DNA of 64,000 nucleotides, from the NCBI GenBank assembly GCA_963722605.1, contig CAVRNO010000004.1:410335-474334 (forward strand), in the 5' to 3' direction. The position numbers and the translations under genes were made by a program. The notes under the pieces were generated by a model. It was not told where the DNA came from. It saw only the letters and a program-made list of their open reading frames with translations, and did no database searches. Source of the stretch: Candidatus Binataceae bacterium. Lineage in GTDB: Bacteria > Desulfobacterota > Binatia > Binatales > Binataceae. Positions 1 to 64,000 of this stretch are shown here, one piece after another (the first letter of the stretch is position 1; the number at the start of each line of letters is the position of its first letter).

Positions 1-1011
1 CGAGGGGCGCATCCGCGGCGCCATCGAGAGCTTCAGATGATTCTTCACCAGGTACGCGACCCGCTCCTGGACCGCGCGCGAGCGCTTGAGCCGCGCCATG
101 ATTTCCGCCGCCTTCGCAGCGCCATCCTCGGGATGCCCGTAGAAGGTGACCTTGTCGCCGGCGACCGCGCGGCATTGCGGCTTGGCGATGTCGTGCAGCA
201 GGATTGCGAACGCAACGGTCTCGCTGCATCCGGCGCCAAGCATCGCGACGGCAAGCCGCGTATGGGTGTACACGTCGCCCTCGGGATGGAAATTTTCGGG
301 CTGCGCGCATCCGGCCATCAGCGCGACTTCGGGCAGGATCAATTGCATCAGGCCGCTGTCCATCATCAGGTCCATCGCGCGCGCGGCGGCGCCCTCGGTC
401 ATCATCATCACGATTTCTTCGCCGATTCGTTCGGCCGCAATGTCGATGATCGTCGGCGCGGCGCGTTTCATCGCGGCCCAGGTCGCGGGATCGATCGTGA
501 AGTTGAGCCGCGCGGCGAAGCGGGCGGCGCGCAGGATGCGCAAATGATCCTCGTCGAAGCGGTCGTAGGGATTTCCGATCGCGCGGATGATTCCGGCGCG
601 CAAGTCGCGCATCCCGCCGACCAAATCGATCAGGCGATCGGCGATCGGATCGTAAAACATCCCGCCGATGGTGAAGTCGCGGCGAATGGCATCCTCCTCG
701 ATCGCGCCGAAGCGCACCGACGAGGGCCGGCGTCCGTCGGTATATTCGGCGTCGGCGCGAAAGGTCGCGACTTCGATCGGCTTGAGGTCGTCAAACACTA
801 CGCCGATCACGCCGAACTTCGCCCCGACCGCCACCGTGCGATCGAACAGTTTCTGCACAACCTGGGGACGCGCGTCGGTGGCGACGTCGTAGTCCTTGGG
901 CTCGACGCCAAGAATTCGATCGCGCACGCATCCGCCGGCGAAGACGGCGCGAAAGCCGGATTCGACCAGGCGGCGAATGATATGGAGCGCCTTTTGCTCT
1001 TTGTCGCTCAT
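1..1011 (-). CDS. cca: CCA-adding tRNA nucleotidyltransferase / PcnB-family nucleotidyltransferase, N-terminal ~337 codons (3' end beyond window start)
   Basis: Reading the minus strand from ATG 1011..1009 gives MSDKEQKALHIIRRLVESGFRAVFAGGCVRDRILGVEPKDYDVATDARP..., the GGxVRD...DxD signature of the CCA/poly(A) polymerase family. It is missing from the ORF track because it runs off the window edge; + ORF 37..2001 is its antisense shadow. Alternative ATG at 1062. Confidence 0.75.
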   Translation of the reverse strand, partial: MSDKEQKALHIIRRLVESGFRAVFAGGCVRDRILGVEPKDYDVATDARPQVVQKLFDRTVAVGAKFGVIGVVFDDLKPIEVATFRADAEYTDGRRPSSVRFGAIEEDAIRRDFTIGGMFYDPIADRLIDLVGGMRDLRAGIIRAIGNPYDRFDEDHLRILRAARFAARLNFTIDPATWAAMKRAAPTIIDIAAERIGEEIVMMMTEGAAARAMDLMMDSGLMQLILPEVALMAGCAQPENFHPEGDVYTHTRLAVAMLGAGCSETVAFAILLHDIAKPQCRAVAGDKVTFYGHPEDGAAKAAEIMARLKRSRAVQERVAYLVKNHLKLSMAPRMRPS

Positions 1012-1104
1012 GGGCGACTCTCCGGCCGCACATTTTATAGCGCCGCGATTGTGAGGCGCCATACGGGGGAGAGGCTGGATGACGGTTGCGTGCGCGCCCG
1101 GCGC

Positions 1105-2178
1105 TCAGGCTGCTTCCTTGCGATTGCCCGAGTATTCCTTTCTATAGACGCGCAGCAACGACGCAAACACCGACATGATCGCGGGTCCCAGGAACAGGCC
1201 CAGCGGCCCGTAGGCTTCCAGCCCGCCGAGAATCCCCAGAAACAGCGCCATCGTGGGCAGGCCCGTGCCGTGTTTCATCGCCAGCGGCTTGATGAAGTTG
1301 TCGATTACCGCCAGCGCGATCGCACACCAGATGACCAGCCCGACCGCCGCCGACCATCCCGACGTCAAGCCCAGGTAGAGCGTCGCGGGAATCCACACCA
1401 GCGCAGTGCCGCCGATTGGCATCAGTCCCGCGGCGGACGATGCGATCGCCAGGAACAGCCAGTATGGCACGCCGAAGACCAGCATGCCCAGGCCGATCGT
1501 CACGCCCTGCAGCACGGCGGACAGCATCAGCCCGCGCATCACCGACGAAAGCGTCGTGCGCAGCGTGTCGAAGATCGCCTTCTTGTCGTCTTCATGCAGC
1601 GGGGTCAGCTCGCGCAGGCTGTGGTAGTAGTAGTCACCGTCGCGCAGCATATAGAAGAAGCCGAGCAGCGCGATTCCGAAATCGACGACGAACGCGAGGA
1701 CGTTTTTCGCGGCCTGGGTCGCGTTCCTGGCCACGTAATCGCTGGTCATCTGCGCCGCTTGCAGGGTGAGCTTGGGCAGTTGCTCGTCGAGCTTGTAACC
1801 GCGCTCCCCCATTTTTCTGGCGACCCATGCGCCAAGATCGGTGTGGACCGCCCAGTCGTGCAGCTTCGTCACGCCCCCACCGTTGACCGATTCCGCGGCC
1901 TGCGCGTACAGCGCCTGCGCCTCGACCACCAGCCGGCCCGAGAGCCAGATTGCGGGAACGATGACGCCAAGCCCGACGACAACGCTGATAATCGCCGTTG
2001 ACAGCGAGCGCCGCTTGACCAGCTTTTCGACTTCGATCAGCGCGGGATGCGCCATGAATGCGAGCAGGATTCCCCACGCCAACGGCGTCAGGAACGGCAG
2101 CATCAGTTCGTACAGCTCGTAGGCCATCACGGCCAGAAAGCCGAAGAAGAAGAGCTGCACTATGCGCTCGCGTTCCAT
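1105..2178 (-). CDS. AI-2E family (PerM/YhhT-like) membrane transporter
   Basis: ORF 1105..2355; start trimmed to MERERIVQLFFFGFLAVMAYELYEL... (ATG 2178, GGA-rich RBS). Multi-TM protein with typical AI-2E architecture. Confidence 0.7.
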   Translation of the reverse strand: MERERIVQLFFFGFLAVMAYELYELMLPFLTPLAWGILLAFMAHPALIEVEKLVKRRSLSTAIISVVVGLGVIVPAIWLSGRLVVEAQALYAQAAESVNGGGVTKLHDWAVHTDLGAWVARKMGERGYKLDEQLPKLTLQAAQMTSDYVARNATQAAKNVLAFVVDFGIALLGFFYMLRDGDYYYHSLRELTPLHEDDKKAIFDTLRTTLSSVMRGLMLSAVLQGVTIGLGMLVFGVPYWLFLAIASSAAGLMPIGGTALVWIPATLYLGLTSGWSAAVGLVIWCAIALAVIDNFIKPLAMKHGTGLPTMALFLGILGGLEAYGPLGLFLGPAIMSVFASLLRVYRKEYSGNRKEAA

Positions 2179-2368
2179 TTTTTGAGCCGTGGGCGTCCCT
2201 CCGTGCGCGCGCGATACTTGGCGCGAAATCCTAGCAGATGCCCCCGCTGCCGTCGCCTGCCCGCCCACGGCGGATCGGGGGCGCCCGGCGCTTCGGTTGC
2301 CCGCGCGCCCAATATCGGTTACCGTTTGCGTTTGCTTGACGTATCCAGCCAACACCGCTGCCCCGTGA

Positions 2369-2443
2369 AGGCACGTAGCTCAGTGGGAGAGCGCTTCCTT
2401 GACACGGAAGAGGTCGGCGGTTCAATCCCGCCCGTGCCTACCA
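2369..2443 (+). tRNA. tRNA-Val (anticodon GAC)
   Basis: 75 nt cloverleaf read directly. Acceptor AGGCACG/CGTGCCT, U8A9, D-arm GCTC-AGTGGGA-GAGC, anticodon stem CTTCC/GGAAG with loop TTGACAC (GAC), T-arm GGCGG-TTCAATC-CCGCC, discriminator A plus encoded CCA. Confidence 0.85.
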
Positions 2444-2511
2444 GGTCCGTGCCCACAGCCTCGCGCGCGCATTTCGCCCCGCCAGTTTCCTGCAATGATT
2501 AGAATCTTCGC

Positions 2512-4455
2512 TTGATGAGTTCCGAAGTAACCGTAACGCTGATCGGCGAATCGCGCGTCGTGCCGGCCGGCACTATCGTTCGCGAAGTACTCAGCGGGAT
2601 TCCGGGCCGCGAGCTGGTGGCCGCGCGGGTTGACGGCAAGATTGTCGATCTCACGCGCAAGCTCGAACACGACGCGTCGGTCGAGCCGGTGCTCGCCGGC
2701 TCGCCCGAGGGTCTCGAGATAATCCGTCATTCCACCGCTCATCTGATGGCGATGGCGGTGCAATCGCTCTATCCCGGCACGCAGGTGACGATCGGACCGG
2801 TAATCGAGGACGGCTTTTTCTACGACTTCGCCCCCGCCGCGCCGTTCACGGTCGAGGATTTGCCGAAGATCGAAGCCAAAATGCGCGAGCTGGTGAAGGC
2901 CGACCTCAAGATTGCGCGGAGCGAAATCTCGCGCGAGGACGCTATCCGCAAATTCTCGGCGATGGGCGAGAAATACAAGGTCGAGATTATCCAGGGCATC
3001 GCCGACGATCACGTGTCGATCTACAGCCAGGGCGACTGGCTGGATCTTTGCCGCGGACCGCACGTCCCCTCGACCCGCTATCTCAAGGCGTTCAAGCTCA
3101 CCAGCGTCGCAGGCGCGTACTGGCGCGGCGACGAGCACAACGCGATGCTCTCGCGCATCTACGGCACCGCGTTCGCCGGCAAAGAGGCGCTCGAGGAGCA
3201 TCTGAAGCTGGTCGAGCTCGCCCGCCAGCGCGACCATCGCAAGCTCGGCCGCGAGATGGGGCTGTACATTTTCGATCCGATCTCGCCGGGCTCGCCGTTC
3301 TACCTGCCCAAGGGCGTCATCATATTCAACGCGCTGGTGGACTACATGAGGCGGCTGTACCGGCGCTACGGCTACGACGAGGTGGTCACGCCGCTGATTT
3401 TCAAGAACGAGCTTTTCAACACCTCGGGCCACTGGGAAAATTTCCGCGAGAATATGTTTCTCTCGCCGGATCCCGACAGCGATGCGCAGCCGATCGACAC
3501 CGGCCCCGACGGATGGCATCACGGCTACGGGCTGAAGCCGATGAATTGCCCCGGCCACACCTTCGTGTACCGCGCCGAGAAGCGCTCGTACCGCGATCTG
3601 CCGCTGCGCGTGGCGGAGTTCAGCCGGCTGCATCGCGCCGAACGCTCGGGGACGCTGCACGGCCTGATGCGGGTGCGCGCGATGTCGCAGGACGACGCGC
3701 ACATCTTCTGCCGCGAAGATCAGATCGAGGACGAAATCGCGCTCAACCTGCAGATGGTCCGCGACGTTTACGGCGCGCTCGGTTTCGAGCGCGTCGAGTT
3801 CAAGCTGGCGACGATGCCCGAGCATCATCTCGGCACCGCCGAGCAATGGCGAATCACCGAGGCGAAGCTCGGCAACGCGATGAAGCGCAACGATATTGCG
3901 TACGAGATAAATCCGAACGAAGGCGCCTTCTATGGCCCCAAAATCGAGATTTACGTGTCCGACGCGCTCAAGCGCCGGTGGCAGGTGGCGACGATACAGC
4001 TCGATTCCAACATGCCCGAGCGCTTCGGCCTGGCCTATACCAACAGCGCCGGCGCCGAAGAACGTCCGGTGATGATTCATCGCGCTATTCTGGGCTCGCT
4101 CGAACGCTTTATCGGCGTGCTGATCGAGCATACCGGCGGCGTGCTGCCCTTGTGGCTTGCGCCGGAGCAGGCGCGGGTGCTGTCGCTCAGCGAAAAGGTC
4201 GAGGCCTACGCCGCCGAAGTCGCCGCCGTGCTGAGGCGCGAGGGATTCCGCGCCCACGCCGACATCCGCAACGAGAAGCTCGGTTTCAAGGTCCGCGAAG
4301 CGGAACTCGCCAAGGTGCCGTATATGGTAGTAGTCGGCGAGCGCGAGGCGGCCGATCGATCGGTGTCGCTTCGCCTGCTGCGCGGCGAGAAGAGCAATGC
4401 GATGCCGCTGGCTGCCCTGGTCGAGCTATTGAAGAACGAGCCGATTCCGGCTTAG
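2512..4455 (+). CDS. thrS: threonyl-tRNA synthetase
   Basis: 647 aa ORF with TGS/editing/class II core and anticodon-binding regions (…HWENFRENMF…, …GLMRVRAMSQDDAHIF…). ATG doublet at 2512/2515. Confidence 0.95.
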   Translation: MMSSEVTVTLIGESRVVPAGTIVREVLSGIPGRELVAARVDGKIVDLTRKLEHDASVEPVLAGSPEGLEIIRHSTAHLMAMAVQSLYPGTQVTIGPVIEDGFFYDFAPAAPFTVEDLPKIEAKMRELVKADLKIARSEISREDAIRKFSAMGEKYKVEIIQGIADDHVSIYSQGDWLDLCRGPHVPSTRYLKAFKLTSVAGAYWRGDEHNAMLSRIYGTAFAGKEALEEHLKLVELARQRDHRKLGREMGLYIFDPISPGSPFYLPKGVIIFNALVDYMRRLYRRYGYDEVVTPLIFKNELFNTSGHWENFRENMFLSPDPDSDAQPIDTGPDGWHHGYGLKPMNCPGHTFVYRAEKRSYRDLPLRVAEFSRLHRAERSGTLHGLMRVRAMSQDDAHIFCREDQIEDEIALNLQMVRDVYGALGFERVEFKLATMPEHHLGTAEQWRITEAKLGNAMKRNDIAYEINPNEGAFYGPKIEIYVSDALKRRWQVATIQLDSNMPERFGLAYTNSAGAEERPVMIHRAILGSLERFIGVLIEHTGGVLPLWLAPEQARVLSLSEKVEAYAAEVAAVLRREGFRAHADIRNEKLGFKVREAELAKVPYMVVVGEREAADRSVSLRLLRGEKSNAMPLAALVELLKNEPIPA

Positions 4456-4493
4456 AGAAGTTCATCCGGCCACCGAGCCGGAGGAGGTGCCTT

Positions 4494-5027
4494 ATCCGAA
4501 GAGATTTCAGAACCCCGCCCTCAAGGGAGCCCGCGATTCGCATCAACAACATGATTCGGGCTCAAGAAGTCCGTGTAATCGACGCCGACGGTAGCCAGAT
4601 CGGAATCCTGCCGCTGCGCGACGCGGTCAAAGTCGCGGAGAGCCGCGGCCTGGACCTGGTCGAGGTCTCCTCCACGGCGACGCCTCCGGTGTGCCGGGTC
4701 ACCGACTTCGACAAATACCGGTACGCGCAGAAGAAAAAGTCGCACGACTCCAAAAAGCACACCGTCAGCATGATCAAGGAAGTCAAGATGGGGTCGGCGA
4801 CCGGGAAGCATGATGTGGACTTCAAAGTTGCCCACATCAAGCGCTTTGTTGGAGAGGGTCATCGTGTTAAGCTCACGGTTTCGTTCCGCGGCCGCGCGAT
4901 TACCCATCCGGAACTCGGCCGCGCGTTGATCGAGAGAATCATCGCGCAGGTCACGGACATCGCGCAGGCCGAAGGCACGCCGCGGATGGAAGGACGCAAC
5001 ATGTCGGTGCTGCTGACGCCGCGATAG
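4494..5027 (+). CDS. infC: translation initiation factor IF-3 (non-ATG start, ATC 4494 or ATT 4536)
   Basis: In-frame tail of ORF 3048..5027 reads …RINNMIRAQEVRVIDADGSQIGILPLRDAVKVAESRGLDLVEVSS…VCRVTDFDKYRYAQ…MSVLLTPR, aligning with E. coli IF3 from RINGEIRAQEVRL. The first in-frame ATG (4551) would delete conserved N-terminal residues. GGAGGAGGTG RBS at 4481-4490 precedes ATC 4494; infC classically starts with AUU/AUC. Confidence 0.8.
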   Translation: MRRDFRTPPSREPAIRINNMIRAQEVRVIDADGSQIGILPLRDAVKVAESRGLDLVEVSSTATPPVCRVTDFDKYRYAQKKKSHDSKKHTVSMIKEVKMGSATGKHDVDFKVAHIKRFVGEGHRVKLTVSFRGRAITHPELGRALIERIIAQVTDIAQAEGTPRMEGRNMSVLLTPR

Positions 5028-5065
5028 GCCGGAAAAGAAAATTTAAGCAAAGAAGCAAAGCGACC

Positions 5066-5263
5066 ATGCCGAAAATCAGAACCAGCCGTACCGCCGCCAA
5101 ACGCTTTTCCGTGACCAAGAGCGGCAAGGTCAAGTTCAAACACGCGTATGCCCGCCATATGTTCTCGGCCAAAAGCCCGAAACAGAAGGCGCACTTGCGC
5201 ACCACCGGTATTTTGGGAAAGGCCGACGCCGCAAAAGTCCGCGCGATGATGCCGTACGCTTGA
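5066..5263 (+). CDS. rpmI: 50S ribosomal protein L35
   Basis: MPKIRTSRTAAKRFSVTKSGKVKFKHAYARHMF… 65 aa, classic L35. Confidence 0.95.
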   Translation: MPKIRTSRTAAKRFSVTKSGKVKFKHAYARHMFSAKSPKQKAHLRTTGILGKADAAKVRAMMPYA

Positions 5264-5313
5264 GCGCCGCCCCCTAACTTAGCCGATATCTACCAAGGAA
5301 GGATTCGACCCCG

Positions 5314-5679
5314 ATGCCTCGCGCCAAAGGCGGACCCAAGACGCGCCGCCGTCATAAGCGTCAACTCAAGCTCGCCTCCGGCTTTGTCGGCGGGCGCAAA
5401 CTCTACCGGCAGGCCCGCTCGACCCTCGAAAAGGGCCTCACCTACGCCTATCGCGATCGCAAGGCGAAAAAGCGCGACTACCGCACGCTCTGGATTGCGC
5501 GAATCAACGCGCTCGCCCGCGAATGCGGAATCTCGTACAGCAGCCTGATGAACGGGCTCAAGAAGGCGGGCGTCGAGGTCGATCGCAAGATGCTGGCGAA
5601 GCTGGCGCAGGAGCGCGACGGATTGTTTACCGAGCTGGTGCGCACCGCCAAGAGCGCGCTCGGCTCGCAAGCAGCATAG
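5314..5679 (+). CDS. rplT: 50S ribosomal protein L20
   Basis: MPRAKGGPKTRRRHKRQLKLASGFVGGRKLYRQA…RDRKAKKRDYRTLWIARINAL… 121 aa. Confidence 0.95.
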   Translation: MPRAKGGPKTRRRHKRQLKLASGFVGGRKLYRQARSTLEKGLTYAYRDRKAKKRDYRTLWIARINALARECGISYSSLMNGLKKAGVEVDRKMLAKLAQERDGLFTELVRTAKSALGSQAA

Positions 5680-5712
5680 AGCCGCGCCGTTCCAAGCGCC
5701 GCGCACCAGGAA

Positions 5713-5749
5713 CCATGTGGGCCGTCCGCCCACGTGGTTTTTTGTTTTT
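5713..5749 (+). terminator. intrinsic terminator / attenuator between rplT and pheS
   Basis: CCATGTGGGC-cgtcc-GCCCACGTGG hairpin (9 of 10 bp) followed by TTTTTTGTTTTT. Confidence 0.6.
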
Positions 5750-5819
5750 GGCGCGCGCAAGATTGCACGGCGGATCGATTCGATGGCGGCACTCTGCTGG
5801 ATGTCCGGGGAAGACCACG

Positions 5820-6866
5820 ATGAGAGAACAACTCGAAGAAATCAGGCGCCGCGCGATGGCGGAACTCGGCGACGACGCCGCCGAAGCGCAAATCGACGCG
5901 GTTCGGGTGCGCGTGCTCGGCCGCTCGGGCGAGCTTACGGAAATCATGCGCGGGATGCGCGAGGTGCCGGCCGCCGAGCGCCCCGCGCTCGGCCAGCTCA
6001 TCAATCAGATCAAGCGCGAAGTCGAAGCGCGGATCGAGAGCCTGAGCGCGAAACTAAAGGCCGCGGCTCTCGCCCAATCGCTCAGTGAAAAACGGCTCGA
6101 CGTGACCCTGCCCGGCATGCGCATCGCGCGCGGCCGCATCCATCCGATCACCGACATCCTGGAAAAAATGCTGCAAATTTTCGAGTCGATGGGCTTCGAA
6201 GTCGCGATGACCCAGGATATCGAGGACGACTTTCACAACTTCGCCGCGCTCAACTTCACCCCGCATCATCCCGCCCGCGACATGCAGGACACCTTCTACC
6301 TCGAAGGCGGGATGATACTGCGAACCCATACCTCCAACGGCCAGATCCGGGTGATGGAAAAACGCCGGCCTCCCCTGGCGGTCGTTTGTCCGGGGCGATG
6401 CTACCGGCGCGACGACCTGACGGTGCGCAGCTCGCCGATGTTCACCCAGATCGAGGGTTTCATGGTCGATAAGCGCGGGCGCGTCACGATGGCGCATCTC
6501 AAGGGCGTGCTGACCGAATTCGCGCGCGCGTTTTTCGGCACGACCGCGGTCCGGTTTCGCGCCAGCTATTTTCCCTTCACCGAGCCGAGCGCCGAACTCG
6601 ACATGCATTGCCTGCTATGCGACGGCGCGGGATGCCCGGTCTGCAAGCATTCGGGATGGACCGAAGTGCTCGGCTGCGGAATGATCCATCCCAACGTGAT
6701 GCGCGCGGTCGAGTACGATCCCGAGGAATACCAGGGGTTCGCCTTCGGCCTGGGCGTCGAGCGCACCGGCCTGCTCAAGCTCGGGGTTGACGACATGCGG
6801 CTGTTTTTCGAGAACGACCTTCGCTTCTTGAGCCAGTTCCCGGCGCTCAGCGGAGGCGTGCGATGA
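5820..6866 (+). CDS. pheS: phenylalanyl-tRNA synthetase alpha subunit
   Basis: Starts MREQLEEIRRRAMAEL… (ATG 5820, GGGGAAGA RBS) inside the longer ORF 5523..6866. Class II motifs …FTPHHPARDMQDTFY…, …GRCYRRD…, …FPFTEPSAE…GCGMIHPNV…. Confidence 0.92.
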   Translation: MREQLEEIRRRAMAELGDDAAEAQIDAVRVRVLGRSGELTEIMRGMREVPAAERPALGQLINQIKREVEARIESLSAKLKAAALAQSLSEKRLDVTLPGMRIARGRIHPITDILEKMLQIFESMGFEVAMTQDIEDDFHNFAALNFTPHHPARDMQDTFYLEGGMILRTHTSNGQIRVMEKRRPPLAVVCPGRCYRRDDLTVRSSPMFTQIEGFMVDKRGRVTMAHLKGVLTEFARAFFGTTAVRFRASYFPFTEPSAELDMHCLLCDGAGCPVCKHSGWTEVLGCGMIHPNVMRAVEYDPEEYQGFAFGLGVERTGLLKLGVDDMRLFFENDLRFLSQFPALSGGVR

Positions 6867-9292
6867 AGCTCCCGCTCAGTTGGTTGAGGGACTTCGTCAG
6901 CATCGACGCGCCGGTCGAGGAAATCTCGCGCCGGCTCAGTTTCGCGGGATTAGTCGTCGAGAACGTCGAGAAACTCACGCCCGGATTCGCCCGCGTGTAC
7001 GCCGCCCGGGTGCTCCACGTCGAAAAGCATCCCAACGCCGACCGGCTCAGCCTTTGCGAGGTGGACGCCGGCCCAAAAGGCCAATTCAAAGTCGTGTGCG
7101 GCGCGCCCAACGTGAAGGCCGGGATGATGGCGGCGCTCGCTCTGGTTGGCGCGCAACTGGGCAAGCAGCCGCCGCTGGAGGCAGCCGTAATTCGCGGCGT
7201 GCGCTCCGAGGGCATGCTCTGCTCGGGGCGCGAGCTCGGCCTGTCGGATGAACAGGCTGGAATCCTTGCGCTCGGCGCGGATGCGCCGCTGGGCGGGGAC
7301 GTGGCCGCGTATTTGCACCTCGACGACATCGTGCTCGATGTCGAAATCACGCCGAATCGGGGCGATTGCCTGTCGATTCTCGGGCTGGCGCGCGAGATTG
7401 CAGCGTTGTTCGCCGCCAGGCTGCGCGCGCCAAGGCTGCGCGCGGCGCATAGCCCCGTCGCGCCCGGCGGCGAGCACGTTTCGCTTTCGGTTTCGATCGA
7501 AGCGCCCGATCTGTGCCCGCGTTACGCGGCGCTGGCGATGACCGGAATCAAGGTCGGTCCTTCGCCGGCGTGGCTTAAGCGCCGGCTGGAAGTATGCGGG
7601 ATGCGCGCGCTCAACAACGTGGTCGATGCGACCAACTACGTGATGCTCGAACTCGGCCAGCCCTTGCACGCGTTCGACTTCGGCAAAATTGCGGGCGGAG
7701 GGATTGTCGTCCGCCGCGCCGGCGCCACCAGCGAGTTCGTGACGCTGGACAACGTCGCGCGCGCTCTCGATTCAAACGATCTGCTGATCGCCGACAGCGA
7801 CAAGCCGCTGGCAATCGCGGGCGTGATGGGCGGACTCAACTCCGAGGTCGGCGACTCGACCGGGACTATTTTGCTCGAGAGCGCATACTTCGAGCCGATG
7901 ACGATAGCGCGCACCGCGCGCCGCCTGGGCTTGCGCAGCGAGGCAAGTTACCGCTTCGAGCGCGGCGTCGATCGCGCGGGACAGGTCGGCGCGCTGATTC
8001 GCGCGGCCGAATTGATCCGCAAGATCGCCGGCGGACGCGAGGCGTCGCCGATCGCCGACTTCGAGCCGCGCAAGGCCGAGCCGCGCGAGATTGCGCTCGA
8101 CCTGGGCGCGATGGAATCGCTGCTCGGCGCCGCGATACCGCCGGCCGTCGCCCGCAGCCGCCTCAAATCGCTGGGCGCGCAAGTGAGCACCCGCGCCAAG
8201 GGTGTGCTCGCGGTCGTGCCTCCGTCGTACCGCTCCGATCTGGCCGAGCAGGCCGATCTGATCGAGGAAGTCGCGCGCCTGGGCGGCCTCGAGGACATCC
8301 CGGCCCGGCTGCCCGCGCGCGTCAGCTCGCTGGCTCCGGTCAATCGCGAGCGTGATTTCTTGAAGGGCACGCGCGAGGTGATGCTGGGATGCGGGCTGAC
8401 CGAGGCCGCCACCATCGCGTTCATCGGGCCCGCCGACAACGCGCGCTTTCCGGGTATTGAAGCGGCGACGCGGCCGGTCAAGGTGACCAACCCGCTGTCG
8501 GCGGAACTGAGCGAGCTGCGGGTGAGCCTGATGCCGGGGCTGGTCGCCTCGCTCAGGTTCAATTTGAACCGCGAGGCGCGCGCCTTTCACGCGTTTGAAA
8601 TCGGCAAGACCTTTTGCATGCACGGCGACGCCGCGACCGAGCACGATCATCTCGCCGCGGTCAGCTACGGAACGTACGCCGTGTCCGCAATCGGCGAGCA
8701 GAGCGTGGCGGCGGGATTTTTTTCGATCAAGGGAATTCTCGAGACGTACCTGGAAGCGATTGGCATTTCGCCGCGAGTGGCGTACAAAGCTGTCGAGAGC
8801 GGCGAAGCGCCATTTCTTCCATTTCTGCATCCGGGGCGCAGCGCCGTGATCACGCTGGACGGCGCGGCGATCGGTTTGATCGGCGAGTTGCATCCGGCGG
8901 AAGCGATGCGGCTCGATCTGAGCGGTCCCTGCGCGGTGTATGAACTTGACTTGAGTGGGCTCATTGCCTATGGTTTCTCGCCGCGCAAAGCTTTCGAGCC
9001 GCCGCCAAAATATCCCGCGATCAGGCGCGATTTGGCGCTGGTGATGGATCGAAATTTCCCGGCGGATATGGTAGTCAAAGCCATTCGGGAGTGCGGCGCG
9101 TCGCTGCTGGAAAGCGTCGAGGTATTCGACGTGTACGAGGGGACGGCGGTGGCGGCCGGAAAAAAGAGCGTGGCGTTGGCTTGTCGTTACCGTGCAAAAG
9201 ATCGCACGCTGACCGATGAGGAGGTTAACCGCATTCACGCGCTGCTGGTGGAGCAGGCGCGGGTGCGATTAGGGGCTGAGTTGCGGAAGTAA
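6863..9292 (+). CDS. pheT: phenylalanyl-tRNA synthetase beta subunit
   Basis: 809 aa, MKLPLSWLRDFVSIDAPVEEI…, tRNA-binding, B3/4, B5 and FDX-ACB regions; ATGA overlap with pheS. Confidence 0.95.
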   Translation: MKLPLSWLRDFVSIDAPVEEISRRLSFAGLVVENVEKLTPGFARVYAARVLHVEKHPNADRLSLCEVDAGPKGQFKVVCGAPNVKAGMMAALALVGAQLGKQPPLEAAVIRGVRSEGMLCSGRELGLSDEQAGILALGADAPLGGDVAAYLHLDDIVLDVEITPNRGDCLSILGLAREIAALFAARLRAPRLRAAHSPVAPGGEHVSLSVSIEAPDLCPRYAALAMTGIKVGPSPAWLKRRLEVCGMRALNNVVDATNYVMLELGQPLHAFDFGKIAGGGIVVRRAGATSEFVTLDNVARALDSNDLLIADSDKPLAIAGVMGGLNSEVGDSTGTILLESAYFEPMTIARTARRLGLRSEASYRFERGVDRAGQVGALIRAAELIRKIAGGREASPIADFEPRKAEPREIALDLGAMESLLGAAIPPAVARSRLKSLGAQVSTRAKGVLAVVPPSYRSDLAEQADLIEEVARLGGLEDIPARLPARVSSLAPVNRERDFLKGTREVMLGCGLTEAATIAFIGPADNARFPGIEAATRPVKVTNPLSAELSELRVSLMPGLVASLRFNLNREARAFHAFEIGKTFCMHGDAATEHDHLAAVSYGTYAVSAIGEQSVAAGFFSIKGILETYLEAIGISPRVAYKAVESGEAPFLPFLHPGRSAVITLDGAAIGLIGELHPAEAMRLDLSGPCAVYELDLSGLIAYGFSPRKAFEPPPKYPAIRRDLALVMDRNFPADMVVKAIRECGASLLESVEVFDVYEGTAVAAGKKSVALACRYRAKDRTLTDEEVNRIHALLVEQARVRLGAELRK

Positions 9293-9335
9293 GCGTGCCT
9301 AACGCGAGCGGGTGGGGATCGTTACGCCGCAGGGC

Positions 9336-9629
9336 ATGACTAAGGCTGATCTCGTGGATTTGATCTACGAGCGGGTAGGCTCCTCCAAAAAGGAAGCCTG
9401 CGAAGTGGTCGAGGCGGTGTTTGCGATCATCAAGGATTCGTTGCGCCACGGTCAGAAAGTGAAAATTTCAGGCTTCGGCACCTTCCTGGTCAATCAAAAA
9501 CATGCGCGCCGCGGGCGCAACCCGCAGACCGGCGAGCCGATTACCATCGACTCGCGCCGGGTGCTCTCCTTCAAGCCGAGCCAGGTGTTGAAGGATCGGG
9601 TCAACAACGGCTCCAAGCAGGCCGGATGA
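9336..9629 (+). CDS. ihfA: integration host factor alpha subunit
   Basis: MTKADLVDLIYERVGSSKKEACEVVEAVFAIIKDSLRHGQKVKISGFGTFLVNQKHARRGRNPQTGEPITI… HU/IHF fold in the canonical position after pheT. Confidence 0.9.
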   Translation: MTKADLVDLIYERVGSSKKEACEVVEAVFAIIKDSLRHGQKVKISGFGTFLVNQKHARRGRNPQTGEPITIDSRRVLSFKPSQVLKDRVNNGSKQAG

Positions 9630-10096
9630 CGCCGATGCCACGCCAGCCATCGGTTGCGCGGCGAAAACCCAAGCCGGATGCGCGCGCGACGATGCCGCTG
9701 TTCCCCGAGCGGGGGCTCAAGATCGGCGAAGCAGCGCGCGCGCTTGGGGTCGAGACCTACGTGCTGCGTTTCTGGGAGACCCAGTTTCCATTTCTGAAAC
9801 CCCGGCACACCCGCACCAAGCATCGCTTCTACAATGAAAAGGACCTCGACGTGCTGCGCCTGATCAAGCGCCTGCTGCACGACGAAGGCTTCACGATCGC
9901 GGGCGCGAACAAGCACATCAAGGAATTCGGAATCGAAGCCTTAATGAGCGGCAAGCCGGTGGCAAAGCCAGCACCGCCGCCGCCGCAATCGGAGCGCACG
10001 CCTCATCGCCCCGCCGGAATCGACGGCCAAGCCCGCCGCGCACTCAACGAGGTGCGCCGCGAACTCGAATCAATCCACAAAATTTTAGAAGACTGA
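9626..10096 (+). CDS. MerR-family transcriptional regulator
   Basis: …GLKIGEAARALGVETYVLRFWETQFPFLKP… HTH_MerR; ATGA-coupled to ihfA. Alternative start at 9692 (MPLFPERGLKIG…). Confidence 0.8.
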   Translation: MTPMPRQPSVARRKPKPDARATMPLFPERGLKIGEAARALGVETYVLRFWETQFPFLKPRHTRTKHRFYNEKDLDVLRLIKRLLHDEGFTIAGANKHIKEFGIEALMSGKPVAKPAPPPPQSERTPHRPAGIDGQARRALNEVRRELESIHKILED

Positions 10097-10125
10097 GCAG
10101 CGCCCTGCGGTCGCCTACTTTTTGT

Positions 10126-10155
10126 GTCATCCCGACCGAAGTGGAGGGACCCCGG
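10126..10155. repeat. left terminal inverted repeat of retron island
   Basis: gtcatcccgaccgaagtggagggaccccgg; 27 of 30 identical to the reverse complement of 12561-12590. Confidence 0.6.
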
Positions 10156-10486
10156 ATCCGGATCTGCGTATGATCCGCGCTGAGATACCTCGCCCGTTAT
10201 TTTCACGGGAGAGGCGGCCGGCCGCCTTGCGGCCGGTAGGTGAGGGTGCAGCCGGCGAATGCTGACTCCCCTCGCGGCGCGATTTTGTGGTGCGGCGCGC
10301 ATTGCGCGCCCGTGACCGACGCGAAACTGGCTTTTCGGGCGATTTCGTGGGAGGCCAACTGTGCCCCCGCGGCGCCGGAAACACCGTGTGAACAAAACCG
10401 GCTTGGCACCTTGCAGAGGCAGGCCGTTGGGTCTGTAGCGGAGCTGGGCATCGGAGAGTCGAAACGGAAGTTCCGGCTTGCTCCAC

Positions 10487-10515
10487 TTGACGCGATACAT
10501 TCCAATTCGTATTCT
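10487..10515 (+). promoter_or_regulatory. sigma-70-type promoter of retron operon
   Basis: TTGACG-17 nt-TATTCT, predicted TSS ~10522 right at the a1 repeat. Confidence 0.45.
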
Positions 10516-10520
10516 CGTCT

Positions 10521-10676
10521 CGCTCTTAGCTGGGTTCCCGTTGACGAAACGCGAGCCTTATGCCGGGCGATTCGCCAGGCTGTTATGTATTGACCGTCAT
10601 GCTGCGGGCGGGTTTCTCACCCCGCCGAGCACGCTCAGCCGGGCTGAGAAACCCGCCGCGCTCAAAGTAAGAGCAA
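10521..10676 (+). ncRNA. candidate retron msr/msd ncRNA
   Basis: Between promoter and effector ATG. 5' cGCTCTTAg (10521-10529) can pair with 3' gTAAGAGCa (10667-10675) as a1/a2. Stem-loop GCCGGGCGattCGCCAGGC at 10562-10580. A 13 bp perfect stem GGCGGGTTTCTCA/TGAGAAACCCGCC (10607-10657) with a structured 25 nt interior, msd-like. Confidence 0.3.
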
Positions 10677-10678
10677 CG

Positions 10679-11269
10679 ATGAGCCACCCGTTCGATCATC
10701 CGGCGCTGTCCAAGCCTTTGGACAGCGCGATCAATGCCTTCAAAACAAAACGGGTTTCCTTACTTCAAGGAGCCAAGCTTATGTTCGTTTGTGGCGGGCC
10801 TACCGACTCGGTCCCGCCTACTGTACGGCAGAAGTTTCTTGATTGGGCGGCCACCAACATGCCTAATTGGAAGATGTTCTTGGCCGAGAAGGCCGCGGAA
10901 GATGCGCTCTCCAACACCAACCCGCCCCCTCTCAGACTCGCCAAATTCGAAGAATTTCTTGGCAGAGTTGCCGACTGTGTGATCGTATTCCCAGAATCGG
11001 TTGGGTCTTTTGCGGAGACGGGCTACTTCTCAGCCAAGCCCAAGGCCCTCGATAATATCTTGATCGTAAACTCCGACTCTGACGCTGGGCAAAGCAATTC
11101 ATTCCTTAACCGTGGGCCGATTGACGAAATCGAGCGAATCCCAACTAATAAGAAACTCGCGTTGGACTTCGCTGCAAACCCGCCAAACTTTTCACTCATA
11201 AAAGCGCGTCTCGAGGGAGTCCTCCCAAACGGAGGACCGGGGTCTCCATGGAGTCCTTCAAAGGTTTAA
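10679..11269 (+). CDS. retron effector, nucleoside 2-deoxyribosyltransferase-like (SLOG/NDT superfamily) protein
   Basis: 196 aa from MSHPFDH… inside ORF 10478..11269. …LMFVCGGPTDSV… glycine-rich motif and …VIVFPESVGSFAETGYFSA… matching the DSGTAFEIGYA catalytic-Glu motif of NDT. Sits immediately upstream of a retron RT, as for RcaT in retron Sen2. Confidence 0.6.
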   Translation: MSHPFDHPALSKPLDSAINAFKTKRVSLLQGAKLMFVCGGPTDSVPPTVRQKFLDWAATNMPNWKMFLAEKAAEDALSNTNPPPLRLAKFEEFLGRVADCVIVFPESVGSFAETGYFSAKPKALDNILIVNSDSDAGQSNSFLNRGPIDEIERIPTNKKLALDFAANPPNFSLIKARLEGVLPNGGPGSPWSPSKV

Positions 11270-11336
11270 GGGGCGTCGAGCAATTGGCGTTTTTGCTTTA
11301 CCTCTTCGGTTATTCCCGTCCCTCGACCTGGAAGGT

Positions 11337-12532
11337 ATGAAGCGAATTTTTCAGTCGGTATTTGGCACAGGAGGCTGGGATATTAAACGCGTGAGCCACC
11401 TCTTGTCCATCCTCGTCTCGGCGAAATACGTCGACCATCTGGCAGCCGATAACGACTATTATCATTTATCGGACCGCGCCGTCTCCACCATCGTTGATAG
11501 AGATCGTAGGCATAAACCCAGTCAACTGCTAATCCAACATCTCGATATTTATTCACGATATTTCCGACTTTGGTGCCTGCATAAAGAACTGCTGATGTTA
11601 GCTAACGTCCTAGCCGGAAAGACTGGTGTAACTGCTTTGTATATAGAGCAGCTAGCACGCTCGGCTAGTCATTTTTATAAGGTCTATACTATTGATAAGC
11701 GTAATGGTGACAGAAAAGGATCATCCAGCAGCCTTCGCGCGCACTCAAATTTCTCCAGCGCTGGATTGTCGCCAATGTTATACAAGATATTCCGATCCAT
11801 ACCGCCGCGGCGGCGTACGTAAAGGGCAGCAGCATTAGGCTGCATGCTGAGCGGCATGTTGCGAACAACTACCTTTTGAGGTTGGATTTTCAGCGGTTTT
11901 TCCCTTCGATTAAGGTGATCGACATAAGACGACATCTCGTTAAAAATCGGCCGTAGCTTCACTTTGTCGAGGACAGCGATATTGAGCTACTGGTCGCCGC
12001 AGTTACTCGCAGCGGTGGGCTAGTGATCGGCGCACCATCGTCGCCTGCCTTGTCGAATCAGATTATGTTTCAATTTGACGATCTCTTACACCGATGGTGT
12101 GCTGACTCAAACGTGACGTATTCGAGGTATGCTGACGATTTATATTTCTCCACTCGCATGCCTGGCGTCTTGGACGGTGCTCGCGAAAAGGTCGTGGAGC
12201 TTTTGAATTCAATAGACTACCCGCGGCTCCGCTTAAACGACGATAAAACGGTTCACACCTCACGGAAGAAGAAGCGGCTGGTCACAGGGTTGTCGCTTTC
12301 CTCTGACGGAAAGGTTTCATTGGGAAGAGAGAAGAAGCGCGAGATACGAAGCAGGATACATAAGCATGTCGTCGCAGGCTTGGAATCGGAAAAGCGGGCT
12401 TATTTGGCTGGCTACCTCGCATATGCGCGCTCCGTGGAACCACAGTTTATCGCTAGCTTGGACGGAAATACGGTCCAGAGACCGATGCGGGCTGTGATGA
12501 AGATGTCCCAGCCTCCAAGGTCTGGGCACTAG
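11337..12532 (+). pseudogene. retron-type reverse transcriptase, disrupted (frameshift at A4 run 11714-11717 plus in-frame TAG 11954-11956)
   Basis: Three collinear pieces align with Ec86/Ec67-class retron RTs. Frame 0 reaches …YKVYTIDKRNGD. Frame 2 carries KRIIQQPSRALKFLQRWIVANVI…GSSIRLHAERHVANNYLLRLDFQRFFPSI… up to the TAG. After the TAG comes …ELLVAAVTRSGGLVIGAPSSPALSNQIM…VTYSRYADDLYFS…NDDKTVHTSRKKKRLVTGLSLS…LGREKKREIRSRIHKH. One extra A in agaaaagga restores GDRKRIIQQPSRAL. A likelier true start is M at 11595 (MLANVLAGK…). Confidence 0.8.
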
Positions 12533-14897
12533 TAAAGCGCCCGACCTTTCGGGCGAGTACCCGGGGGCGCTCCGCTTCGGTCGGGATGACAAAGGAACGA
12601 GCGACGCAAAGAAAAAGATCCGGGATTCTTCGCTTCGCTCTAGAATGACACGGGCGCGGCGCATCGGGCGACGCAAAGAAGAAGACTGAAGAAACTAGTC
12701 GGAGAGGCGGTCTTGCGAAGCCAATTGGGCGGGGGCGGGGTTGCGGGCGGCGGCGGTATCTTTTGCGACGGAAGGCTGGGCGTATCAGAACGCCTAGCGG
12801 GGCTAGATTTAGTTCGGTTGCGCAATGCTCGGTGGCGCGATGGGCGGTGCGGCCGGCTTCTATCATTTCGGATGCTATGCATACCGCGCCGGCTATCGTG
12901 AGCGCGCCCAGGCCAAGCGCTATCTCGGGCAATCCCGCTATCGCGGCGAATCCCGCGCTTAGCGTGCCCGCCGCCAGAGCTATCTTGGTCATTCGAGTGG
13001 ATTTGATCCGCACCAGCACGCGGTTGGTGACTTTGCCCGCCTCGTGCTCTTCGTCGGCGGTCTTGAGTTCGATTCGGGTCCACGGATTGAGCCGTAGTTC
13101 GAGGTCGTAGTCGTTCCATCCGGGATCGACGATCGGGCCGTAGCCGCTGCGCGCGAACAGCTTGAGCATCCTGTCGATCAGGCGGTCGCGGGTGATGCTT
13201 TCGTTGTTCCAATAGTCCAGCCGGATGGTGCGCCTTAGCCAGTGGATGGTTGGGCGTTGGCGCACGCCGCTTTCGCCGGCGAGTGCGGTCAGGGCTTTCG
13301 CCCGCGTTTTGTAGCGCGTCATCGTTCGCACCATCGGGCCCGTGTAAGCAAGATACGCGATCAGAAGCCGCGCGGTGAGACTTTCGTGAGATTTTTCGAG
13401 CGGCGCATGCCACGCATAGTAGAGCGCCCAAATCGGCCCTAACGCGAGCATCGCAGCCGCGGGAACGATCGAGACGCCGAGTACGATCGACGCGGCGATC
13501 GCGATTGCGGAGAGCATCGTCCATTCGAGCGTCTGCGGGAGAACCATCGCCAGGGTAAGTCCGGGATCGGAAAGCGTCTGCGCGCCGGCGGTCGCGTTTT
13601 TCCACATCACGCGCATCCTGCTCCCGCCGGGAATGGTGCGCGCCAGGCCGGGAATCACCCCGCGCCACGCGATTTGGCCGAGCAGGTTGAAGCGCTCGGG
13701 ATATTTCGGAAAGAGCATCGCCTCGGCGCGTCCGTAGCCGCGCTGCTGTCCGTAGTAAGCCTTGATCGTGTTGCGGCGGAAGTGCCAGACGAAGGCGGCC
13801 GGCGAAAAACCGAGCTTGAAGCCGGCGTCGAGCATCCGCCAGCAGATGTCAACGTCGTCGCCGGCGGCGGTGAACTGCGGATCGAAGCCGCCGATTTTTG
13901 CGAGCGCCGCCTTGGCGAAGAGCATGTTGCATCCCGCCAGATGCTCGGCGCGATCGTCGGCGACCAGCACGTGGCACGGGGCGCCGGGCGAAGCGGCGCA
14001 ACTGGCTTCGATCCATCCGTCTTCGTGCGGCGCGTAGTTGGGACCGCCGCATCCGTCGAAGTTGTTTTCGACCATCGAGCGGACCGCCAGCGTCAGCCAA
14101 TGCGGATCGACGACGCAATCGGAATCGGTGTAGGCGATAATTTCGCCGCGCGCCGCCTGCATCCCGACGTTGCGCGCAACGGCGAGGCCCTTGTTGGGCT
14201 GGCGAATGAGGCGGAACTCGGGAAAATCCGTGGAGATGAGAGCGGTGCGATCGCGCGAGCCGTCATCGACGATGATGACCTCGAAATTGGGGTAGTCGAG
14301 GCGGCGCAGCGACTCGAGGCAATCGCGCATGGTGCGCTCGGCGTTGTAGGCGCAAATGACGACGGAGACCATCGGCATCCTGGGCGGCCGCGGCGGGCAG
14401 GTGCCGTTGAGGGTGACGAAGGGCATCAGCTCCGACGCGCGCATCATGCGCACGCCAAGCCAGTCGTGAGAAACCGGAGCAGGAACGGGCGGAGCAACCA
14501 CGCCAGCCGCACCCGTGCCAAACGCCACTGCGACCGCTTCGTCCTGCCCCGGCGATGCATGTTTGAATTCGATCACCACCGGCCGCGCTTCGGCGAGGTT
14601 GTGCAAGGCGACGACGAAGTCTCGAATCTGGACCGGCTCGAGCGCGGGAATTTCGGCGTAAAGAAAATCCTGTTCCAGGATTGAAAGGGCGCGGGTTTCC
14701 GGCCGGACCTTTATTCCGACAATCGCGCCGGGGGCGTATTCCTTGATCGTGTTGACGACGGCGCGCATCCGCCGCCGCGCGTTTTCGAGTCCGCCCGCGC
14801 GCAGCGCGTCCTGGCCGATCTCGCAATCGAGGATGTAACCGGCGAGCGCAGGATGCCTTCCAAAAATGTTTGCAGTATGCGCGATTCGCGAGAGCAC
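12453..14897 (-). CDS. membrane GT2-family glycosyltransferase (polysaccharide synthase-like), 3' end chimeric with island sequence
   Basis: …MPMVSVVICAYNAERTMRDCLESLRRLDYPNFEVIIVDDGSRDRT…DSDCVV…QQRGYGRAE… GT-A fold with D, DxD and Q(R/Q)xRW-like motifs, then multiple TM helices. The last ~80 codons (12453-12700) are read from low-GC island DNA antisense to the RT. The N-terminal ~185 aa before MPMVSVV is of unclear status. Confidence 0.7.
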   Translation of the reverse strand: MLSRIAHTANIFGRHPALAGYILDCEIGQDALRAGGLENARRRMRAVVNTIKEYAPGAIVGIKVRPETRALSILEQDFLYAEIPALEPVQIRDFVVALHNLAEARPVVIEFKHASPGQDEAVAVAFGTGAAGVVAPPVPAPVSHDWLGVRMMRASELMPFVTLNGTCPPRPPRMPMVSVVICAYNAERTMRDCLESLRRLDYPNFEVIIVDDGSRDRTALISTDFPEFRLIRQPNKGLAVARNVGMQAARGEIIAYTDSDCVVDPHWLTLAVRSMVENNFDGCGGPNYAPHEDGWIEASCAASPGAPCHVLVADDRAEHLAGCNMLFAKAALAKIGGFDPQFTAAGDDVDICWRMLDAGFKLGFSPAAFVWHFRRNTIKAYYGQQRGYGRAEAMLFPKYPERFNLLGQIAWRGVIPGLARTIPGGSRMRVMWKNATAGAQTLSDPGLTLAMVLPQTLEWTMLSAIAIAASIVLGVSIVPAAAMLALGPIWALYYAWHAPLEKSHESLTARLLIAYLAYTGPMVRTMTRYKTRAKALTALAGESGVRQRPTIHWLRRTIRLDYWNNESITRDRLIDRMLKLFARSGYGPIVDPGWNDYDLELRLNPWTRIELKTADEEHEAGKVTNRVLVRIKSTRMTKIALAAGTLSAGFAAIAGLPEIALGLGALTIAGAVCIASEMIEAGRTAHRATEHCATELNLAPLGVLIRPAFRRKRYRRRPQPRPRPIGFARPPLRLVSSVFFFASPDAPRPCHSRAKRRIPDLFLCVARSFVIPTEAERPRVLARKVGRFTSAQTLEAGTSSSQPASVSGPYFRPS
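12561..12590. repeat. right terminal inverted repeat of retron island
   Basis: ccgggggcgctccgcttcggtcgggatgac; reverse complement is gtcatcccgaccgaagcggagcgcccccgg. Confidence 0.6.
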
Positions 14898-15517
14898 GGA
14901 TTTCCATCCGCGGCGGCGCGCAAGCTCATCGGCGGTGATTCTCGAGCTCGACCATCGCGACCAGTCCCGACTGGGCCGCGATGTCCATGCAGGGCTGCGA
15001 CTGCGCCTCGGTCAGGACGACGCCGGTGGTGTGCGCGGCTCTGAGATCGTCGAACCGCTTTCTCAGTTTGAGCTTGTGGGCGAAATCGAGGGTTGCGCCG
15101 ACGCCGTCGAGGCGCATCGCCTTGAAAAAGAACTTCTGTCCTGCGCGGGAAAGGAACTTACCGTGCGGGGTGACGTGTTGTGGCTGAACAGGACCGGAAT
15201 TGGCAAGCATCTGATGTAGGCGTCCTCTGGATCAGGAACCAAGTGCCAAAGCCATGCCATCGGGAAAGTCCAGCGATTATGGGGCTTTTTCGGCGAACCT
15301 CCGCCTCGCACAAACCAATTGGGATGAGCCGTGTACGTTTTGCGCGCCGGGCGGGACCGGGAGCGAGGGGTTCGCAGGGTGCAAAATCAGGCAGGATGCC
15401 GTCGTGATATACACGCATGCCGCCCGGATAGACACCGCTAGATTGGTTATTTTGCGAATGTTATACGTCAGTGGTTGAGATGCTAACGCAAGAATCCTTC
15501 CACCGGGTTTTACCGCA

Positions 15518-17251
15518 ATGAAACTATCGCTCACTTGTGGATGCCGGGGCCCCTCGAAGCTCGAACGAAAGCGTCAAACGACCGACGCGCCAATCGAGGC
15601 CACTGCCGAAGAACTGCAGGCGATGAGGGAGCAGCTCGCTGAGATCGAGCAATCGCTCTCGCGGCTATGGGGTCCGACAATCTGGAGCCGCACGCCCGAG
15701 TGCATCCAGATTCGCGCCGAGGCGGCGGATCTGATCGACCGGCACTTCGACGGGATCGTCGAACAGTGGGGAGATTCGATAGACGTCATCATCGACGGCC
15801 ATTCCAGTTACGACGAGAAGGGGCGCAGAGCGAGTTTGGCCAATGCGCTGATCCGGCTGGTCGATCATCTGCGCGATCCCGACGACATTTGCACCTACGT
15901 TTATCTGCGCCGGCATTGCCAGGAGGGGATGCTGGCGCGGGCCAAACCGTCGCAGTTCAACACCATCCACATCGCGCTCAAGCAAATAATTCTCAATCAC
16001 GTAAAATCCACGATGACCGGTCCGGCGATGGAACGGGTGCGCGACCTGGTGGTCGCGGCGATCGACGAGCGCCGCCTGATGGTCTCGCAGTTCTACATCG
16101 AGTCGCGCGAACGGCTGCTGCGCGAATCCGAAGAGAAGTACCGCAACACGATCGACCACGCGCCGGATCCAATGTACGAGATCGAACCGTACACCTGGAT
16201 CGTGACCGGGATGAATGCGGCTGCGCATCAGCTCGATGCTACGGTGGACGAATCGGGCGAGTATGGGGCGGTGATCGGGCGTCCGCTGCCGGATTGCGTA
16301 CCGCCGGAGGTGAGGGGGAAAGTTATCGAGAGCCTGGAGGCGGGCGTGGTCCCGGTTTTGCACCAGGGATCGACGAAGATCTCGGAGTTTCCGCTCGGGC
16401 CGTTTTTCTTCGACGTAAACTCCGCGCTCATCACTTACGGCAAGAAGCAATTCGTGCAGATGATCCTGCGCGACGTCACGCAGCGGCGCGACATGCTCGA
16501 CTCGCTGATCAAGGCCGAGCGATTGGCGGCGGCGGGCACCTTTGCGGCGGGCGTGGCGCACGAGGTGAACAACCCGCTGGCGTCGATCTCATCGCTGGTT
16601 CAATCGCTGCTGAGCGGCGAGAACGATCCCCAGCGGCGCACCTCGCTGCACACCATCCTGTCCCAGATCACGCGGATTTCGAGCACGCTCAAGGATCTGA
16701 TGAATTTCGCGCGACCCACCACCGCGCAGCGCAAGGCGATCGACGTAAACGGGCTCGTCGCCGAGACGCTGCGGCTGGTCAGCTACAACAAACGCTTCAG
16801 CGGCATCCGGATTGAACCGATTCTTGCACCCGATCTGCGCCGGGTGTTCGCCGACGACAACGAAATTCAGCAGGTGCTGCTCAATCTGCTGTTCAACGCC
16901 GCCGACGCCTCGCCCGCCGAGGGGGCCGTGATCAAGGTGATCACGGAGAACCAGCGGGCGGGACAGGGCGCGGACAAATCGCGCCGGGTGGTAATCAAGG
17001 TGGTGGACAACGGGATCGGAATCCCGCGCGAACATCTGGAACGCGTGTTCGATCCGTTCTTCACCACCAAGCCCGCGGGCGCCGGGGTCGGACTGGGACT
17101 GTCGCTATGCCAGCGGATGATCCTGGCCAATCAGGGCACGATTCGGGTTGACAGCGAGGTCGGCCGCGGCACCGCAGTCACGATCACGCTGGCGGCGGCA
17201 GCCGAGGATTCGGCGCGCGTGGAACCCGCGGCGAGCATGGCCGCGTCCTGA
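15518..17251 (+). CDS. cytoplasmic PAS-domain sensor histidine kinase
   Basis: …AAGVAHEVNNPLASISSLVQSL… H-box, …LLNLLFNAADAS… N-box, …VVDNGIGIP…GAGVGLGLSLCQRM… G-boxes; no TM segments. Confidence 0.85.
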   Translation: MKLSLTCGCRGPSKLERKRQTTDAPIEATAEELQAMREQLAEIEQSLSRLWGPTIWSRTPECIQIRAEAADLIDRHFDGIVEQWGDSIDVIIDGHSSYDEKGRRASLANALIRLVDHLRDPDDICTYVYLRRHCQEGMLARAKPSQFNTIHIALKQIILNHVKSTMTGPAMERVRDLVVAAIDERRLMVSQFYIESRERLLRESEEKYRNTIDHAPDPMYEIEPYTWIVTGMNAAAHQLDATVDESGEYGAVIGRPLPDCVPPEVRGKVIESLEAGVVPVLHQGSTKISEFPLGPFFFDVNSALITYGKKQFVQMILRDVTQRRDMLDSLIKAERLAAAGTFAAGVAHEVNNPLASISSLVQSLLSGENDPQRRTSLHTILSQITRISSTLKDLMNFARPTTAQRKAIDVNGLVAETLRLVSYNKRFSGIRIEPILAPDLRRVFADDNEIQQVLLNLLFNAADASPAEGAVIKVITENQRAGQGADKSRRVVIKVVDNGIGIPREHLERVFDPFFTTKPAGAGVGLGLSLCQRMILANQGTIRVDSEVGRGTAVTITLAAAAEDSARVEPAASMAAS

Positions 17252-17264
17252 GAATCGGACTGCG

Positions 17265-18689
<1,425 letters not shown>

Positions 18690-18778
18690 GAGGGCCACCG
18701 CGTAGGCGTGGCAATCCGGCGGTCAAGGATATAGACTTTTAGCGGGCTGGCTGCATGGCGGCGGGCCCGGAGAAAAAT

Positions 18779-18994
18779 ATGGATCTGTTTGCGCCAACTC
18801 ACCTGCTGATCATTCTGCTGATCATTTTGGTCATCTTCGGGCCCAGCAAGCTCGGCGATGTCGGCGGCGCGATGGGCAAAGCGATTCGCGATTTCAAGCG
18901 CGCGATGAACGAGCCCGACGATGCGGCCAAGACGGTCGCGAAGACCGACGACGCCAAAGCGGCAGAGGCCGCAAAGCCCGACAAGATTTCCTGA
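18779..18994 (+). CDS. tatA: twin-arginine translocase subunit TatA/E
   Basis: MDLFAPTHLLIILLIILVIFGPSKLGDVGGAMGKAIRDFKRAM… single TM plus amphipathic helix, acidic tail. Confidence 0.8.
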   Translation: MDLFAPTHLLIILLIILVIFGPSKLGDVGGAMGKAIRDFKRAMNEPDDAAKTVAKTDDAKAAEAAKPDKIS

Positions 18995-19627
18995 CCCGAA
19001 TCGATTCGCTGATTTTCCCGGACATTTCGGACATTCACTGAATCCGCCTGCGATGAGGCGCGCGTGAAGCGCGCGAGATCGCGACCGGACGGATTTTGAT
19101 CGCGCCGACGGGCGCACGATGGCCTTATCAGGTCTATCGAGCGTTCATCTGTGGTCTGCGTCCGATTTGGAGAGGTTGTGGAATAAAGGCGGCCTGGAAT
19201 CTTGCAGAGGCAGCCTGTTTGAACTAAAAGCGGGTTCAAATTAAAGGGTAAAACACGATCGCGAGAACTGTTACCGGCTTGCAAGGCGGTATAAAATTTG
19301 CTTACTTGGCAGGCAAATGTTTTTAGAATTATTTATGAGACGGCATTTCCCCCATGGCTTACAGGGACAGCGCCCAAGGGCTCAGGCCGATGATGATTCT
19401 TTTGGATACGAACACATCGCCCTTTGGAGGCAGTTGTCCTTGTCTTGGGGCAGAAACAGATTTTTTCCAGAGCAGTGAGAAGGCGAAGCTGACTACGAAG
19501 ATACCGGATCGGGTCCGGAGACGATCAAGACGAGGAAGAGGCCGGGACCAACAACGAATGACCTAACTTTCCGCCGCGGCCCGGCCCGCAAACCAACTGG
19601 CGGAAAAAGAACTGAAGGAGAGGATCC

Positions 19628-20041
19628 ATGGCGGAGAGCTTGAGAACCAACATTCGATCGAGACTGTGGACTTGGACCGCGTCGGCGATACCGGCGGTTG
19701 CGGCGCTGGCGTTGATCTCAACCGTCGCTCGCGCAGCCGATCTGACGTCCGCGGCGAGCAGTTACAAAGATACGTGCGCGAAGTGTCACGGCGACCTCGG
19801 CAAGGGCGACGGCCCCAAGGCGAAGGAACTGAAAGACAAGGAAGGCAAACCGGTCGCGATCGGAGATTTGAGCGATTGCGCCAAGATGGCCAAGGTCACC
19901 GACGACGACATGTTCAAGGAGCTGAAGGAAGGCGGCGCGTCGGTAGGCAAGAGCAAGTTCATGACCCCGTACGGCGACGCGATGGAGGACGACGAAATCA
20001 AGGCGATGGTCGCGTACGTCAGGACTTTGTGCAAGAAGTAG
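19628..20041 (+). CDS. periplasmic monoheme class I cytochrome c (paralog 1)
   Basis: Signal peptide …AVAALALISTVARAAD, single CAKCHG motif, 137 aa; GGAG RBS. Confidence 0.85.
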   Translation: MAESLRTNIRSRLWTWTASAIPAVAALALISTVARAADLTSAASSYKDTCAKCHGDLGKGDGPKAKELKDKEGKPVAIGDLSDCAKMAKVTDDDMFKELKEGGASVGKSKFMTPYGDAMEDDEIKAMVAYVRTLCKK

Positions 20042-20155
20042 CGGCGCGCGACAGGCTCTGAGCAGCGGTGGGCGGTTGAACGCGCGCTTTTGCCAACGGC
20101 AGGCACCCCAGATGGAAACGGCAAGCTGGACGTTAAGCAAGATGGAGGAGAAGCC

Positions 20156-20569
20156 ATGTCGAAGAGTTTGAGAACCGGGATTCGATCGAGGCTGTTGGTT
20201 TGGACCGCATCGGCGATACCGGCGGTTGCGGCGCTGGCGCTGATCTCAACTGTCGCTCGCGCGGCCGATATGACGTCTGCGGCGAGCAGTTACAAAGATA
20301 CGTGCGCGAAGTGTCACGGCGATCTCGGCAAGGGCGACGGCCCCAAGGCGAAGGACCTGAAAGACAAGGATGGCAAGGTCGTTGCCTGCGGAGATTTGAC
20401 CGATTGCGCCAAGATGGCCAAGGTCACCGACGACGACATGTTCAAGGAGTTGAAGGAAGGCGGCGCGTCGGTGGGCAAGACCAAGTTCATGACCCCGTAT
20501 GGCGACGCGATGGAGGACGACGAGATCAAGGCGATGGTCGCGTACGTCAGGACCTTGTGCAAGAAATAG
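20156..20569 (+). CDS. periplasmic monoheme class I cytochrome c (paralog 2, tandem duplicate)
   Basis: Starts MSKSLRTGIRSRL… (ATG 20156, GGAGGAG RBS). Near-identical to paralog 1 at protein and DNA level, including the 3' flank tagcggcgcgcg; 528 bp repeat unit. Confidence 0.85.
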   Translation: MSKSLRTGIRSRLLVWTASAIPAVAALALISTVARAADMTSAASSYKDTCAKCHGDLGKGDGPKAKDLKDKDGKVVACGDLTDCAKMAKVTDDDMFKELKEGGASVGKTKFMTPYGDAMEDDEIKAMVAYVRTLCKK

Positions 20570-20860
20570 CGGCGCGCGCCAGGCTCCAGAACGAGGAGCC
20601 CCGGCGCGCCGGGCTGGGAGCGAGCAGACTCAGGCAGCGGCTGGCGCGGAGTTCGCCGGCGGTATGCCCGGGGAGTTGTGCTCGCCCGTGCCCTGACCAC
20701 CCAAAGCGGCCAAGTGAAAGGGCTGGGACGGGTAGCCGGCGCAATCTCATCAGAGAGCGACCCAGGACAAGCGGGTCCGATCCACGGGATCGGACCGCTT
20801 GCCGCCCGGTAACCGGGCGCCGCTTCCCCGGATACAAGAAAGAAGCAACGCAGGTGGAAT

Positions 20861-22402
20861 ATGCAAACGAGCGGAGATGAGCCGGGCGCGCCGGGACCGG
20901 AGCGCAAGGAACAGCAGACTGGCGCCGAGGCCGAGCGCCAAGTTCCAAGCCTGGCTCGCAACCGGCTGAGCATCGCCGGCCTGATCATCGCCATCGTCGT
21001 GCTGGCGAACATGCTTTCGCTGGCCGGCATGACGATGCTGGGGGTGCAGTTGAACCCCTACGTCGGCATTTTTGCCTACCTGATCGGCCCGGCCGTGATG
21101 ATAGTGGGCCTGTTACTCATTCCGGTCGGGATGCTGTTCGAACGGCGGCGGCGCCGGAAGTATTTGCCGGGTGAGATGCCGCCTTTCCCCAAGCTCGATC
21201 TCAACGAGGCTTCGGTTCGGCGCGGCTTTCTCGGCGCGGTAGGCTTCTCGTTGTTTTTCGTGATTCTCAGCATGGTGGCAAGCTACCAAGGCTACCAGTT
21301 CACGGACTCGCCGATGTTCTGCGGCCAGACCTGTCACGTCCCGATGAAGCCGGAATTCGACGCCTACCAGGGTTCGCCGCACGCGCGGGTCGCATGCGCG
21401 GGCTGTCACGTGGGACCCGGCGCCACTTGGTTTGTCCGCTCCAAGCTGTCGGGCGCCTACCAGGTCTATTCGGTGATGTTCAACAAGTACCCCAGGCCGA
21501 TCGAAACTCCGATCAAGGAGTTGCGCCCGATTCGGGCAGCCTGCGAGCAATGCCACTGGCCGCAGAAGTTCTACGGCGCGCAACTCAAGGTCTTCCCGCA
21601 TTATGGATACGACGAGAAGAACACGCCCATGCGCATCCAGATGCTGATCAAGACCGGCGGTGGAGCTGCCGAGTTCGGCAACGCCACCGGAATCCACTGG
21701 CACATGAACATCGCCAACGAAGTATGGTTCGCGCCTGCTGACAAGCAGTCCCAGGTGATTCCCTGGGTAAAAGTAAAGACCCCTGACGGAAGGACCACCG
21801 AATACGTGGCCAAGGACAGTTCGCTCAGCGCAAAGCAGATCGCGGAGATTCCGATTCAGACGATGGACTGCGTGACCTGCCATGCACGCCCGTCGCATAA
21901 GTTTCTTCCGCCCGATCAGGCGGTCGATGCGGCGTTCGAGGCGGGTCAGCTCGACCCTACTCTTCCCTTCTTGAAGAGGCAGGCGGTCAAGACCCTGGTC
22001 AAGCACTACGACTCGCCGGAAAAGGCGGCCGAGGGAATCGCAACCGCCCTCGATACCTTTTACCGCAATCGCTATCCCCAGATTTATGGCCCGAGGTGGC
22101 CGCAAATCAAAGCTGCCATCGCCGCGGTGCAGGAGATTTACAAAAAGAACATGTTTCCGTATATGCGGGTTGACTGGCGCACCCATCCCGACAACATCGG
22201 CCACCTGTATTACCCGGGGTGCTTCCGCTGTCACGACGGGAAACACGTCAGCGCTGATGGCCGGGTGATTCCCCAGGCATGCGATTCCTGTCACACCGTC
22301 CTTGCAACTCCCACCAGCGTCGCCGAGTTCAAGCATCCGGTTGATCTGAGCGATGTAGGCGGCGCGACCTGTAGCACCTGTCACAGCGGGGGCGTGCTCT
22401 AG
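20861..22402 (+). CDS. inner-membrane heptahaem c-type cytochrome, ImcH-like (NapC/NirT-related quinol dehydrogenase)
   Basis: N-terminal TM helices (…LIIAIVVLANMLSLAGMTMLG…, …IGPAVMIVGLLLIPVG…), then seven CxxCH: CGQTCH, CAGCH, CEQCH, CVTCH, CFRCH, CDSCH, CSTCH; 513 aa. Confidence 0.7.
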   Translation: MQTSGDEPGAPGPERKEQQTGAEAERQVPSLARNRLSIAGLIIAIVVLANMLSLAGMTMLGVQLNPYVGIFAYLIGPAVMIVGLLLIPVGMLFERRRRRKYLPGEMPPFPKLDLNEASVRRGFLGAVGFSLFFVILSMVASYQGYQFTDSPMFCGQTCHVPMKPEFDAYQGSPHARVACAGCHVGPGATWFVRSKLSGAYQVYSVMFNKYPRPIETPIKELRPIRAACEQCHWPQKFYGAQLKVFPHYGYDEKNTPMRIQMLIKTGGGAAEFGNATGIHWHMNIANEVWFAPADKQSQVIPWVKVKTPDGRTTEYVAKDSSLSAKQIAEIPIQTMDCVTCHARPSHKFLPPDQAVDAAFEAGQLDPTLPFLKRQAVKTLVKHYDSPEKAAEGIATALDTFYRNRYPQIYGPRWPQIKAAIAAVQEIYKKNMFPYMRVDWRTHPDNIGHLYYPGCFRCHDGKHVSADGRVIPQACDSCHTVLATPTSVAEFKHPVDLSDVGGATCSTCHSGGVL

Positions 22403-22433
22403 CGCATCGGCGCGGCGCAGGCGGGAGGAACAA

Positions 22434-23807
22434 ATGGCGCAGGGATCATGGGGGATGGTTAGCTCCGGGCGGACGGCTGGCGGCCGCGGGCGCATCGCGT
22501 CCGCTATTGCCGCAATGATGCTGTGCGCGGTTGCGATGGGCCATGCCGCTGCTGCGACGAAGGCCGCTGTGACGCCGGCCGCGACGACGAAGGCGGCTGC
22601 TGCGACCAAGGCTGCTGCGGCGACGAAGCCCACCGCGACGACGCCGGCCGCCGCGACGACGAAGACGCCCACCGATAAGGATTGCCTGGGCTGCCATAAT
22701 CTCAAGGCTAGCGCCAAGTTGCAGGCGCGGCCGGTCAGCGTGTACGTCAATGCGGAGATCTACGAGCCATCGATCCACGCCAAGCAGGGGTGTGTTTCCT
22801 GCCATACCGACATCCGTTCCTTTCCGCATCCCGATCCGGTCACGCCGGTTTCATGCGCCGGCTGCCACGCGAAAGAAACCTCGGCCTACGCGATCAGCGT
22901 TCACGCAACCGCCGAGCGGGAGAAGAAGAGCCGCTTTCCGGCCTGCCTCAATTGTCACGGAAACCCCCACGGCCTGCGGGCGAAGACCGACCCGAAGTCG
23001 CGAGTCTATCCGCTCAACCTGCCGCGCACCTGCGGCACATGCCACGGAAACCCCGAGATTGCCAAGAAATATGGCTTTCCGGACGTGTACGGGCTTTACA
23101 TGGATTCGATTCACGGCTTCGCCCTGACCAGCGACGGGCTGCTGGTGGCCGCCACCTGCGCCAGTTGCCATGGGGCGCATGACGTCCTTAGCAGAAAGGA
23201 TCCGAAGAGCCGGACCTTCCCCAGAAATGTACCTGCCACCTGTGGCGGGTGCCATGCCGGCGTCCAAACCGATTACCTCGCCGGAGCGCACGGCACCGCG
23301 ATGATCGCCGGGCGCCCGAATGCTCCGGTATGCACGAATTGCCATACGGCCCATCAGATTGCCCAGGTGGAGGGCGCGAGCTGGCAACTCAAAACTGTCG
23401 CCACCTGTGGCAACTGCCACAAGGCCAGGCTGCAAAGCTACCACGATACTTTCCACGGGCAGGTGACCCAACTGGGTTTCGTCGCCACGGCGCGGTGCTG
23501 GAGTTGCCATGGCTCTCACTTGATTCTTCGGGCCTCCAATCCCAAGTCCAAGGTGGCGCCGGCCAACCTGCCGATTACCTGCGGCAAATGCCACAAAGGC
23601 GTAACCGCGAGCTTTGTCAGCTACGAGCCACATCCCAATCCGCACGACCGGAAGCAGAACCCGGGGTTATATTACGCGGCGCTATTTATGAACCTGCTGC
23701 TTTCGGCGGTTTTCCTCTTCTTCGGCATGCACACGGCGCTATGGCTTGCGCGGTCGTCGATGGGCGGGTCGCAGGGGAATGGCAATGGAGAAAGCGGTGA
23801 ACAGTAA
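22434..23807 (+). CDS. periplasmic 11-haem c-type cytochrome with C-terminal membrane anchor
   Basis: Signal peptide plus Ala/Thr/Lys-rich linker, eleven CxxCH motifs, repeated DPKS(R/K)xxPxNxPxTCGxCH modules, C-terminal TM …LFMNLLLSAVFLFFGMHTALWL…. Confidence 0.75.
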   Translation: MAQGSWGMVSSGRTAGGRGRIASAIAAMMLCAVAMGHAAAATKAAVTPAATTKAAAATKAAAATKPTATTPAAATTKTPTDKDCLGCHNLKASAKLQARPVSVYVNAEIYEPSIHAKQGCVSCHTDIRSFPHPDPVTPVSCAGCHAKETSAYAISVHATAEREKKSRFPACLNCHGNPHGLRAKTDPKSRVYPLNLPRTCGTCHGNPEIAKKYGFPDVYGLYMDSIHGFALTSDGLLVAATCASCHGAHDVLSRKDPKSRTFPRNVPATCGGCHAGVQTDYLAGAHGTAMIAGRPNAPVCTNCHTAHQIAQVEGASWQLKTVATCGNCHKARLQSYHDTFHGQVTQLGFVATARCWSCHGSHLILRASNPKSKVAPANLPITCGKCHKGVTASFVSYEPHPNPHDRKQNPGLYYAALFMNLLLSAVFLFFGMHTALWLARSSMGGSQGNGNGESGEQ

Positions 23808-24627
23808 CGATTCAGACCGCTATTATTTTCGGTTCTCGCTGGGACAGCGATACCTGCACGGCCTGGTGATCATAACCTTTCTGGGTCTTGCCGCCACCGG
23901 AATGACCTTGCGGTTCAGCGAGCGGGATTGGGCAAAGTGGCTGGCGGAAGCCATCGGCGGATTCACCGCAGTCCTATCTCTGCATAAGCTATGCGCGGTG
24001 CTCATATCAGCCGGCTTTATCTACCATGTTGGAGCGATCCTCTTCAGGGCGATAATCAAGAAGGAGCGGGGCCTCTTTTTGGGGCCATACTCGATGACTC
24101 CGCAGCCCAAGGACGCCATGGACCTTTTTGCGATGCTGCGCTGGTTTCTTTGGATGGGTCCGCGGCCCCAATTCGACCACTTTGCCTACTGGGAGAAGTT
24201 CGACTATTGGGCGGTGTTCTGGGGAATGGCGATTATCGGCATGACCGGCTACATGATGTGGTTCGGGCCTTTCTTTGCCCGCTACGTGCCCGGCTATGTC
24301 CTCAATATCGCGCTCCTGATTCACGGTGAGGAAGCTCTGCTCGCCGTCTGGTTCATCTTTATCGTCCACTTTTTTAATTCGCACCTGCGCCCTGAGGAAT
24401 TTCCGCTCGACCAGGTGATATTCACCGGCCGCGTCAGCGCTGGGGATTATCAGCACGAACGCCCGCTGGATTATTCGCGGCTTGGCGAGTCGGGCGCGCT
24501 TGAAACCTTGCGCGCCGACCCGCCTCCCCGTTGGCTCGAGAATTTCTCGCGGGTGATCGCGGTTATCTCAGTCGGAATCGGCTTTTCACTGCTGGTGCTT
24601 ACTGTGATCTCCTTTTGGGCTGAATAG
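23779..24627 (+). CDS. dihaem b-type cytochrome membrane subunit (FdnI/HydC/PhsC-like)
   Basis: Polytopic protein with conserved His in TM helices (…RYLHGLVIITFLG…, …HKLCAVLISAGFIYH…, …YWAVFWGMAIIGMTG…, …LLIHGEEALLAVWFIFIVHFFNSHL…). Overlaps the stop of the 11-haem gene by 29 nt. Confidence 0.65.
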   Translation: MAMEKAVNSNDSDRYYFRFSLGQRYLHGLVIITFLGLAATGMTLRFSERDWAKWLAEAIGGFTAVLSLHKLCAVLISAGFIYHVGAILFRAIIKKERGLFLGPYSMTPQPKDAMDLFAMLRWFLWMGPRPQFDHFAYWEKFDYWAVFWGMAIIGMTGYMMWFGPFFARYVPGYVLNIALLIHGEEALLAVWFIFIVHFFNSHLRPEEFPLDQVIFTGRVSAGDYQHERPLDYSRLGESGALETLRADPPPRWLENFSRVIAVISVGIGFSLLVLTVISFWAE

Positions 24628-24842
24628 GTGTGAATAGGTGTATGACCGGCGTTCACAGTTTTTTCGTAAGGGTCGCGCGGGCTTGTTTTTGCGGCCTGCC
24701 CGCCGTATGTTGACGCGCATCAAATTCCAGCATCCCATTGAGCTGGAGCGCCGGAACACCTGCGACAGATGCAGCAAAGGCGCAAGGCTTCAACGGGTGT
24801 GGAGAGACCTATGAACTCCGCTATCGCACAAGGAGAATCGCA

Positions 24843-25607
24843 ATGGTATCCGGCGTAGCGATCTTCATCGTCGCAATCTTTATTCTGAGCGGAGTTAAGG
24901 TTCTTAACGAATATCAGCGCGGCGTAATCTTCCGCCTGGGGCGGCTCGCGCCGCACCGCGGCCCGGGCATAGTTTACGTGATCCCGGTGATGGAGCGGAT
25001 GGTCCGCATCGATCTGCGTACGGTCACGCTCGACATCCCGCCGCAGGACGTAATCACCAAGGACAACGTGACCGTCAAAGTGAGCGCGGTGCTCTACTTC
25101 CGGGTGATCGATCCGTCGCGCGCGGTTACCGAGGTGGCAAATTACCTGTTCGCTACCATGCAACTCGCGCAGACCACGCTGCGCTCGGTAGGCGGACAGA
25201 CCGAGCTCGACGAACTCCTGAGCCAGCGCGACAAAGTCAACGCGCGCATCCAGGCGATCGTCGATGCCCAAACCGAGCCGTGGGGAATCAAGGTCATGCT
25301 CGTCGAGTTGAAGAACATTGATCTGCCGCAGGACATGCAGCGCGCCATCGCCGCACAGGCCGAGGCCGAGCGCGAACGGCGGGCCAAGGTGATCGCGGCC
25401 GAGGGCGAATTTCAGGCGGCGCAGCGTCTGGCCGAGGCGGCGGAAATCATGAGCAAAAGCCCCATCACGCTCCAGCTTCGCTACCTGCAGACGCTGGCCG
25501 AGATCGCGACCGAGCACAATTCGACCACCGTGTTTCCCCTCCCAATCGATCTGCTCGAGCCCTTTCGCAAGGTGACAGGCGCCGGCGACGCCGGCAAGCC
25601 GAAGTAA
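24843..25607 (+). CDS. SPFH/band-7 (stomatin/HflC-like) membrane protein
   Basis: [35 protein letters not shown]… N-terminal TM, SPFH core, coiled-coil [17 protein letters not shown]. Confidence 0.85.
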
Positions 25608-25804
25608 GGGGGAGAGAGCACCGCGCCGCCGTGGGGATGTGGCGCGCAGCAGTTGCAGCGTTGGCAATGATTTTGACGGCTGCGGGCAGCAGCGCGGGTG
25701 GCACATTCCGCGCTCGCGTGCAGGTCTTGGCAGACGGCCTGGGACGTGAAGAACGACTGCAGGAGGTCGGATGCCGATGGATTATTATGGCTGACAACTC
25801 AGCT

Positions 25805-25820
25805 TGGAATAAATATTGCT
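25805..25820 (+). promoter_or_regulatory. candidate sigma-54 (-24/-12) promoter upstream of cytochrome c paralog 3
   Basis: TGGAATAaaatATTGCT has GG and TTGC at the consensus 10 nt spacing but a weak -24 hexamer. Confidence 0.3.
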
Positions 25821-25969
25821 AATGCTTAAGCGAAGCGGATGAAGCAAGGGTAATCTATAACGAAAGTCAGAACGAGACGAATGTTACCATGTATCGACCG
25901 AATACACTTGTAGCCTTTCGTCACGATTTTTGGTAACGAAGCGAAAATTTGGAGAAAACAAGGAGCGAA

Positions 25970-26377
25970 ATGATCATGTCAGAAAATTCACCGGTGAAGA
26001 TTCGATCGAAAAGCTGGGGCTGGATACCCTCGGCGGCAGCACTAGCGTTGGTTTTAGCGCCGGCCTTGATCTCAACCGCCGCCCGCGCCGACGATCTGAA
26101 AGCCGCAGCCAGCAACTACACGGAGTCGTGCGCGGGTTGTCATGGCGCGACCGGCAAAGGCGACGGACCCAAGGCCGCGAAACTATCGGTGAAAGTGGGA
26201 GACCTGACCGATTGCGCGAAGATGGGCAAGGTCAGCGACGACGTCCTCCTCAAGGTGATCAAAGAGGGCGGCCCGGCGGCCAACCTCAACAAGGCGATGA
26301 CGGGGTTCGGCGATGCCTTTGAAGACAACGACATCAAAGGTCTGGTCGCCTATATCCGCAGTTTTTGCGCGAAGTGA
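25970..26377 (+). CDS. periplasmic monoheme class I cytochrome c (paralog 3)
   Basis: AAGGAG RBS 25960-25965, ATG 25970 or 25976. Signal peptide, CAGCHG, same fold as paralogs 1 and 2 (…GDLTDCAKMGKVSDD…LVAYIRSFCAK). Confidence 0.8.
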   Translation: MIMSENSPVKIRSKSWGWIPSAAALALVLAPALISTAARADDLKAAASNYTESCAGCHGATGKGDGPKAAKLSVKVGDLTDCAKMGKVSDDVLLKVIKEGGPAANLNKAMTGFGDAFEDNDIKGLVAYIRSFCAK

Positions 26378-26483
26378 AGCGGCGATTTCCAACCGGCTGC
26401 ATCGGTCGGAATCAGCGTGCCGACCGATGGGCGAATAGGTGGCAGGAATCGCAAGGAAATTGAATTGGCTGTGTGGATCTTTG

Positions 26484-26499
26484 TGGCATGCCCATTGCT
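26484..26499 (+). promoter_or_regulatory. sigma-54 (-24/-12) promoter of ACIII/Qrc-like operon
   Basis: TGGCATGcccaTTGCT, a near-perfect match to TGGCACG-N4-TTGCW, 45 nt upstream of ATG 26544. Confidence 0.6.
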
Positions 26500-26543
26500 C
26501 CGCCCTCCAAACTGAGATTATCGATTTGAGGTCATCCATCCAT

Positions 26544-27098
26544 ATGAGGGCGACGCCTTGGAGCACGGCATTTCTGCTGCTGCTATGCGGCTCCGCGTTG
26601 ATGCTAGGCGGCTGCAACTGGACGGTCCCGTGGTTCGGGCCGCCGGCGGCGGTGGAACAACCCATTGCTTTCAACCATCGCAAGCATGCCGCCGGTGCCG
26701 ACGGCATCAAATGCGATACCTGTCACAGCTATAGCTCCGCCACCACCGGAACGTTTGCCGGGCTTCCCCAAGTGGACACCTGCATGGATTGCCACAAGAT
26801 GGTGATGCGGATGCCACCGAAGAAGCTGGCGAAGAAACCGCAGTTCGCCAAGCTCAAGCAGTTCGTCGTCCTCGGCCGCATCCCGTGGGAGCGAGTATAT
26901 GCCGAGCCTGACTATGTCTATTTCTCCCACCGCCGCCACGTCGCAGTCGCGAAACTCGCTTGCGCGAACTGCCACGGCGACGTGCGCAATATGGTCGAAC
27001 CGGTTATGAGTCCGGTGGTCAATCAGTCGATGAATTGGTGCATGAATTGCCATCAACAGAAACGCGCCTCGCAGGATTGCATCGCGTGCCACAAATGA
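26544..27098 (+). CDS. pentahaem c-type cytochrome lipoprotein (ActA/QrcA-like electron-transfer subunit)
   Basis: Starts MRATPWSTAFLLLLCGSALMLGGC (lipobox). CDTCH, CMDCH, CANCH, CMNCH, CIACH; 184 aa. Confidence 0.7.
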   Translation: MRATPWSTAFLLLLCGSALMLGGCNWTVPWFGPPAAVEQPIAFNHRKHAAGADGIKCDTCHSYSSATTGTFAGLPQVDTCMDCHKMVMRMPPKKLAKKPQFAKLKQFVVLGRIPWERVYAEPDYVYFSHRRHVAVAKLACANCHGDVRNMVEPVMSPVVNQSMNWCMNCHQQKRASQDCIACHK

Positions 27099-29416
27099 AG
27101 CACCCGGCGGAAGAGCAAAACGCATTGCCGCGCGGCGACGGCGAGCAGCGAGGGATTGCCCGGCGCGATTTCCTCAAGCTGGCCGGCGCAGGCACGGTCG
27201 CGGCCGCGGTCGCCTCGACCGCGGTGGCGCACGCTGTTTCCGGCGCGCTGGAGGTCCGCGAGGACGAGTTTCCGCAGGGCGGGCCGGAATCCGTCATGGT
27301 GTCGCTGTGCGGGATGTGCCCGCAGCGATGTTCGATGACGGTGCGCGAAATCTCAGACCGGGCGGTTGCGGTCAAGGGCAATCCGCTCGATCCCAGCAAT
27401 CGCGGCGGCCTATGCCCGGTGGGCCAAGCCATCCTGCAACTGGTCTACAACCCCGACCGGGTGCGCAGTCCGATGGTGCGGGAGGGCGATCCAAATGCTC
27501 CGCGATGGCGCGAGATAAGCTGGGCCGAGGCGATCGCGCTGATCAAGAGCCGGCTTGAGGCGATCCGCTCCGGCGCCGGAGCGCATACCGTGGTGGCAAT
27601 CGGCGATGGCACGTCGGAGTTGTCGGGACTGATGATGGCGCGATTGCTGCGCGCCTATGGCTCGGCGAATTTCATCGCCGACGAGTCCGCACAGCCTTCG
27701 CACGGGCAGGATTTGACCCAGGCCATCAATGGCCGGGTGGCCTACGATTTCGAGAACAGCCGCTACATCCTGAGCTTTGCCGCACCGTTGGTGGAAGCCT
27801 GGATGTCGCCGGTGCGCCAGATGCGCGACATCGCGGATTTTCGCGCAGGATGGCTCGGCGAGCGCGGCAAGCTGGTGCAGATCGAGAGCCGCCTTTCAGC
27901 TACCGCGGCCAAGGCCGACGAGTGGATCCGGGTGAACCCCGGCACCGAGGGTGTGCTGGCGCTCGGGATCGCCGGCGTGCTGGTCAGATACCAGTTGTAC
28001 GACGCCGGGTTCGTGAAAGACCATGTGGCCGGCTTTGAGAATCCGCCCAATGAGAAATCGGTGCGCGGCCTGCGCGAGGTGGTCCTCCAAGACTATGATC
28101 CCGCCAAAGTTGCGGCCATCACCGGCGTCTCCAGCGAAGTGATCGTCCGGCTGGCGCATGAGTTTGCCCAGATGCGGCCCGCGCTGGCGGTGCCGCCGGG
28201 AGCGCGCCCCGGACGCCAAGACAAAGACTTTTTGGATGCGGCCACCCAGGCGCTGAACGCGCTGTCCGGCGCGATCGACCGGCCCGGGGGAGTGTTGGTA
28301 AACCGCGAACCGCCGCTGGCAGCCTGGGCGCCAATCAAACCGCAGCCTGATCAAGCCAAGCAGCCGCCCCTGCTCAAATTAAGCGAGCTTGCCGCCGCTG
28401 CCGAGGGGGGACATCCGTACCTTCCGAGCGCAGTGTTCGTGCTCGGGACCAATCCATTGTTCGGTTCCCAACCGATCCGGCCGGACGTGTTTGACCGGAT
28501 TCCATTCAAAGTCGCCTTCACAACGCTGCTCGACGAAACCGCGGCCCACGCCGACCTGGTGCTGCCCGACTGCACTTCGCTGGAGCGATGGGAAATCCGC
28601 ACGGCGACCCCGGGATATGCCCTGACCTCGGTCGGAGTTGGCAGCCCGGCGATCGCTCCCCTTTACGGTTCGCGCCCGGCGGCACAGGTGATCCTGGACC
28701 TGGCAAAGGCGATGGGAGGCGAGGTGGCCGGCGCGCTGGCGTGGAGTGATCCGGGCCAGGCGGTGAAGGAAATGCTTGTGGGGCTGCATGGCGCTGCGCA
28801 CGGCGAGATTTTCTCCGAGCGCTTCCGCCGCGAATACACGCGCCCGGAAATGAGGGCGTGGGGCTGGCCGGCGGATGCTTCGATCAAGCGTGATGAATTC
28901 GTTGAGCTGGTCATCAAACGCGGCGGCTGGATGGACCCGCGCTATTCGTTCGGAGACTACCAGTCGGTCTTGAAGACTCGGTCGGGCAAATTCGAGATGC
29001 CGGAGTTGCTGGGCTCCCCACCGCCGGTGGTTGCAGGCCAGCCCGGCTATCCGTTGGACCTCAATTTTTTCCAGCCGATCGCCTTGATGAGCACCATGGG
29101 GGCAAATCTGCCATACTTGCAGGAGGTGGCGGGCGCTCCCGAGGACTGGCCATGGGATTCTTACATAGAGATCAACCCTGCCACCGCTACCGCGCTCGGA
29201 ATCGACGACGGCGACTGGGTGGTGGTGGTATCGCCCATCGCGCAGATCGAACTGCAAGCTCACCTCTATCCGGGAGCGATGCCCAACGTGGTGAACATAC
29301 CGCTCGGCCAAGGGCATACTTCCCTGGGCCATTGGGCTAGCGGGCGCGGCGTCAACCCGTTCAAGCTGCTGCCCGAGGGCGGCGGCCCAGTGAAAGTGCG
29401 GATCGTAAAGAGATAG
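27095..29416 (+). CDS. molybdopterin-oxidoreductase-family large subunit (PsrA/ActB1/QrcB-like), Tat-exported
   Basis: Starts MKHPAEEQ… (ATGA overlap). Tat motif RRDFLKLAGAGTVAAAVA, N-terminal C-x2-C-x3-C…C cluster motif (SLCGMCPQRCS…GGLCPVGQ), ~770 aa with the CISM/DMSO-reductase-family fold. Confidence 0.75.
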   Translation: MKHPAEEQNALPRGDGEQRGIARRDFLKLAGAGTVAAAVASTAVAHAVSGALEVREDEFPQGGPESVMVSLCGMCPQRCSMTVREISDRAVAVKGNPLDPSNRGGLCPVGQAILQLVYNPDRVRSPMVREGDPNAPRWREISWAEAIALIKSRLEAIRSGAGAHTVVAIGDGTSELSGLMMARLLRAYGSANFIADESAQPSHGQDLTQAINGRVAYDFENSRYILSFAAPLVEAWMSPVRQMRDIADFRAGWLGERGKLVQIESRLSATAAKADEWIRVNPGTEGVLALGIAGVLVRYQLYDAGFVKDHVAGFENPPNEKSVRGLREVVLQDYDPAKVAAITGVSSEVIVRLAHEFAQMRPALAVPPGARPGRQDKDFLDAATQALNALSGAIDRPGGVLVNREPPLAAWAPIKPQPDQAKQPPLLKLSELAAAAEGGHPYLPSAVFVLGTNPLFGSQPIRPDVFDRIPFKVAFTTLLDETAAHADLVLPDCTSLERWEIRTATPGYALTSVGVGSPAIAPLYGSRPAAQVILDLAKAMGGEVAGALAWSDPGQAVKEMLVGLHGAAHGEIFSERFRREYTRPEMRAWGWPADASIKRDEFVELVIKRGGWMDPRYSFGDYQSVLKTRSGKFEMPELLGSPPPVVAGQPGYPLDLNFFQPIALMSTMGANLPYLQEVAGAPEDWPWDSYIEINPATATALGIDDGDWVVVVSPIAQIELQAHLYPGAMPNVVNIPLGQGHTSLGHWASGRGVNPFKLLPEGGGPVKVRIVKR

Positions 29417-29424
29417 GAATTAGT

Positions 29425-30123
29425 ATGGGACAGTCGATGCCGCGATGGGGAATGGTGATCGATCTCGACCGGTGCACCGGATGCCGCGGGTGCGTGGTCG
29501 CCTGCAAGCAGGAGAACAACATCGCCCCCTCGACCCAGGAACAAGCTGAGTCCAGCCGCATGATCTCGTGGATCAACGTGATCACGGTGATGGAAGGCGA
29601 TTACCCGGACGCCAAGCTGCGGATGCTTCCGATGCTGTGCCAGCAGTGCGAAAATCCCCCGTGTGTGCGGGTGTGTCCGGTCGGAGCGACCCAGAAGAGT
29701 TTGCAGGGGATCGTCGGCCAGATTTACCCGCGGTGCATCGGCTGCCGTTACTGCGCCTCCGCCTGCCCGTACCAGGTCAAGTACTTCAACTGGTTCCCGC
29801 CCAGTTGGCCGCGCGAATTTAAGCAATCGCTGAATCCCGACGTATCTGTGCGGCCCAAGGGAGTGATCGAGAAGTGCACGTTTTGCGTTCAGCGCCTTCA
29901 GCGCGCCCGCGATCAGGCCGCCTTCGAAGGGCGCAAGGTGCGCAGCGAAGGCGAGTTCGTTCCGGCGTGCGTGGAAAGCTGCCCGGCCAAGGCGATGTAT
30001 TTCGGCGACCTCGACGATCACACGACCGAAGTCGCCCACCTATCGCGCGACTCGCGAGCCTTTCGGGTAATGGACGAGCTGGGGACCGCGCCAAACATCA
30101 TTTACTTAAAAGAGAGCACCTAG
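29425..30123 (+). CDS. 4Fe-4S ferredoxin-type subunit (PsrB/NrfC/ActB2/QrcC-like)
   Basis: Four Cys clusters (CTGCRGCVVAC, CQQCENPPCVRVC, CIGCRYCASAC, CTFC…C…C). Confidence 0.8.
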   Translation: MGQSMPRWGMVIDLDRCTGCRGCVVACKQENNIAPSTQEQAESSRMISWINVITVMEGDYPDAKLRMLPMLCQQCENPPCVRVCPVGATQKSLQGIVGQIYPRCIGCRYCASACPYQVKYFNWFPPSWPREFKQSLNPDVSVRPKGVIEKCTFCVQRLQRARDQAAFEGRKVRSEGEFVPACVESCPAKAMYFGDLDDHTTEVAHLSRDSRAFRVMDELGTAPNIIYLKEST

Positions 30124-31479
30124 GTGGAAAACCGCGATTCAGAGCAAGATGCGATTCTCTTCGAGCCGGTGCTAAAGACCGGGCCCGGATATTGGCTCTT
30201 GATCTTTGTGTTGGTCAGTATCGTCTTGTGGGCGGTGTATGCATACGTGACCCAGTTTCGCCTGGGGCTGGGGGTTACAGGGCTCAACCGGCCCGTATAC
30301 TGGGGCTTCTACATTACCAATTTCGTCTTTTTTGTCGGTATCAGCCATGCCGGGACGCTGATTTCGGCGATTTTGCGGCTATGCCAGGCCGAATGGCGCC
30401 GGCCGATAACCAGGATGGCCGAGGCGATTACGGTGCTGGTCCTGTTTTTCGGCGCCGGCAACATCCTGCTCGACCTCGGGCGGCCGGACCGGCTGCTTTA
30501 CATGTTCCGTTACGGTCACCTCACTTCGCCCCTCATGTGGGACTGTATCAGCATCACGATCTATCTCTGCGGCAGCACGACCTATTTGTACGTCGCGATG
30601 ATTCCCGACCTGGCGCTCTTGCGCGACCGGATCACGGATTGGCGCCAGCCGATCTATCAGGTGCTCGCGCTGGGATGGAACGGAAGCCATGAGCAGGAGC
30701 AGCGGCTGCAGACCGCGATTGCGATCCTGGCGATCGCCGTCATTCCGATTGCGGTTTCCGTCCATACGGTGGTGTCGTGGGTATTTGCGATGACGATCCA
30801 GCCGATGTGGCACTCGAGTATTTTTGGGCCCTATTTTGTGGTGGGCGCGATTTACTCGGGCATCGCGGCGCTGATGCTGACGATGATTCTGCTGCGCAAA
30901 ATTTACCATCTGGAAGACTACCTGAAGGAAATCCACTTCGAGTATCTCGGCGAGTTGCTGCTGGCCATGTGTCTCTTATGGTTCTACTTCACGTTCGCCG
31001 AGTACCTGACGGCATTCTACGGGCGCGAGCCGGTCGAGATGAAGATCTTCTGGGCGAAGGTGACGGGACACTATGCGCCATACTTCTGGACGATGGTGGT
31101 GACAGACTTTGTCATTCCCCTGTCGATCCTGTGCAACGGCAAGACGCGCAAGATTCCCGGAATCGCGGTGGCCTCGGTATCGGTGTGCATCGGCATGTGG
31201 CTGGAGCGTTTCACGATCGTCGTGCCAACCCTGGTCAATCCGCGCCTGCCTTGGGCGCGGGGTTCGTATGCCCCGTCCTGGGTGGAGATTTCGCTGTTTG
31301 CCGGTTTCATCGCGGGATTTATCCTGCTTTATGCGATTTTCATCAAACTGTTCCCGATCATTTCCATTTGGGAAATACGCGAGGGACGCGAGCAAGGTGT
31401 CGCGGAAGTCACCGAGCGGTTACGCGGCTACCTGCCGGGCGACGGCGGGCTTGACCAGCCTGCTAAAGCCGGATCCTGA
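30124..31479 (+). CDS. NrfD/PsrC-family polytopic membrane quinone-interacting subunit (ActC/QrcD-like)
   Basis: GTG start directly after the upstream TAG. …GLGVTGLNRPVYWGFYITNFVFFVGISHAGTLISA… NrfD signature, ~10 TM, 451 aa. Confidence 0.8.
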   Translation: MENRDSEQDAILFEPVLKTGPGYWLLIFVLVSIVLWAVYAYVTQFRLGLGVTGLNRPVYWGFYITNFVFFVGISHAGTLISAILRLCQAEWRRPITRMAEAITVLVLFFGAGNILLDLGRPDRLLYMFRYGHLTSPLMWDCISITIYLCGSTTYLYVAMIPDLALLRDRITDWRQPIYQVLALGWNGSHEQEQRLQTAIAILAIAVIPIAVSVHTVVSWVFAMTIQPMWHSSIFGPYFVVGAIYSGIAALMLTMILLRKIYHLEDYLKEIHFEYLGELLLAMCLLWFYFTFAEYLTAFYGREPVEMKIFWAKVTGHYAPYFWTMVVTDFVIPLSILCNGKTRKIPGIAVASVSVCIGMWLERFTIVVPTLVNPRLPWARGSYAPSWVEISLFAGFIAGFILLYAIFIKLFPIISIWEIREGREQGVAEVTERLRGYLPGDGGLDQPAKAGS

Positions 31480-31559
31480 TCGGAATATCGAGGCTTGGAC
31501 ACGGGAGGCTTGCGCGCGCCGGCTGCGCGCGCTGGGCACTCCCCGCAACGGGAGATAAT

Positions 31560-31955
31560 GTGAAGCGGTTGGCAATTACAGCGGCAAGCCTGACGATCGC
31601 GGGCGCTCTACTACTGGCCGCCACCGGTCCGTGCATCGCGCAGGACTTGGCGGCGGCAAAGGGCAAATTCGATTCTCTCTGCGTCAAATGCCACGGAGTG
31701 TCCGCAAAGGGTGACGGGCCTGCGGCCGCGACGCTGGTGACCAAACCGGGAGACCTGACGGATTGCACCAAGATGCGTGAGGTTACCGACGACACGCTCT
31801 TCAAGATCATCAAAGATGGCGGCTCGGTGGCCGGTTTCGACCAGGCGATGCAAGGGTTCAGCGAGGGATTGAGCGACGACGAAATCAGGGGTCTAGTCGC
31901 CTACATCCGCAATTTCTGCGACCACCCGACGCCCGTCGCCGCAAGCCAACGCTAG
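31560..31955 (+). CDS. periplasmic monoheme class I cytochrome c (paralog 4, ActE position)
   Basis: GTG start with GGGAGA RBS, signal peptide, CVKCHG, …GDLTDCTKMREVTDD…LVAYIRNFCDH. Confidence 0.75.
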   Translation: MKRLAITAASLTIAGALLLAATGPCIAQDLAAAKGKFDSLCVKCHGVSAKGDGPAAATLVTKPGDLTDCTKMREVTDDTLFKIIKDGGSVAGFDQAMQGFSEGLSDDEIRGLVAYIRNFCDHPTPVAASQR

Positions 31956-32054
31956 CGGATTAAGCGGCGGGCGGGGCGCCAGTCGCGCTGATTTCCTGTT
32001 TCATTCCCGGCCTTTGCGCCCAGATCGCGCCCTCCATCTCCTCGATCGGAAAAT

Positions 32055-32092
32055 AAAAAGGGCCGCGGGATTTTCGCCCGCGGCCCTTTTGG
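32055..32092. terminator. bidirectional intrinsic terminator between convergent operons
   Basis: AAAAGGGCCGCGGG-attttcg-CCCGCGGCCCTTTT, perfect 10 bp GC stem flanked by A/T runs on both sides. Confidence 0.7.
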
Positions 32093-32124
32093 AAATCGGC
32101 CTTTTGACGGTTCACAAGACCGCG

Positions 32125-33480
32125 TCACCCGGGCGGGCGAACGGTCTCTCCACCCAGGTAGAACTGGTGCTGCGCTGCGGCGGCGCCGGCGAACCCGTAG
32201 CCTGCGCGTTCCTGCTCTTGCACCGTTCGCGCCCTGCGCGGCGGGATGCCGAAGACCAGGCCCATCCCCGCCAGAAACACCAGGCAACCAAGCGAGTACA
32301 CCCCGGCCATCAGCGACCATTCCAGCGTTGTTGGCGCGTAGGAGGAGACGGCGCCCGTGAAAGCGGCGGGCCGCATCAACGAAGGCAGCAGCAGGTAGAG
32401 GCGCTCGGCAAACACCCCCACGACCACCAGCAGCGAGGCTACTCCGATGGTGGCGGTCGCCCGCTTGCTCTTCGGTAGCCCGAGCAACAAAAGCGGGATC
32501 AGCAGGCCTACGACCGCGTCGAACCAGAAGATCTTGGAGAAGCGGCCGAAGAGCAGCTCGTTGAACACCGCAAGGTGGGGCACGGTTCCCGAGTATCCGA
32601 CGGTCAGAAATTCGGTGAAGATCATATACATCAGCACCAGGATCGCGACAATCAAGTACCGCGCCAGCATCCGTACGGATTCTTCAGCGACCGGAAACTT
32701 AAACAACCGGCGCCCAACGATCATCGACAGCATGACCATGGCAAACCCCGAGACCAGCGCGGAGGCAATGAACAGGGGCGCCAGGATCGAGGTGTTCCAG
32801 CCGGGCTGGCCTTTTACCAGTCCCAGAATCCATGCGGTCACGGAATGGAGCGCCACCGCGGCCGGGACCGAAATGATCGCAAGCACGCTCAGGCAGCGAT
32901 GGTCCCATTCCAGGGAGCGGGGAGAGAGGCTGGTGTGGCCCAGAGTTGCCAACTCCACCAGGGGACGCAGCGACGGATGATCCTGGAGGCGTTGCACCAA
33001 CTGCTGGCGCGCGCTGAAGTACAACAGCGCGAGACACAGAATCAGGTAGCATGAGATCACGGAGCAATCCCACAATAGCGGCGATTCAATGTTCGGGTGG
33101 CGAAACACGTTGAGCATGTACAGCGGCCGTCCGAGATCCATGATGATGAAGCAAGCGGCCAGGACGAGGAAGCTCGCCGCCAGAATTTCAGACATTATCG
33201 CAACCGGCTTCATCTCTTTCTTGTCGAGCAGATGGACCAGCGCGGAAACTGCTATTCCGCCGGCGCTCAAGCCGACGCAGAATATGAAATTGGCGATATA
33301 CAGGCCCCAGAACACTGGTCGGTTGAGCCCCGTCACTCCCAGCCCCTCAGTGAACTGCTGGGAGTACATGTAAATGGCCCAGCCAATCAGCGCCCCGAAA
33401 ACCGCTGCCGCGGCCCAATAGGGGGTCCGGCTGCCTCTTGGGACGTCCATCGTCCCATTCAATTGGTCATTGTAATTCAT
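32125..33480 (-). CDS. second NrfD-family polytopic membrane protein (ActF-like), no partner Mo/FeS genes
   Basis: Starts MNYNDQLNG… (ATG 33480, GAGGAGAAAGGGA RBS). …GLGVTGLNRPVFWGLYIANFIFCVGLSAGGIAVSA… paralogous to 30124..31479. Confidence 0.75.
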   Translation of the reverse strand: MNYNDQLNGTMDVPRGSRTPYWAAAAVFGALIGWAIYMYSQQFTEGLGVTGLNRPVFWGLYIANFIFCVGLSAGGIAVSALVHLLDKKEMKPVAIMSEILAASFLVLAACFIIMDLGRPLYMLNVFRHPNIESPLLWDCSVISCYLILCLALLYFSARQQLVQRLQDHPSLRPLVELATLGHTSLSPRSLEWDHRCLSVLAIISVPAAVALHSVTAWILGLVKGQPGWNTSILAPLFIASALVSGFAMVMLSMIVGRRLFKFPVAEESVRMLARYLIVAILVLMYMIFTEFLTVGYSGTVPHLAVFNELLFGRFSKIFWFDAVVGLLIPLLLLGLPKSKRATATIGVASLLVVVGVFAERLYLLLPSLMRPAAFTGAVSSYAPTTLEWSLMAGVYSLGCLVFLAGMGLVFGIPPRRARTVQEQERAGYGFAGAAAAQHQFYLGGETVRPPG

Positions 33481-33491
33481 TCCCTTTCTCC

Positions 33492-33674
33492 TCAACCGCT
33501 GACGGCTGCCAGCACCAGCACTCCCATCGCTGCCGCCGTCAATAACACGGACAGTCCGATCAGGATGTTAATGACCACGAAGAAAGTTCGGCCTTCATCA
33601 GCATGCGCGGCGTCGCTAACATGCGTGGCACCGCTAACATGTGCGGCGGCGTTAAGATGCGTGGCGGCGTTCAT
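33492..33674 (-). CDS. small single-TM protein with His-repeat N-terminal tail
   Basis: MNAATHLNAAAHVSGATHVSDAAHADEGRTFFVVINILIGLSVLLTAAAMGVLVLAAVSG; ATGA overlap with the upstream gene. Three roughly 18 nt DNA repeats encode the A(A/T)H(V/A)S units. Confidence 0.5.
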   Translation of the reverse strand: MNAATHLNAAAHVSGATHVSDAAHADEGRTFFVVINILIGLSVLLTAAAMGVLVLAAVSG

Positions 33675-33931
33675 CGTCCTGCCGCCGCTGTCCTATGAAC
33701 ATTTCCGAGTCCCGAAGCCGACCCTCGATGGGCGCCTGTCGCCATCCCGTGCGCGCCTCGCAGCGTGAATACCGCTGCAACAGCGAGCGGGGCAACGGCG
33801 ATCAATCCCATCTGGCCCACGACTGCCCAGTCCACGTATCCATACTGGTAGGTGCTGAGCAGCACGGTCAGGACGTTGATCCAGACGAAGATCGCAACGG
33901 CGATCCCAACGGCAGTTCTTTTGGCGTTCAT
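33671..33931 (-). CDS. small two-TM membrane protein
   Basis: MNAKRTAVGIAVAIFVWINVLTVLLSTYQYGYVDWAVVGQMGLIAVAPLAVAAVFTL…; ATGA overlap with the cupin gene. Confidence 0.5.
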   Translation of the reverse strand: MNAKRTAVGIAVAIFVWINVLTVLLSTYQYGYVDWAVVGQMGLIAVAPLAVAAVFTLRGAHGMATGAHRGSASGLGNVHRTAAAGR

Positions 33932-34311
33932 GATCGTTCATCTCCTTGCTGAATGTCTGCGCCCTCGCGTGCGAAGAACAAGCTGACGAGCTTCGCCCGC
34001 GTGGGAGCTGGGTTCACAATTCTGTAGGGACCCGGCTGGTCGAGGCACAGCCAATGGCCGGGAAGCAATTCCCAACTCTGATCGTCTCGCTGGATGACTG
34101 GCTGGCCTTCGACCACCAGATGCCAGGAGCAACCCGCCCACAACGAAGGCTCAGCGAGAGTTGCACCGCCACCGATCTCGATTGCCAGCACCTCCAGGTT
34201 CTCACGCTGATAGAGGACACTGATCTTGGCATCCTGGCGCTGAACCGAACGCAGCGCCGTGCCGCTTCCGATTACGGGCGCCGTATGCCCAATTGCTCCA
34301 TGCAGGTCCAT
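33928..34311 (-). CDS. cupin-domain protein
   Basis: 127 aa, …GQPVIQRDDQSWELLPGHWLCLDQPGPYRIVN… small beta-barrel cupin signature; first gene after the sigma-54 promoter. Confidence 0.6.
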   Translation of the reverse strand: MDLHGAIGHTAPVIGSGTALRSVQRQDAKISVLYQRENLEVLAIEIGGGATLAEPSLWAGCSWHLVVEGQPVIQRDDQSWELLPGHWLCLDQPGPYRIVNPAPTRAKLVSLFFAREGADIQQGDERS

Positions 34312-34353
34312 CTGCCAATCTCCTCGCGTATCGAGGTACTACAGACCTCTATC

Positions 34354-34368
34354 GCAAGCAGGGTGCCA
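34354..34368 (-). promoter_or_regulatory. sigma-54 (-24/-12) promoter driving cupin / small TM / NrfD-like operon
   Basis: Minus-strand TGGCACCctgcTTGC (plus strand GCAAgcagGGTGCCA), about 45 nt upstream of the cupin ATG. Confidence 0.6.
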
Positions 34369-34516
34369 GCGGATCGAGCAGGGAGCCTTGCAAATAAGGC
34401 TTGAGATTGCTGGAGATTTTAGAGCGGCGGTGCGAGCGGGTGGGCGGTACCCTTACAAAATGTAACCAAGGCCAGGAATTACAGAAATACTATTTCAAAA
34501 TGAAACAGTCCAAGTA

Positions 34517-35890
34517 TCATCGCTCCTCTTCATCATTTTCCTTAGACAACTTCCGCCATAGGGTTACTGATGATACGCCGAGAATTTCGGCGGCGCGGGT
34601 GCGATTGCCACCGCAGGCATCGAGTACCTTTCGAATATGCTCGGATTCCATCTCGCGCAAGCTGCGTAAGGGGTTTACGGGCGCTGGCTCACGATGCGGT
34701 TGCTCCGCGTGCAGGCTCGGGGGCAGTTGAGCCTGACGGATGGGTTCTCCGGGCGTGGCGAAAATCACAGCGCGCTCAACGACATTACGCAGTTCGCGCA
34801 CATTGCCCGGCCAATCGTGGTCAGCCAAGGCCGCGAGCACCTCGGGGGAGAAATCGAGCGGCGCCTTCTTAAGTTCGTGGGCGTAGAATGCCAGGAAGTG
34901 GCGAGCCAGCGGTATGATGTCTTCGGGACGCTTGCGCAACGCCGGCACCTCCAACTGGACGACGTTTAGGCGCCAGTAGAGGTCTTCGCGGAACCTGCCG
35001 GCCTTGATTTCCTGTTCGAGGCTTTTGTTGGTCGCCGCTATGATCCGGACGTCAACGTCCATCGATTCTTCCGAACCCACCCGCTTGATCTGGTGCTCTT
35101 CCAGGGCGCGGAGGATCTTGGCCTGCATCTCGACCGGCATTTCTCCGATCTCGTCGAGGAACAGGGTCCCGCCGTTGGCTAGCTCCCAGCTGCCGCGCCG
35201 GCTGTAGACCGCGCCGGTGAACGCGCCGCGGCGATGGCCGAAAAGTTCCGATTCAAGCAAGTTGGGCGGGATAGCGGCGCAGTTGACGGTGACGAACGGA
35301 TGACCCTTGCGCGGGCTTTCGGCATGGATGAAACGCGCGATCACCTCCTTGCCGGAACCGCTCTCGCCGACCACTAGCACGCTGCTATCGGTGGCCGCCA
35401 CGGTTTTCGCCAGCCTGAACAGACGCTGCATCGCCTCGCTCTGGCCGATCACCACACCGTCGCCGAACAGATTTTGCAGCTCAAGCTTCAAATAGACGTT
35501 TTCGTCGAGCAGCCGCTTCTGCTCCATGGCCCGGGCGATCACATGTCTAAGCTGGTCGGGAGTGAAAGGCTTGGGCAGATAGTCCGTCGCCCCCATCTTG
35601 ATCGCGGCCACCGCGGACTCAATGGTCGCGTAACCGGTGATCATGACGACGATCGTACCGGGACAGGTTTGCTTGATATGTTCGAGCAGCGCCATGCCGT
35701 CCATGCCCGGCAGCTTGATGTCGCACAGCACGAGGTCCACCGGACCGCGCTCGAGCCTGTCTTGGGCGGCTTCGGCGCTGCCCGCAACCTCGACCGAGTA
35801 GCCCACCCGCTCCAGCGCCTTCTTGACCGATTCGACCACGTTGCGCTCGTCGTCAACCGCCAAGATCCTTCCCAACGGCGTCTCGCTCAT
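34517..35890 (-). CDS. sigma-54-dependent response regulator (NtrC family)
   Basis: REC (…ILAVDDERN…DLVLCDIKLPGMDG…), AAA+ GESGSGKE…GAFTGA, Fis-type HTH. Confidence 0.9.
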   Translation of the reverse strand: MSETPLGRILAVDDERNVVESVKKALERVGYSVEVAGSAEAAQDRLERGPVDLVLCDIKLPGMDGMALLEHIKQTCPGTIVVMITGYATIESAVAAIKMGATDYLPKPFTPDQLRHVIARAMEQKRLLDENVYLKLELQNLFGDGVVIGQSEAMQRLFRLAKTVAATDSSVLVVGESGSGKEVIARFIHAESPRKGHPFVTVNCAAIPPNLLESELFGHRRGAFTGAVYSRRGSWELANGGTLFLDEIGEMPVEMQAKILRALEEHQIKRVGSEESMDVDVRIIAATNKSLEQEIKAGRFREDLYWRLNVVQLEVPALRKRPEDIIPLARHFLAFYAHELKKAPLDFSPEVLAALADHDWPGNVRELRNVVERAVIFATPGEPIRQAQLPPSLHAEQPHREPAPVNPLRSLREMESEHIRKVLDACGGNRTRAAEILGVSSVTLWRKLSKENDEEER

Positions 35891-37551
35891 GCCTTCAGCT
35901 CCGTCGAAAGTGGAAGCACGATTCTTACGGTAGTTCCACCCTGGCCGTCGGGACCGGCCGCCTCACGGGTGCAGCTTTCCATCTCAAGTCGGCCCATGTG
36001 CTCCTCGATTATGCCGTAACTGATCGAAAGTCCGAGCCCGGTGCCCTCGCGTTTAGTGGTGAAAAACGGCTCGAATACCCGCGAACGGTTCTCCTCCGAT
36101 ATTCCAACGCCAGTGTCCTTGACCTCGATCGTCAGCGAATTGCCGGTGAGCTGTGCACTGACCGACAGGCGGCCTCCGCTTTCCATCGCCTGGGCGGCGT
36201 TAACGAACAGGTTGGTGAAAACCTGCACCATTCGCTCGGAGTCCCAGAAAACTTCGGGAAGGCCGGCTTCGATTCGGCGCTCAACGCTGATGCCGCGGAG
36301 TTCGATTTCATGCTCGGCCAGCCGCAACGCCTGATCGATCACATCCTCAGGCCTGCATAGCGCCTTGCGCAGGTCGTGGCGGCGCGAAAAAGCGCGCAAG
36401 TCCTCGATGATGCGCCTGCAACGGCCGGCATCTTCGTCGATCCTCTTAAGCTCACCGTAAAGCGGGGAGTCATGCCCGACCTCTTCGATCAGCAGGTTAG
36501 CGTTCATCAGGATGCCGGTCAGCGGGTTGTTGAGTTCATGGCACACGCCGCTGGCGAGCAACCCGAGCGAGGCGAGCTTCTCCGACTGGCGAAGCGCCTC
36601 GTCCTTTCGCTTCAGTTCCTCGGTCCGCCGCATGACGCGCTCCTCGAGGGTGCGGCTGTACCGGTTCAGCTGATCGCGATAGCGCTGTACCTCCTCCACC
36701 ATCGCGTTGAACGACAGGGCCAGTTCACCGATCTCGCCCAATCCGACCATCACTCGGTATCCCCAGTCTCCCGCCCTGACGCGGCGAGTGCCCTGGAGCA
36801 GACTCTGGATGGGGCGCGAGACCCGGTCCGCCAGGAAGGCCGCGATGCACGAGCCCATCACCACCACCGCAACGCTTACCAGGATCATCAGCGTCAATGC
36901 GCGCTCGCTCAGCGCCTGCGACTGTTCGCGCAAGACCGCGACCCGTTTGACCAGGATGTCCGCCATCGTCTGGAGTCGGTGACTTATCCCGGAAACCAGC
37001 AGGTCGACATCGTCCGCCTCGCCCGGGCGGGATGACTGTACGCTCGGGCCCGCGGCGTCGAAGACCTTGAGGCCTTTGATCCGGAGCCGCTCGAACTTGG
37101 GGCTGAGTGAAGCCGCCATCTCTTTGGTCGTCAACAGCGAGTTCCCGTGACAGGAGGCCGAGGCGCATGACGTGAGTTGCTGCTGTGCCGAATGCACCGC
37201 GCCCTCGAACTCCTGCGGGCCGCCGTCGCGCCGGTGCAGCAGGAAAGCCCCCACCGTCGCGTCTGCCCTAAAGAGTGCCAGTTGTATATGGTCGGTGGCC
37301 TCGAGCGACAGGCTGATTTCGTCGAGTTGGCGGTTGACGGCGACCAGCGAGCGGATCGAATAGATCGTGAAAAGCCCCAACAGGATCGTCCCTGGTATGG
37401 TGGCGATTAGGTAGCCTAGTATGAAACGGCGGGTCAGATTCCCCCTGCGGGCCTTATTCTGAAGCTCGCTCTGCGGCTTGGAATTGTCGTCGTGGTTGGT
37501 ATTGATCGGGCCCGCGCTGGAGACGAGCGCCGCTGGCGCGTCGGGAATCAC
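35887..37551 (-). CDS. membrane sensor histidine kinase (2 TM, periplasmic domain with CX4CH motif, HAMP, HisKA, HATPase)
   Basis: TM1 …FILGYLIATIPGTILLGLFTIYSI…, periplasmic ~150 aa including QLTSCASASCHGNS (nt ~37147-37170), TM2 …LTLMILVSVAVVVMGSCIAAFL…, then …SGVCHELNNPLTGI… H-box and N/G boxes. Confidence 0.85.
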   Translation of the reverse strand: MIPDAPAALVSSAGPINTNHDDNSKPQSELQNKARRGNLTRRFILGYLIATIPGTILLGLFTIYSIRSLVAVNRQLDEISLSLEATDHIQLALFRADATVGAFLLHRRDGGPQEFEGAVHSAQQQLTSCASASCHGNSLLTTKEMAASLSPKFERLRIKGLKVFDAAGPSVQSSRPGEADDVDLLVSGISHRLQTMADILVKRVAVLREQSQALSERALTLMILVSVAVVVMGSCIAAFLADRVSRPIQSLLQGTRRVRAGDWGYRVMVGLGEIGELALSFNAMVEEVQRYRDQLNRYSRTLEERVMRRTEELKRKDEALRQSEKLASLGLLASGVCHELNNPLTGILMNANLLIEEVGHDSPLYGELKRIDEDAGRCRRIIEDLRAFSRRHDLRKALCRPEDVIDQALRLAEHEIELRGISVERRIEAGLPEVFWDSERMVQVFTNLFVNAAQAMESGGRLSVSAQLTGNSLTIEVKDTGVGISEENRSRVFEPFFTTKREGTGLGLSISYGIIEEHMGRLEMESCTREAAGPDGQGGTTVRIVLPLSTELKA

Positions 37552-37966
37552 TCGCGCGCCCTAGAACTCGACCCGGATGGAGCTGTTGAATCGGAGCTGC
37601 AAAGTCCATTTTTGCGCCTCATCCACCAGCTGCCTCTTCCACACCACCTCAAGGCGCATCCAAACCCGCATCGATCAGGACTCTTCGAGGATCTTATCAA
37701 ATCGGTAGACGAATTCGAAAACGGAAATCCGGCTTAAGAAAATGCTTGGCCGCCCATAGGCAACCAAGCATACATAACCACTTACATGATTAGGCGATGC
37801 GCAGAGAAAATTCAAGCGGGCGGGCGCATGTCTAGTCGCCAGGGATGAATCGTGATGCTGCGAACCGAGCCCGGCCTTTTCGCCGCTCGGGGCCGTGCGC
37901 CCATTGTCAAAACTTGTTCGATGCAAGCGGGAGCGCATATACTCGAAATGGTCAGGTGATGTATCC

Positions 37967-39085
37967 ATGATGCCCTCGATTGACTTCGCGAAAGCGCCCT
38001 TTCTGGTTATCTGGGAAACGACTCAGGCGTGCGACCTCGCCTGCAGCCATTGCCGCGCCTCGGCTCAGCCGCTGCGCCATTGCGACGAGCTGAACACCGC
38101 GCAAGGCTTCGCGCTGCTTGCCGAGGCCGCCGCGATGGGCACTCCGGTGTTCATCCTGAGCGGTGGCGACCCGCTCAAACGCCCCGACCTGTTCGGCCTC
38201 GTGCGCGAGGGCAAGCGGCTCGGTCTGCGCATGGGAACCATCCCCGCGGCGACTCCGGCGCTGACTGCGGCCGTGGTCCGCCAGTTGAAGGAGGCGGGCC
38301 TGGACCAGATGGCGCTGAGCCTCGATTATCCGCGCGCTGACCTTCACGACGGTTTCCGCGGAGTGCCGGGGGCCTTCAAGAAGACCATGGCGGCCGTCGA
38401 ATGGGCGCGCGAATGCGGCCTGCCGCTGCAGATCAACACGACGCTGTGGGCTGGTTCGGCGCCGTTTCTGTCCGAGATGGCCGAGTTGGTCGAACGTCTT
38501 GGAGCGGTCTTCTGGGAGGTGTTCTTCCTGGTCCCGATGGGTCGCGGCGAGGCCCTCGACGGCGTCGCGGCAAGCCAGTGCGAGGAACTGTTCGCCGTCT
38601 TATACGCGGTTCAGAAAAAGTCCCACTTCGTCGTCAAGGTGACCGAGGCGCCCCACTACCGGCGCTTTGTTGCGCAACACGAGGCGGAAAGCACGGGCAA
38701 GCAGCACCAGGTCCACCCCGGCTCGGTCGCGATGCCCGACATGCTTCGCCGATCGGAAGGTCCCGGGCACACCGTCGGGCTTGCGCCTCACAGCGTCAAC
38801 GCCGGCAAGGGCTTTGTCTTCGTGTCCCACACCGGCGAGGTCTATCCGAGCGGATTCCTGCCGATTTCTGCCGGCAACGTGCGTGAGCAAAGCTTGACCG
38901 CAATTTATCGCGACTCCGAGCTCTTCCGCACGCTGCGCGATCCCGCCGCGCTGCATGGCCGATGCGGGCGGTGCGAGTATAGCTCCTTCTGCGGCGGCTC
39001 GCGCTCGCGCGCCTACGCGCTGACCGGCGACTTTCTCGCGACTGACCCGTGGTGCAACTACCAACCGGCCCGCTCCGCCGCCTAG
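37967..39085 (+). CDS. radical SAM / SPASM-domain protein (AhbC/AhbD/NirJ-like)
   Basis: MMPSIDFAKAPFLVIWETTQACDLACSHCRA… CxxxCxxC, C-terminal Cys-rich SPASM region …CGRCEYSSFCGGSRSRA…; TTGTTC-18-TATACT promoter at ~37913-37942. Confidence 0.7.
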   Translation: MMPSIDFAKAPFLVIWETTQACDLACSHCRASAQPLRHCDELNTAQGFALLAEAAAMGTPVFILSGGDPLKRPDLFGLVREGKRLGLRMGTIPAATPALTAAVVRQLKEAGLDQMALSLDYPRADLHDGFRGVPGAFKKTMAAVEWARECGLPLQINTTLWAGSAPFLSEMAELVERLGAVFWEVFFLVPMGRGEALDGVAASQCEELFAVLYAVQKKSHFVVKVTEAPHYRRFVAQHEAESTGKQHQVHPGSVAMPDMLRRSEGPGHTVGLAPHSVNAGKGFVFVSHTGEVYPSGFLPISAGNVREQSLTAIYRDSELFRTLRDPAALHGRCGRCEYSSFCGGSRSRAYALTGDFLATDPWCNYQPARSAA

Positions 39086-39140
39086 CCAGGCGCTGCTGCT
39101 CGAAAAAACCCTGATCGGATGGGCCGCGGGCCCCGCCCGG

Positions 39141-40874
39141 CTAGCCCTTGCGAAGCGCAGCCGCGGCGCGGCTCGGCTCGATCGCGCCGTAGCATACGAT
39201 TGGCTCGAACAGCTCGAGTATCGTGCGGTCGTCCGACAGCAGGCCGCGCATCGGATGGTGCCCGAGATGCGTTTCGGCGAACAGATGGGCGATCACTGCC
39301 TTGCGCGCGCTGCCGGAAGTGCTGAGCTCGAAGGCGGCCTCCTCCAGCAGCAAGGCGGCTGAGGCGGCGTCGGCAAGATAGTTGCCGAAGACTCGCGCGC
39401 GCAATTGCGCCACCTCGCGATCGACACGCGACAGATGCGCCAGCGCCTCGCGCACTTCGCCGAGCGCGCCCACCACCTTCTCGCGCGTGGCTGCAAGCAG
39501 ATTGCCCGCCGCCTCGGCGCGCTCGCCGAGCGCGGCGAACGCGGCCTGCATCACCTGCTCGCTGCGCAGCGCGCGCAGGATGTCGAGGCAGATGATGTTC
39601 TCGGTGCCCTCCCAGATCGTGTTGCTCTGCGCATCGCGCAACTGGCGCGCGAGCGGCCAGTTCTCCACATAACCGTTTCCCCCATGCACTTCGACCGCCT
39701 GCGACGCGAACTCGATCCCGCGCCGGCTGGCGCGCAGCTTCGCCACCGGCACCAGCAGCCGCGCGAGCGCCTTGTTGTCCGAGACCGAGGCGAATACCAG
39801 CGCCGCGGCGGCCTCCAGCTCGACCGTCATCCCTACCAGCATCTCGCGCATCATCGGCAGATCGCGAAGTGCGCGGCCGAACGCGCGGCGCTGCCAGGAG
39901 AAGATCGCGGACTCGAGGAACGAGCGGCGCATGATGCCAAGGCCCATCACGGCGATGCCGACTCGCGACTCGTCCACCATCTCCATCATGCGGTTGATCC
40001 CTTGACCGTCGGTCGCCGTGCCGCCGCTGCCCGCGAGCAGCGACGCTTCGGCCTCGACGAAATCGACTTCGGCGGTGGGCACCGCGCGGGTGCCGAGCTT
40101 GTCCTTCAGGCGGCGAATCGCGATGCCGTTGCGGGAGCCGTCGCGCCGGATGCGCGGCACCAGGAACAGCGCCACTCCGCGCAGTCCGTCGGCGCCGCCC
40201 TCGGGACGGGCCAGCGTCGCAATCGCGCTCGCATCGACATTCGAGCAGAACCACTTGGAGCCGTTCAGGATCCAGCGATCGCCGTCGCGCCGCGCGACGG
40301 TGGTCAGCGTGGCCAGGTCGGAGCCGCCGGTTTTCTCGGTCATGAACATCGCGCCGTCCCAGGCGTCGTCGAAGTGCTCGGCGGTGAGATGCGGCATGAA
40401 CTCGCGCTGCACCTCGGCCGGCGCGAAGCGGCGCACCAGGCCGATCACCCCGCTGGTCATGCCGACCGCGCACAGCATCCCAATCTCGGCCTGCGATAGC
40501 ATGTACTTGAGCGCGGTCGGGACTCCTTCGTGCAGATGGCGGCCGCGCCGCTGCGCTTCGTTGTACAGGCGTGGGCCGCTTACTCCCGCTTCCCAGAGAT
40601 CGCGCTTGGTGGCGAGCGCGCCCGGATGGTGGCGCACTTCGTCGAGCGGATCGCCCCATCGATCGAACTTTACCAGTTCGGGTGAATGCTTGTCGGTGAC
40701 CTCGGCGCGCGCGGCGACCGGACCGCCGCACAGCGCCCCGATCTTGCGCAGCTCCGGCTCCAGCCATTCGAAGTCGGCGGGGTCGAGCATCCGGCGCATC
40801 AGAAATTGCAGGTTGGGATCGATCTCGTACCAGTTAAGTCCGATTGCGCTCTGGAATTCTGCGTAGTCAATCAT
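39141..40874 (-). CDS. AidB-like acyl-CoA dehydrogenase family protein
   Basis: Starts MIDYAEFQSAIGLNWYEIDP… (ATG 40874); the ORF track also offers TTG at 40940. ~575 aa with the ACAD middle and C-terminal domains (…GGSDLATLTTVARRDGDRWILNGSKWFCSN…). Confidence 0.7.
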   Translation of the reverse strand: MIDYAEFQSAIGLNWYEIDPNLQFLMRRMLDPADFEWLEPELRKIGALCGGPVAARAEVTDKHSPELVKFDRWGDPLDEVRHHPGALATKRDLWEAGVSGPRLYNEAQRRGRHLHEGVPTALKYMLSQAEIGMLCAVGMTSGVIGLVRRFAPAEVQREFMPHLTAEHFDDAWDGAMFMTEKTGGSDLATLTTVARRDGDRWILNGSKWFCSNVDASAIATLARPEGGADGLRGVALFLVPRIRRDGSRNGIAIRRLKDKLGTRAVPTAEVDFVEAEASLLAGSGGTATDGQGINRMMEMVDESRVGIAVMGLGIMRRSFLESAIFSWQRRAFGRALRDLPMMREMLVGMTVELEAAAALVFASVSDNKALARLLVPVAKLRASRRGIEFASQAVEVHGGNGYVENWPLARQLRDAQSNTIWEGTENIICLDILRALRSEQVMQAAFAALGERAEAAGNLLAATREKVVGALGEVREALAHLSRVDREVAQLRARVFGNYLADAASAALLLEEAAFELSTSGSARKAVIAHLFAETHLGHHPMRGLLSDDRTILELFEPIVCYGAIEPSRAAAALRKG

Positions 40875-40998
40875 GGCCGGCTCTCCTGCTGCGGCAAGGC
40901 GCCAGAGATTCGAGGCATGGGCCCGCCGCGCTCGATTCAAAAGTTACTCGCGCGCATGCAAACTGTCTAATGGAGCGCGGGATTCTCCGCGCCGGCGC

Positions 40999-41772
40999 CT
41001 ACTTCTGGAACTTGCGAAAATCCGGCGTCCGCCGCTCCATGAATGCGTTGCGTCCTTCCATCGATTCTTCGGTGCGGTAGTACAGCCCGAGCGAAATTGC
41101 GCCCATCGCTCCGATTCCTTTGATATGGTCGGTTTCGGCGTTGAACGAAGCCTTCGCGATCCTGATCGCGGTCGGGCTCAAGGCGAGCATCTCGCGCGCC
41201 CAGGCCCGCGCCTCGTCCATCAATTGCGCCGCCGGCACCACCTTGTTGACCAGCCCCATCTCCAGAGCTTCATCCGCCGAATACTGGCGGCACAGGTACC
41301 AAATCTCGCGCGCCTTTTTCTCGCCGACCAGGCGCGTCAGGTAGGCCGTGCCGAACCCGGGATCGACGCTGCCAACCCGCGGGCCAACCTGGCCGAAGCG
41401 CGCGGTATCGGCCGCGATCGAAAGGTCGCAGATTATATGGAGGACGTGTCCTCCGCCGATTGCGTAGCCGTTGACCGCGGCGATAACCGGCTTGGGGATG
41501 TCGCGGATCACTTCGTGCAGCTCCTCGACGTTCATCCCGCCGCGATAGCCTGTGCCACTGCGCGCCGCCTGGTCACCGCCAGAGCTAAACGCGCGGTCCC
41601 CAGCTCCGGTCAGAATCACCACCCCTACTGAACGGTCTCGCCAGGCGTCCCTGAAAGCCTCCACCATCTCGTCCACGGTTTGACCGCGAAACGCGTTACG
41701 GACTTCCGGACGGTTCATCGTGACGGTGGCGATCCCGTCCTGCTTCTCGTAGATGATGTCCTGAAACGCCAT
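40999..41772 (-). CDS. menB: 1,4-dihydroxy-2-naphthoyl-CoA synthase
   Basis: Crotonase fold with the MenB-specific …RAFSSGGDQAARSGTGYRGG… and C-terminal …RTPDFRKFQK. Confidence 0.8.
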   Translation of the reverse strand: MAFQDIIYEKQDGIATVTMNRPEVRNAFRGQTVDEMVEAFRDAWRDRSVGVVILTGAGDRAFSSGGDQAARSGTGYRGGMNVEELHEVIRDIPKPVIAAVNGYAIGGGHVLHIICDLSIAADTARFGQVGPRVGSVDPGFGTAYLTRLVGEKKAREIWYLCRQYSADEALEMGLVNKVVPAAQLMDEARAWAREMLALSPTAIRIAKASFNAETDHIKGIGAMGAISLGLYYRTEESMEGRNAFMERRTPDFRKFQK

Positions 41773-41801
41773 CTTCGTCTCCTTCGGCTGCGGCGCCGGG
41801 C

Positions 41802-42746
41802 CTAGCGGGCGAAGGCCGCCCTCAAGGCCTCGGCGGCTTGGCGCTCGCCCTCTTTGCCTTTGTCGAGCAGGTCGGCGAAGCTGACAAAGGCGTGGGTCAC
41901 GCCTTCATACCGGGTGCAGGTCGCTTTGACCCCGGCGGCGATCAGGCGCTCGGCGAACCTCTCGCCTTCGTCGCGCAGCGGGTCGTGGCTGGCAGTCAGG
42001 ACGAGCGCGGGCGGCAGGCCCTTCAAGTTCTTCGCCCGCATCGGACAGGCGTAGGGGTTATTTTTTTCCGTGCCGGGATCGCAGTAATTTTTCCAGAACC
42101 ATTCCATGTCGGCGCGCGACAGCGCGAAGCCGTCTTCGGCGAATTCCTTCTGCGAGGGAGTGTCGAGCGCGCAATCGGTGACCGGATAAAGCAGCAACTG
42201 GAATTTGATCGCGGGTCCGCCGCGATCCCGCGCCATCATCGAGACCACTGCCGCCAGGTTTCCACCCGCGCTGTCGCCGCCCACCGCTATCCGCGCCGGG
42301 TCAGCGCCAATCGCGGCCGCGTTTTCGGCTATCCACTTTGTCGCCGCGTAGCAATCTTCGGCGCCGGCCGGAAAAACGTGCTCGGGCGCGAGCCGGTAAT
42401 CGACCGACACCACCACGCATCCCGCGCCGTTGGCGAGCCCGCGGCAGAGATGGTCGTGACTGTCCAAATCTCCCAGCATCCATCCGCCGCCGTGGAAATA
42501 GGCCAGCACCCCCATCGGCGGGCTGCCCTCGGGGGTGTAAATCCGTGCCGCGATCGGACCGTCGGCGCCCGCAATCTGGCGGTCCTCGACGCGATAGATC
42601 GGGGGCGCCGGCGTCGGATTCGACTCGACCAGCGCGCGCAGCTTGGCCCGCGCCTGCTCGGCGGTTTCCGCGCGCAGGAACATCGGGCCCGCCGCGTTGA
42701 CCATGTCCAGGAGCATTTTCATCTGGGGATCGAGGGCGGTGGCCAT
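41802..42746 (-). CDS. alpha/beta-hydrolase, HSL-family esterase/lipase
   Basis: HGGGW oxyanion motif, GDSAGGNL nucleophile elbow, DPLRDEG…H catalytic residues. Confidence 0.8.
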   Translation of the reverse strand: MATALDPQMKMLLDMVNAAGPMFLRAETAEQARAKLRALVESNPTPAPPIYRVEDRQIAGADGPIAARIYTPEGSPPMGVLAYFHGGGWMLGDLDSHDHLCRGLANGAGCVVVSVDYRLAPEHVFPAGAEDCYAATKWIAENAAAIGADPARIAVGGDSAGGNLAAVVSMMARDRGGPAIKFQLLLYPVTDCALDTPSQKEFAEDGFALSRADMEWFWKNYCDPGTEKNNPYACPMRAKNLKGLPPALVLTASHDPLRDEGERFAERLIAAGVKATCTRYEGVTHAFVSFADLLDKGKEGERQAAEALRAAFAR

Positions 42747-42860
42747 GCAAAAACTCCTCCTGGACCGCGCGTGTTTGACCGTGCTCGGCGACGGTCCAGA
42801 GCTCAGCGAGATACTTAAGTTAGGCGAGGCCGAGACGCAAGCGCCGCCGCGCGCGCGGCG

Positions 42861-43616
42861 CTAATTCTCGAAGCGATGAAAGTCCGCCCGCCAATGCGCG
42901 CGGAACCAGGGCTCGCCGTCGCGCGTGCCGTACACGTCGGCGTTGACGATCATCTCGTCGCCGGCGATCCGGCAGTCGAGATTGGTGGTTTCGTCAACCG
43001 CAAACGTTGGAGACAAGCCGTCGGCGCGAGTTTTGTACTCGTCGAAATCCAGGCGCGAGCGCATCGCGGCGTAAGCGCGGCCGTCGGTCGTGATCGCCGT
43101 CACGTTGCCATGCGGATTGATAATCTTCTCGCTCGGCGCGACGCCGGTCTCGGTGAACGTGAGCGTGAACGGCCGATCGCCGACGCGCTTGTAGCACAGC
43201 CGGTAGGTCTTCGGCGTCCAGAAACCTATCTTGTGCGCACCCGGTTCGCGCCTGATCCAATCGAGTTGATTCACCTGTCCGTTCCAGCATCCGCGGAACA
43301 CCGCCGGCAAAGCAGGAAGCGTTTGCGCCGTCATCGGCGCGGCGTTCACGGGAGGATGCGGGGGCGATTGCGCGGGTGGGAGCGGCGCGGGTGCGGGCTT
43401 CCACAACTCCTGCGGCAGCAGTTGAATCGAGTCGCCGTTATCGGCCCCCGACGGCGCCCACGTGGCCGCTGGCGGCGCCGGACGCGGGGGAATATTCGGC
43501 TGATTCTGCTGCGCGGGTCCGGGAACCTCCAGGGTCGCTTGCGCGCGGGCGGATCGAGTCCCACTCGAAGCAAGTGCGCACGCGAGCGCAAACAGTATGA
43601 GAATACGACTCCGCAT
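42861..43616 (-). CDS. secreted protein of unknown function with Pro-rich linker
   Basis: Start trimmed to the signal peptide MRSRILILFALACALASSGTRSARA; PAPPAATWAPS…PAPAPLPPAQSPPHPP linker then a ~150 aa globular domain. Confidence 0.5.
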   Translation of the reverse strand: MRSRILILFALACALASSGTRSARAQATLEVPGPAQQNQPNIPPRPAPPAATWAPSGADNGDSIQLLPQELWKPAPAPLPPAQSPPHPPVNAAPMTAQTLPALPAVFRGCWNGQVNQLDWIRREPGAHKIGFWTPKTYRLCYKRVGDRPFTLTFTETGVAPSEKIINPHGNVTAITTDGRAYAAMRSRLDFDEYKTRADGLSPTFAVDETTNLDCRIAGDEMIVNADVYGTRDGEPWFRAHWRADFHRFEN

Positions 43617-43760
43617 CGAGCATCTCACTGGTATTCTACTATACTCGAACGCCTCTCGAATGGCGCGGCTGTTGGCGGCTGCGGCGTAGATTGATCGCGA
43701 ATCGACAGCTACCATCGAGAAAAGTTCGCAGGATTTTCCGATCAATACCAACCAAGAAAA

Positions 43761-44492
43761 ATGAGCGATCAAACTGTCAATTTCGAATCCGCGTGGGCTG
43801 CGATGCATCCGCCCGCGACCAGGCGCCGTGCCCAGGCTTATCGATTGGCCGCCGCGATGCGCCGCGTGATCGACCATCTGGTGCAGGTCGCCGCGCCCGA
43901 GGAAGACTTGTCAGCCGCCGCCGACGCGTTGGAGCGCTACGCCCGGCGCTTGTCGAAATATCCGATCTCGCGCAGCTACGAGGGCTTTGCCGAGAGCGCC
44001 AACGCCGGCGACCCGCACGCCTTCTTCGATCACAGCCCGTTGATTGGAATGGCAAATCCGCTTGCGCCGCCGATTCGGATGGCCGTGCTCGGCGACAAGG
44101 TCGAGGGCCGCGGGACGTTCGGCGTCGCATACGAAGGGCCTCCGGGACACGTGCACGGAGGATTTCTCGCCGCCGCCTTCGACGAAGTGCTCGGGATGGC
44201 GCAGTCGCTCACCGGCAATCCCGGCATGACCGGGACGCTTACGATTCGTTACCGCCGCCCGACGCCCTTGCTGACCGAGCTCACCTTCGAGGCCTACGTC
44301 GATCGCGTCGAGGGGCGCAAGATATTCACCCACGGAACCTTGTCGGCCAACGGCCTGCTGACGGCGGAAGCCGACGGACTGTTCATCGCAGTCGGGCAGG
44401 AGCGCTTCGCCGCGATGGCGGCGCTGGTCACAGCGCGCGCCGATTCGGCGAATAAGAAGAAATCCGCGGGAAAGACCGCGCCCGAGAAGTAA
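43761..44492 (+). CDS. hotdog-fold (PaaI/YbgC-like) thioesterase
   Basis: …GTFGVAYEGPPGHVHGGFLAAAFDEVLGMAQSLTG…MTGTLTIRYRRP… 4HBT-type motif. Confidence 0.65.
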   Translation: MSDQTVNFESAWAAMHPPATRRRAQAYRLAAAMRRVIDHLVQVAAPEEDLSAAADALERYARRLSKYPISRSYEGFAESANAGDPHAFFDHSPLIGMANPLAPPIRMAVLGDKVEGRGTFGVAYEGPPGHVHGGFLAAAFDEVLGMAQSLTGNPGMTGTLTIRYRRPTPLLTELTFEAYVDRVEGRKIFTHGTLSANGLLTAEADGLFIAVGQERFAAMAALVTARADSANKKKSAGKTAPEK

Positions 44493-44519
44493 GGGTCGCC
44501 CGGTTCGATCGGCGACAGG

Positions 44520-44954
44520 CTACTTGCAGCTCACGTTCTTGACTACGCGGCGGCCCTCCCCGCCGAAGCGAACGTTGCGCTCGTAGGTGACATCGCATCG
44601 CGAGACATCCGCCGGCAACCGCCGGGAGATCTGCGCCGTGGTGTTCGCATACTCGCACTGCAGCCAGTAACCGCGGTCACTTTTGGCCAAACTCCAGGTC
44701 TGGACCACGATCTCGCTGGTCGTTTGCTCGCGATCGGGCACGAGCGACGCCTGCTCGGCGGGTGGGCCCTCGAAGATGGTGACGCCCGCAAGCGCAGTAT
44801 TGTAGCCGGAGTAAGCAACGGTCCATTCCGGCGCCGGCGCCGCCGTTTTCTGTTCGACCACCAGGGCGGGAGGACAAGTCGCCTGCGCGCACGCGAGATG
44901 CGGCGCCGCAATCGCGCATGCGAACGCAATCAGGGTGATCATAATTTGCTTCAT
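44520..44954 (-). CDS. secreted hypothetical protein
   Basis: Start trimmed to MKQIMITLIAFACAIAAPHLACAQA; 144 aa, four Cys. Confidence 0.5.
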   Translation of the reverse strand: MKQIMITLIAFACAIAAPHLACAQATCPPALVVEQKTAAPAPEWTVAYSGYNTALAGVTIFEGPPAEQASLVPDREQTTSEIVVQTWSLAKSDRGYWLQCEYANTTAQISRRLPADVSRCDVTYERNVRFGGEGRRVVKNVSCK

Positions 44955-45105
44955 TTTGTACCTCCCCGGCCTGGGCGCAAGTTTAGAACGCGGCGCGAGG
45001 AAAAACGAGTGCGGGACGGAGCACGAAGACAATTCGCACTCCGCCCCGCAGAAAAGGCAAGTCGCTTGCGGCGCCGGCGCCGGATTCAGGCGCGGCCGGC
45101 CGGGA

Positions 45106-45216
45106 TTACTGCTCGGCCTTTGGGCTCTTGTAGTAGGGCCTGGCGGGACCCGCGATTATCACAATCGCAATAACCAATCCCGCCACCAAAGATATTGCTT
45201 CCATCATCATGATCAT
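45106..45216 (-). CDS. 36-aa single-TM peptide
   Basis: MIMMMEAISLVAGLVIAIVIIAGPARPYYKSPKAEQ with GGGAGGGAG RBS 8 nt upstream; below the ORF-track size cut-off. Confidence 0.45.
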   Translation of the reverse strand: MIMMMEAISLVAGLVIAIVIIAGPARPYYKSPKAEQ

Positions 45217-45441
45217 GTTGCTAACTCACTCCCTCCCGCCGAGCTCGCGGCCGAGCTGCGCAGCGCAATCTCAGGTCGGTTGTTCACGGCTCGTCCATCC
45301 GCACGTGCGAGGTGCTCATGCGCGTGGCGTGCCGCGATGCGCGCATCTGTCGAGGAAGTAACTCAAGAACGCTTCGGGAAGCCGATCGAAGTTGATTCGC
45401 TTGACCGGGTCCTTCCCGAGCGTGGTATGCGATGCGTCGAT

Positions 45442-45615
45442 TTACAGGCCCATGAACGAGAGCACGATATACGCCAGCGTCAGGAATGCGAACGTCACAC
45501 CGGGCAATTCGCTGAGCATACTGTTTTGCGCGATACGAACCGCCGCAGCAGTCTCGGTCTGCTCCCTTACCTGCTGAAAGCCTGCGAGTCTCCGATCAAC
45601 TGTGGTAGCAGCCAT
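45442..45615 (-). CDS. 57-aa tail-anchored small membrane protein
   Basis: MAATTVDRRLAGFQQVREQTETAAAVRIAQNSMLSELPGVTFAFLTLAYIVLSFMGL with AGGAGGTGA RBS 4-5 nt before the ATG. Confidence 0.45.
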   Translation of the reverse strand: MAATTVDRRLAGFQQVREQTETAAAVRIAQNSMLSELPGVTFAFLTLAYIVLSFMGL

Positions 45616-46013
45616 TTTCCTCACCTCCTGTAAAAGTTCGCCGTCACCGTGGGAAGAGCAAGGCTGATGCCAAGGACCCGATCGTTCATTTCATTGGATT
45701 ATTTTCGACCGACACAGTGCCTATCATTTGCGATTCGCAAAACATTGGCCGCGAGTCGCGAATACTCCGCCATTTTCATAGACACCGTCGTTCAAGCCGG
45801 CTCATCGATGCTAAGCAGCCGAGCGACTGCATGCAGCGCGATCATGTCGTCAAGATGTCACCTAATTGTTACCAACGTGTTGCGGACGCTGTCGCATCTC
45901 GACACCCCCACGGCGTACGCGACGGCTGAGATCGAGCGACATGTAGCGATGGCTAATGGCCGCGCCGCCCTGGCGCCGCTTTCGTTTGACGGCGTCACCC
46001 GACTCGGTCTTTA

Positions 46014-47432
46014 ATGCCCGTCATGGCTGGAATAGTTTCTTACGGTTCATACGTTCCGTACCGACGCCTCAAGCGCTCCGCGATCGCCGCCGTCCTCGGC
46101 ACGCCTGCCGGCAAGGGCGAGCGCGCAATCGCGAGCTTCGACGAAGACAGCGTATCGATGGCGGTCGAAGCGGTTCGCGACGCGCTGAAAGCTGCGCCGC
46201 CCGGCAACGTGCAGGCGCTCATCTTCGCAACCACGACGCCGCCCTACGCGGAAAAACTCAGCGCCGCGGTGATCGGCGCAGCCGCTTTGCTGCCGGCGGA
46301 AATCCGCGCATCGGATATGACCGGCTCGGTCCGCGCCGGCTTGTCTGCCCTGCTGCAAGGCGCCGATGCGATCGGCGGCGGCGCCAAGCGCGCGCTGGTC
46401 GCCATCGGTGATTGCCGGCTGGCGGCGCCCGAGGGCAAGGCCGAGCAGACGACCGGCGACGGCGCGGTCGCTTTTGTCCTCGGTGCGGAGGGCGTGATCG
46501 CCGAAATCGAGGCGAGCGCCTCGCTCACGCGCGAGTTCCTGGACAGTTGGCGCGCGCAGGGCGAGCGTTTTTCGCATTCGTGGGAAGAGCGCTTCACGCT
46601 GACGCAGGCGCATTCTCCGCTGCTCGGCGCGGTGATCAAGAACGTGCTGGGGAAGGCGAAAGTCGCGCCGGGCGATCTGTCGAAGGTGATCCTCGACGCG
46701 CCCAACGTCCGCGCGGCCGACGAAATCGCGCGTGCGCTCAAGATCGATCCCGCCAAATTCTCCGATTCATTTGCCCTGACGGTCGGACAAACCGGCGCCG
46801 CGCACGCGGGCCTGATGCTCGCGGCCGCGCTGCCCTCCGCTAAGCCGGGCGACAGGATACTGGTCGCGACCGTGGCCGACGGCGCCGATGCGATTCTGTT
46901 CCGCGTCACGCCGGCCAACGCCGGCTTCAAGCCGGTGCATTCCGTCGGCCGGATGATCGAGTCCAAGGGCGACGTGTCTTACGCCAGCTATCTCAAGTGG
47001 CGCGAGATTCTGCCCACCGAGCCGCCGCGCCGCCCGGATCCCGATCGGCCCGCGGGACCCCCGATGATGCGCTCGGAGAAGTGGAAGTTCGGGTTTATCG
47101 GTTCGCGATGCACCAACTGCGGGACTCCGCAGCTTCCGCCGCAGCTGGTCTGCGTGAAATGCCATCAGCGCGGCAAGATGGAACCTTATGGATTCGCCGA
47201 CCGCACCGCGAAAATCGCCACCTACGCCATCGATCGCCTCGCCTATTCCCTCAATCCGCCGACGGTTAACGTCGTGCTCGACTTCGCCGGCGGCGGCCGC
47301 TTCCTGTGCGAGATGACCGACTGCGAACCCGACAAGGTCGCGATTGGCGACGAAGTCGAAATGACGTTTCGCCGGCTCTTTACCGCCGCCGGCGTCAACA
47401 ACTATTTCTGGAAAGCGCGCCCCAAGCGTTAA
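46014..47432 (+). CDS. thiolase-fold HMG-CoA-synthase-like domain fused to DUF35/OB-fold Zn-ribbon domain
   Basis: MPVMAGIVSYGSYVPYRRL… HMGCS-like N-terminus; C-terminal …CTNCGTPQLPPQLVCVKCHQRG… Zn ribbon plus OB fold. Confidence 0.7.
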   Translation: MPVMAGIVSYGSYVPYRRLKRSAIAAVLGTPAGKGERAIASFDEDSVSMAVEAVRDALKAAPPGNVQALIFATTTPPYAEKLSAAVIGAAALLPAEIRASDMTGSVRAGLSALLQGADAIGGGAKRALVAIGDCRLAAPEGKAEQTTGDGAVAFVLGAEGVIAEIEASASLTREFLDSWRAQGERFSHSWEERFTLTQAHSPLLGAVIKNVLGKAKVAPGDLSKVILDAPNVRAADEIARALKIDPAKFSDSFALTVGQTGAAHAGLMLAAALPSAKPGDRILVATVADGADAILFRVTPANAGFKPVHSVGRMIESKGDVSYASYLKWREILPTEPPRRPDPDRPAGPPMMRSEKWKFGFIGSRCTNCGTPQLPPQLVCVKCHQRGKMEPYGFADRTAKIATYAIDRLAYSLNPPTVNVVLDFAGGGRFLCEMTDCEPDKVAIGDEVEMTFRRLFTAAGVNNYFWKARPKR

Positions 47433-47449
47433 GCCCGAGGAGAAAATCA

Positions 47450-48635
47450 ATGGCAAGCAGAGGAATCAAGGACCGCGTCGCGATCATCGGGATGGGATGC
47501 ACCAAGTTCGGCGAGCATTGGGACAAGGGGACCGAAGACCTGCTGGTGGATGCCGCGTACCAGGCCTATGAATCGGCCGGCGTCGAGCCCAAAGACGTCG
47601 ACGCGTACTGGCTCGGCACCATGGGTTCGGGAATCTCGGGGCTTACGCTCTCCGAGCCGCTCAAGATTCAGTACAAGCCGGTCACTCGCGTCGAGAACAT
47701 GTGCGCGACGGGATCCGAGGCGCTGCGGCAGGCGTGCTACGCGGTCGCGTCGGGCGCGTTTGACGTCGCGATGGCGATCGGCGTCGAGAAACTCAAGGAC
47801 TCGGGCTACTCGGGATTGGTGATCAACAATCCGCCCAACGACGGCACCCAGGGCAGCATGACGGCGCCTGCGTCGTTCTCGCTGCTGGCGCCGGCGTATT
47901 TCAAGAAGTACGGACTCGACCCCGACAAGGGCAAGGACGTGCTGACGCGCATCGCGTGGAAGAATCACAAGAACGGCGCGAAAAATCCCAAGGCGCAGTT
48001 CCAGAAGGAAATATCGCTCGAGGCGATCAAGAACTCGCCCAAGATTGCCGACCCGCTCGGAATCATGGATTGCTCGGGCGTGTCCGACGGCTCCGCGGCC
48101 GCGATCGTCGTCCGCGCCGAGGACGCGCACAAGTACTGCAAGAATCCCATCTACATAAAGGCGCTCTCGTTCATCGCCGGGCCGGCGGAAGGACCGCTGT
48201 CGCCCGGACTACGATTTCACGACCTTCACCGAGGTCGTCGCCAGCGCCAAAGACGCGTACGCGCAGGCGGGCATCACCAATCCTCGCGAGCAGATCAGCA
48301 TGGCCGAGGTCCACGATTGCTTCACGCCCACCGAACTCGTGCTCTACGAGGATTTCGGCTTCAGCCCGCGCGGGACCGCATGGCAGGACGTGCTGGACGG
48401 GTTTTTCGACCTCGAGGGCAAGCTGCCGGTCAATCCGGACGGCGGTCTCAAGTCGTTCGGTCATCCGATCGGCGCGTCGGGCCTGCGCATGATGTACGAG
48501 ATGTGGCTGCAGTTGCGCGGCGAGGCGGGACCGCGTCAGATCAAGAATCCGAAAGTCGGACTGACGCACAATTTGGGCGGCGCGCCGGGCCGATGCGTCA
48601 GCTTCGTGTCGGTGGTCGGCAGCCAGGTCGGCTAG
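47450..48635 (+). pseudogene. SCP-x-type thiolase (acetyl-CoA C-acyltransferase), frameshifted near 48201-48206
   Basis: MASRGIKDRVAIIGMGCTKFGEHWDKG… active-site Cys region in frame 2. The C-terminal half …PDYDFTTFTEVVASAKDAYAQAGITNPREQISMAEVHDCFTPTELVLYEDFGF…HPIGASGLRMM… is in frame 0. Removing one C from tcgcccgga joins them. Confidence 0.75.
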
Positions 48636-48690
48636 TCGCGCTGTCATTCTGAGCGCAACGAAGAATCCCGATCCTTACTGAGCGGTTAGA

Positions 48691-48725
48691 ACGGCCGGCA
48701 TAAGCGAATGCCGGCCGTTTTCTTT
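48691..48725 (+). terminator. intrinsic terminator after thiolase gene
   Basis: ACGGCCGGCAT-aagcga-ATGCCGGCCGT then TTTTCTTT. Confidence 0.8.
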
Positions 48726-48736
48726 GCGCGACTAAG

Positions 48737-49030
48737 ATGCAGAACGCCGCTCCACTGGTCAAACGAATAGCTACGGTCGTAGCCGTGTTACTATGTATTT
48801 TTTATGCGGGCGAATTTATCTCAGTTAAGTATAGAATTCCCGCAAGCCGCGAGCCTTTCGCAACCGTGCAGATCAATAAGTATTACGCGGTGCCTCAGAA
48901 AAACGGCAAGACCGAGTTCGAGCCCGGTGAGCCTGAGACTCAGACCTGTGTCAACTCGATATTCCCGCACCTGGGTTACAGTCCGTGCTGGTACGTCCGA
49001 CGGCACAAGAACCAGCAAATAAATCTCTGA
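48737..49030 (+). CDS. hypothetical exported/membrane protein in low-GC segment
   Basis: MQNAAPLVKRIATVVAVLLCIFYAGEF… 97 aa, AT-richer than its surroundings; weak support. Confidence 0.3.
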   Translation: MQNAAPLVKRIATVVAVLLCIFYAGEFISVKYRIPASREPFATVQINKYYAVPQKNGKTEFEPGEPETQTCVNSIFPHLGYSPCWYVRRHKNQQINL

Positions 49031-49401
49031 CGGTCGCGCGCCGCCCTCGGTTTGATTGCCTGGATAGGAGGAGCAGCGACGACATAGTTCACCGCCAGAA
49101 TGAACCTCACCGCGGGCGTGTTTCGTTACGGCCGTTCTTCTCGTGCCGGACCGTTCGTGCCGTCAGGGCTATCCAGTGTGATCGAGCCACTTTTGAATCA
49201 TTTCTTGCGCTTCGGGCTTCTTCACGTCGCGAAAAAACTCGTCGCCGTCGAACGCAGGAAACGAGCCCATGAGACAACGCTGATCGGCGCATCGTTGAGG
49301 CTCGGAATTTCAATGAAATTTGCACTGGAAAGCACGATGCATTTTGAAATCTCATGGGATTGCAGAATGCAAAAAACCTTGTAGTATCGGGTTTTCCGGT
49401 T

Positions 49402-49417
49402 TGGCACGCGCGGTGCT
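49402..49417 (+). promoter_or_regulatory. sigma-54 (-24/-12) promoter upstream of kdpF-kdpABC
   Basis: TGGCACGcgcgGTGCT; -24 element perfect, -12 GC conserved with correct spacing. Confidence 0.5.
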
Positions 49418-49622
49418 GATAACCTTGTCGCTCAATTGCGATGCGAGGGAGAGGTCTCAATGAAACACACCGTAGCAGCGACGATGCGCCATGTGTTTGC
49501 GGTCAAAGCACTGGACGCATCGGACGGCCACGCTCCCTGGTTGCCCCAGGAACACTCTCGTCGTTCCGAACTCCCGGCTCACTAAGAGACCGCACTGAAC
49601 TTTACCAGGTGGGGAAGCCATT

Positions 49623-49706
49623 ATGTGGGACTTGATTTCGATTCTCGGCAGCATCGCATTTTTTGCGATTGCAATCGCCTACGTTTGGGGGTGCGACTAC
49701 TTATGA
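49623..49706 (+). CDS. 27-aa hydrophobic peptide upstream of and overlapping kdpF
   Basis: MWDLISILGSIAFFAIAIAYVWGCDYL; ATGA overlap with the kdpF start. Confidence 0.35.
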   Translation: MWDLISILGSIAFFAIAIAYVWGCDYL

Positions 49707-49795
49707 GTCCGGTTGAAACCGTGTTCGGCGGGATATGCGCTGTCTTGCTGGGTGCTTACTTGATTTACGCATTGATCCGTCCCGAAAAATTCTGA
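49703..49795 (+). CDS. kdpF: K+-transporting ATPase subunit F
   Basis: MSPVETVFGGICAVLLGAYLIYALIRPEKF, matching the KdpF motif L(L/G)xYLxYAL(I/L)xPE(K/R)F; below ORF-track cut-off. Confidence 0.7.
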   Translation: MSPVETVFGGICAVLLGAYLIYALIRPEKF

Positions 49796-49820
49796 ACCGC
49801 ACTAGCCGGTACATACCTAC

Positions 49821-51548
49821 ATGCTATCCAATTCGGTAGTTCAGCTCGTTGGTTACTTCCTGCTTGTCACGGCGATCAGCGTGCCGTTGGGCCTGTACAT
49901 GGCGCGCGTGTTCTCGAATGAGCGCACCTTTCTGGACCCGGTGCTCTTGCCGATCGAGAGATTGATTTACAGGATCTGCGGGATAAGCCCCGGCGTCGAG
50001 ATGGGCTGGGCGGGATATACGGTCTCGATGCTCGCGTTCAGCCTGGTCTCGATGGTTTTTCTGTACGCGCTGCAGCGGCTCCAGTACTACCTGCCGCTGA
50101 ATCCGCAGGGACTCGCCGGAGTGCCGCCGGGACTCGCCTTTAACACCGCGGCGAGCTTCACGACCAATACCAACTGGCAAGCATACTCGGGCGAGCAGAC
50201 GCTGAGTTATCTGACGCAGATGGTCGGGCTCACCTCGCACAACTTTCTCTCGGCGGCGGCCGGAATCGCGATGGCGGCGGCGGTGATTCGCGGATTCGCG
50301 CGCCGCAGCGCAAAGACGATCGGTAACTTCTGGGTCGATCTCACGCGCACGACGCTGTGGGTGCTGATTCCCATTTCTTTGATCTTTGCACTGGTTCTGG
50401 TTTGGCAGGGCGTGCCGGACAACTTCAGTCCGTACGTAAACGCGACGACGGTGGAGGGCGCTTCGCAAACGATCGCGCAAGGACCGGTGGCGTCCCAGGA
50501 AATAATCAAGGAGCTGGGCACCAACGGCGGCGGCTTCATGAACGCCAACTCGGCGCATCCCTACGAGAATCCGACGCCGCTGACCAACCTGATCGAGATG
50601 CTCGCGATCTTCTCGATCGGCGCGGGCCTGACCCACACCTTCGGCAAGATGGTCGGTGACCGGCGCCAGGGATGGGCGCTGTTCGCGGTGATGGCGATTC
50701 TGTTTTTGGGCGGCGCGACCACAGCCATCTGGGCCGAGCAGGGCGGCAATCCGCAATTCAGCGCGATTGGAATCGATCAGCATGCCTCCGCAACGCAAAG
50801 CGGCGGCAACATGGAGGGCAAGGAAGTCCGCTTCGGAATCGTCGATTCCGCGCTGTGGGCGACCGTAACCACCGACACCTCGTGCGGCGCGGTCAACTCG
50901 ATGCACGACAGCTACACGCCGCTTGGCGGGCTGGTGCCGATGGTTGACATGCAGCTCGGCGAGGTGATCTTCGGCGGCGTCGGCTCGGGTCTTTACGGAA
51001 TCATCGTGATGGCGGTGCTGGCGGTGTTCATCGCGGGCCTGATGGTAGGCCGGACGCCCGAGTACCTGGGCAAGAAAATCGAAGCGCGGGAAATGAAGCT
51101 CGCGATGCTCTACGTGCTCATCTTCCCCGCCGTCATTCTGATACCGACTGCGCTCGCGACCGTGTTGCCCGCCGGCCTGTCGGGCATTTCCAATCCGGGG
51201 CCTCACGGCTTCTCGCAAATCCTGTACGCGTACACGGAAGCGGGCGCGAACAACGGCTCCGCGTTCGCCGGGCTTAGCGCGAACACGCCCTTCTACAACG
51301 TGTCAATCGCGATCGTGATGCTGCTCGGCAGGTTCATGATGGCGATCCCGGCGCTTGCGATCGCGGGCTCGGTCGCGGCCAAGAAAACCACCGCCGTCAG
51401 CGCCGGCACTTTCCCGACCGACGGCGTCCCGTTCGTGTTCCTGTTGATTGGCGTAATCGTGATCGTCGGCGCGTTGACGTTCTTCTGCGCCGTCGCACTC
51501 GGACCGATCGTCGAGCAACTGCTGATGATGGCCGGGAAACTCTTCTAG
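49821..51548 (+). CDS. kdpA: K+-transporting ATPase subunit A
   Basis: 575 aa, …[15 protein letters not shown]…, …[18 protein letters not shown]… selectivity-filter regions. Confidence 0.95.
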
Positions 51549-51564
51549 GCATGGTGTCCCAAGC

Positions 51565-53607
51565 ATGAGTGATCGCAAGGCTCCCGCACTCTGGAATCGC
51601 GAAATCGTCTCGCGCGCGTCGATCGAATCGTTCGTCAAGCTCGACCCGCGCCTGATGATCAGGAATCCGGTGATGTTCGTGGTCGAAGTCACCAGCGTGA
51701 TGGTGATGTTCACCCTGTTTCGCGACTTGCTGGCTCATCGGATGGCGCTGGCCGGATTCGAATTTCAAATCGCGCTGTGGCTGTGGTTCACCGTGCTCTT
51801 CGCAAATTTCGCGGAGGCAATGGCGGAAGGCCGCGGCAAGGCGCAGGCCGACAACCTGCGCAAGACCCGCACCGAAACCCAGGCCAAATTGGTCATCGAA
51901 GGCGGCAAGACGAATCTCGTGCCGGCCGCACAACTCCGGCGCGGCGACATCGTAATGGTCGCGGCCGGCGACGTCATTCCCGGCGACGGCGAAGTTATCG
52001 AGGGCATCGCCGCGGTTAACGAGGCCGCCATCACCGGCGAATCGGCGCCGGTGATTCGTGAAAGCGGCGGCGATCGCAGCGGCGTCACCGGCGGAACCAC
52101 GGTGATTTCCGACTGGATCAAGGTGAAGATCACCGCCAACCCGGGCGAGACCTTCCTGGACCGCATGATCGCGCTGGTCGAAGGCGCGCAGCGTCAGAAA
52201 ACACCCAACGAGATCGCGCTCAGCATTCTGCTGTCCGGCCTCACCATCGTTTTCCTGCTCGTGGTCGTTACCCTCTACCCGTTCGGGCTGTATGGCGGCA
52301 CGCGGCTGGCGCTGCCGGTGCTGGTGGCGCTGCTGGTATGCCTGATTCCGACGACCATCGGCGGATTGCTCTCGGCGATCGGTATCGCGGGGATGGATCG
52401 CCTGGTGCAGCACAACGTGCTCGCGATGTCGGGCCGCTCGGTTGAAGCGGCCGGCGACGTCGATACCCTGCTGCTCGACAAGACCGGAACCATCACGCTG
52501 GGAAACCGGATGGCGGCGGAGTTCATCCCGGTGGATGGCGTGGACGAGGGCGAACTGGCCGAGGCCGCACAACTCGCGTCGCTGGCCGACGAGACTCCCG
52601 AAGGACGCTCGATCGTCGTGCTGGCCAAACGCAAATACAACCTGCGCGGGCGCGAACTCGGCGAGGACGGCGCCACCTTCATCCCGTTTTCCGCGCAGAC
52701 CAGGATGAGCGGCGTTGACTTCCACGGGCGTCGAATCCGCAAGGGCGCTGCCGAACAGATCGTACGTTTCGTCCAGGACAATCGCGGCACGCCGCCTGCC
52801 GACTTAAAAGCGATCGTCGAGCGCATCGCGCGCGGCGGCGGAACTCCGCTGGTGGTCGCCGACGAGGCCAAGGCGCTTGGCGTGATTCATCTGAAGGACA
52901 TGGTCAAGGAAGGAATCCGCGAGCGCTTCGAGCGGCTGCGCGCGATGGGTCTGCGCACGGTCATGATTACCGGCGACAACCCGCTGACCGCGGCCGCGAT
53001 AGCCAAAGAATCGGGGGTGGACGACTTCCTGGCCGAGGCCACTCCCGAAACCAAGCTGCGGCTGATTCGCGAGGAGCAGAACCAGGGCAAGCTGGTGGCC
53101 ATGATCGGCGACGGCACCAACGACGCACCCGCGCTCGCGCAGGCGGACGTCGGGATCGCGATGAACGCCGGCACCCAGGCTGCGCGCGAGGCCGGCAACA
53201 TGATCGACCTCGACTCGAATCCGACCAAGGTGATGGAAGTCGTCGAGATCGGCAAGCAACTGCTGATGACCCGCGGCGCCTTGACCACGTTCTCGATCGC
53301 CAACGACGTCGCCAAGTACTTCGCGATCATCCCGGCGCTGTTCATCGTGGAATATCCGGAGCTCCAGCGGCTCAACGTGATGCATCTGGCGACGCCGCAG
53401 AGCGCGATTCTGTCCGCGGTAATTTTCAACGCGCTGATCATAGTCGCGCTGATACCGCTGGCGCTGCGCGGCGTGCGCTACCGTCCGGTGGGCGCGGCCG
53501 CGATTCTGACCCGCAATCTTTTTATCTACGGCGTCGGTGGCGTGATTATTCCGTTCATCTTTATCAAGGCGATTGACATTATCGTGGCGGCGCTCCATCT
53601 CGCCTGA
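51565..53607 (+). CDS. kdpB: K+-transporting P-type ATPase subunit B
   Basis: 680 aa, DKTGTIT phosphorylation motif, …[21 protein letters not shown]… hinge. Confidence 0.95.
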
Positions 53608-53617
53608 GGAAAATTCC

Positions 53618-54220
53618 GTGCGAACATTCATATCGGCACTGGTTGTAACTGCCCTGCTCACCGTGATTACCGGCATCGTCTATCCGCTGGCAGTATGGGG
53701 CATCGCGCAGGCGATTTTCCCGGCCCAGGCGGGTGGCAGCCTGGTCGTCGCGGGCAACAAGGTCGCCGGCTCGAGCCTGATCGGGCAGAATTTTTCCTCG
53801 CCCCGCTATTTTCAGAGCCGGCCTTCCGCCGCCGGTGACAAGGGCTACGACGCCGCCAACTCCAGCGGCTCGAATCTCGGGCCGACCAACAAGGCGCTGA
53901 TCGACGCGGTCAAGCTGCGGCTGAAGAACTTCATCGAGAGCAATCCGGCCGCCGATCCGCGCCAGGTTCCGGTGGACCTGGTGACCGCTTCAGGCAGCGG
54001 CCTCGATCCCGAGATAAGTCCGGCCGCCGCCGGCCTGCAGGTGGCACGTGTTGCCCACGCGCGCGGCATAAGCGAAGATCAGGTGCGGCAGTTGATAGCC
54101 GAGAACACGCGGCCGCGATTTGCGGGAATCTTCGGCGAGCCCGGGGTAAACGTGCTGCTGTTGAACCTCGCCCTGGATCGCGCCGCGGGAAGTCATGGCG
54201 GAACAACTCCCGGGACTTGA
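53618..54220 (+). CDS. kdpC: K+-transporting ATPase subunit C
   Basis: GTG start after GAGGA RBS (VRTFISALVVTALLTVITGIVYPLAVWGIAQAIFPAQAGGSLV…); the ORF track extends to 53573. Confidence 0.85.
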   Translation: MRTFISALVVTALLTVITGIVYPLAVWGIAQAIFPAQAGGSLVVAGNKVAGSSLIGQNFSSPRYFQSRPSAAGDKGYDAANSSGSNLGPTNKALIDAVKLRLKNFIESNPAADPRQVPVDLVTASGSGLDPEISPAAAGLQVARVAHARGISEDQVRQLIAENTRPRFAGIFGEPGVNVLLLNLALDRAAGSHGGTTPGT

Positions 54221-55381
54221 ATGAGCGATGATAAACGACTTGAGCCCGAAGCTTATCTCGGTCTGGTGCCCCAAACTCAACGGGGACAGCTCAAAGTCTA
54301 TATCGGTGCGGCCGCCGGCGTAGGCAAAACCTACCGGATGCTCGAGGAGGCGCATCAACTCCGCGCTCGGGGAGTGGATGTGGTGCTTGGCCTGGTTGAA
54401 ACCCATAACCGCCGCGAGACCGAGGAACGGATCGGCAACCTCGAGGCCGTTCCGCGCCGCAAGATTTCGTACCGCGAAGTCACCCTCGAAGAGATGGACG
54501 TCGATGCGATCATCGCGCGCAAGCCCGAGTTCGTAATCGTTGACGAGCTTGCCCACACCAACGCCCCCGGCTCGCACCACGAAAAGCGCTACCAGGACGT
54601 CGAGCAGATCCTGGCCACCGGCATCAACGTGATTACCGCCATGAACATCCAGCACGTCGAAAGCCTCAACGCGCTGCTGCGCCGCATCACCGGCATCGAC
54701 GTGCGCGAGACGGTGCCCGATTCGATCCTGGCGCGGGCCGATCAGATCGTAAACATCGATGTGCCCGTGGAAGCGCTGCGCGAACGGCTGCGCGAGGGGA
54801 AGATTTACCCGCAAGCGCAGATCGAGCACGCGCTCAAGAATTTTTTCAAGCCGAGCAACCTTTCTTCGCTTCGTGAACTGGCGCTGCAAGAGGTCGCGCG
54901 CAGTCTGGACCGCCAGCGCCTCGACCGCGAGGCGCTCAAGCGCGAGGGCGGCCGCCACGCAAACGTGATCGAGCGCATCATGGTCGGAATCTCGTCCAAC
55001 GCCGCCGACACCGGACAGCTGCTGCGCAAGGCCTCGCGCATCGCCGGGCAGCTCAACGCGGAATGGTTCGCCGTGCACATCGAGACCCCGGCCGAGTCGG
55101 TGAAAAATATCGGCACCAGTGATTTCGTCGCGCTGCTCAACAACATCAATGTCGCCAGCGACCTCGGCGCGGAAACCGTGTGGCTCAAGTCCGACGACGT
55201 GGTCAAGGCGTTGATCGACTTCGCCCACGACAAGGGCGTGACCAAGCTGATCATCGGCCGGACCCATCAGCCGCGATGGCGCCGGTGGCTGAAGGGCGAC
55301 GTGCCGGCGCGGCTGGTTGAGGACGCACGCGACCTGGACGTGGAAATAGTCGCGACCGAGGAACGGGAGGAATCGCAATGA
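54221..55381 (+). CDS. kdpD: KdpD N-terminal sensor domain protein (KdpD plus Usp domains, no kinase core)
   Basis: …LKVYIGAAAGVGKTYRMLEEAHQL… Walker-like KdpD domain, then a USP-like domain …RIMVGISSNAADTGQLLRKASRIAG…; 386 aa, no TM/HisKA. Confidence 0.85.
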   Translation: MSDDKRLEPEAYLGLVPQTQRGQLKVYIGAAAGVGKTYRMLEEAHQLRARGVDVVLGLVETHNRRETEERIGNLEAVPRRKISYREVTLEEMDVDAIIARKPEFVIVDELAHTNAPGSHHEKRYQDVEQILATGINVITAMNIQHVESLNALLRRITGIDVRETVPDSILARADQIVNIDVPVEALRERLREGKIYPQAQIEHALKNFFKPSNLSSLRELALQEVARSLDRQRLDREALKREGGRHANVIERIMVGISSNAADTGQLLRKASRIAGQLNAEWFAVHIETPAESVKNIGTSDFVALLNNINVASDLGAETVWLKSDDVVKALIDFAHDKGVTKLIIGRTHQPRWRRWLKGDVPARLVEDARDLDVEIVATEEREESQ

Positions 55382-57165
55382 CCGCGGCATCGCTGCAACG
55401 CCAGATTCGCAACGGCACTTTGCTGATGCTGGCGTTGGTCGTTGTGCTGGGAATCTACACGCTGCCGCGGGTTTACTCGCTTGGCGGCGCAATCCGCGAG
55501 ACCCTTTATCGCAACTACGTCAGCATCGAGGCCGCACAGAACATGCACGCCGCGCTCACGACGCTTCAGGTCGCCGAGCACGACGGCCGCGCCAGGGACG
55601 TTCTGCCCGGGGCGCGGCAAAATTTCCTGCAGTGGATCGACGTCGAGAATCACGACTTTACTGAAGTTGGCGAGCCTGATCTTGCCGCCGATATCGCCCG
55701 GCGCGGCAACCAACTGTTCGCCGCCGTCGCCGCCGCGCCGCCCGGCGCGCTGCACGATCGCGAATTCGCCGAATTGAACGGCCGCCTCGACGATCTGATC
55801 GCGATGAACAAGGCCGCGATGTTCCGCGCGGACAGCCGCTCGGTAAAGCTGGGGCGGCGGCTGGCGTACGAATTCGCCGGCGGGCTTGCGCTGGTGCTGC
55901 TGGTGGGCGCCGCGGTGTCGTGGGGTCTGGGATGGCGGCTCTCAAAGCCGCTGACGGAACTCGCCGAGCGCCTGCGCGGAATCAGTCAGCGCAAGTCGCA
56001 GGTGCGGCTTGGCCCGCAGCCGCTGGCCGAGCTGGAAGCGGTCGCGCGCGAATTCAACCAGATGGCCGAGCGGCTCGAGCACTACGACCAGCTCAACGTC
56101 GAGCGCCTCGTTTACGAAAAGAGCAAGACCGAAGCCATCATCGAGAGCCTCGAAGACGGCGTCGTGCTGATCGACACCGGAGGAATCGTTGCGCACATAA
56201 ATGAGATCGCGTCGCTGATCCTTGGCGTCGATCTTCAGGACGCGCTCGGCAGCCCGTTCGACGACCTCAGCAGCAACCATCCTCATTACCTGCGCGTTCG
56301 CGATGCGTTGCGCGCACTTCAGCGGGCCGGGCCGGAAGGCCAGCGCACTGAAATCGATCTTCACGTCCGCGGCCGCGCCCATTCCTACGTGCTCAAGTCT
56401 GTCCCGCTTCATCACACGGCCGGCGCCTCGCTCGGCACGCTGCTGATTTTGCAGGACGTGACCTACCTCCGCGATCAGGATCGCGCCCGCACCAACCTGG
56501 TCGCCACCCTGTCGCACGAGCTCAGGACCCCGCTCACCTCGCTTGCGCTGTCGGCGGAGCTGCTGGGCCGCGATATGCCGGCTTCAAATCCGAAGAGCAC
56601 CGAACTGTTGCAGGTGATCATCGAAGAATGCACGCGGATGCGTCAGCTTACCGACAACCTGCTCAACCTCGCGCGCGGCGAGATCCCGGCCATCGCGGTT
56701 CAGCAAAAGCGTCTCGATCTTGCCCGTCTGGCGGCCGATGTGACCAGGCGCTTCGCAATCCAGGCCCGCGAGAAGCACGTCGAGATCCAGGAGCAGATCG
56801 GACCGGTGCCCGAGGTGATCGGCGACCCGGTCAAGCTCTCCTGGGTGATATCGAACCTGCTCGGCAACGCGCTCCGCTACACGCCCGCCGGCGGAACCAT
56901 CAAAGTCGCGACCCGCGGCGCCAAGCAGGCGACGCGGCTGGAAGTCACCGACTCGGGGCCCGGAATTCCGCCCGAGCTGAAAGACTATATTTTCGAGCGT
57001 TTCGTGCAGTACGGTTCCGACGGGCTCGAAAAGGGATCCGCCGGGCTGGGATTGTCGATCGTCAAGGAAATTGTCGAGGCCCACGGCGGCAGGATTTTCG
57101 TCGAGAGCGCCAACTCTCACGGCTCCCGATTCATCGTCGAAATTCCCGCCGCGAAGGAGCTTTGA
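55378..57165 (+). CDS. membrane sensor histidine kinase (TM-HAMP-PAS-HisKA-HATPase)
   Basis: …LVATLSHELRTPLTSL… H-box, …ISNLLGNALRYTPAGG… N-box, …DSGPGIPPE…GSAGLGLSIV… G-boxes; ATGA-coupled to kdpD-N. Confidence 0.85.
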   Translation: MTAASLQRQIRNGTLLMLALVVVLGIYTLPRVYSLGGAIRETLYRNYVSIEAAQNMHAALTTLQVAEHDGRARDVLPGARQNFLQWIDVENHDFTEVGEPDLAADIARRGNQLFAAVAAAPPGALHDREFAELNGRLDDLIAMNKAAMFRADSRSVKLGRRLAYEFAGGLALVLLVGAAVSWGLGWRLSKPLTELAERLRGISQRKSQVRLGPQPLAELEAVAREFNQMAERLEHYDQLNVERLVYEKSKTEAIIESLEDGVVLIDTGGIVAHINEIASLILGVDLQDALGSPFDDLSSNHPHYLRVRDALRALQRAGPEGQRTEIDLHVRGRAHSYVLKSVPLHHTAGASLGTLLILQDVTYLRDQDRARTNLVATLSHELRTPLTSLALSAELLGRDMPASNPKSTELLQVIIEECTRMRQLTDNLLNLARGEIPAIAVQQKRLDLARLAADVTRRFAIQAREKHVEIQEQIGPVPEVIGDPVKLSWVISNLLGNALRYTPAGGTIKVATRGAKQATRLEVTDSGPGIPPELKDYIFERFVQYGSDGLEKGSAGLGLSIVKEIVEAHGGRIFVESANSHGSRFIVEIPAAKEL

Positions 57166-58497
57166 TGGCCAGGCTGCTCATTGTCGATGACGAGCGCAAT
57201 ATCCGCCGAAGCCTCGTCGCGTTTTTCGAGTCGCTTGGCCACGAGGTCCGCGCCGCCGAGAACGGCACGCAGGCCGTCGCGATGCTCGCCGAGACCCAGT
57301 TCGATCTGGTGCTGACCGACTACCGGATGGCCGAGATGACCGGGCTCGAACTGCTGCGCGAGATCAAGCGGCGCGCCCCCGACTGCCTGGTAATTCTGAT
57401 GACCGCTTATGCGACCGTTGAAAATGCGGTCGAGGCGATGAAGTCCGGCGCCTACGACTATGTCACCAAGCCGTTCTCGCTCGAACAGATCCAGCACACC
57501 GTCGATCGGGCGCTGCACGTCAGGGTGCTTCAGGCGGAAAATCGCGCACTGCGCAGCGCGATCGACGAGGAGCCGCTGCTCGACTCGCGCAGCCCCGCGA
57601 TGCAACGCCTGCTCGAAACTGCGCGCCAGGCCGCCGCCAGCGACGCGACTATTCTGCTCACCGGCGAGAGCGGCACCGGGAAGAACGTCATCGCCCGCCA
57701 GATTCACCGATGGAGCCGGCGCCAGAGCAAGCCGTTCGTGGTGGTCAATTGCACCACGCTCTCGGAAGAACTGCTGGAGAGCGAGTTGTTCGGGCACATG
57801 CGCGGCGCGTTCACCGGCGCGGTCAAGGACAAGCCCGGGCGGCTCGAGGCGGCCAACGGCGGGACGGTTTTCCTCGACGAGATTGCCGACTTGACGCCCA
57901 CCCTGCAGACCAAGTTTCTGCGCTTTCTCCAGGATCAGAACTTCGAGCGGGTCGGTGGCGAACGCACGATTCACGTCGATGCGCGAATAATCGCCGCGTC
58001 CAATCGCGACCTCGACTCCGAAGTCGCCGCGCATCACTTTCGCGAGGATCTCTACTACCGCCTCAACGTCATCACCCTGCGCGTGCCTCCGTTGCGCGAA
58101 CGCCGCGAGGATATTATCCCGCTCGCACAATGGCTGCTGAACGTCGCCGCAGTGCGCAATTCGCATCCCGGCCTGGCATTTTCACCCGGAGCGATCGCGG
58201 CGTTGACCGCACTATCGATGGCCCGGAAATGTGCGCGAACTTCGCAACGCGATCGAACGCGGCACCGTCCTGATGCACGGCGAGACGATCGCGCCCGAGG
58301 ACCTGCCCGATTCGCTGTTTCACGAATCCACCGACGCCCTCACCGGCATCCCCAACGCCGCCAGCCTCGACGAGGTCGAACGCGAGCATATCGCGCGCGT
58401 GCTCGCCGCCAGCGCCACGCTTGAAGAAGCCGCCGACACGCTCGGCATCAACGTCACGACGCTCTGGCGAAAGCGCCGGCGCTACGGAATCGAATAG
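57165..58497 (+). pseudogene. sigma-54-dependent response regulator (NtrC family), frameshifted at ~58207-58213
   Basis: REC plus AAA+ (GESGTGKN…GAFTGA) in frame 0 up to …AIAALTA. The expected …HYRWPGNVRELRNAIERG…HTH is in frame +1 (ORF 58231..58497). A 1-2 nt indel at accgcactatcg joins them. Confidence 0.8.
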
Positions 58498-58560
58498 CCG
58501 CAGGCGGCCGCGCTTGCCGGAGCTTGAATCGCTTGTTATCCGGTGACTCGGCGGATTCGC

Positions 58561-59376
58561 TTAAGCTCGCTTGCGCGCGCCGAAGGTCAGCACCGAGCCG
58601 TCGAGTTGCGGGCGGAAATCCTCGAAACCTGCCTGAGTCAGGTATCCATCGAGCTGCGCCGGTTCGAACAGCCGCACCCCAACCCGCTCGATACGCTCGC
58701 GGATGCGCTGGTAGCGCAGGATACCCGTGCGCACAGCGGCAAAGGTCGTTACCGCCAGGATTCCGCCCGCTTTCATCACCCGCGCAATCTCGCTGAGCGC
58801 GGCGACCGTGTCTGGAAACAGATGGAGTGCGCCGCCGCACAGAGCGACGTTGAAGAACGCGTCGGGGAAAGGCAAGGCGTCCGAACTCGCGCGCGCGAAT
58901 TCGACGTTGCCGATGCCCGCCTGAGTTACGTAGGCCGCGCCTTGCCGTAACATGCTCCACGAAATGTCGACCCCGTAAACGCTCCTGGTCGGCGACGCGA
59001 TCCGGCGTCCCAGCGTCCCCGGCCCGCAGGCGACGTCCACCACCGGTCCGCTTTGCGCCGCCACTATCGCCCCGACCTTGTCCATCAGCTGCCCGAAGGA
59101 CGGGGCTTTGTTTCCACCGACCATTCTCAGGATCACCGGATACCAGAGCTTGGTCTCGTACAATCGCGAGATCAGTGGCACATTCATCGCGCGCAATGCC
59201 CGGTTCATTCTGGGGCCGATTCTGGAAGCGAAATCTTGCCCGGTGAAATCCGGGATACCTTCGACGATCGGATAGCTGGCCTGACAGGCGCGGCAATCGA
59301 ACGCCACGGCGCCGCGCGTCAGCGGACCTTTACAGGAAGGGCAAACGTAGACGTTGAGTGGCTCGGCCATACTCAC
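58561..59376 (-). CDS. class I SAM-dependent methyltransferase with N-terminal Zn-ribbon
   Basis: CPSCKGP…CRAC ribbon, then …VVDVACGPGTLG… motif I. Confidence 0.75.
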   Translation of the reverse strand: MSMAEPLNVYVCPSCKGPLTRGAVAFDCRACQASYPIVEGIPDFTGQDFASRIGPRMNRALRAMNVPLISRLYETKLWYPVILRMVGGNKAPSFGQLMDKVGAIVAAQSGPVVDVACGPGTLGRRIASPTRSVYGVDISWSMLRQGAAYVTQAGIGNVEFARASSDALPFPDAFFNVALCGGALHLFPDTVAALSEIARVMKAGGILAVTTFAAVRTGILRYQRIRERIERVGVRLFEPAQLDGYLTQAGFEDFRPQLDGSVLTFGARKRA

Positions 59377-59419
59377 TCCTCGCAGCCTGCCGTCTACTCT
59401 CCTTGCCGCCGCGCCGCAA

Positions 59420-61414
59420 CTACGAATTCTCCGGCTCTTCCGTTGCTCTCAAACTTAGCGGACGCAGCCGCGACGACTTCTTGGACTGATGGTCCTGCAT
59501 GCGGCGCAGGATGTCGTCGAGCGCGCTGACCGCCGCGACAATGTGAGGCCCCTTGTTCAGCATCACGCACTCGGCGCGTTCTCCCATCGCGGCGTCGGTG
59601 ATTTCTGCGCGCGACGCCTGGCCTTTCTTGGCCAGCGTCTCGAGCACCTGCGTCGCCCATATCACCGGCAGATGCGCCGCCTCGCAGATCCACAGAATTT
59701 CCTCCTGAACCTCCGCCAGCCGTTCGTAGCCGCACTCCACCGCCAGGTCTCCGCGTGCGATCATGATACCCACCGGTTGCTGCCGCATCGCGGCGAGCAT
59801 CAGGTTGGGCAAACGCTCGAAGCCCTGGCGCGTCTCGATTTTCAGCACGATTCCCAAATGATCGCCGCCAAGCTCCCGCAGTCGCGATTGAAGTTGAACG
59901 ATGTCGCGCTCATGGCGCACGAACGACATCCCGACCAGGTCCGCGTGCCGAACGATAAACTTAAGATCTTCGAGGTCTTTCGGCGTGAGCGCGGGCAGGT
60001 TGATGTGGGTATCGGGCAGATTGATTCCTTTGTCGGCCCCCAGCCGGGTCCCGCCCGCTTTGGCCTCGGTTATCTCGATCCGAAGCGCGCCGGGCTCGGC
60101 CTCCTTCACGATTCCGCCGATCTTGCCGTCGTCGAACCAAATCTTCTCGCCCACGCGAACCATCGGGAAAACCTCCGGCAGCGTGCACGAGACCGTCGCC
60201 GGACTGAGCGTCCGTCCATCCGAATCGACCGAAGCGTTTTTGCCCACGATCGGCTCGCCCGTGAGCAGAATGAAGTCCCCTTTGCGCAGCATGATTCCTT
60301 GCGCGCGGCGCGGTAATTCTCCCACCTGCGCTTCGCGCCTTGCTTCGCGGTCCACATCGACGCGGATCAGGACCGTTCCCGCGGTCACGTAGGCGGTTTG
60401 GCTGCATTGAGCCCATCGCCCTGCCTCGCCGATACCGACCACTTCGAGCACCCGCCGTTTCCCGCGCGCATCTTTGAAGTGGATGCGTTCTCCGGGTTTG
60501 ACCTCATCCAGCCATTGCGCTGAGGCGACGGGGATCGCCGCGTCCGCACCCGGGGGAGGATGGCGGGCCGGCTCGGCGCCCGCGAGCCAGATTCGCGCCG
60601 GTTCCGTCACCCGTCCAAAACTATCGCGCCTGGGATGCCACGCGACCACTTGAGGCCCCGGTTCGATTTCCCCGGTTCGGAGCTTCGGCCCGGCAATGTC
60701 CATCTCGATACGGCATGGCAGACCCAGTTCCCGCCGCGCGCGCTCCAGATGATCGGCCATCCGGCCCCAGATTTCCGGGGTATCGTGCGCGCAGTTTATC
60801 CGCATGCAGTTCATTCCATGGGAAACCAGGTCGCGCACCAGCGCGTAGTCATCCGCAGCCTCGGCTGACATCGTAACCATGATGCGGACGCCGCGATGCT
60901 CCGGCGCGGGACCCAGTAGCGCCTCGGTATTCGCCGCGAGGATCGACCTGCCTTCGCGAAAGCCCGGACATTCCGACGGCGCCGGCGCTTCAATCTTCCG
61001 ACCTGCCAGGCGATGGAGCGCCAGCAGCACCGCATTCAGCGTGCTCATCACGTGGGCTTCCGTCCGGCCGAGCGATGAGAGGCCGAGCACCGCGAGTTCG
61101 TCCTGCAGTATCCGAATATCTTCGCGTCTGAGCGCGAGATAATGGATCAAATTGATCGCGCTTTTCCGATACGCGGGATGGACCGTCGAGGCGCGCTGGT
61201 GAAGTTCGCTTTCGTGCCTTAGCAGCGACCGGCGGATTTCACCAAGCCTCGCGATTAGAGCTTCAAACGAATCGGGGCTTGCTAACGGCGATTCGATTTT
61301 ATTGTTCACGGCGGCACAATAATTGGTGCAATCGACGTGCCGATTCGATTCTACCTCTCGTCTCTCTCCCGTAACAAAGAGAGCATCTGCGCGGCTTCGC
61401 GGAAGCCTCGGCAA
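59420..61414 (-). CDS. pyruvate-kinase-family protein with long N-terminal extension
   Basis: …IMIARGDLAVECGYERL…ICEAAHLPVIWATQVLETL… PK barrel signature; 664 aa; start uncertain. Confidence 0.55.
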   Translation of the reverse strand: MPRLPRSRADALFVTGERREVESNRHVDCTNYCAAVNNKIESPLASPDSFEALIARLGEIRRSLLRHESELHQRASTVHPAYRKSAINLIHYLALRREDIRILQDELAVLGLSSLGRTEAHVMSTLNAVLLALHRLAGRKIEAPAPSECPGFREGRSILAANTEALLGPAPEHRGVRIMVTMSAEAADDYALVRDLVSHGMNCMRINCAHDTPEIWGRMADHLERARRELGLPCRIEMDIAGPKLRTGEIEPGPQVVAWHPRRDSFGRVTEPARIWLAGAEPARHPPPGADAAIPVASAQWLDEVKPGERIHFKDARGKRRVLEVVGIGEAGRWAQCSQTAYVTAGTVLIRVDVDREARREAQVGELPRRAQGIMLRKGDFILLTGEPIVGKNASVDSDGRTLSPATVSCTLPEVFPMVRVGEKIWFDDGKIGGIVKEAEPGALRIEITEAKAGGTRLGADKGINLPDTHINLPALTPKDLEDLKFIVRHADLVGMSFVRHERDIVQLQSRLRELGGDHLGIVLKIETRQGFERLPNLMLAAMRQQPVGIMIARGDLAVECGYERLAEVQEEILWICEAAHLPVIWATQVLETLAKKGQASRAEITDAAMGERAECVMLNKGPHIVAAVSALDDILRRMQDHQSKKSSRLRPLSLRATEEPENS

Positions 61415-61784
61415 AATTATTAGATTCGTTAATTCAAGCCGTCATTTATGTAGATCCGAAGCTGTCCCCCATAGCACCACCGGCCCGCCCTCGCTGATGC
61501 GTACGGACACAGCTAGACGGGCTAACGAACGGAGCCGATGATCAGCCAGGCCCGCAATCGCGAGCGGCCCGCTACCGCCAATCTGGCGCCGACTTGACGC
61601 TGGAACGGCCATCGGGTTAAGAACCGCGTATCTGCAAACTCAAAAACGGAGATCCCGGATTAAGTCCTTTTGTGCCTCTCACCCGATTGGTGAGGGGGGG
61701 CGCAGCCCCGCCGCCCGATGTTAACCCAGGATGGTTTGCCTGAACCAAATTACGGCTGGAAGGCCGGAGAAGGGAATCGTTCAA

Positions 61785-62807
61785 ATGCAATGCTCGAGAA
61801 AATCTGAACCGGCAAGGTCGCGCGCGCTTCGGCGCGGGTTAGGGGCGCTTCTGATCTGTTCGGCGTTGGTGGGTGTTGCCGCGCCGGCCGCACGGGCCGC
61901 GTCAGGCGCTCTATGGATTGCAGACGCGGACAATCACCGGGTTGACGAGTACTTGCCCAGTCAGCTTCAGAGCAGCCACACGCCGACTCCGCTCACTGTT
62001 TCGATTGGGGCTGCGCCATATGGGGTGTGCTTCGACAAATCGAAGAATCTTTGGGTCATCGATAGCGACGAACAGATACTCGGCTTTACCGCCTCGGAGC
62101 TTAAGAAACTCCCAACCGCTCCCAGTCCAACAGTAACGATCACCAGCTCGTCGTTCAAAGACATCGTTGGCTGCGCCTTTGACAAGCACGGCAATCTCTG
62201 GCTGGCGGACCTCGACAAAGACAGTCTGGATAAGATCTCTGCGGCGCAATTGAAAGCCGGCAGCGGCATCATCACTCCCGCCGTCATCATTACGGATTCT
62301 GCGGAGATGTCGTCCGCTGCTCCGGGCTTCGTTACGTTCGACAAATCGGGGAATCTGTGGATGGACGGCGGGGATGACGAGGAGCTCTTCGAATTTTCTG
62401 CTTCTGAGCTCACCTCCGGCGGCGACAAGACCGCGGCAGTTGTCCTGGGGGGCGGCGGGAGTTTGAGCGATCCGGGCCAGATCGGATTCGATGGCCATGG
62501 CAATCTCTGGGTGAGCAGTTACGACGACAATACCGTCGTGGAATTCCCGAAGCGCCAAATCAGCAGCTCGAACAACGACGCGCCGACTGTAACGATTAGT
62601 AGCTCAAGTCTGGACGGGCCATGGGGCCTCGCTTTTCACGGCAGCGACTTGTGGGTGATGGACTACGGCGATGGCAACGCCCAGGAGTTTATTCCCTCTC
62701 AAATTAAGCGCAGTGGGTCGCCTGCTCCGAAGGTTCTCTTGACCGGTGCTGCAGCCACAGATTCGTGGGGAATTACGTTCGGTCCCGCGTTCGGGAAGCT
62801 GCCCTAG
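61785..62807 (+). CDS. secreted NHL/beta-propeller repeat protein
   Basis: Start MQCSRKSEPARSRALRRGLGALLICSALVGVAAPAARA (possible Tat motif RRGLG). Six repeats of …GNLW(V/L)(A/S)D… blades. Confidence 0.65.
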   Translation: MQCSRKSEPARSRALRRGLGALLICSALVGVAAPAARAASGALWIADADNHRVDEYLPSQLQSSHTPTPLTVSIGAAPYGVCFDKSKNLWVIDSDEQILGFTASELKKLPTAPSPTVTITSSSFKDIVGCAFDKHGNLWLADLDKDSLDKISAAQLKAGSGIITPAVIITDSAEMSSAAPGFVTFDKSGNLWMDGGDDEELFEFSASELTSGGDKTAAVVLGGGGSLSDPGQIGFDGHGNLWVSSYDDNTVVEFPKRQISSSNNDAPTVTISSSSLDGPWGLAFHGSDLWVMDYGDGNAQEFIPSQIKRSGSPAPKVLLTGAAATDSWGITFGPAFGKLP

Positions 62808-62960
62808 CAGGGTGTTGAATAACACATATCGAAGGGTAGCCCGGGTCGCGAACCGTTCAACACCCTGCGTAAAAGATGGCTTCTTACCTACAACATCTCC
62901 CCCTTTGGGGGAGACAAGAGAGAGGGAGCAGGCGTTGAAAATTACTTGGTGATTATGCAC

Positions 62961-62989
62961 TTGACAAAAGTGCGCGTCTCTGGTAAAGT
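62961..62989 (+). promoter_or_regulatory. sigma-70 promoter of IS transposase
   Basis: TTGACA-17 nt-TAAAGT, 8 nt before ATG 62998. Confidence 0.55.
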
Positions 62990-62997
62990 TCCAAATC

Positions 62998-63912
62998 ATG
63001 AAGAAAGACGCGCCCAAACAGTCCACGAAGCCGATTCAACCGTCGCTGCTTCAAATCGTCGAACGGTTCCCGTCCGAAGAGAAGTGCATCGCGCATTTCG
63101 AGCGCATCCGCTGGCCGCAAGGTCTGGCGTGCATCCGTTGCGGTGCGATGCGCATTCACAAATTCGACCAAGCGGGGAAGACCGGGAAGATGCGCCATCT
63201 CTACTATTGCCCTGATTGCGACTATCAGTTCTCCGTGACCACGGGCACGATTTTTCACGACTCTCATATTCCGCTCCGCAAATGGTTCATTGCGATCTAC
63301 CTGATTTGCACGGCGAAGAAAGGAATCGCGGCGTTGCGGCTTCAAGAGTACTTGGGTCTCGGCTCTTATCGGACTGCGTGGTACATCGCCCATCGCGTGC
63401 GATTAGCGATGGGGGAAGACTCTGACTTTGCGACAAAGTTCTCCGGAATCGTTGAAGCGGACGAAACCTATATAGGCGGCACACGAAAAGGTCTGCACGG
63501 GCGCGGAAGCGCCAATAAGATTCCCGTAGTCGGTATCCGAGAGAAAACATCAGGCAAAGTCCGCTTGCAGGCTGTAAAGGACTGTTCTAGCCATGTGCTC
63601 GCGGAGTTCATTCGCAAGCATGTGCAGGGCGGCTCTATCCTGCACACCGATGAGTGGCGCGGCTATGCGTGGCTTGATTCGTCCGAGTTTGCACATAAGA
63701 CGGTGCGGCACAACCGGACCTACGTTACCGCTGCTGGCGTGCACACCAATGGAATTGAGAATGTATGGTCCCTGTTCAAGCGTGCTGTCATGGGAACCTT
63801 TCACAAAGTCTCCGCCAAGTATCTTGCGCTCTATCTCGATGAGTTTTCTTTTCGTTTCAACAACCGTGGCGAATTCGACCTGATGGACCGCGTATTGCAA
63901 AGGTGCGATTAA
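62998..63912 (+). CDS. IS1595-family (ISXO2-like) transposase
   Basis: N-terminal Zn-ribbon …CIRCGAMRIHKF…YYCPDCDYQF…, DDE core …VEADETYIGG…ILHTDEWRGY…; 304 aa. Confidence 0.85.
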   Translation: MKKDAPKQSTKPIQPSLLQIVERFPSEEKCIAHFERIRWPQGLACIRCGAMRIHKFDQAGKTGKMRHLYYCPDCDYQFSVTTGTIFHDSHIPLRKWFIAIYLICTAKKGIAALRLQEYLGLGSYRTAWYIAHRVRLAMGEDSDFATKFSGIVEADETYIGGTRKGLHGRGSANKIPVVGIREKTSGKVRLQAVKDCSSHVLAEFIRKHVQGGSILHTDEWRGYAWLDSSEFAHKTVRHNRTYVTAAGVHTNGIENVWSLFKRAVMGTFHKVSAKYLALYLDEFSFRFNNRGEFDLMDRVLQRCD

Positions 63913-64000
63913 GGAGCAAGCCCGCAAGCGGCAAGAATTTCATCCAACGCAGCGTTGTACTTAACCAAGTCTGTCTCTAAACGTCGCGCGATGACTATAG

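Follow-up and report, generated by a model that had tools for sequence, protein, structure and literature searches.

A conserved kdp operon of Binatia with a stand-alone KdpD N-terminal/Usp protein, a KinB-like kinase and an NtrC-type regulator behind a predicted sigma-54 promoter

We identified, in a stretch of 64,000 nucleotides from a Candidatus Binataceae bacterium (the window, meaning all of the DNA that was analysed), a kdp cluster in which a conserved sigma-54 promoter precedes a single conserved unit made up of the structural genes and those for a KdpD N-terminal/Usp protein (KdpD-N/Usp), a PAS histidine kinase and an NtrC-type regulator, a reading supported by sequence comparison. The cluster has the layout of an operon for high-affinity K+ uptake by Kdp, from a soil bacterium resembling Candidatus Binatus (candidate phylum Binatota), with promoter, two small ORFs, kdpF, kdpA, kdpB, kdpC and three regulatory genes all co-directional on the + strand. 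The arrangement is already known from Desulfovibrio, and the Binatota cluster is a further case of this little-studied type of Kdp control. Very likely, two TGCA-type boxes, a -24/-12 promoter, the leader ORFs, kdpFABC, kdpD-N/usp and the genes of a KinB-like kinase and an NtrC/AlgB-like regulator make up a single sigma-54-dependent transcription unit, the frameshift in the regulator gene being an assembly error. The features are, in window positions:

49314..49324, + strand, candidate upstream activator box 1 (TGAAATTTGCA; Binatia consensus TGCAATTTGCA), centred at about -109 from the predicted transcription start
49336..49350, + strand, candidate upstream activator box 2 (GATGCATTTTGAAAT), centred at about -84 from the predicted start
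49360..49372, + strand, third palindrome TTGCAGAATGCAA (TTNCA-N3-TGNAA), weakly conserved and of uncertain role
49402..49417, + strand, predicted sigma-54 (-24/-12) promoter TGGCACGCGCGGTGCT, one mismatch from TGGCAC-N5-TTGCW
49460..49585, + strand, remnant of leader ORF-X, 41 aa, with the N-terminus common to the longer versions of relatives
49623..49706, + strand, hydrophobic small ORF, 27 aa (MWDLISILGSIAFFAIAIAYVWGCDYL), with an ATGA overlap with the kdpF start
49703..49795, + strand, kdpF, 30 aa (PF09604, 2.2e-11; TIGR02115, 2e-9)
49821..51548, + strand, kdpA (PF03814, 8.8e-250)
51565..53607, + strand, kdpB, P-type ATPase subunit, with TGES at residues 157-160 and DKTGT at 305
53618..54220, + strand, kdpC (PF02669, 2.4e-75)
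54221..55381, + strand, stand-alone KdpD N-terminal domain plus Usp, 386 aa (Pfam PF02702, PF00582)
55378..57165, + strand, KinB-like membrane histidine kinase, 595 aa (TM, periplasmic four-helix bundle, TM, HAMP, PAS, HisKA, HATPase_c)
57165..58497, + strand, sigma-54 enhancer-binding response regulator (PF00072, PF00158, PF25601, PF02954)
58207..58208, + strand, extra C (CC where relatives have C), which shifts the regulator frame

An earlier note on this DNA had read kdpABC as followed by KdpD-N/Usp, a PAS kinase and an NtrC-type regulator, and every one of these genes was found in its place. Its ATGA/TGATG coupling "throughout" holds at the KdpD-N/kinase and kinase/regulator junctions and fails upstream of them: kdpA and kdpB are separated by 16 nt, kdpB and kdpC by 10 nt, and kdpC abuts kdpD-N (TGAATG). 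The kdpC start is taken as the GTG at 53618, from the gene call of the related locus L004 and a GAGGA ribosome-binding site. Upstream, ORF-X matches no Pfam or NCBIfam family; its versions in relatives such as L015 and L025 have about 114 aa and a CxxC motif, with the same N-terminus as here. The 27-aa ORF, for which a family search also gave no match, has a counterpart 5' of kdpF in most of the retrieved kdp loci with a readable sequence at this place, across several phyla.

The gene order is identical in L001/L002, L003 and L004-L006, where the flanks are unrelated, and the whole cluster is kept with differing flanks in about 30 Binatia species (all Binatia loci of a genome scan, among the best 80 of 586 hits). 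Comparison with the kdp loci of these relatives sustains the earlier note, as neither this locus nor the roughly 30 orthologous Binatia loci among those best 80 of 586 hits hold a full-length KdpD or an OmpR-type KdpE, and thus a conventional kdpDE. Outside Binatia, genome bins of Bacteroidota, Ignavibacteria and 'delta proteobacterium' also carry the trio of KdpD-N/Usp, kinase and regulator adjacent to kdp genes.

The view of this arrangement as a novel rewiring has to be given up, since DAP-chip, in which binding of a regulator in vitro is detected with a genome array, had already in 2011 mapped this operon (DVU3339.1-DVU3334) together with its sigma-54 regulator in D. vulgaris Hildenborough (Rajeev 2011; PMC3333781). 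There, the GAFTGA regulator DVU3334 binds upstream of and regulates kdpFABC-DVU3336 (KdpD-N plus Usp)-DVU3335 (sensory-box kinase)-DVU3334, and the kdp promoter is also targeted by two further regulators, DVU0596 and DVU3305 (Rajeev 2011, Kazakov 2015; PMC3333781, PMC4641369). Compared with the published description, our cluster shares gene content and order, the GAFTGA regulator and a sigma-54 promoter before kdpF. The D. vulgaris operon is autoregulated, and here too the regulatory genes lie within the unit. The AT-rich upstream dyads look related (TTACATTTTGTAA in D. vulgaris, ATGCATTTTGAAA here); this TTWCA-N3-TGWAA-like class also occurs at another sigma-54 operon in the window. The two cases differ in phylum (Desulfobacterota versus Binatota), in the extra leader ORFs of Binatia and in that regulator binding is shown only in D. 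vulgaris. The claim that K+ uptake is under enhancer-dependent control agrees with a conserved unit preceded by a conserved sigma-54 promoter.

The sigma-54 promoter that had been proposed upstream of kdpF was found at 49402-49417. The window holds 5 matches to the sigma-54 consensus against 1.75 expected, so that a single match is not above chance by count; the significance of this one derives from its conservation at the equivalent place in about 25 related loci. In an upstream alignment of 10 diverged loci its TGGCA and TGC columns are unchanged. No sigma-70-like promoter was found in 48600-59500. Among these 10 Binatia loci, whose upstream regions have otherwise diverged, non-coding sequence stays invariant only in the promoter and in the two TGCA boxes 5' of it: columns T23, G24, G31, C32 and A33 of box 1 and C-ATGCA...T of box 2 do not vary. 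In 20 of the 25 non-redundant Binatia loci, box 2 lies at a nearly constant 65-69 nt 5' of TGGCAC. It has three mismatches to a 17-nt S. fumaroxidans site, one of those predicted for DVU3334 orthologues (PMC4641369, PMC3333781), and the two agree at 12 of 13 positions over CATTTTGAAATGT. Of the third palindrome, close relatives keep the right half only (GATGCAAAA). Its TTNCA-N3-TGNAA pattern lacks specificity, as the sequences in the window that match the DVU3334 motif best sit 5' of another sigma-54 operon, which adjoins a paralogous regulator 46% identical to that of the kdp cluster. In two Bacteroidota loci, TTTCATTTTGAAA palindromes lie 5' of kdp.

The 386-aa protein has, as had been claimed, KdpD N-terminal and Usp domains only: Pfam finds the KdpD domain (8.2e-95), Usp (1.9e-5, above the Pfam cutoff) and no further domains. 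Transmembrane, GAF, HisKA and HATPase parts are absent, and the architecture of a full-length KdpD, which includes the four-TM DUF4118, is therefore not present. Accordingly partial is the match to NF007793, which spans model positions 4-379 of 895; the protein also matches PDB 2R8R (1.5e-67) and reaches 389 bits with NF038185 ('KdpD-like non-kinase potassium sensor'), below the cutoff of 550. Walker A (GAAAGVGKT-Y), Walker B (VDELAH) and RERLREGKIY, with the adenine aromatic/Arg pair, are all invariant in the homologue alignment, the aromatic residue being Y where E. coli has W. KdpB in turn carries the target-serine motif TGES.

Short KdpD/Usp proteins are atypical serine kinases that inhibit KdpB, and the published features of the class include stimulation by c-di-AMP through Usp, for which a binding motif has been described (Silberberg 2024; PMC11018627). 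Those of Deinococcus (D. radiodurans DR_B0088, D. geothermalis) and cyanobacteria are likewise stand-alone and lie at the end of kdpABC, and D. geothermalis KdpD phosphorylates KdpB (PMC11018627). In Deinococcus, however, the partner kinase is a true KdpD C-terminal half and the regulator behaves as a KdpE at a kdp promoter (PMC5716572), whereas here the kinase is KinB-like and the regulator of the sigma-54 type. E. coli KdpD/KdpE also controls kdpFABC, with a homologous KdpD N-terminal and Usp part and with conserved Walker A/B and KdpB TGES. It differs in possessing the membrane/GAF/kinase half of KdpD and an OmpR-type KdpE, both absent in this locus, and in a sigma-70 promoter with KdpE in place of the predicted sigma-54 dependence. 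By analogy with the short forms, we favour for KdpD-N/Usp the role of an independent, atypical serine kinase on KdpB, perhaps combined with that of a partner to the KinB-like kinase.

That kinase is indeed a separate 595-aa membrane HAMP-PAS histidine kinase, its domains being found by Pfam. In the AF2 model, the sensor domain has a pLDDT of 90.8, and its best meaningful fold match is KinB (4LLC_A; TM 0.74, rmsd 2.7 Å), with a non-significant E-value of 0.038. P. aeruginosa KinB/AlgB combines, as here, a four-helix bundle, HAMP, PAS, HisKA and HATPase kinase with an NtrC-family REC-AAA+-HTH regulator; its targets are alginate and virulence genes, in contrast to kdp here, and no NCBIfam equivalog reaches its cutoff in our locus. 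KinB is not known to have a KdpD-N partner. The best 25 NCBIfam hits include PnpS, AtoC, ZraR and NtrC, all below cutoff, and no model for KinB or AlgB. The possibility that the kinase is a detached C-terminal half of KdpD was ruled out: it lacks DUF4118 and GAF and has, like KinB, a periplasmic four-helix bundle, HAMP and PAS. The "split KdpD" of the earlier note consequently does not extend to the kinase, which carries none of the KdpD-specific C-terminal elements.

Food for discussion is whether KdpD-N/Usp acts mainly as a cytoplasmic K+/nucleotide-sensing partner of the KinB-like kinase, in a three-component equivalent of a split KdpD, rather than as an independent KdpB kinase. We give this a real if lesser chance. 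The KdpD-N and kinase genes overlap by ATGA here, in Binatia, Bacteroidota and Ignavibacteria they either adjoin or overlap each other, and the D. vulgaris authors described the Kdp kinase as split into two ORFs (PMC3333781). Against it stand the absence of every KdpD-specific C-terminal element from the kinase, the finding that the isolated KdpD-N domain suffices as a KdpB serine kinase in vitro (PMC11018627) and the existence of short forms without any adjacent kinase (Vicinamibacterales and Thermoanaerobaculia loci; PMC11018627). The sensing-partner and KdpB serine-kinase roles are not mutually exclusive.

The regulator starts with ATG at 57165 and comprises REC with D52, AAA+ with GESGTGKN and GAFTGA, lid and HTH_8; AAA+ and HTH_8 without Trans_reg_C confirm an NtrC-family protein instead of an OmpR-type KdpE, and no gene in the locus combines REC with a winged-helix Trans_reg_C. 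The C-terminal half of AAA_lid_14 and HTH_8 lie in another frame (58210-58497). All NtrC-family domains are thus present in the sequence as given, in a single uninterrupted frame only after removal of one C. The suspected indel of 1-2 nt between the AAA+ and HTH parts is exactly one extra C at 58207/58208: the window reads TTGACCGCAC where L004, L005, L006, L001 and L003 read TTGA-CGCAC. Joined as 57165-58208 plus 58210-58497, the regulator has 443 aa and is 95% identical over 100% of the length to a 443-aa homologue; the intact regulators of L001/L002, L003 and L004-L006 have 443-448 aa.

Alternatively, the frameshift might be real and the strain carry a recently inactivated regulator, with kdp uninducible or dependent on another activator. 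The product would be REC-AAA+ followed by 72 junk residues, without the sensor-II/lid end and the HTH. This is how the sequence as given reads; strain-specific mutations do exist, the region differs from its nearest relatives by 3% and in gene content, and an intact paralogous sigma-54 regulator with a similar HTH is encoded in the same window. We nonetheless regard it as unlikely. The change is a single-base extension of a C, missing from a strain with 97% DNA identity, in each of its three independent assemblies, and from every other species compared. It is the sole uncompensated coding indel in 9.3 kb relative to L004, and the 9.3-kb operon has no other decay (stops, deletions). Moreover, a second frameshift, at about 48185, splits an unrelated conserved thiolase gene some 10 kb upstream. 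Because near-identical assemblies lack the extra C and the thiolase gene is broken as well, the frame break probably arose in the assembly and does not belong to the biology, which takes away the frameshift as a feature of the locus. Also pointing to an artefact, the related long-read genome bins L023 and L043 are full of frameshifts.

It is far less probable that kinase and regulator have nothing to do with the kdp genes upstream of them and form a KinB/AlgB-type system with other targets. The KO-based names of the JGI homologues (KinB for the kinase, AlgB for the regulator) and the KinB-like sensor fold would fit this, but the genes overlap translationally with no promoter or terminator between them, they stay linked to kdp in about 30 species while the flanks change, and in several phyla, the conserved sigma-54 promoter with its candidate activator boxes precedes kdpF, and DVU3334 binds its own kdp promoter (PMC3333781). 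Finally, a programmed +1 ribosomal frameshift setting the amount of full-length activator has nothing beyond the existence of the shift in its favour and is effectively refuted, given the lack of a slippery or stop-codon context (TTG ACC GCA C) and conservation of the shift in 0 of about 35 related loci.

For the single transcription unit that we prefer, control could work as follows. With its periplasmic four-helix bundle, its cytoplasmic PAS or both, the kinase would detect a cue related to K+ or the envelope and, judging from family knowledge, phosphorylate D52 of the regulator. The latter would oligomerise on the conserved boxes at about -109 and -84, sites proposed from conservation (binding is shown for DVU3334 only), and open the sigma-54 promoter complex using ATP and the GAFTGA loop. 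Since the regulatory genes belong to the same transcription unit, induction should feed back positively, as noted for D. vulgaris too. The soluble KdpD-N/Usp keeps the Walker A/B residues of the KdpB serine kinase and for this reason most likely acts on the serine of KdpB TGES to close the pump post-translationally under K+-replete conditions; the translational coupling of its gene to that of the kinase hints that it may also modulate the kinase. Both roles are drawn from work on E. coli and D. geothermalis.

The cluster extends a type of Kdp control that was mapped in Desulfovibrio and has been almost unstudied to an uncultured soil phylum, and the module recurs in several other phyla. Concrete candidate DNA sites (49314-49350) and protein partners can now be named for testing, and the regulator should not be labelled a pseudogene without a check of the reads, its frameshift probably being a consensus error. 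The recent view that a short KdpD without KdpE means post-translational Kdp regulation only is qualified by the extension and recurrence of this type of control. Tentatively, the trio might represent an alternative module for Kdp control, both ancient and widespread, in which a soluble KdpD-N ties KdpB inhibition to kinase control, a reading that covers Binatota, Bacteroidota, Ignavibacteria and 'delta proteobacterium' bins from the loci compared here and Desulfobacterota from the literature. If this is true, many species whose Kdp has been described as controlled post-translationally only, on the ground of a short KdpD and a missing KdpE, would turn out to regulate its transcription in an enhancer-dependent way as well.

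We find the kdp cluster to be real and coherent, and read it as a predicted sigma-54-dependent, autoregulated operon in which a stand-alone KdpD-N/Usp protein (KdpD N-terminal and Usp domains) accompanies a two-component pair of KinB/AlgB-like type. The gene set that an earlier note had proposed agrees with the ORF map and the Pfam scans. Of the start/stop overlaps it described throughout, those between KdpD-N and kinase (ATGA) and kinase and regulator (TGATG) are present, but the other junctions abut or leave gaps of 10-16 nt.

Features of the kdp region (window coordinates)
47447-48635, plus strand: split thiolase-like gene, two domains in different frames, junction at about 48185
49314-49324: candidate activator box 1, TG..(N5)..GCA, consensus TGCAATTTGCA, invariant columns of the ten-region alignment
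49335-49345: candidate activator box 2, C-ATGCA...T, within GATGCATTTTGAAAT, invariant columns of the same alignment
49402-49417, plus strand: predicted sigma-54 promoter TGGCACGCGCGGTGCT, one mismatch to consensus
49460-49585, plus strand: leader ORF-X, between the promoter and the small peptide
49623-49706, plus strand: hydrophobic small ORF, 27 aa, directly before kdpF
49703-49795, plus strand: kdpF (PF09604)
49821-51548, plus strand: kdpA (ORF map, Pfam scan)
51565-53607, plus strand: kdpB (ORF map, Pfam scan)
53618-54220, plus strand: kdpC (ORF map, Pfam scan)
54221-55381, plus strand: KdpD-N/Usp protein, 386 aa, KdpD N-terminal domain (8.2e-95) and Usp only
55378-57165, plus strand: kinase, 595 aa, with HAMP, PAS, HisKA and HATPase_c (Pfam)
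57165 (ATG) to 58497, plus strand: regulator in two frames, Response_reg and Sigma54_activat with GAFTGA, HTH_8 in the next frame

In the fetched loci L001/L002, L003 and L004-L006, kdpFABC is again followed by KdpD-N, the kinase and the sigma-54 regulator, amid unrelated flanking genes. When a genome collection was scanned with an alignment of KdpD-N (best 80 of 586 hits), every Binatia locus returned, about 30 species, showed this kdp-to-regulator order; the best matches are named Candidatus Binatus or Binataceae (phylum Candidatus Binatota). No full-length KdpD or OmpR-type KdpE was found at these Binatia loci, so the conventional kdpDE that would have spoken against the proposed arrangement is absent from the orthologous loci of these species. 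At strain level, the window and L004 (97% identical) differ in gene content at 58527-59420 and 49045-49254: 3' of the regulator, an additional gene in the window encodes a SAM-dependent methyltransferase whose N-terminus is Trm112p-like (58561-59376, minus strand), and L004-L006 have a DUF347 gene 5' of the promoter that is absent from the window. L010 (Ca. Binatus soli UBA7539, 1275-8158) and L027 still have promoter, boxes and KdpD-N/kinase genes of the Binatia type, and L010 also the regulator, with a divergent kdpABC (KdpA 36-37% identical to that of the window); L010 retains a 100-aa remnant of a native-type kdpC (92% identical). It looks as if the structural genes were replaced beneath an unchanged control region. 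Another genome bin (MFD10064.bin.1.75) holds two complete kdp, KdpD-N, kinase and sigma-54 regulator clusters (L034 and L036), in one of which the regulator is fragmented.

The predicted sigma-54 promoter 5' of kdpF, already noticed earlier, is kept in about 25 loci, where TGGCACG-N4-GTGC lies 225-930 nt 5' of kdpA, a distance that varies because of leader ORFs. When ten diverged upstream regions were aligned, the invariant columns were confined to three blocks, namely box 1, box 2 and the TGGCA/TGC of the promoter; box 2 lies 65-69 nt 5' of TGGCAC in 20 of 25 non-redundant loci. Judged by sequence, this layout is what one would expect for an NtrC-type enhancer, its predicted sites standing in tandem at about -109 and -84. 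No sigma-70-like promoter was detectable anywhere in 48600-59500. Three more one-mismatch matches to the sigma-54 consensus occur in the window, at 26484-26499 (plus strand), 45657-45672 and 61327-61342 (both minus strand), and the total number of matches is not above chance.

Between promoter and kdpF lie two small ORFs. The hydrophobic one (26-31 aa, often overlapping kdpF) has counterparts in most fetched kdp loci, irrespective of regulator type, in Binatia, Anaeromyxobacter, Thermoanaerobaculia, Bacteroidota, Gemmatimonadales and Planctomycetota. It matched no Pfam or NCBIfam family, and nothing relevant was found in the literature; it may represent either an additional small Kdp subunit that annotation has missed or a leader peptide of the operon. 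ORF-X encodes about 114 aa with YHCARCKW (CxxC) in several Binatus species (L015 2000-2344, L025); in the window and L004-L006 only a 41-aa remnant is left, and neither a Pfam match nor an NCBIfam equivalog was found.

A precedent exists in Desulfovibrio vulgaris, whose kdp operon (DVU3334-DVU3339.1) has the same gene layout. According to Rajeev et al. 2011 (PMC3333781), who used DAP-chip, in which in-vitro regulator binding is mapped on a genome array, DVU3334 targets its own operon; they also point to orthologues in Syntrophobacter fumaroxidans and in D. vulgaris Miyazaki. Kazakov et al. 2015 (PMC4641369) assign DVU3334, a response regulator with GAFTGA, to potassium uptake and predict for this group the sites CGTTACATTTTGTAACGG, GATTACAAAATGAAATAT and CGTTTCATTTTGAAATGT. 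The Binatia box 2 differs from the 17-nt S. fumaroxidans site by three mismatches and, within the CATTTTGAAATGT part, agrees with it at 12 of 13 positions. However, the best matches to the DVU3334 motif in the window, TTACAAAATGTAA and TTTCAAAATGAAA, lie 5' of another sigma-54 promoter (34353-34368, minus strand), which belongs to a second module.

Features of the second sigma-54 module (window coordinates)
35887-37551, minus strand: HAMP kinase, paired with the second regulator
34517-35890, minus strand: intact REC-AAA+-HTH_8 regulator, 46% identical to the kdp regulator
after this regulator and before the promoter, minus strand: two perfect dyads, GTTTCATTTTGAAATAG and GGTTACATTTTGTAAGG
34368-34353, minus strand: predicted sigma-54 promoter TGGCACCCTGCTTGCG, after the kinase/regulator pair and dyads
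32125-33495: NrfD-like gene, 3' of the promoter

A 127-aa ORF of no family lies between this promoter and the NrfD-like gene. Because the better matches adjoin this second operon, we downgraded the motif match as specific evidence of orthology; the dyad class is generic for the regulator family and no proof of orthology. The kdp operon is a further member, in a new phylum, of the kind already described in D. vulgaris. Literature searches on kdpA with RpoN and 'enhancer-binding protein', and on Binatia and potassium, found nothing relevant.

The indel said to split the AAA+ part of the regulator from its HTH is there. After '...SPGAIAALT' the frame runs into Arg-rich junk, and the continuation ('HYRWPGNVRELRN...HTH_8') follows in the next frame up to 58497; joining 57165-58208 to 58210-58497 restores a 443-aa regulator, which a homologue of equal length matches from end to end with 95% identity, almost all listed homologues having 442-448 aa. 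L004-L006, three independent metagenome assemblies of a close strain found through a KdpD-N protein 98% identical to that of the window, share 97% DNA identity across 9.3 kb and have an intact 443-aa regulator. The alignment shows TTGACCGCAC in the window against TTGA-CGCAC in L004-L006 and also in L001 and L003, which are less closely related, the sole uncompensated coding indel across the operon. A GC3-based frame scan found a second frameshift 10 kb upstream, in the thiolase-like gene, though it missed the shift of the regulator itself and its census is therefore incomplete. Thiolase_N is read in one frame (that of 47306-48652), Thiolase_C_1 (6.6e-38) in another (that of 48159-48632); a spliced sequence aligns with thiolase 6ESQ along almost all of its own length (residues 10-384 of 394), which suggests indel errors in the assembly. 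A further scan candidate at about 28.1 kb was a false positive, the true gene being on the opposite strand. Given this second break and the many similar ones in several related long-read genome bins (L023, L043), we regard the break in the regulator as probably an assembly or consensus error; the alternative is a real, strain-specific regulator pseudogene. A programmed frameshift is ruled out, since the shift is unconserved and lacks a slippery context.

What the KdpD-N protein might do is indicated by recent work. Acting as a serine kinase of an atypical, Walker A/B kind, the N-terminal domain of KdpD phosphorylates KdpB Ser162 and thereby inhibits the pump, for which the isolated domain suffices; short KdpD/Usp proteins occur mostly in species without KdpE, and that of D. 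geothermalis is stimulated by c-di-AMP (Silberberg et al. 2024, PMC11018627). The protein of the window shares GAAAGVGKT, VDELAH and the Arg-rich helix with this kinase, and the KdpB of the window has TGES; against the solved structure of a KdpD N-domain, 2R8R, the protein scores 1.5e-67. The label 'split KdpD' was only half right: one protein has only KdpD-N and Usp, but the kinase, without DUF4118 and GAF, does not correspond to the C-terminal half of KdpD. Searching folds with a model of the whole kinase, of low predicted overall accuracy (pTM 0.36), returned generic kinase cores only, and the search was repeated with the sensor domain alone. The periplasmic domain is confidently predicted (pLDDT 90.8) as a four-helix bundle; its best meaningful structural neighbour is the sensor domain of P. 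aeruginosa KinB (4LLC_A, TM 0.74, rmsd 2.7 Å, with a non-significant E-value of 0.038), and NarQ is also near. JGI names the homologues KinB (kinase) and AlgB (regulator), and among the NCBIfam matches listed no equivalog lies above cutoff for either.

Beyond Binatia, Bacteroidota, Ignavibacteria and two 'delta proteobacterium' genome bins also have a short KdpD-N with a kinase of this architecture after it (the L046 kinase also matches 4HB_MCP_1). A sigma-54 REC-AAA+-HTH_8 regulator adjoins five such loci (L061, L065 and L070 in Bacteroidota, L046 and L051 in the 'delta' bins); none lies within the fetched stretch of the Ignavibacteria locus L049 or of several other Bacteroidota loci. Before kdp in two of the Bacteroidota loci, a GG-N10-GC element is preceded by a pair of TTTCATTTTGAAA-type dyads. 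In the same scan, Vicinamibacterales combine a short KdpD-N and a separate kinase with a short receiver-domain regulator, and in Geobacter, Planctomycetota and Gemmatimonadales a regulator of this kind accompanies a full-length KdpD. The added value is modest: the KdpD-N/kinase/sigma-54 module recurs across several phyla, and dedicated transcriptional control may exist even in species that are counted as having no KdpE.
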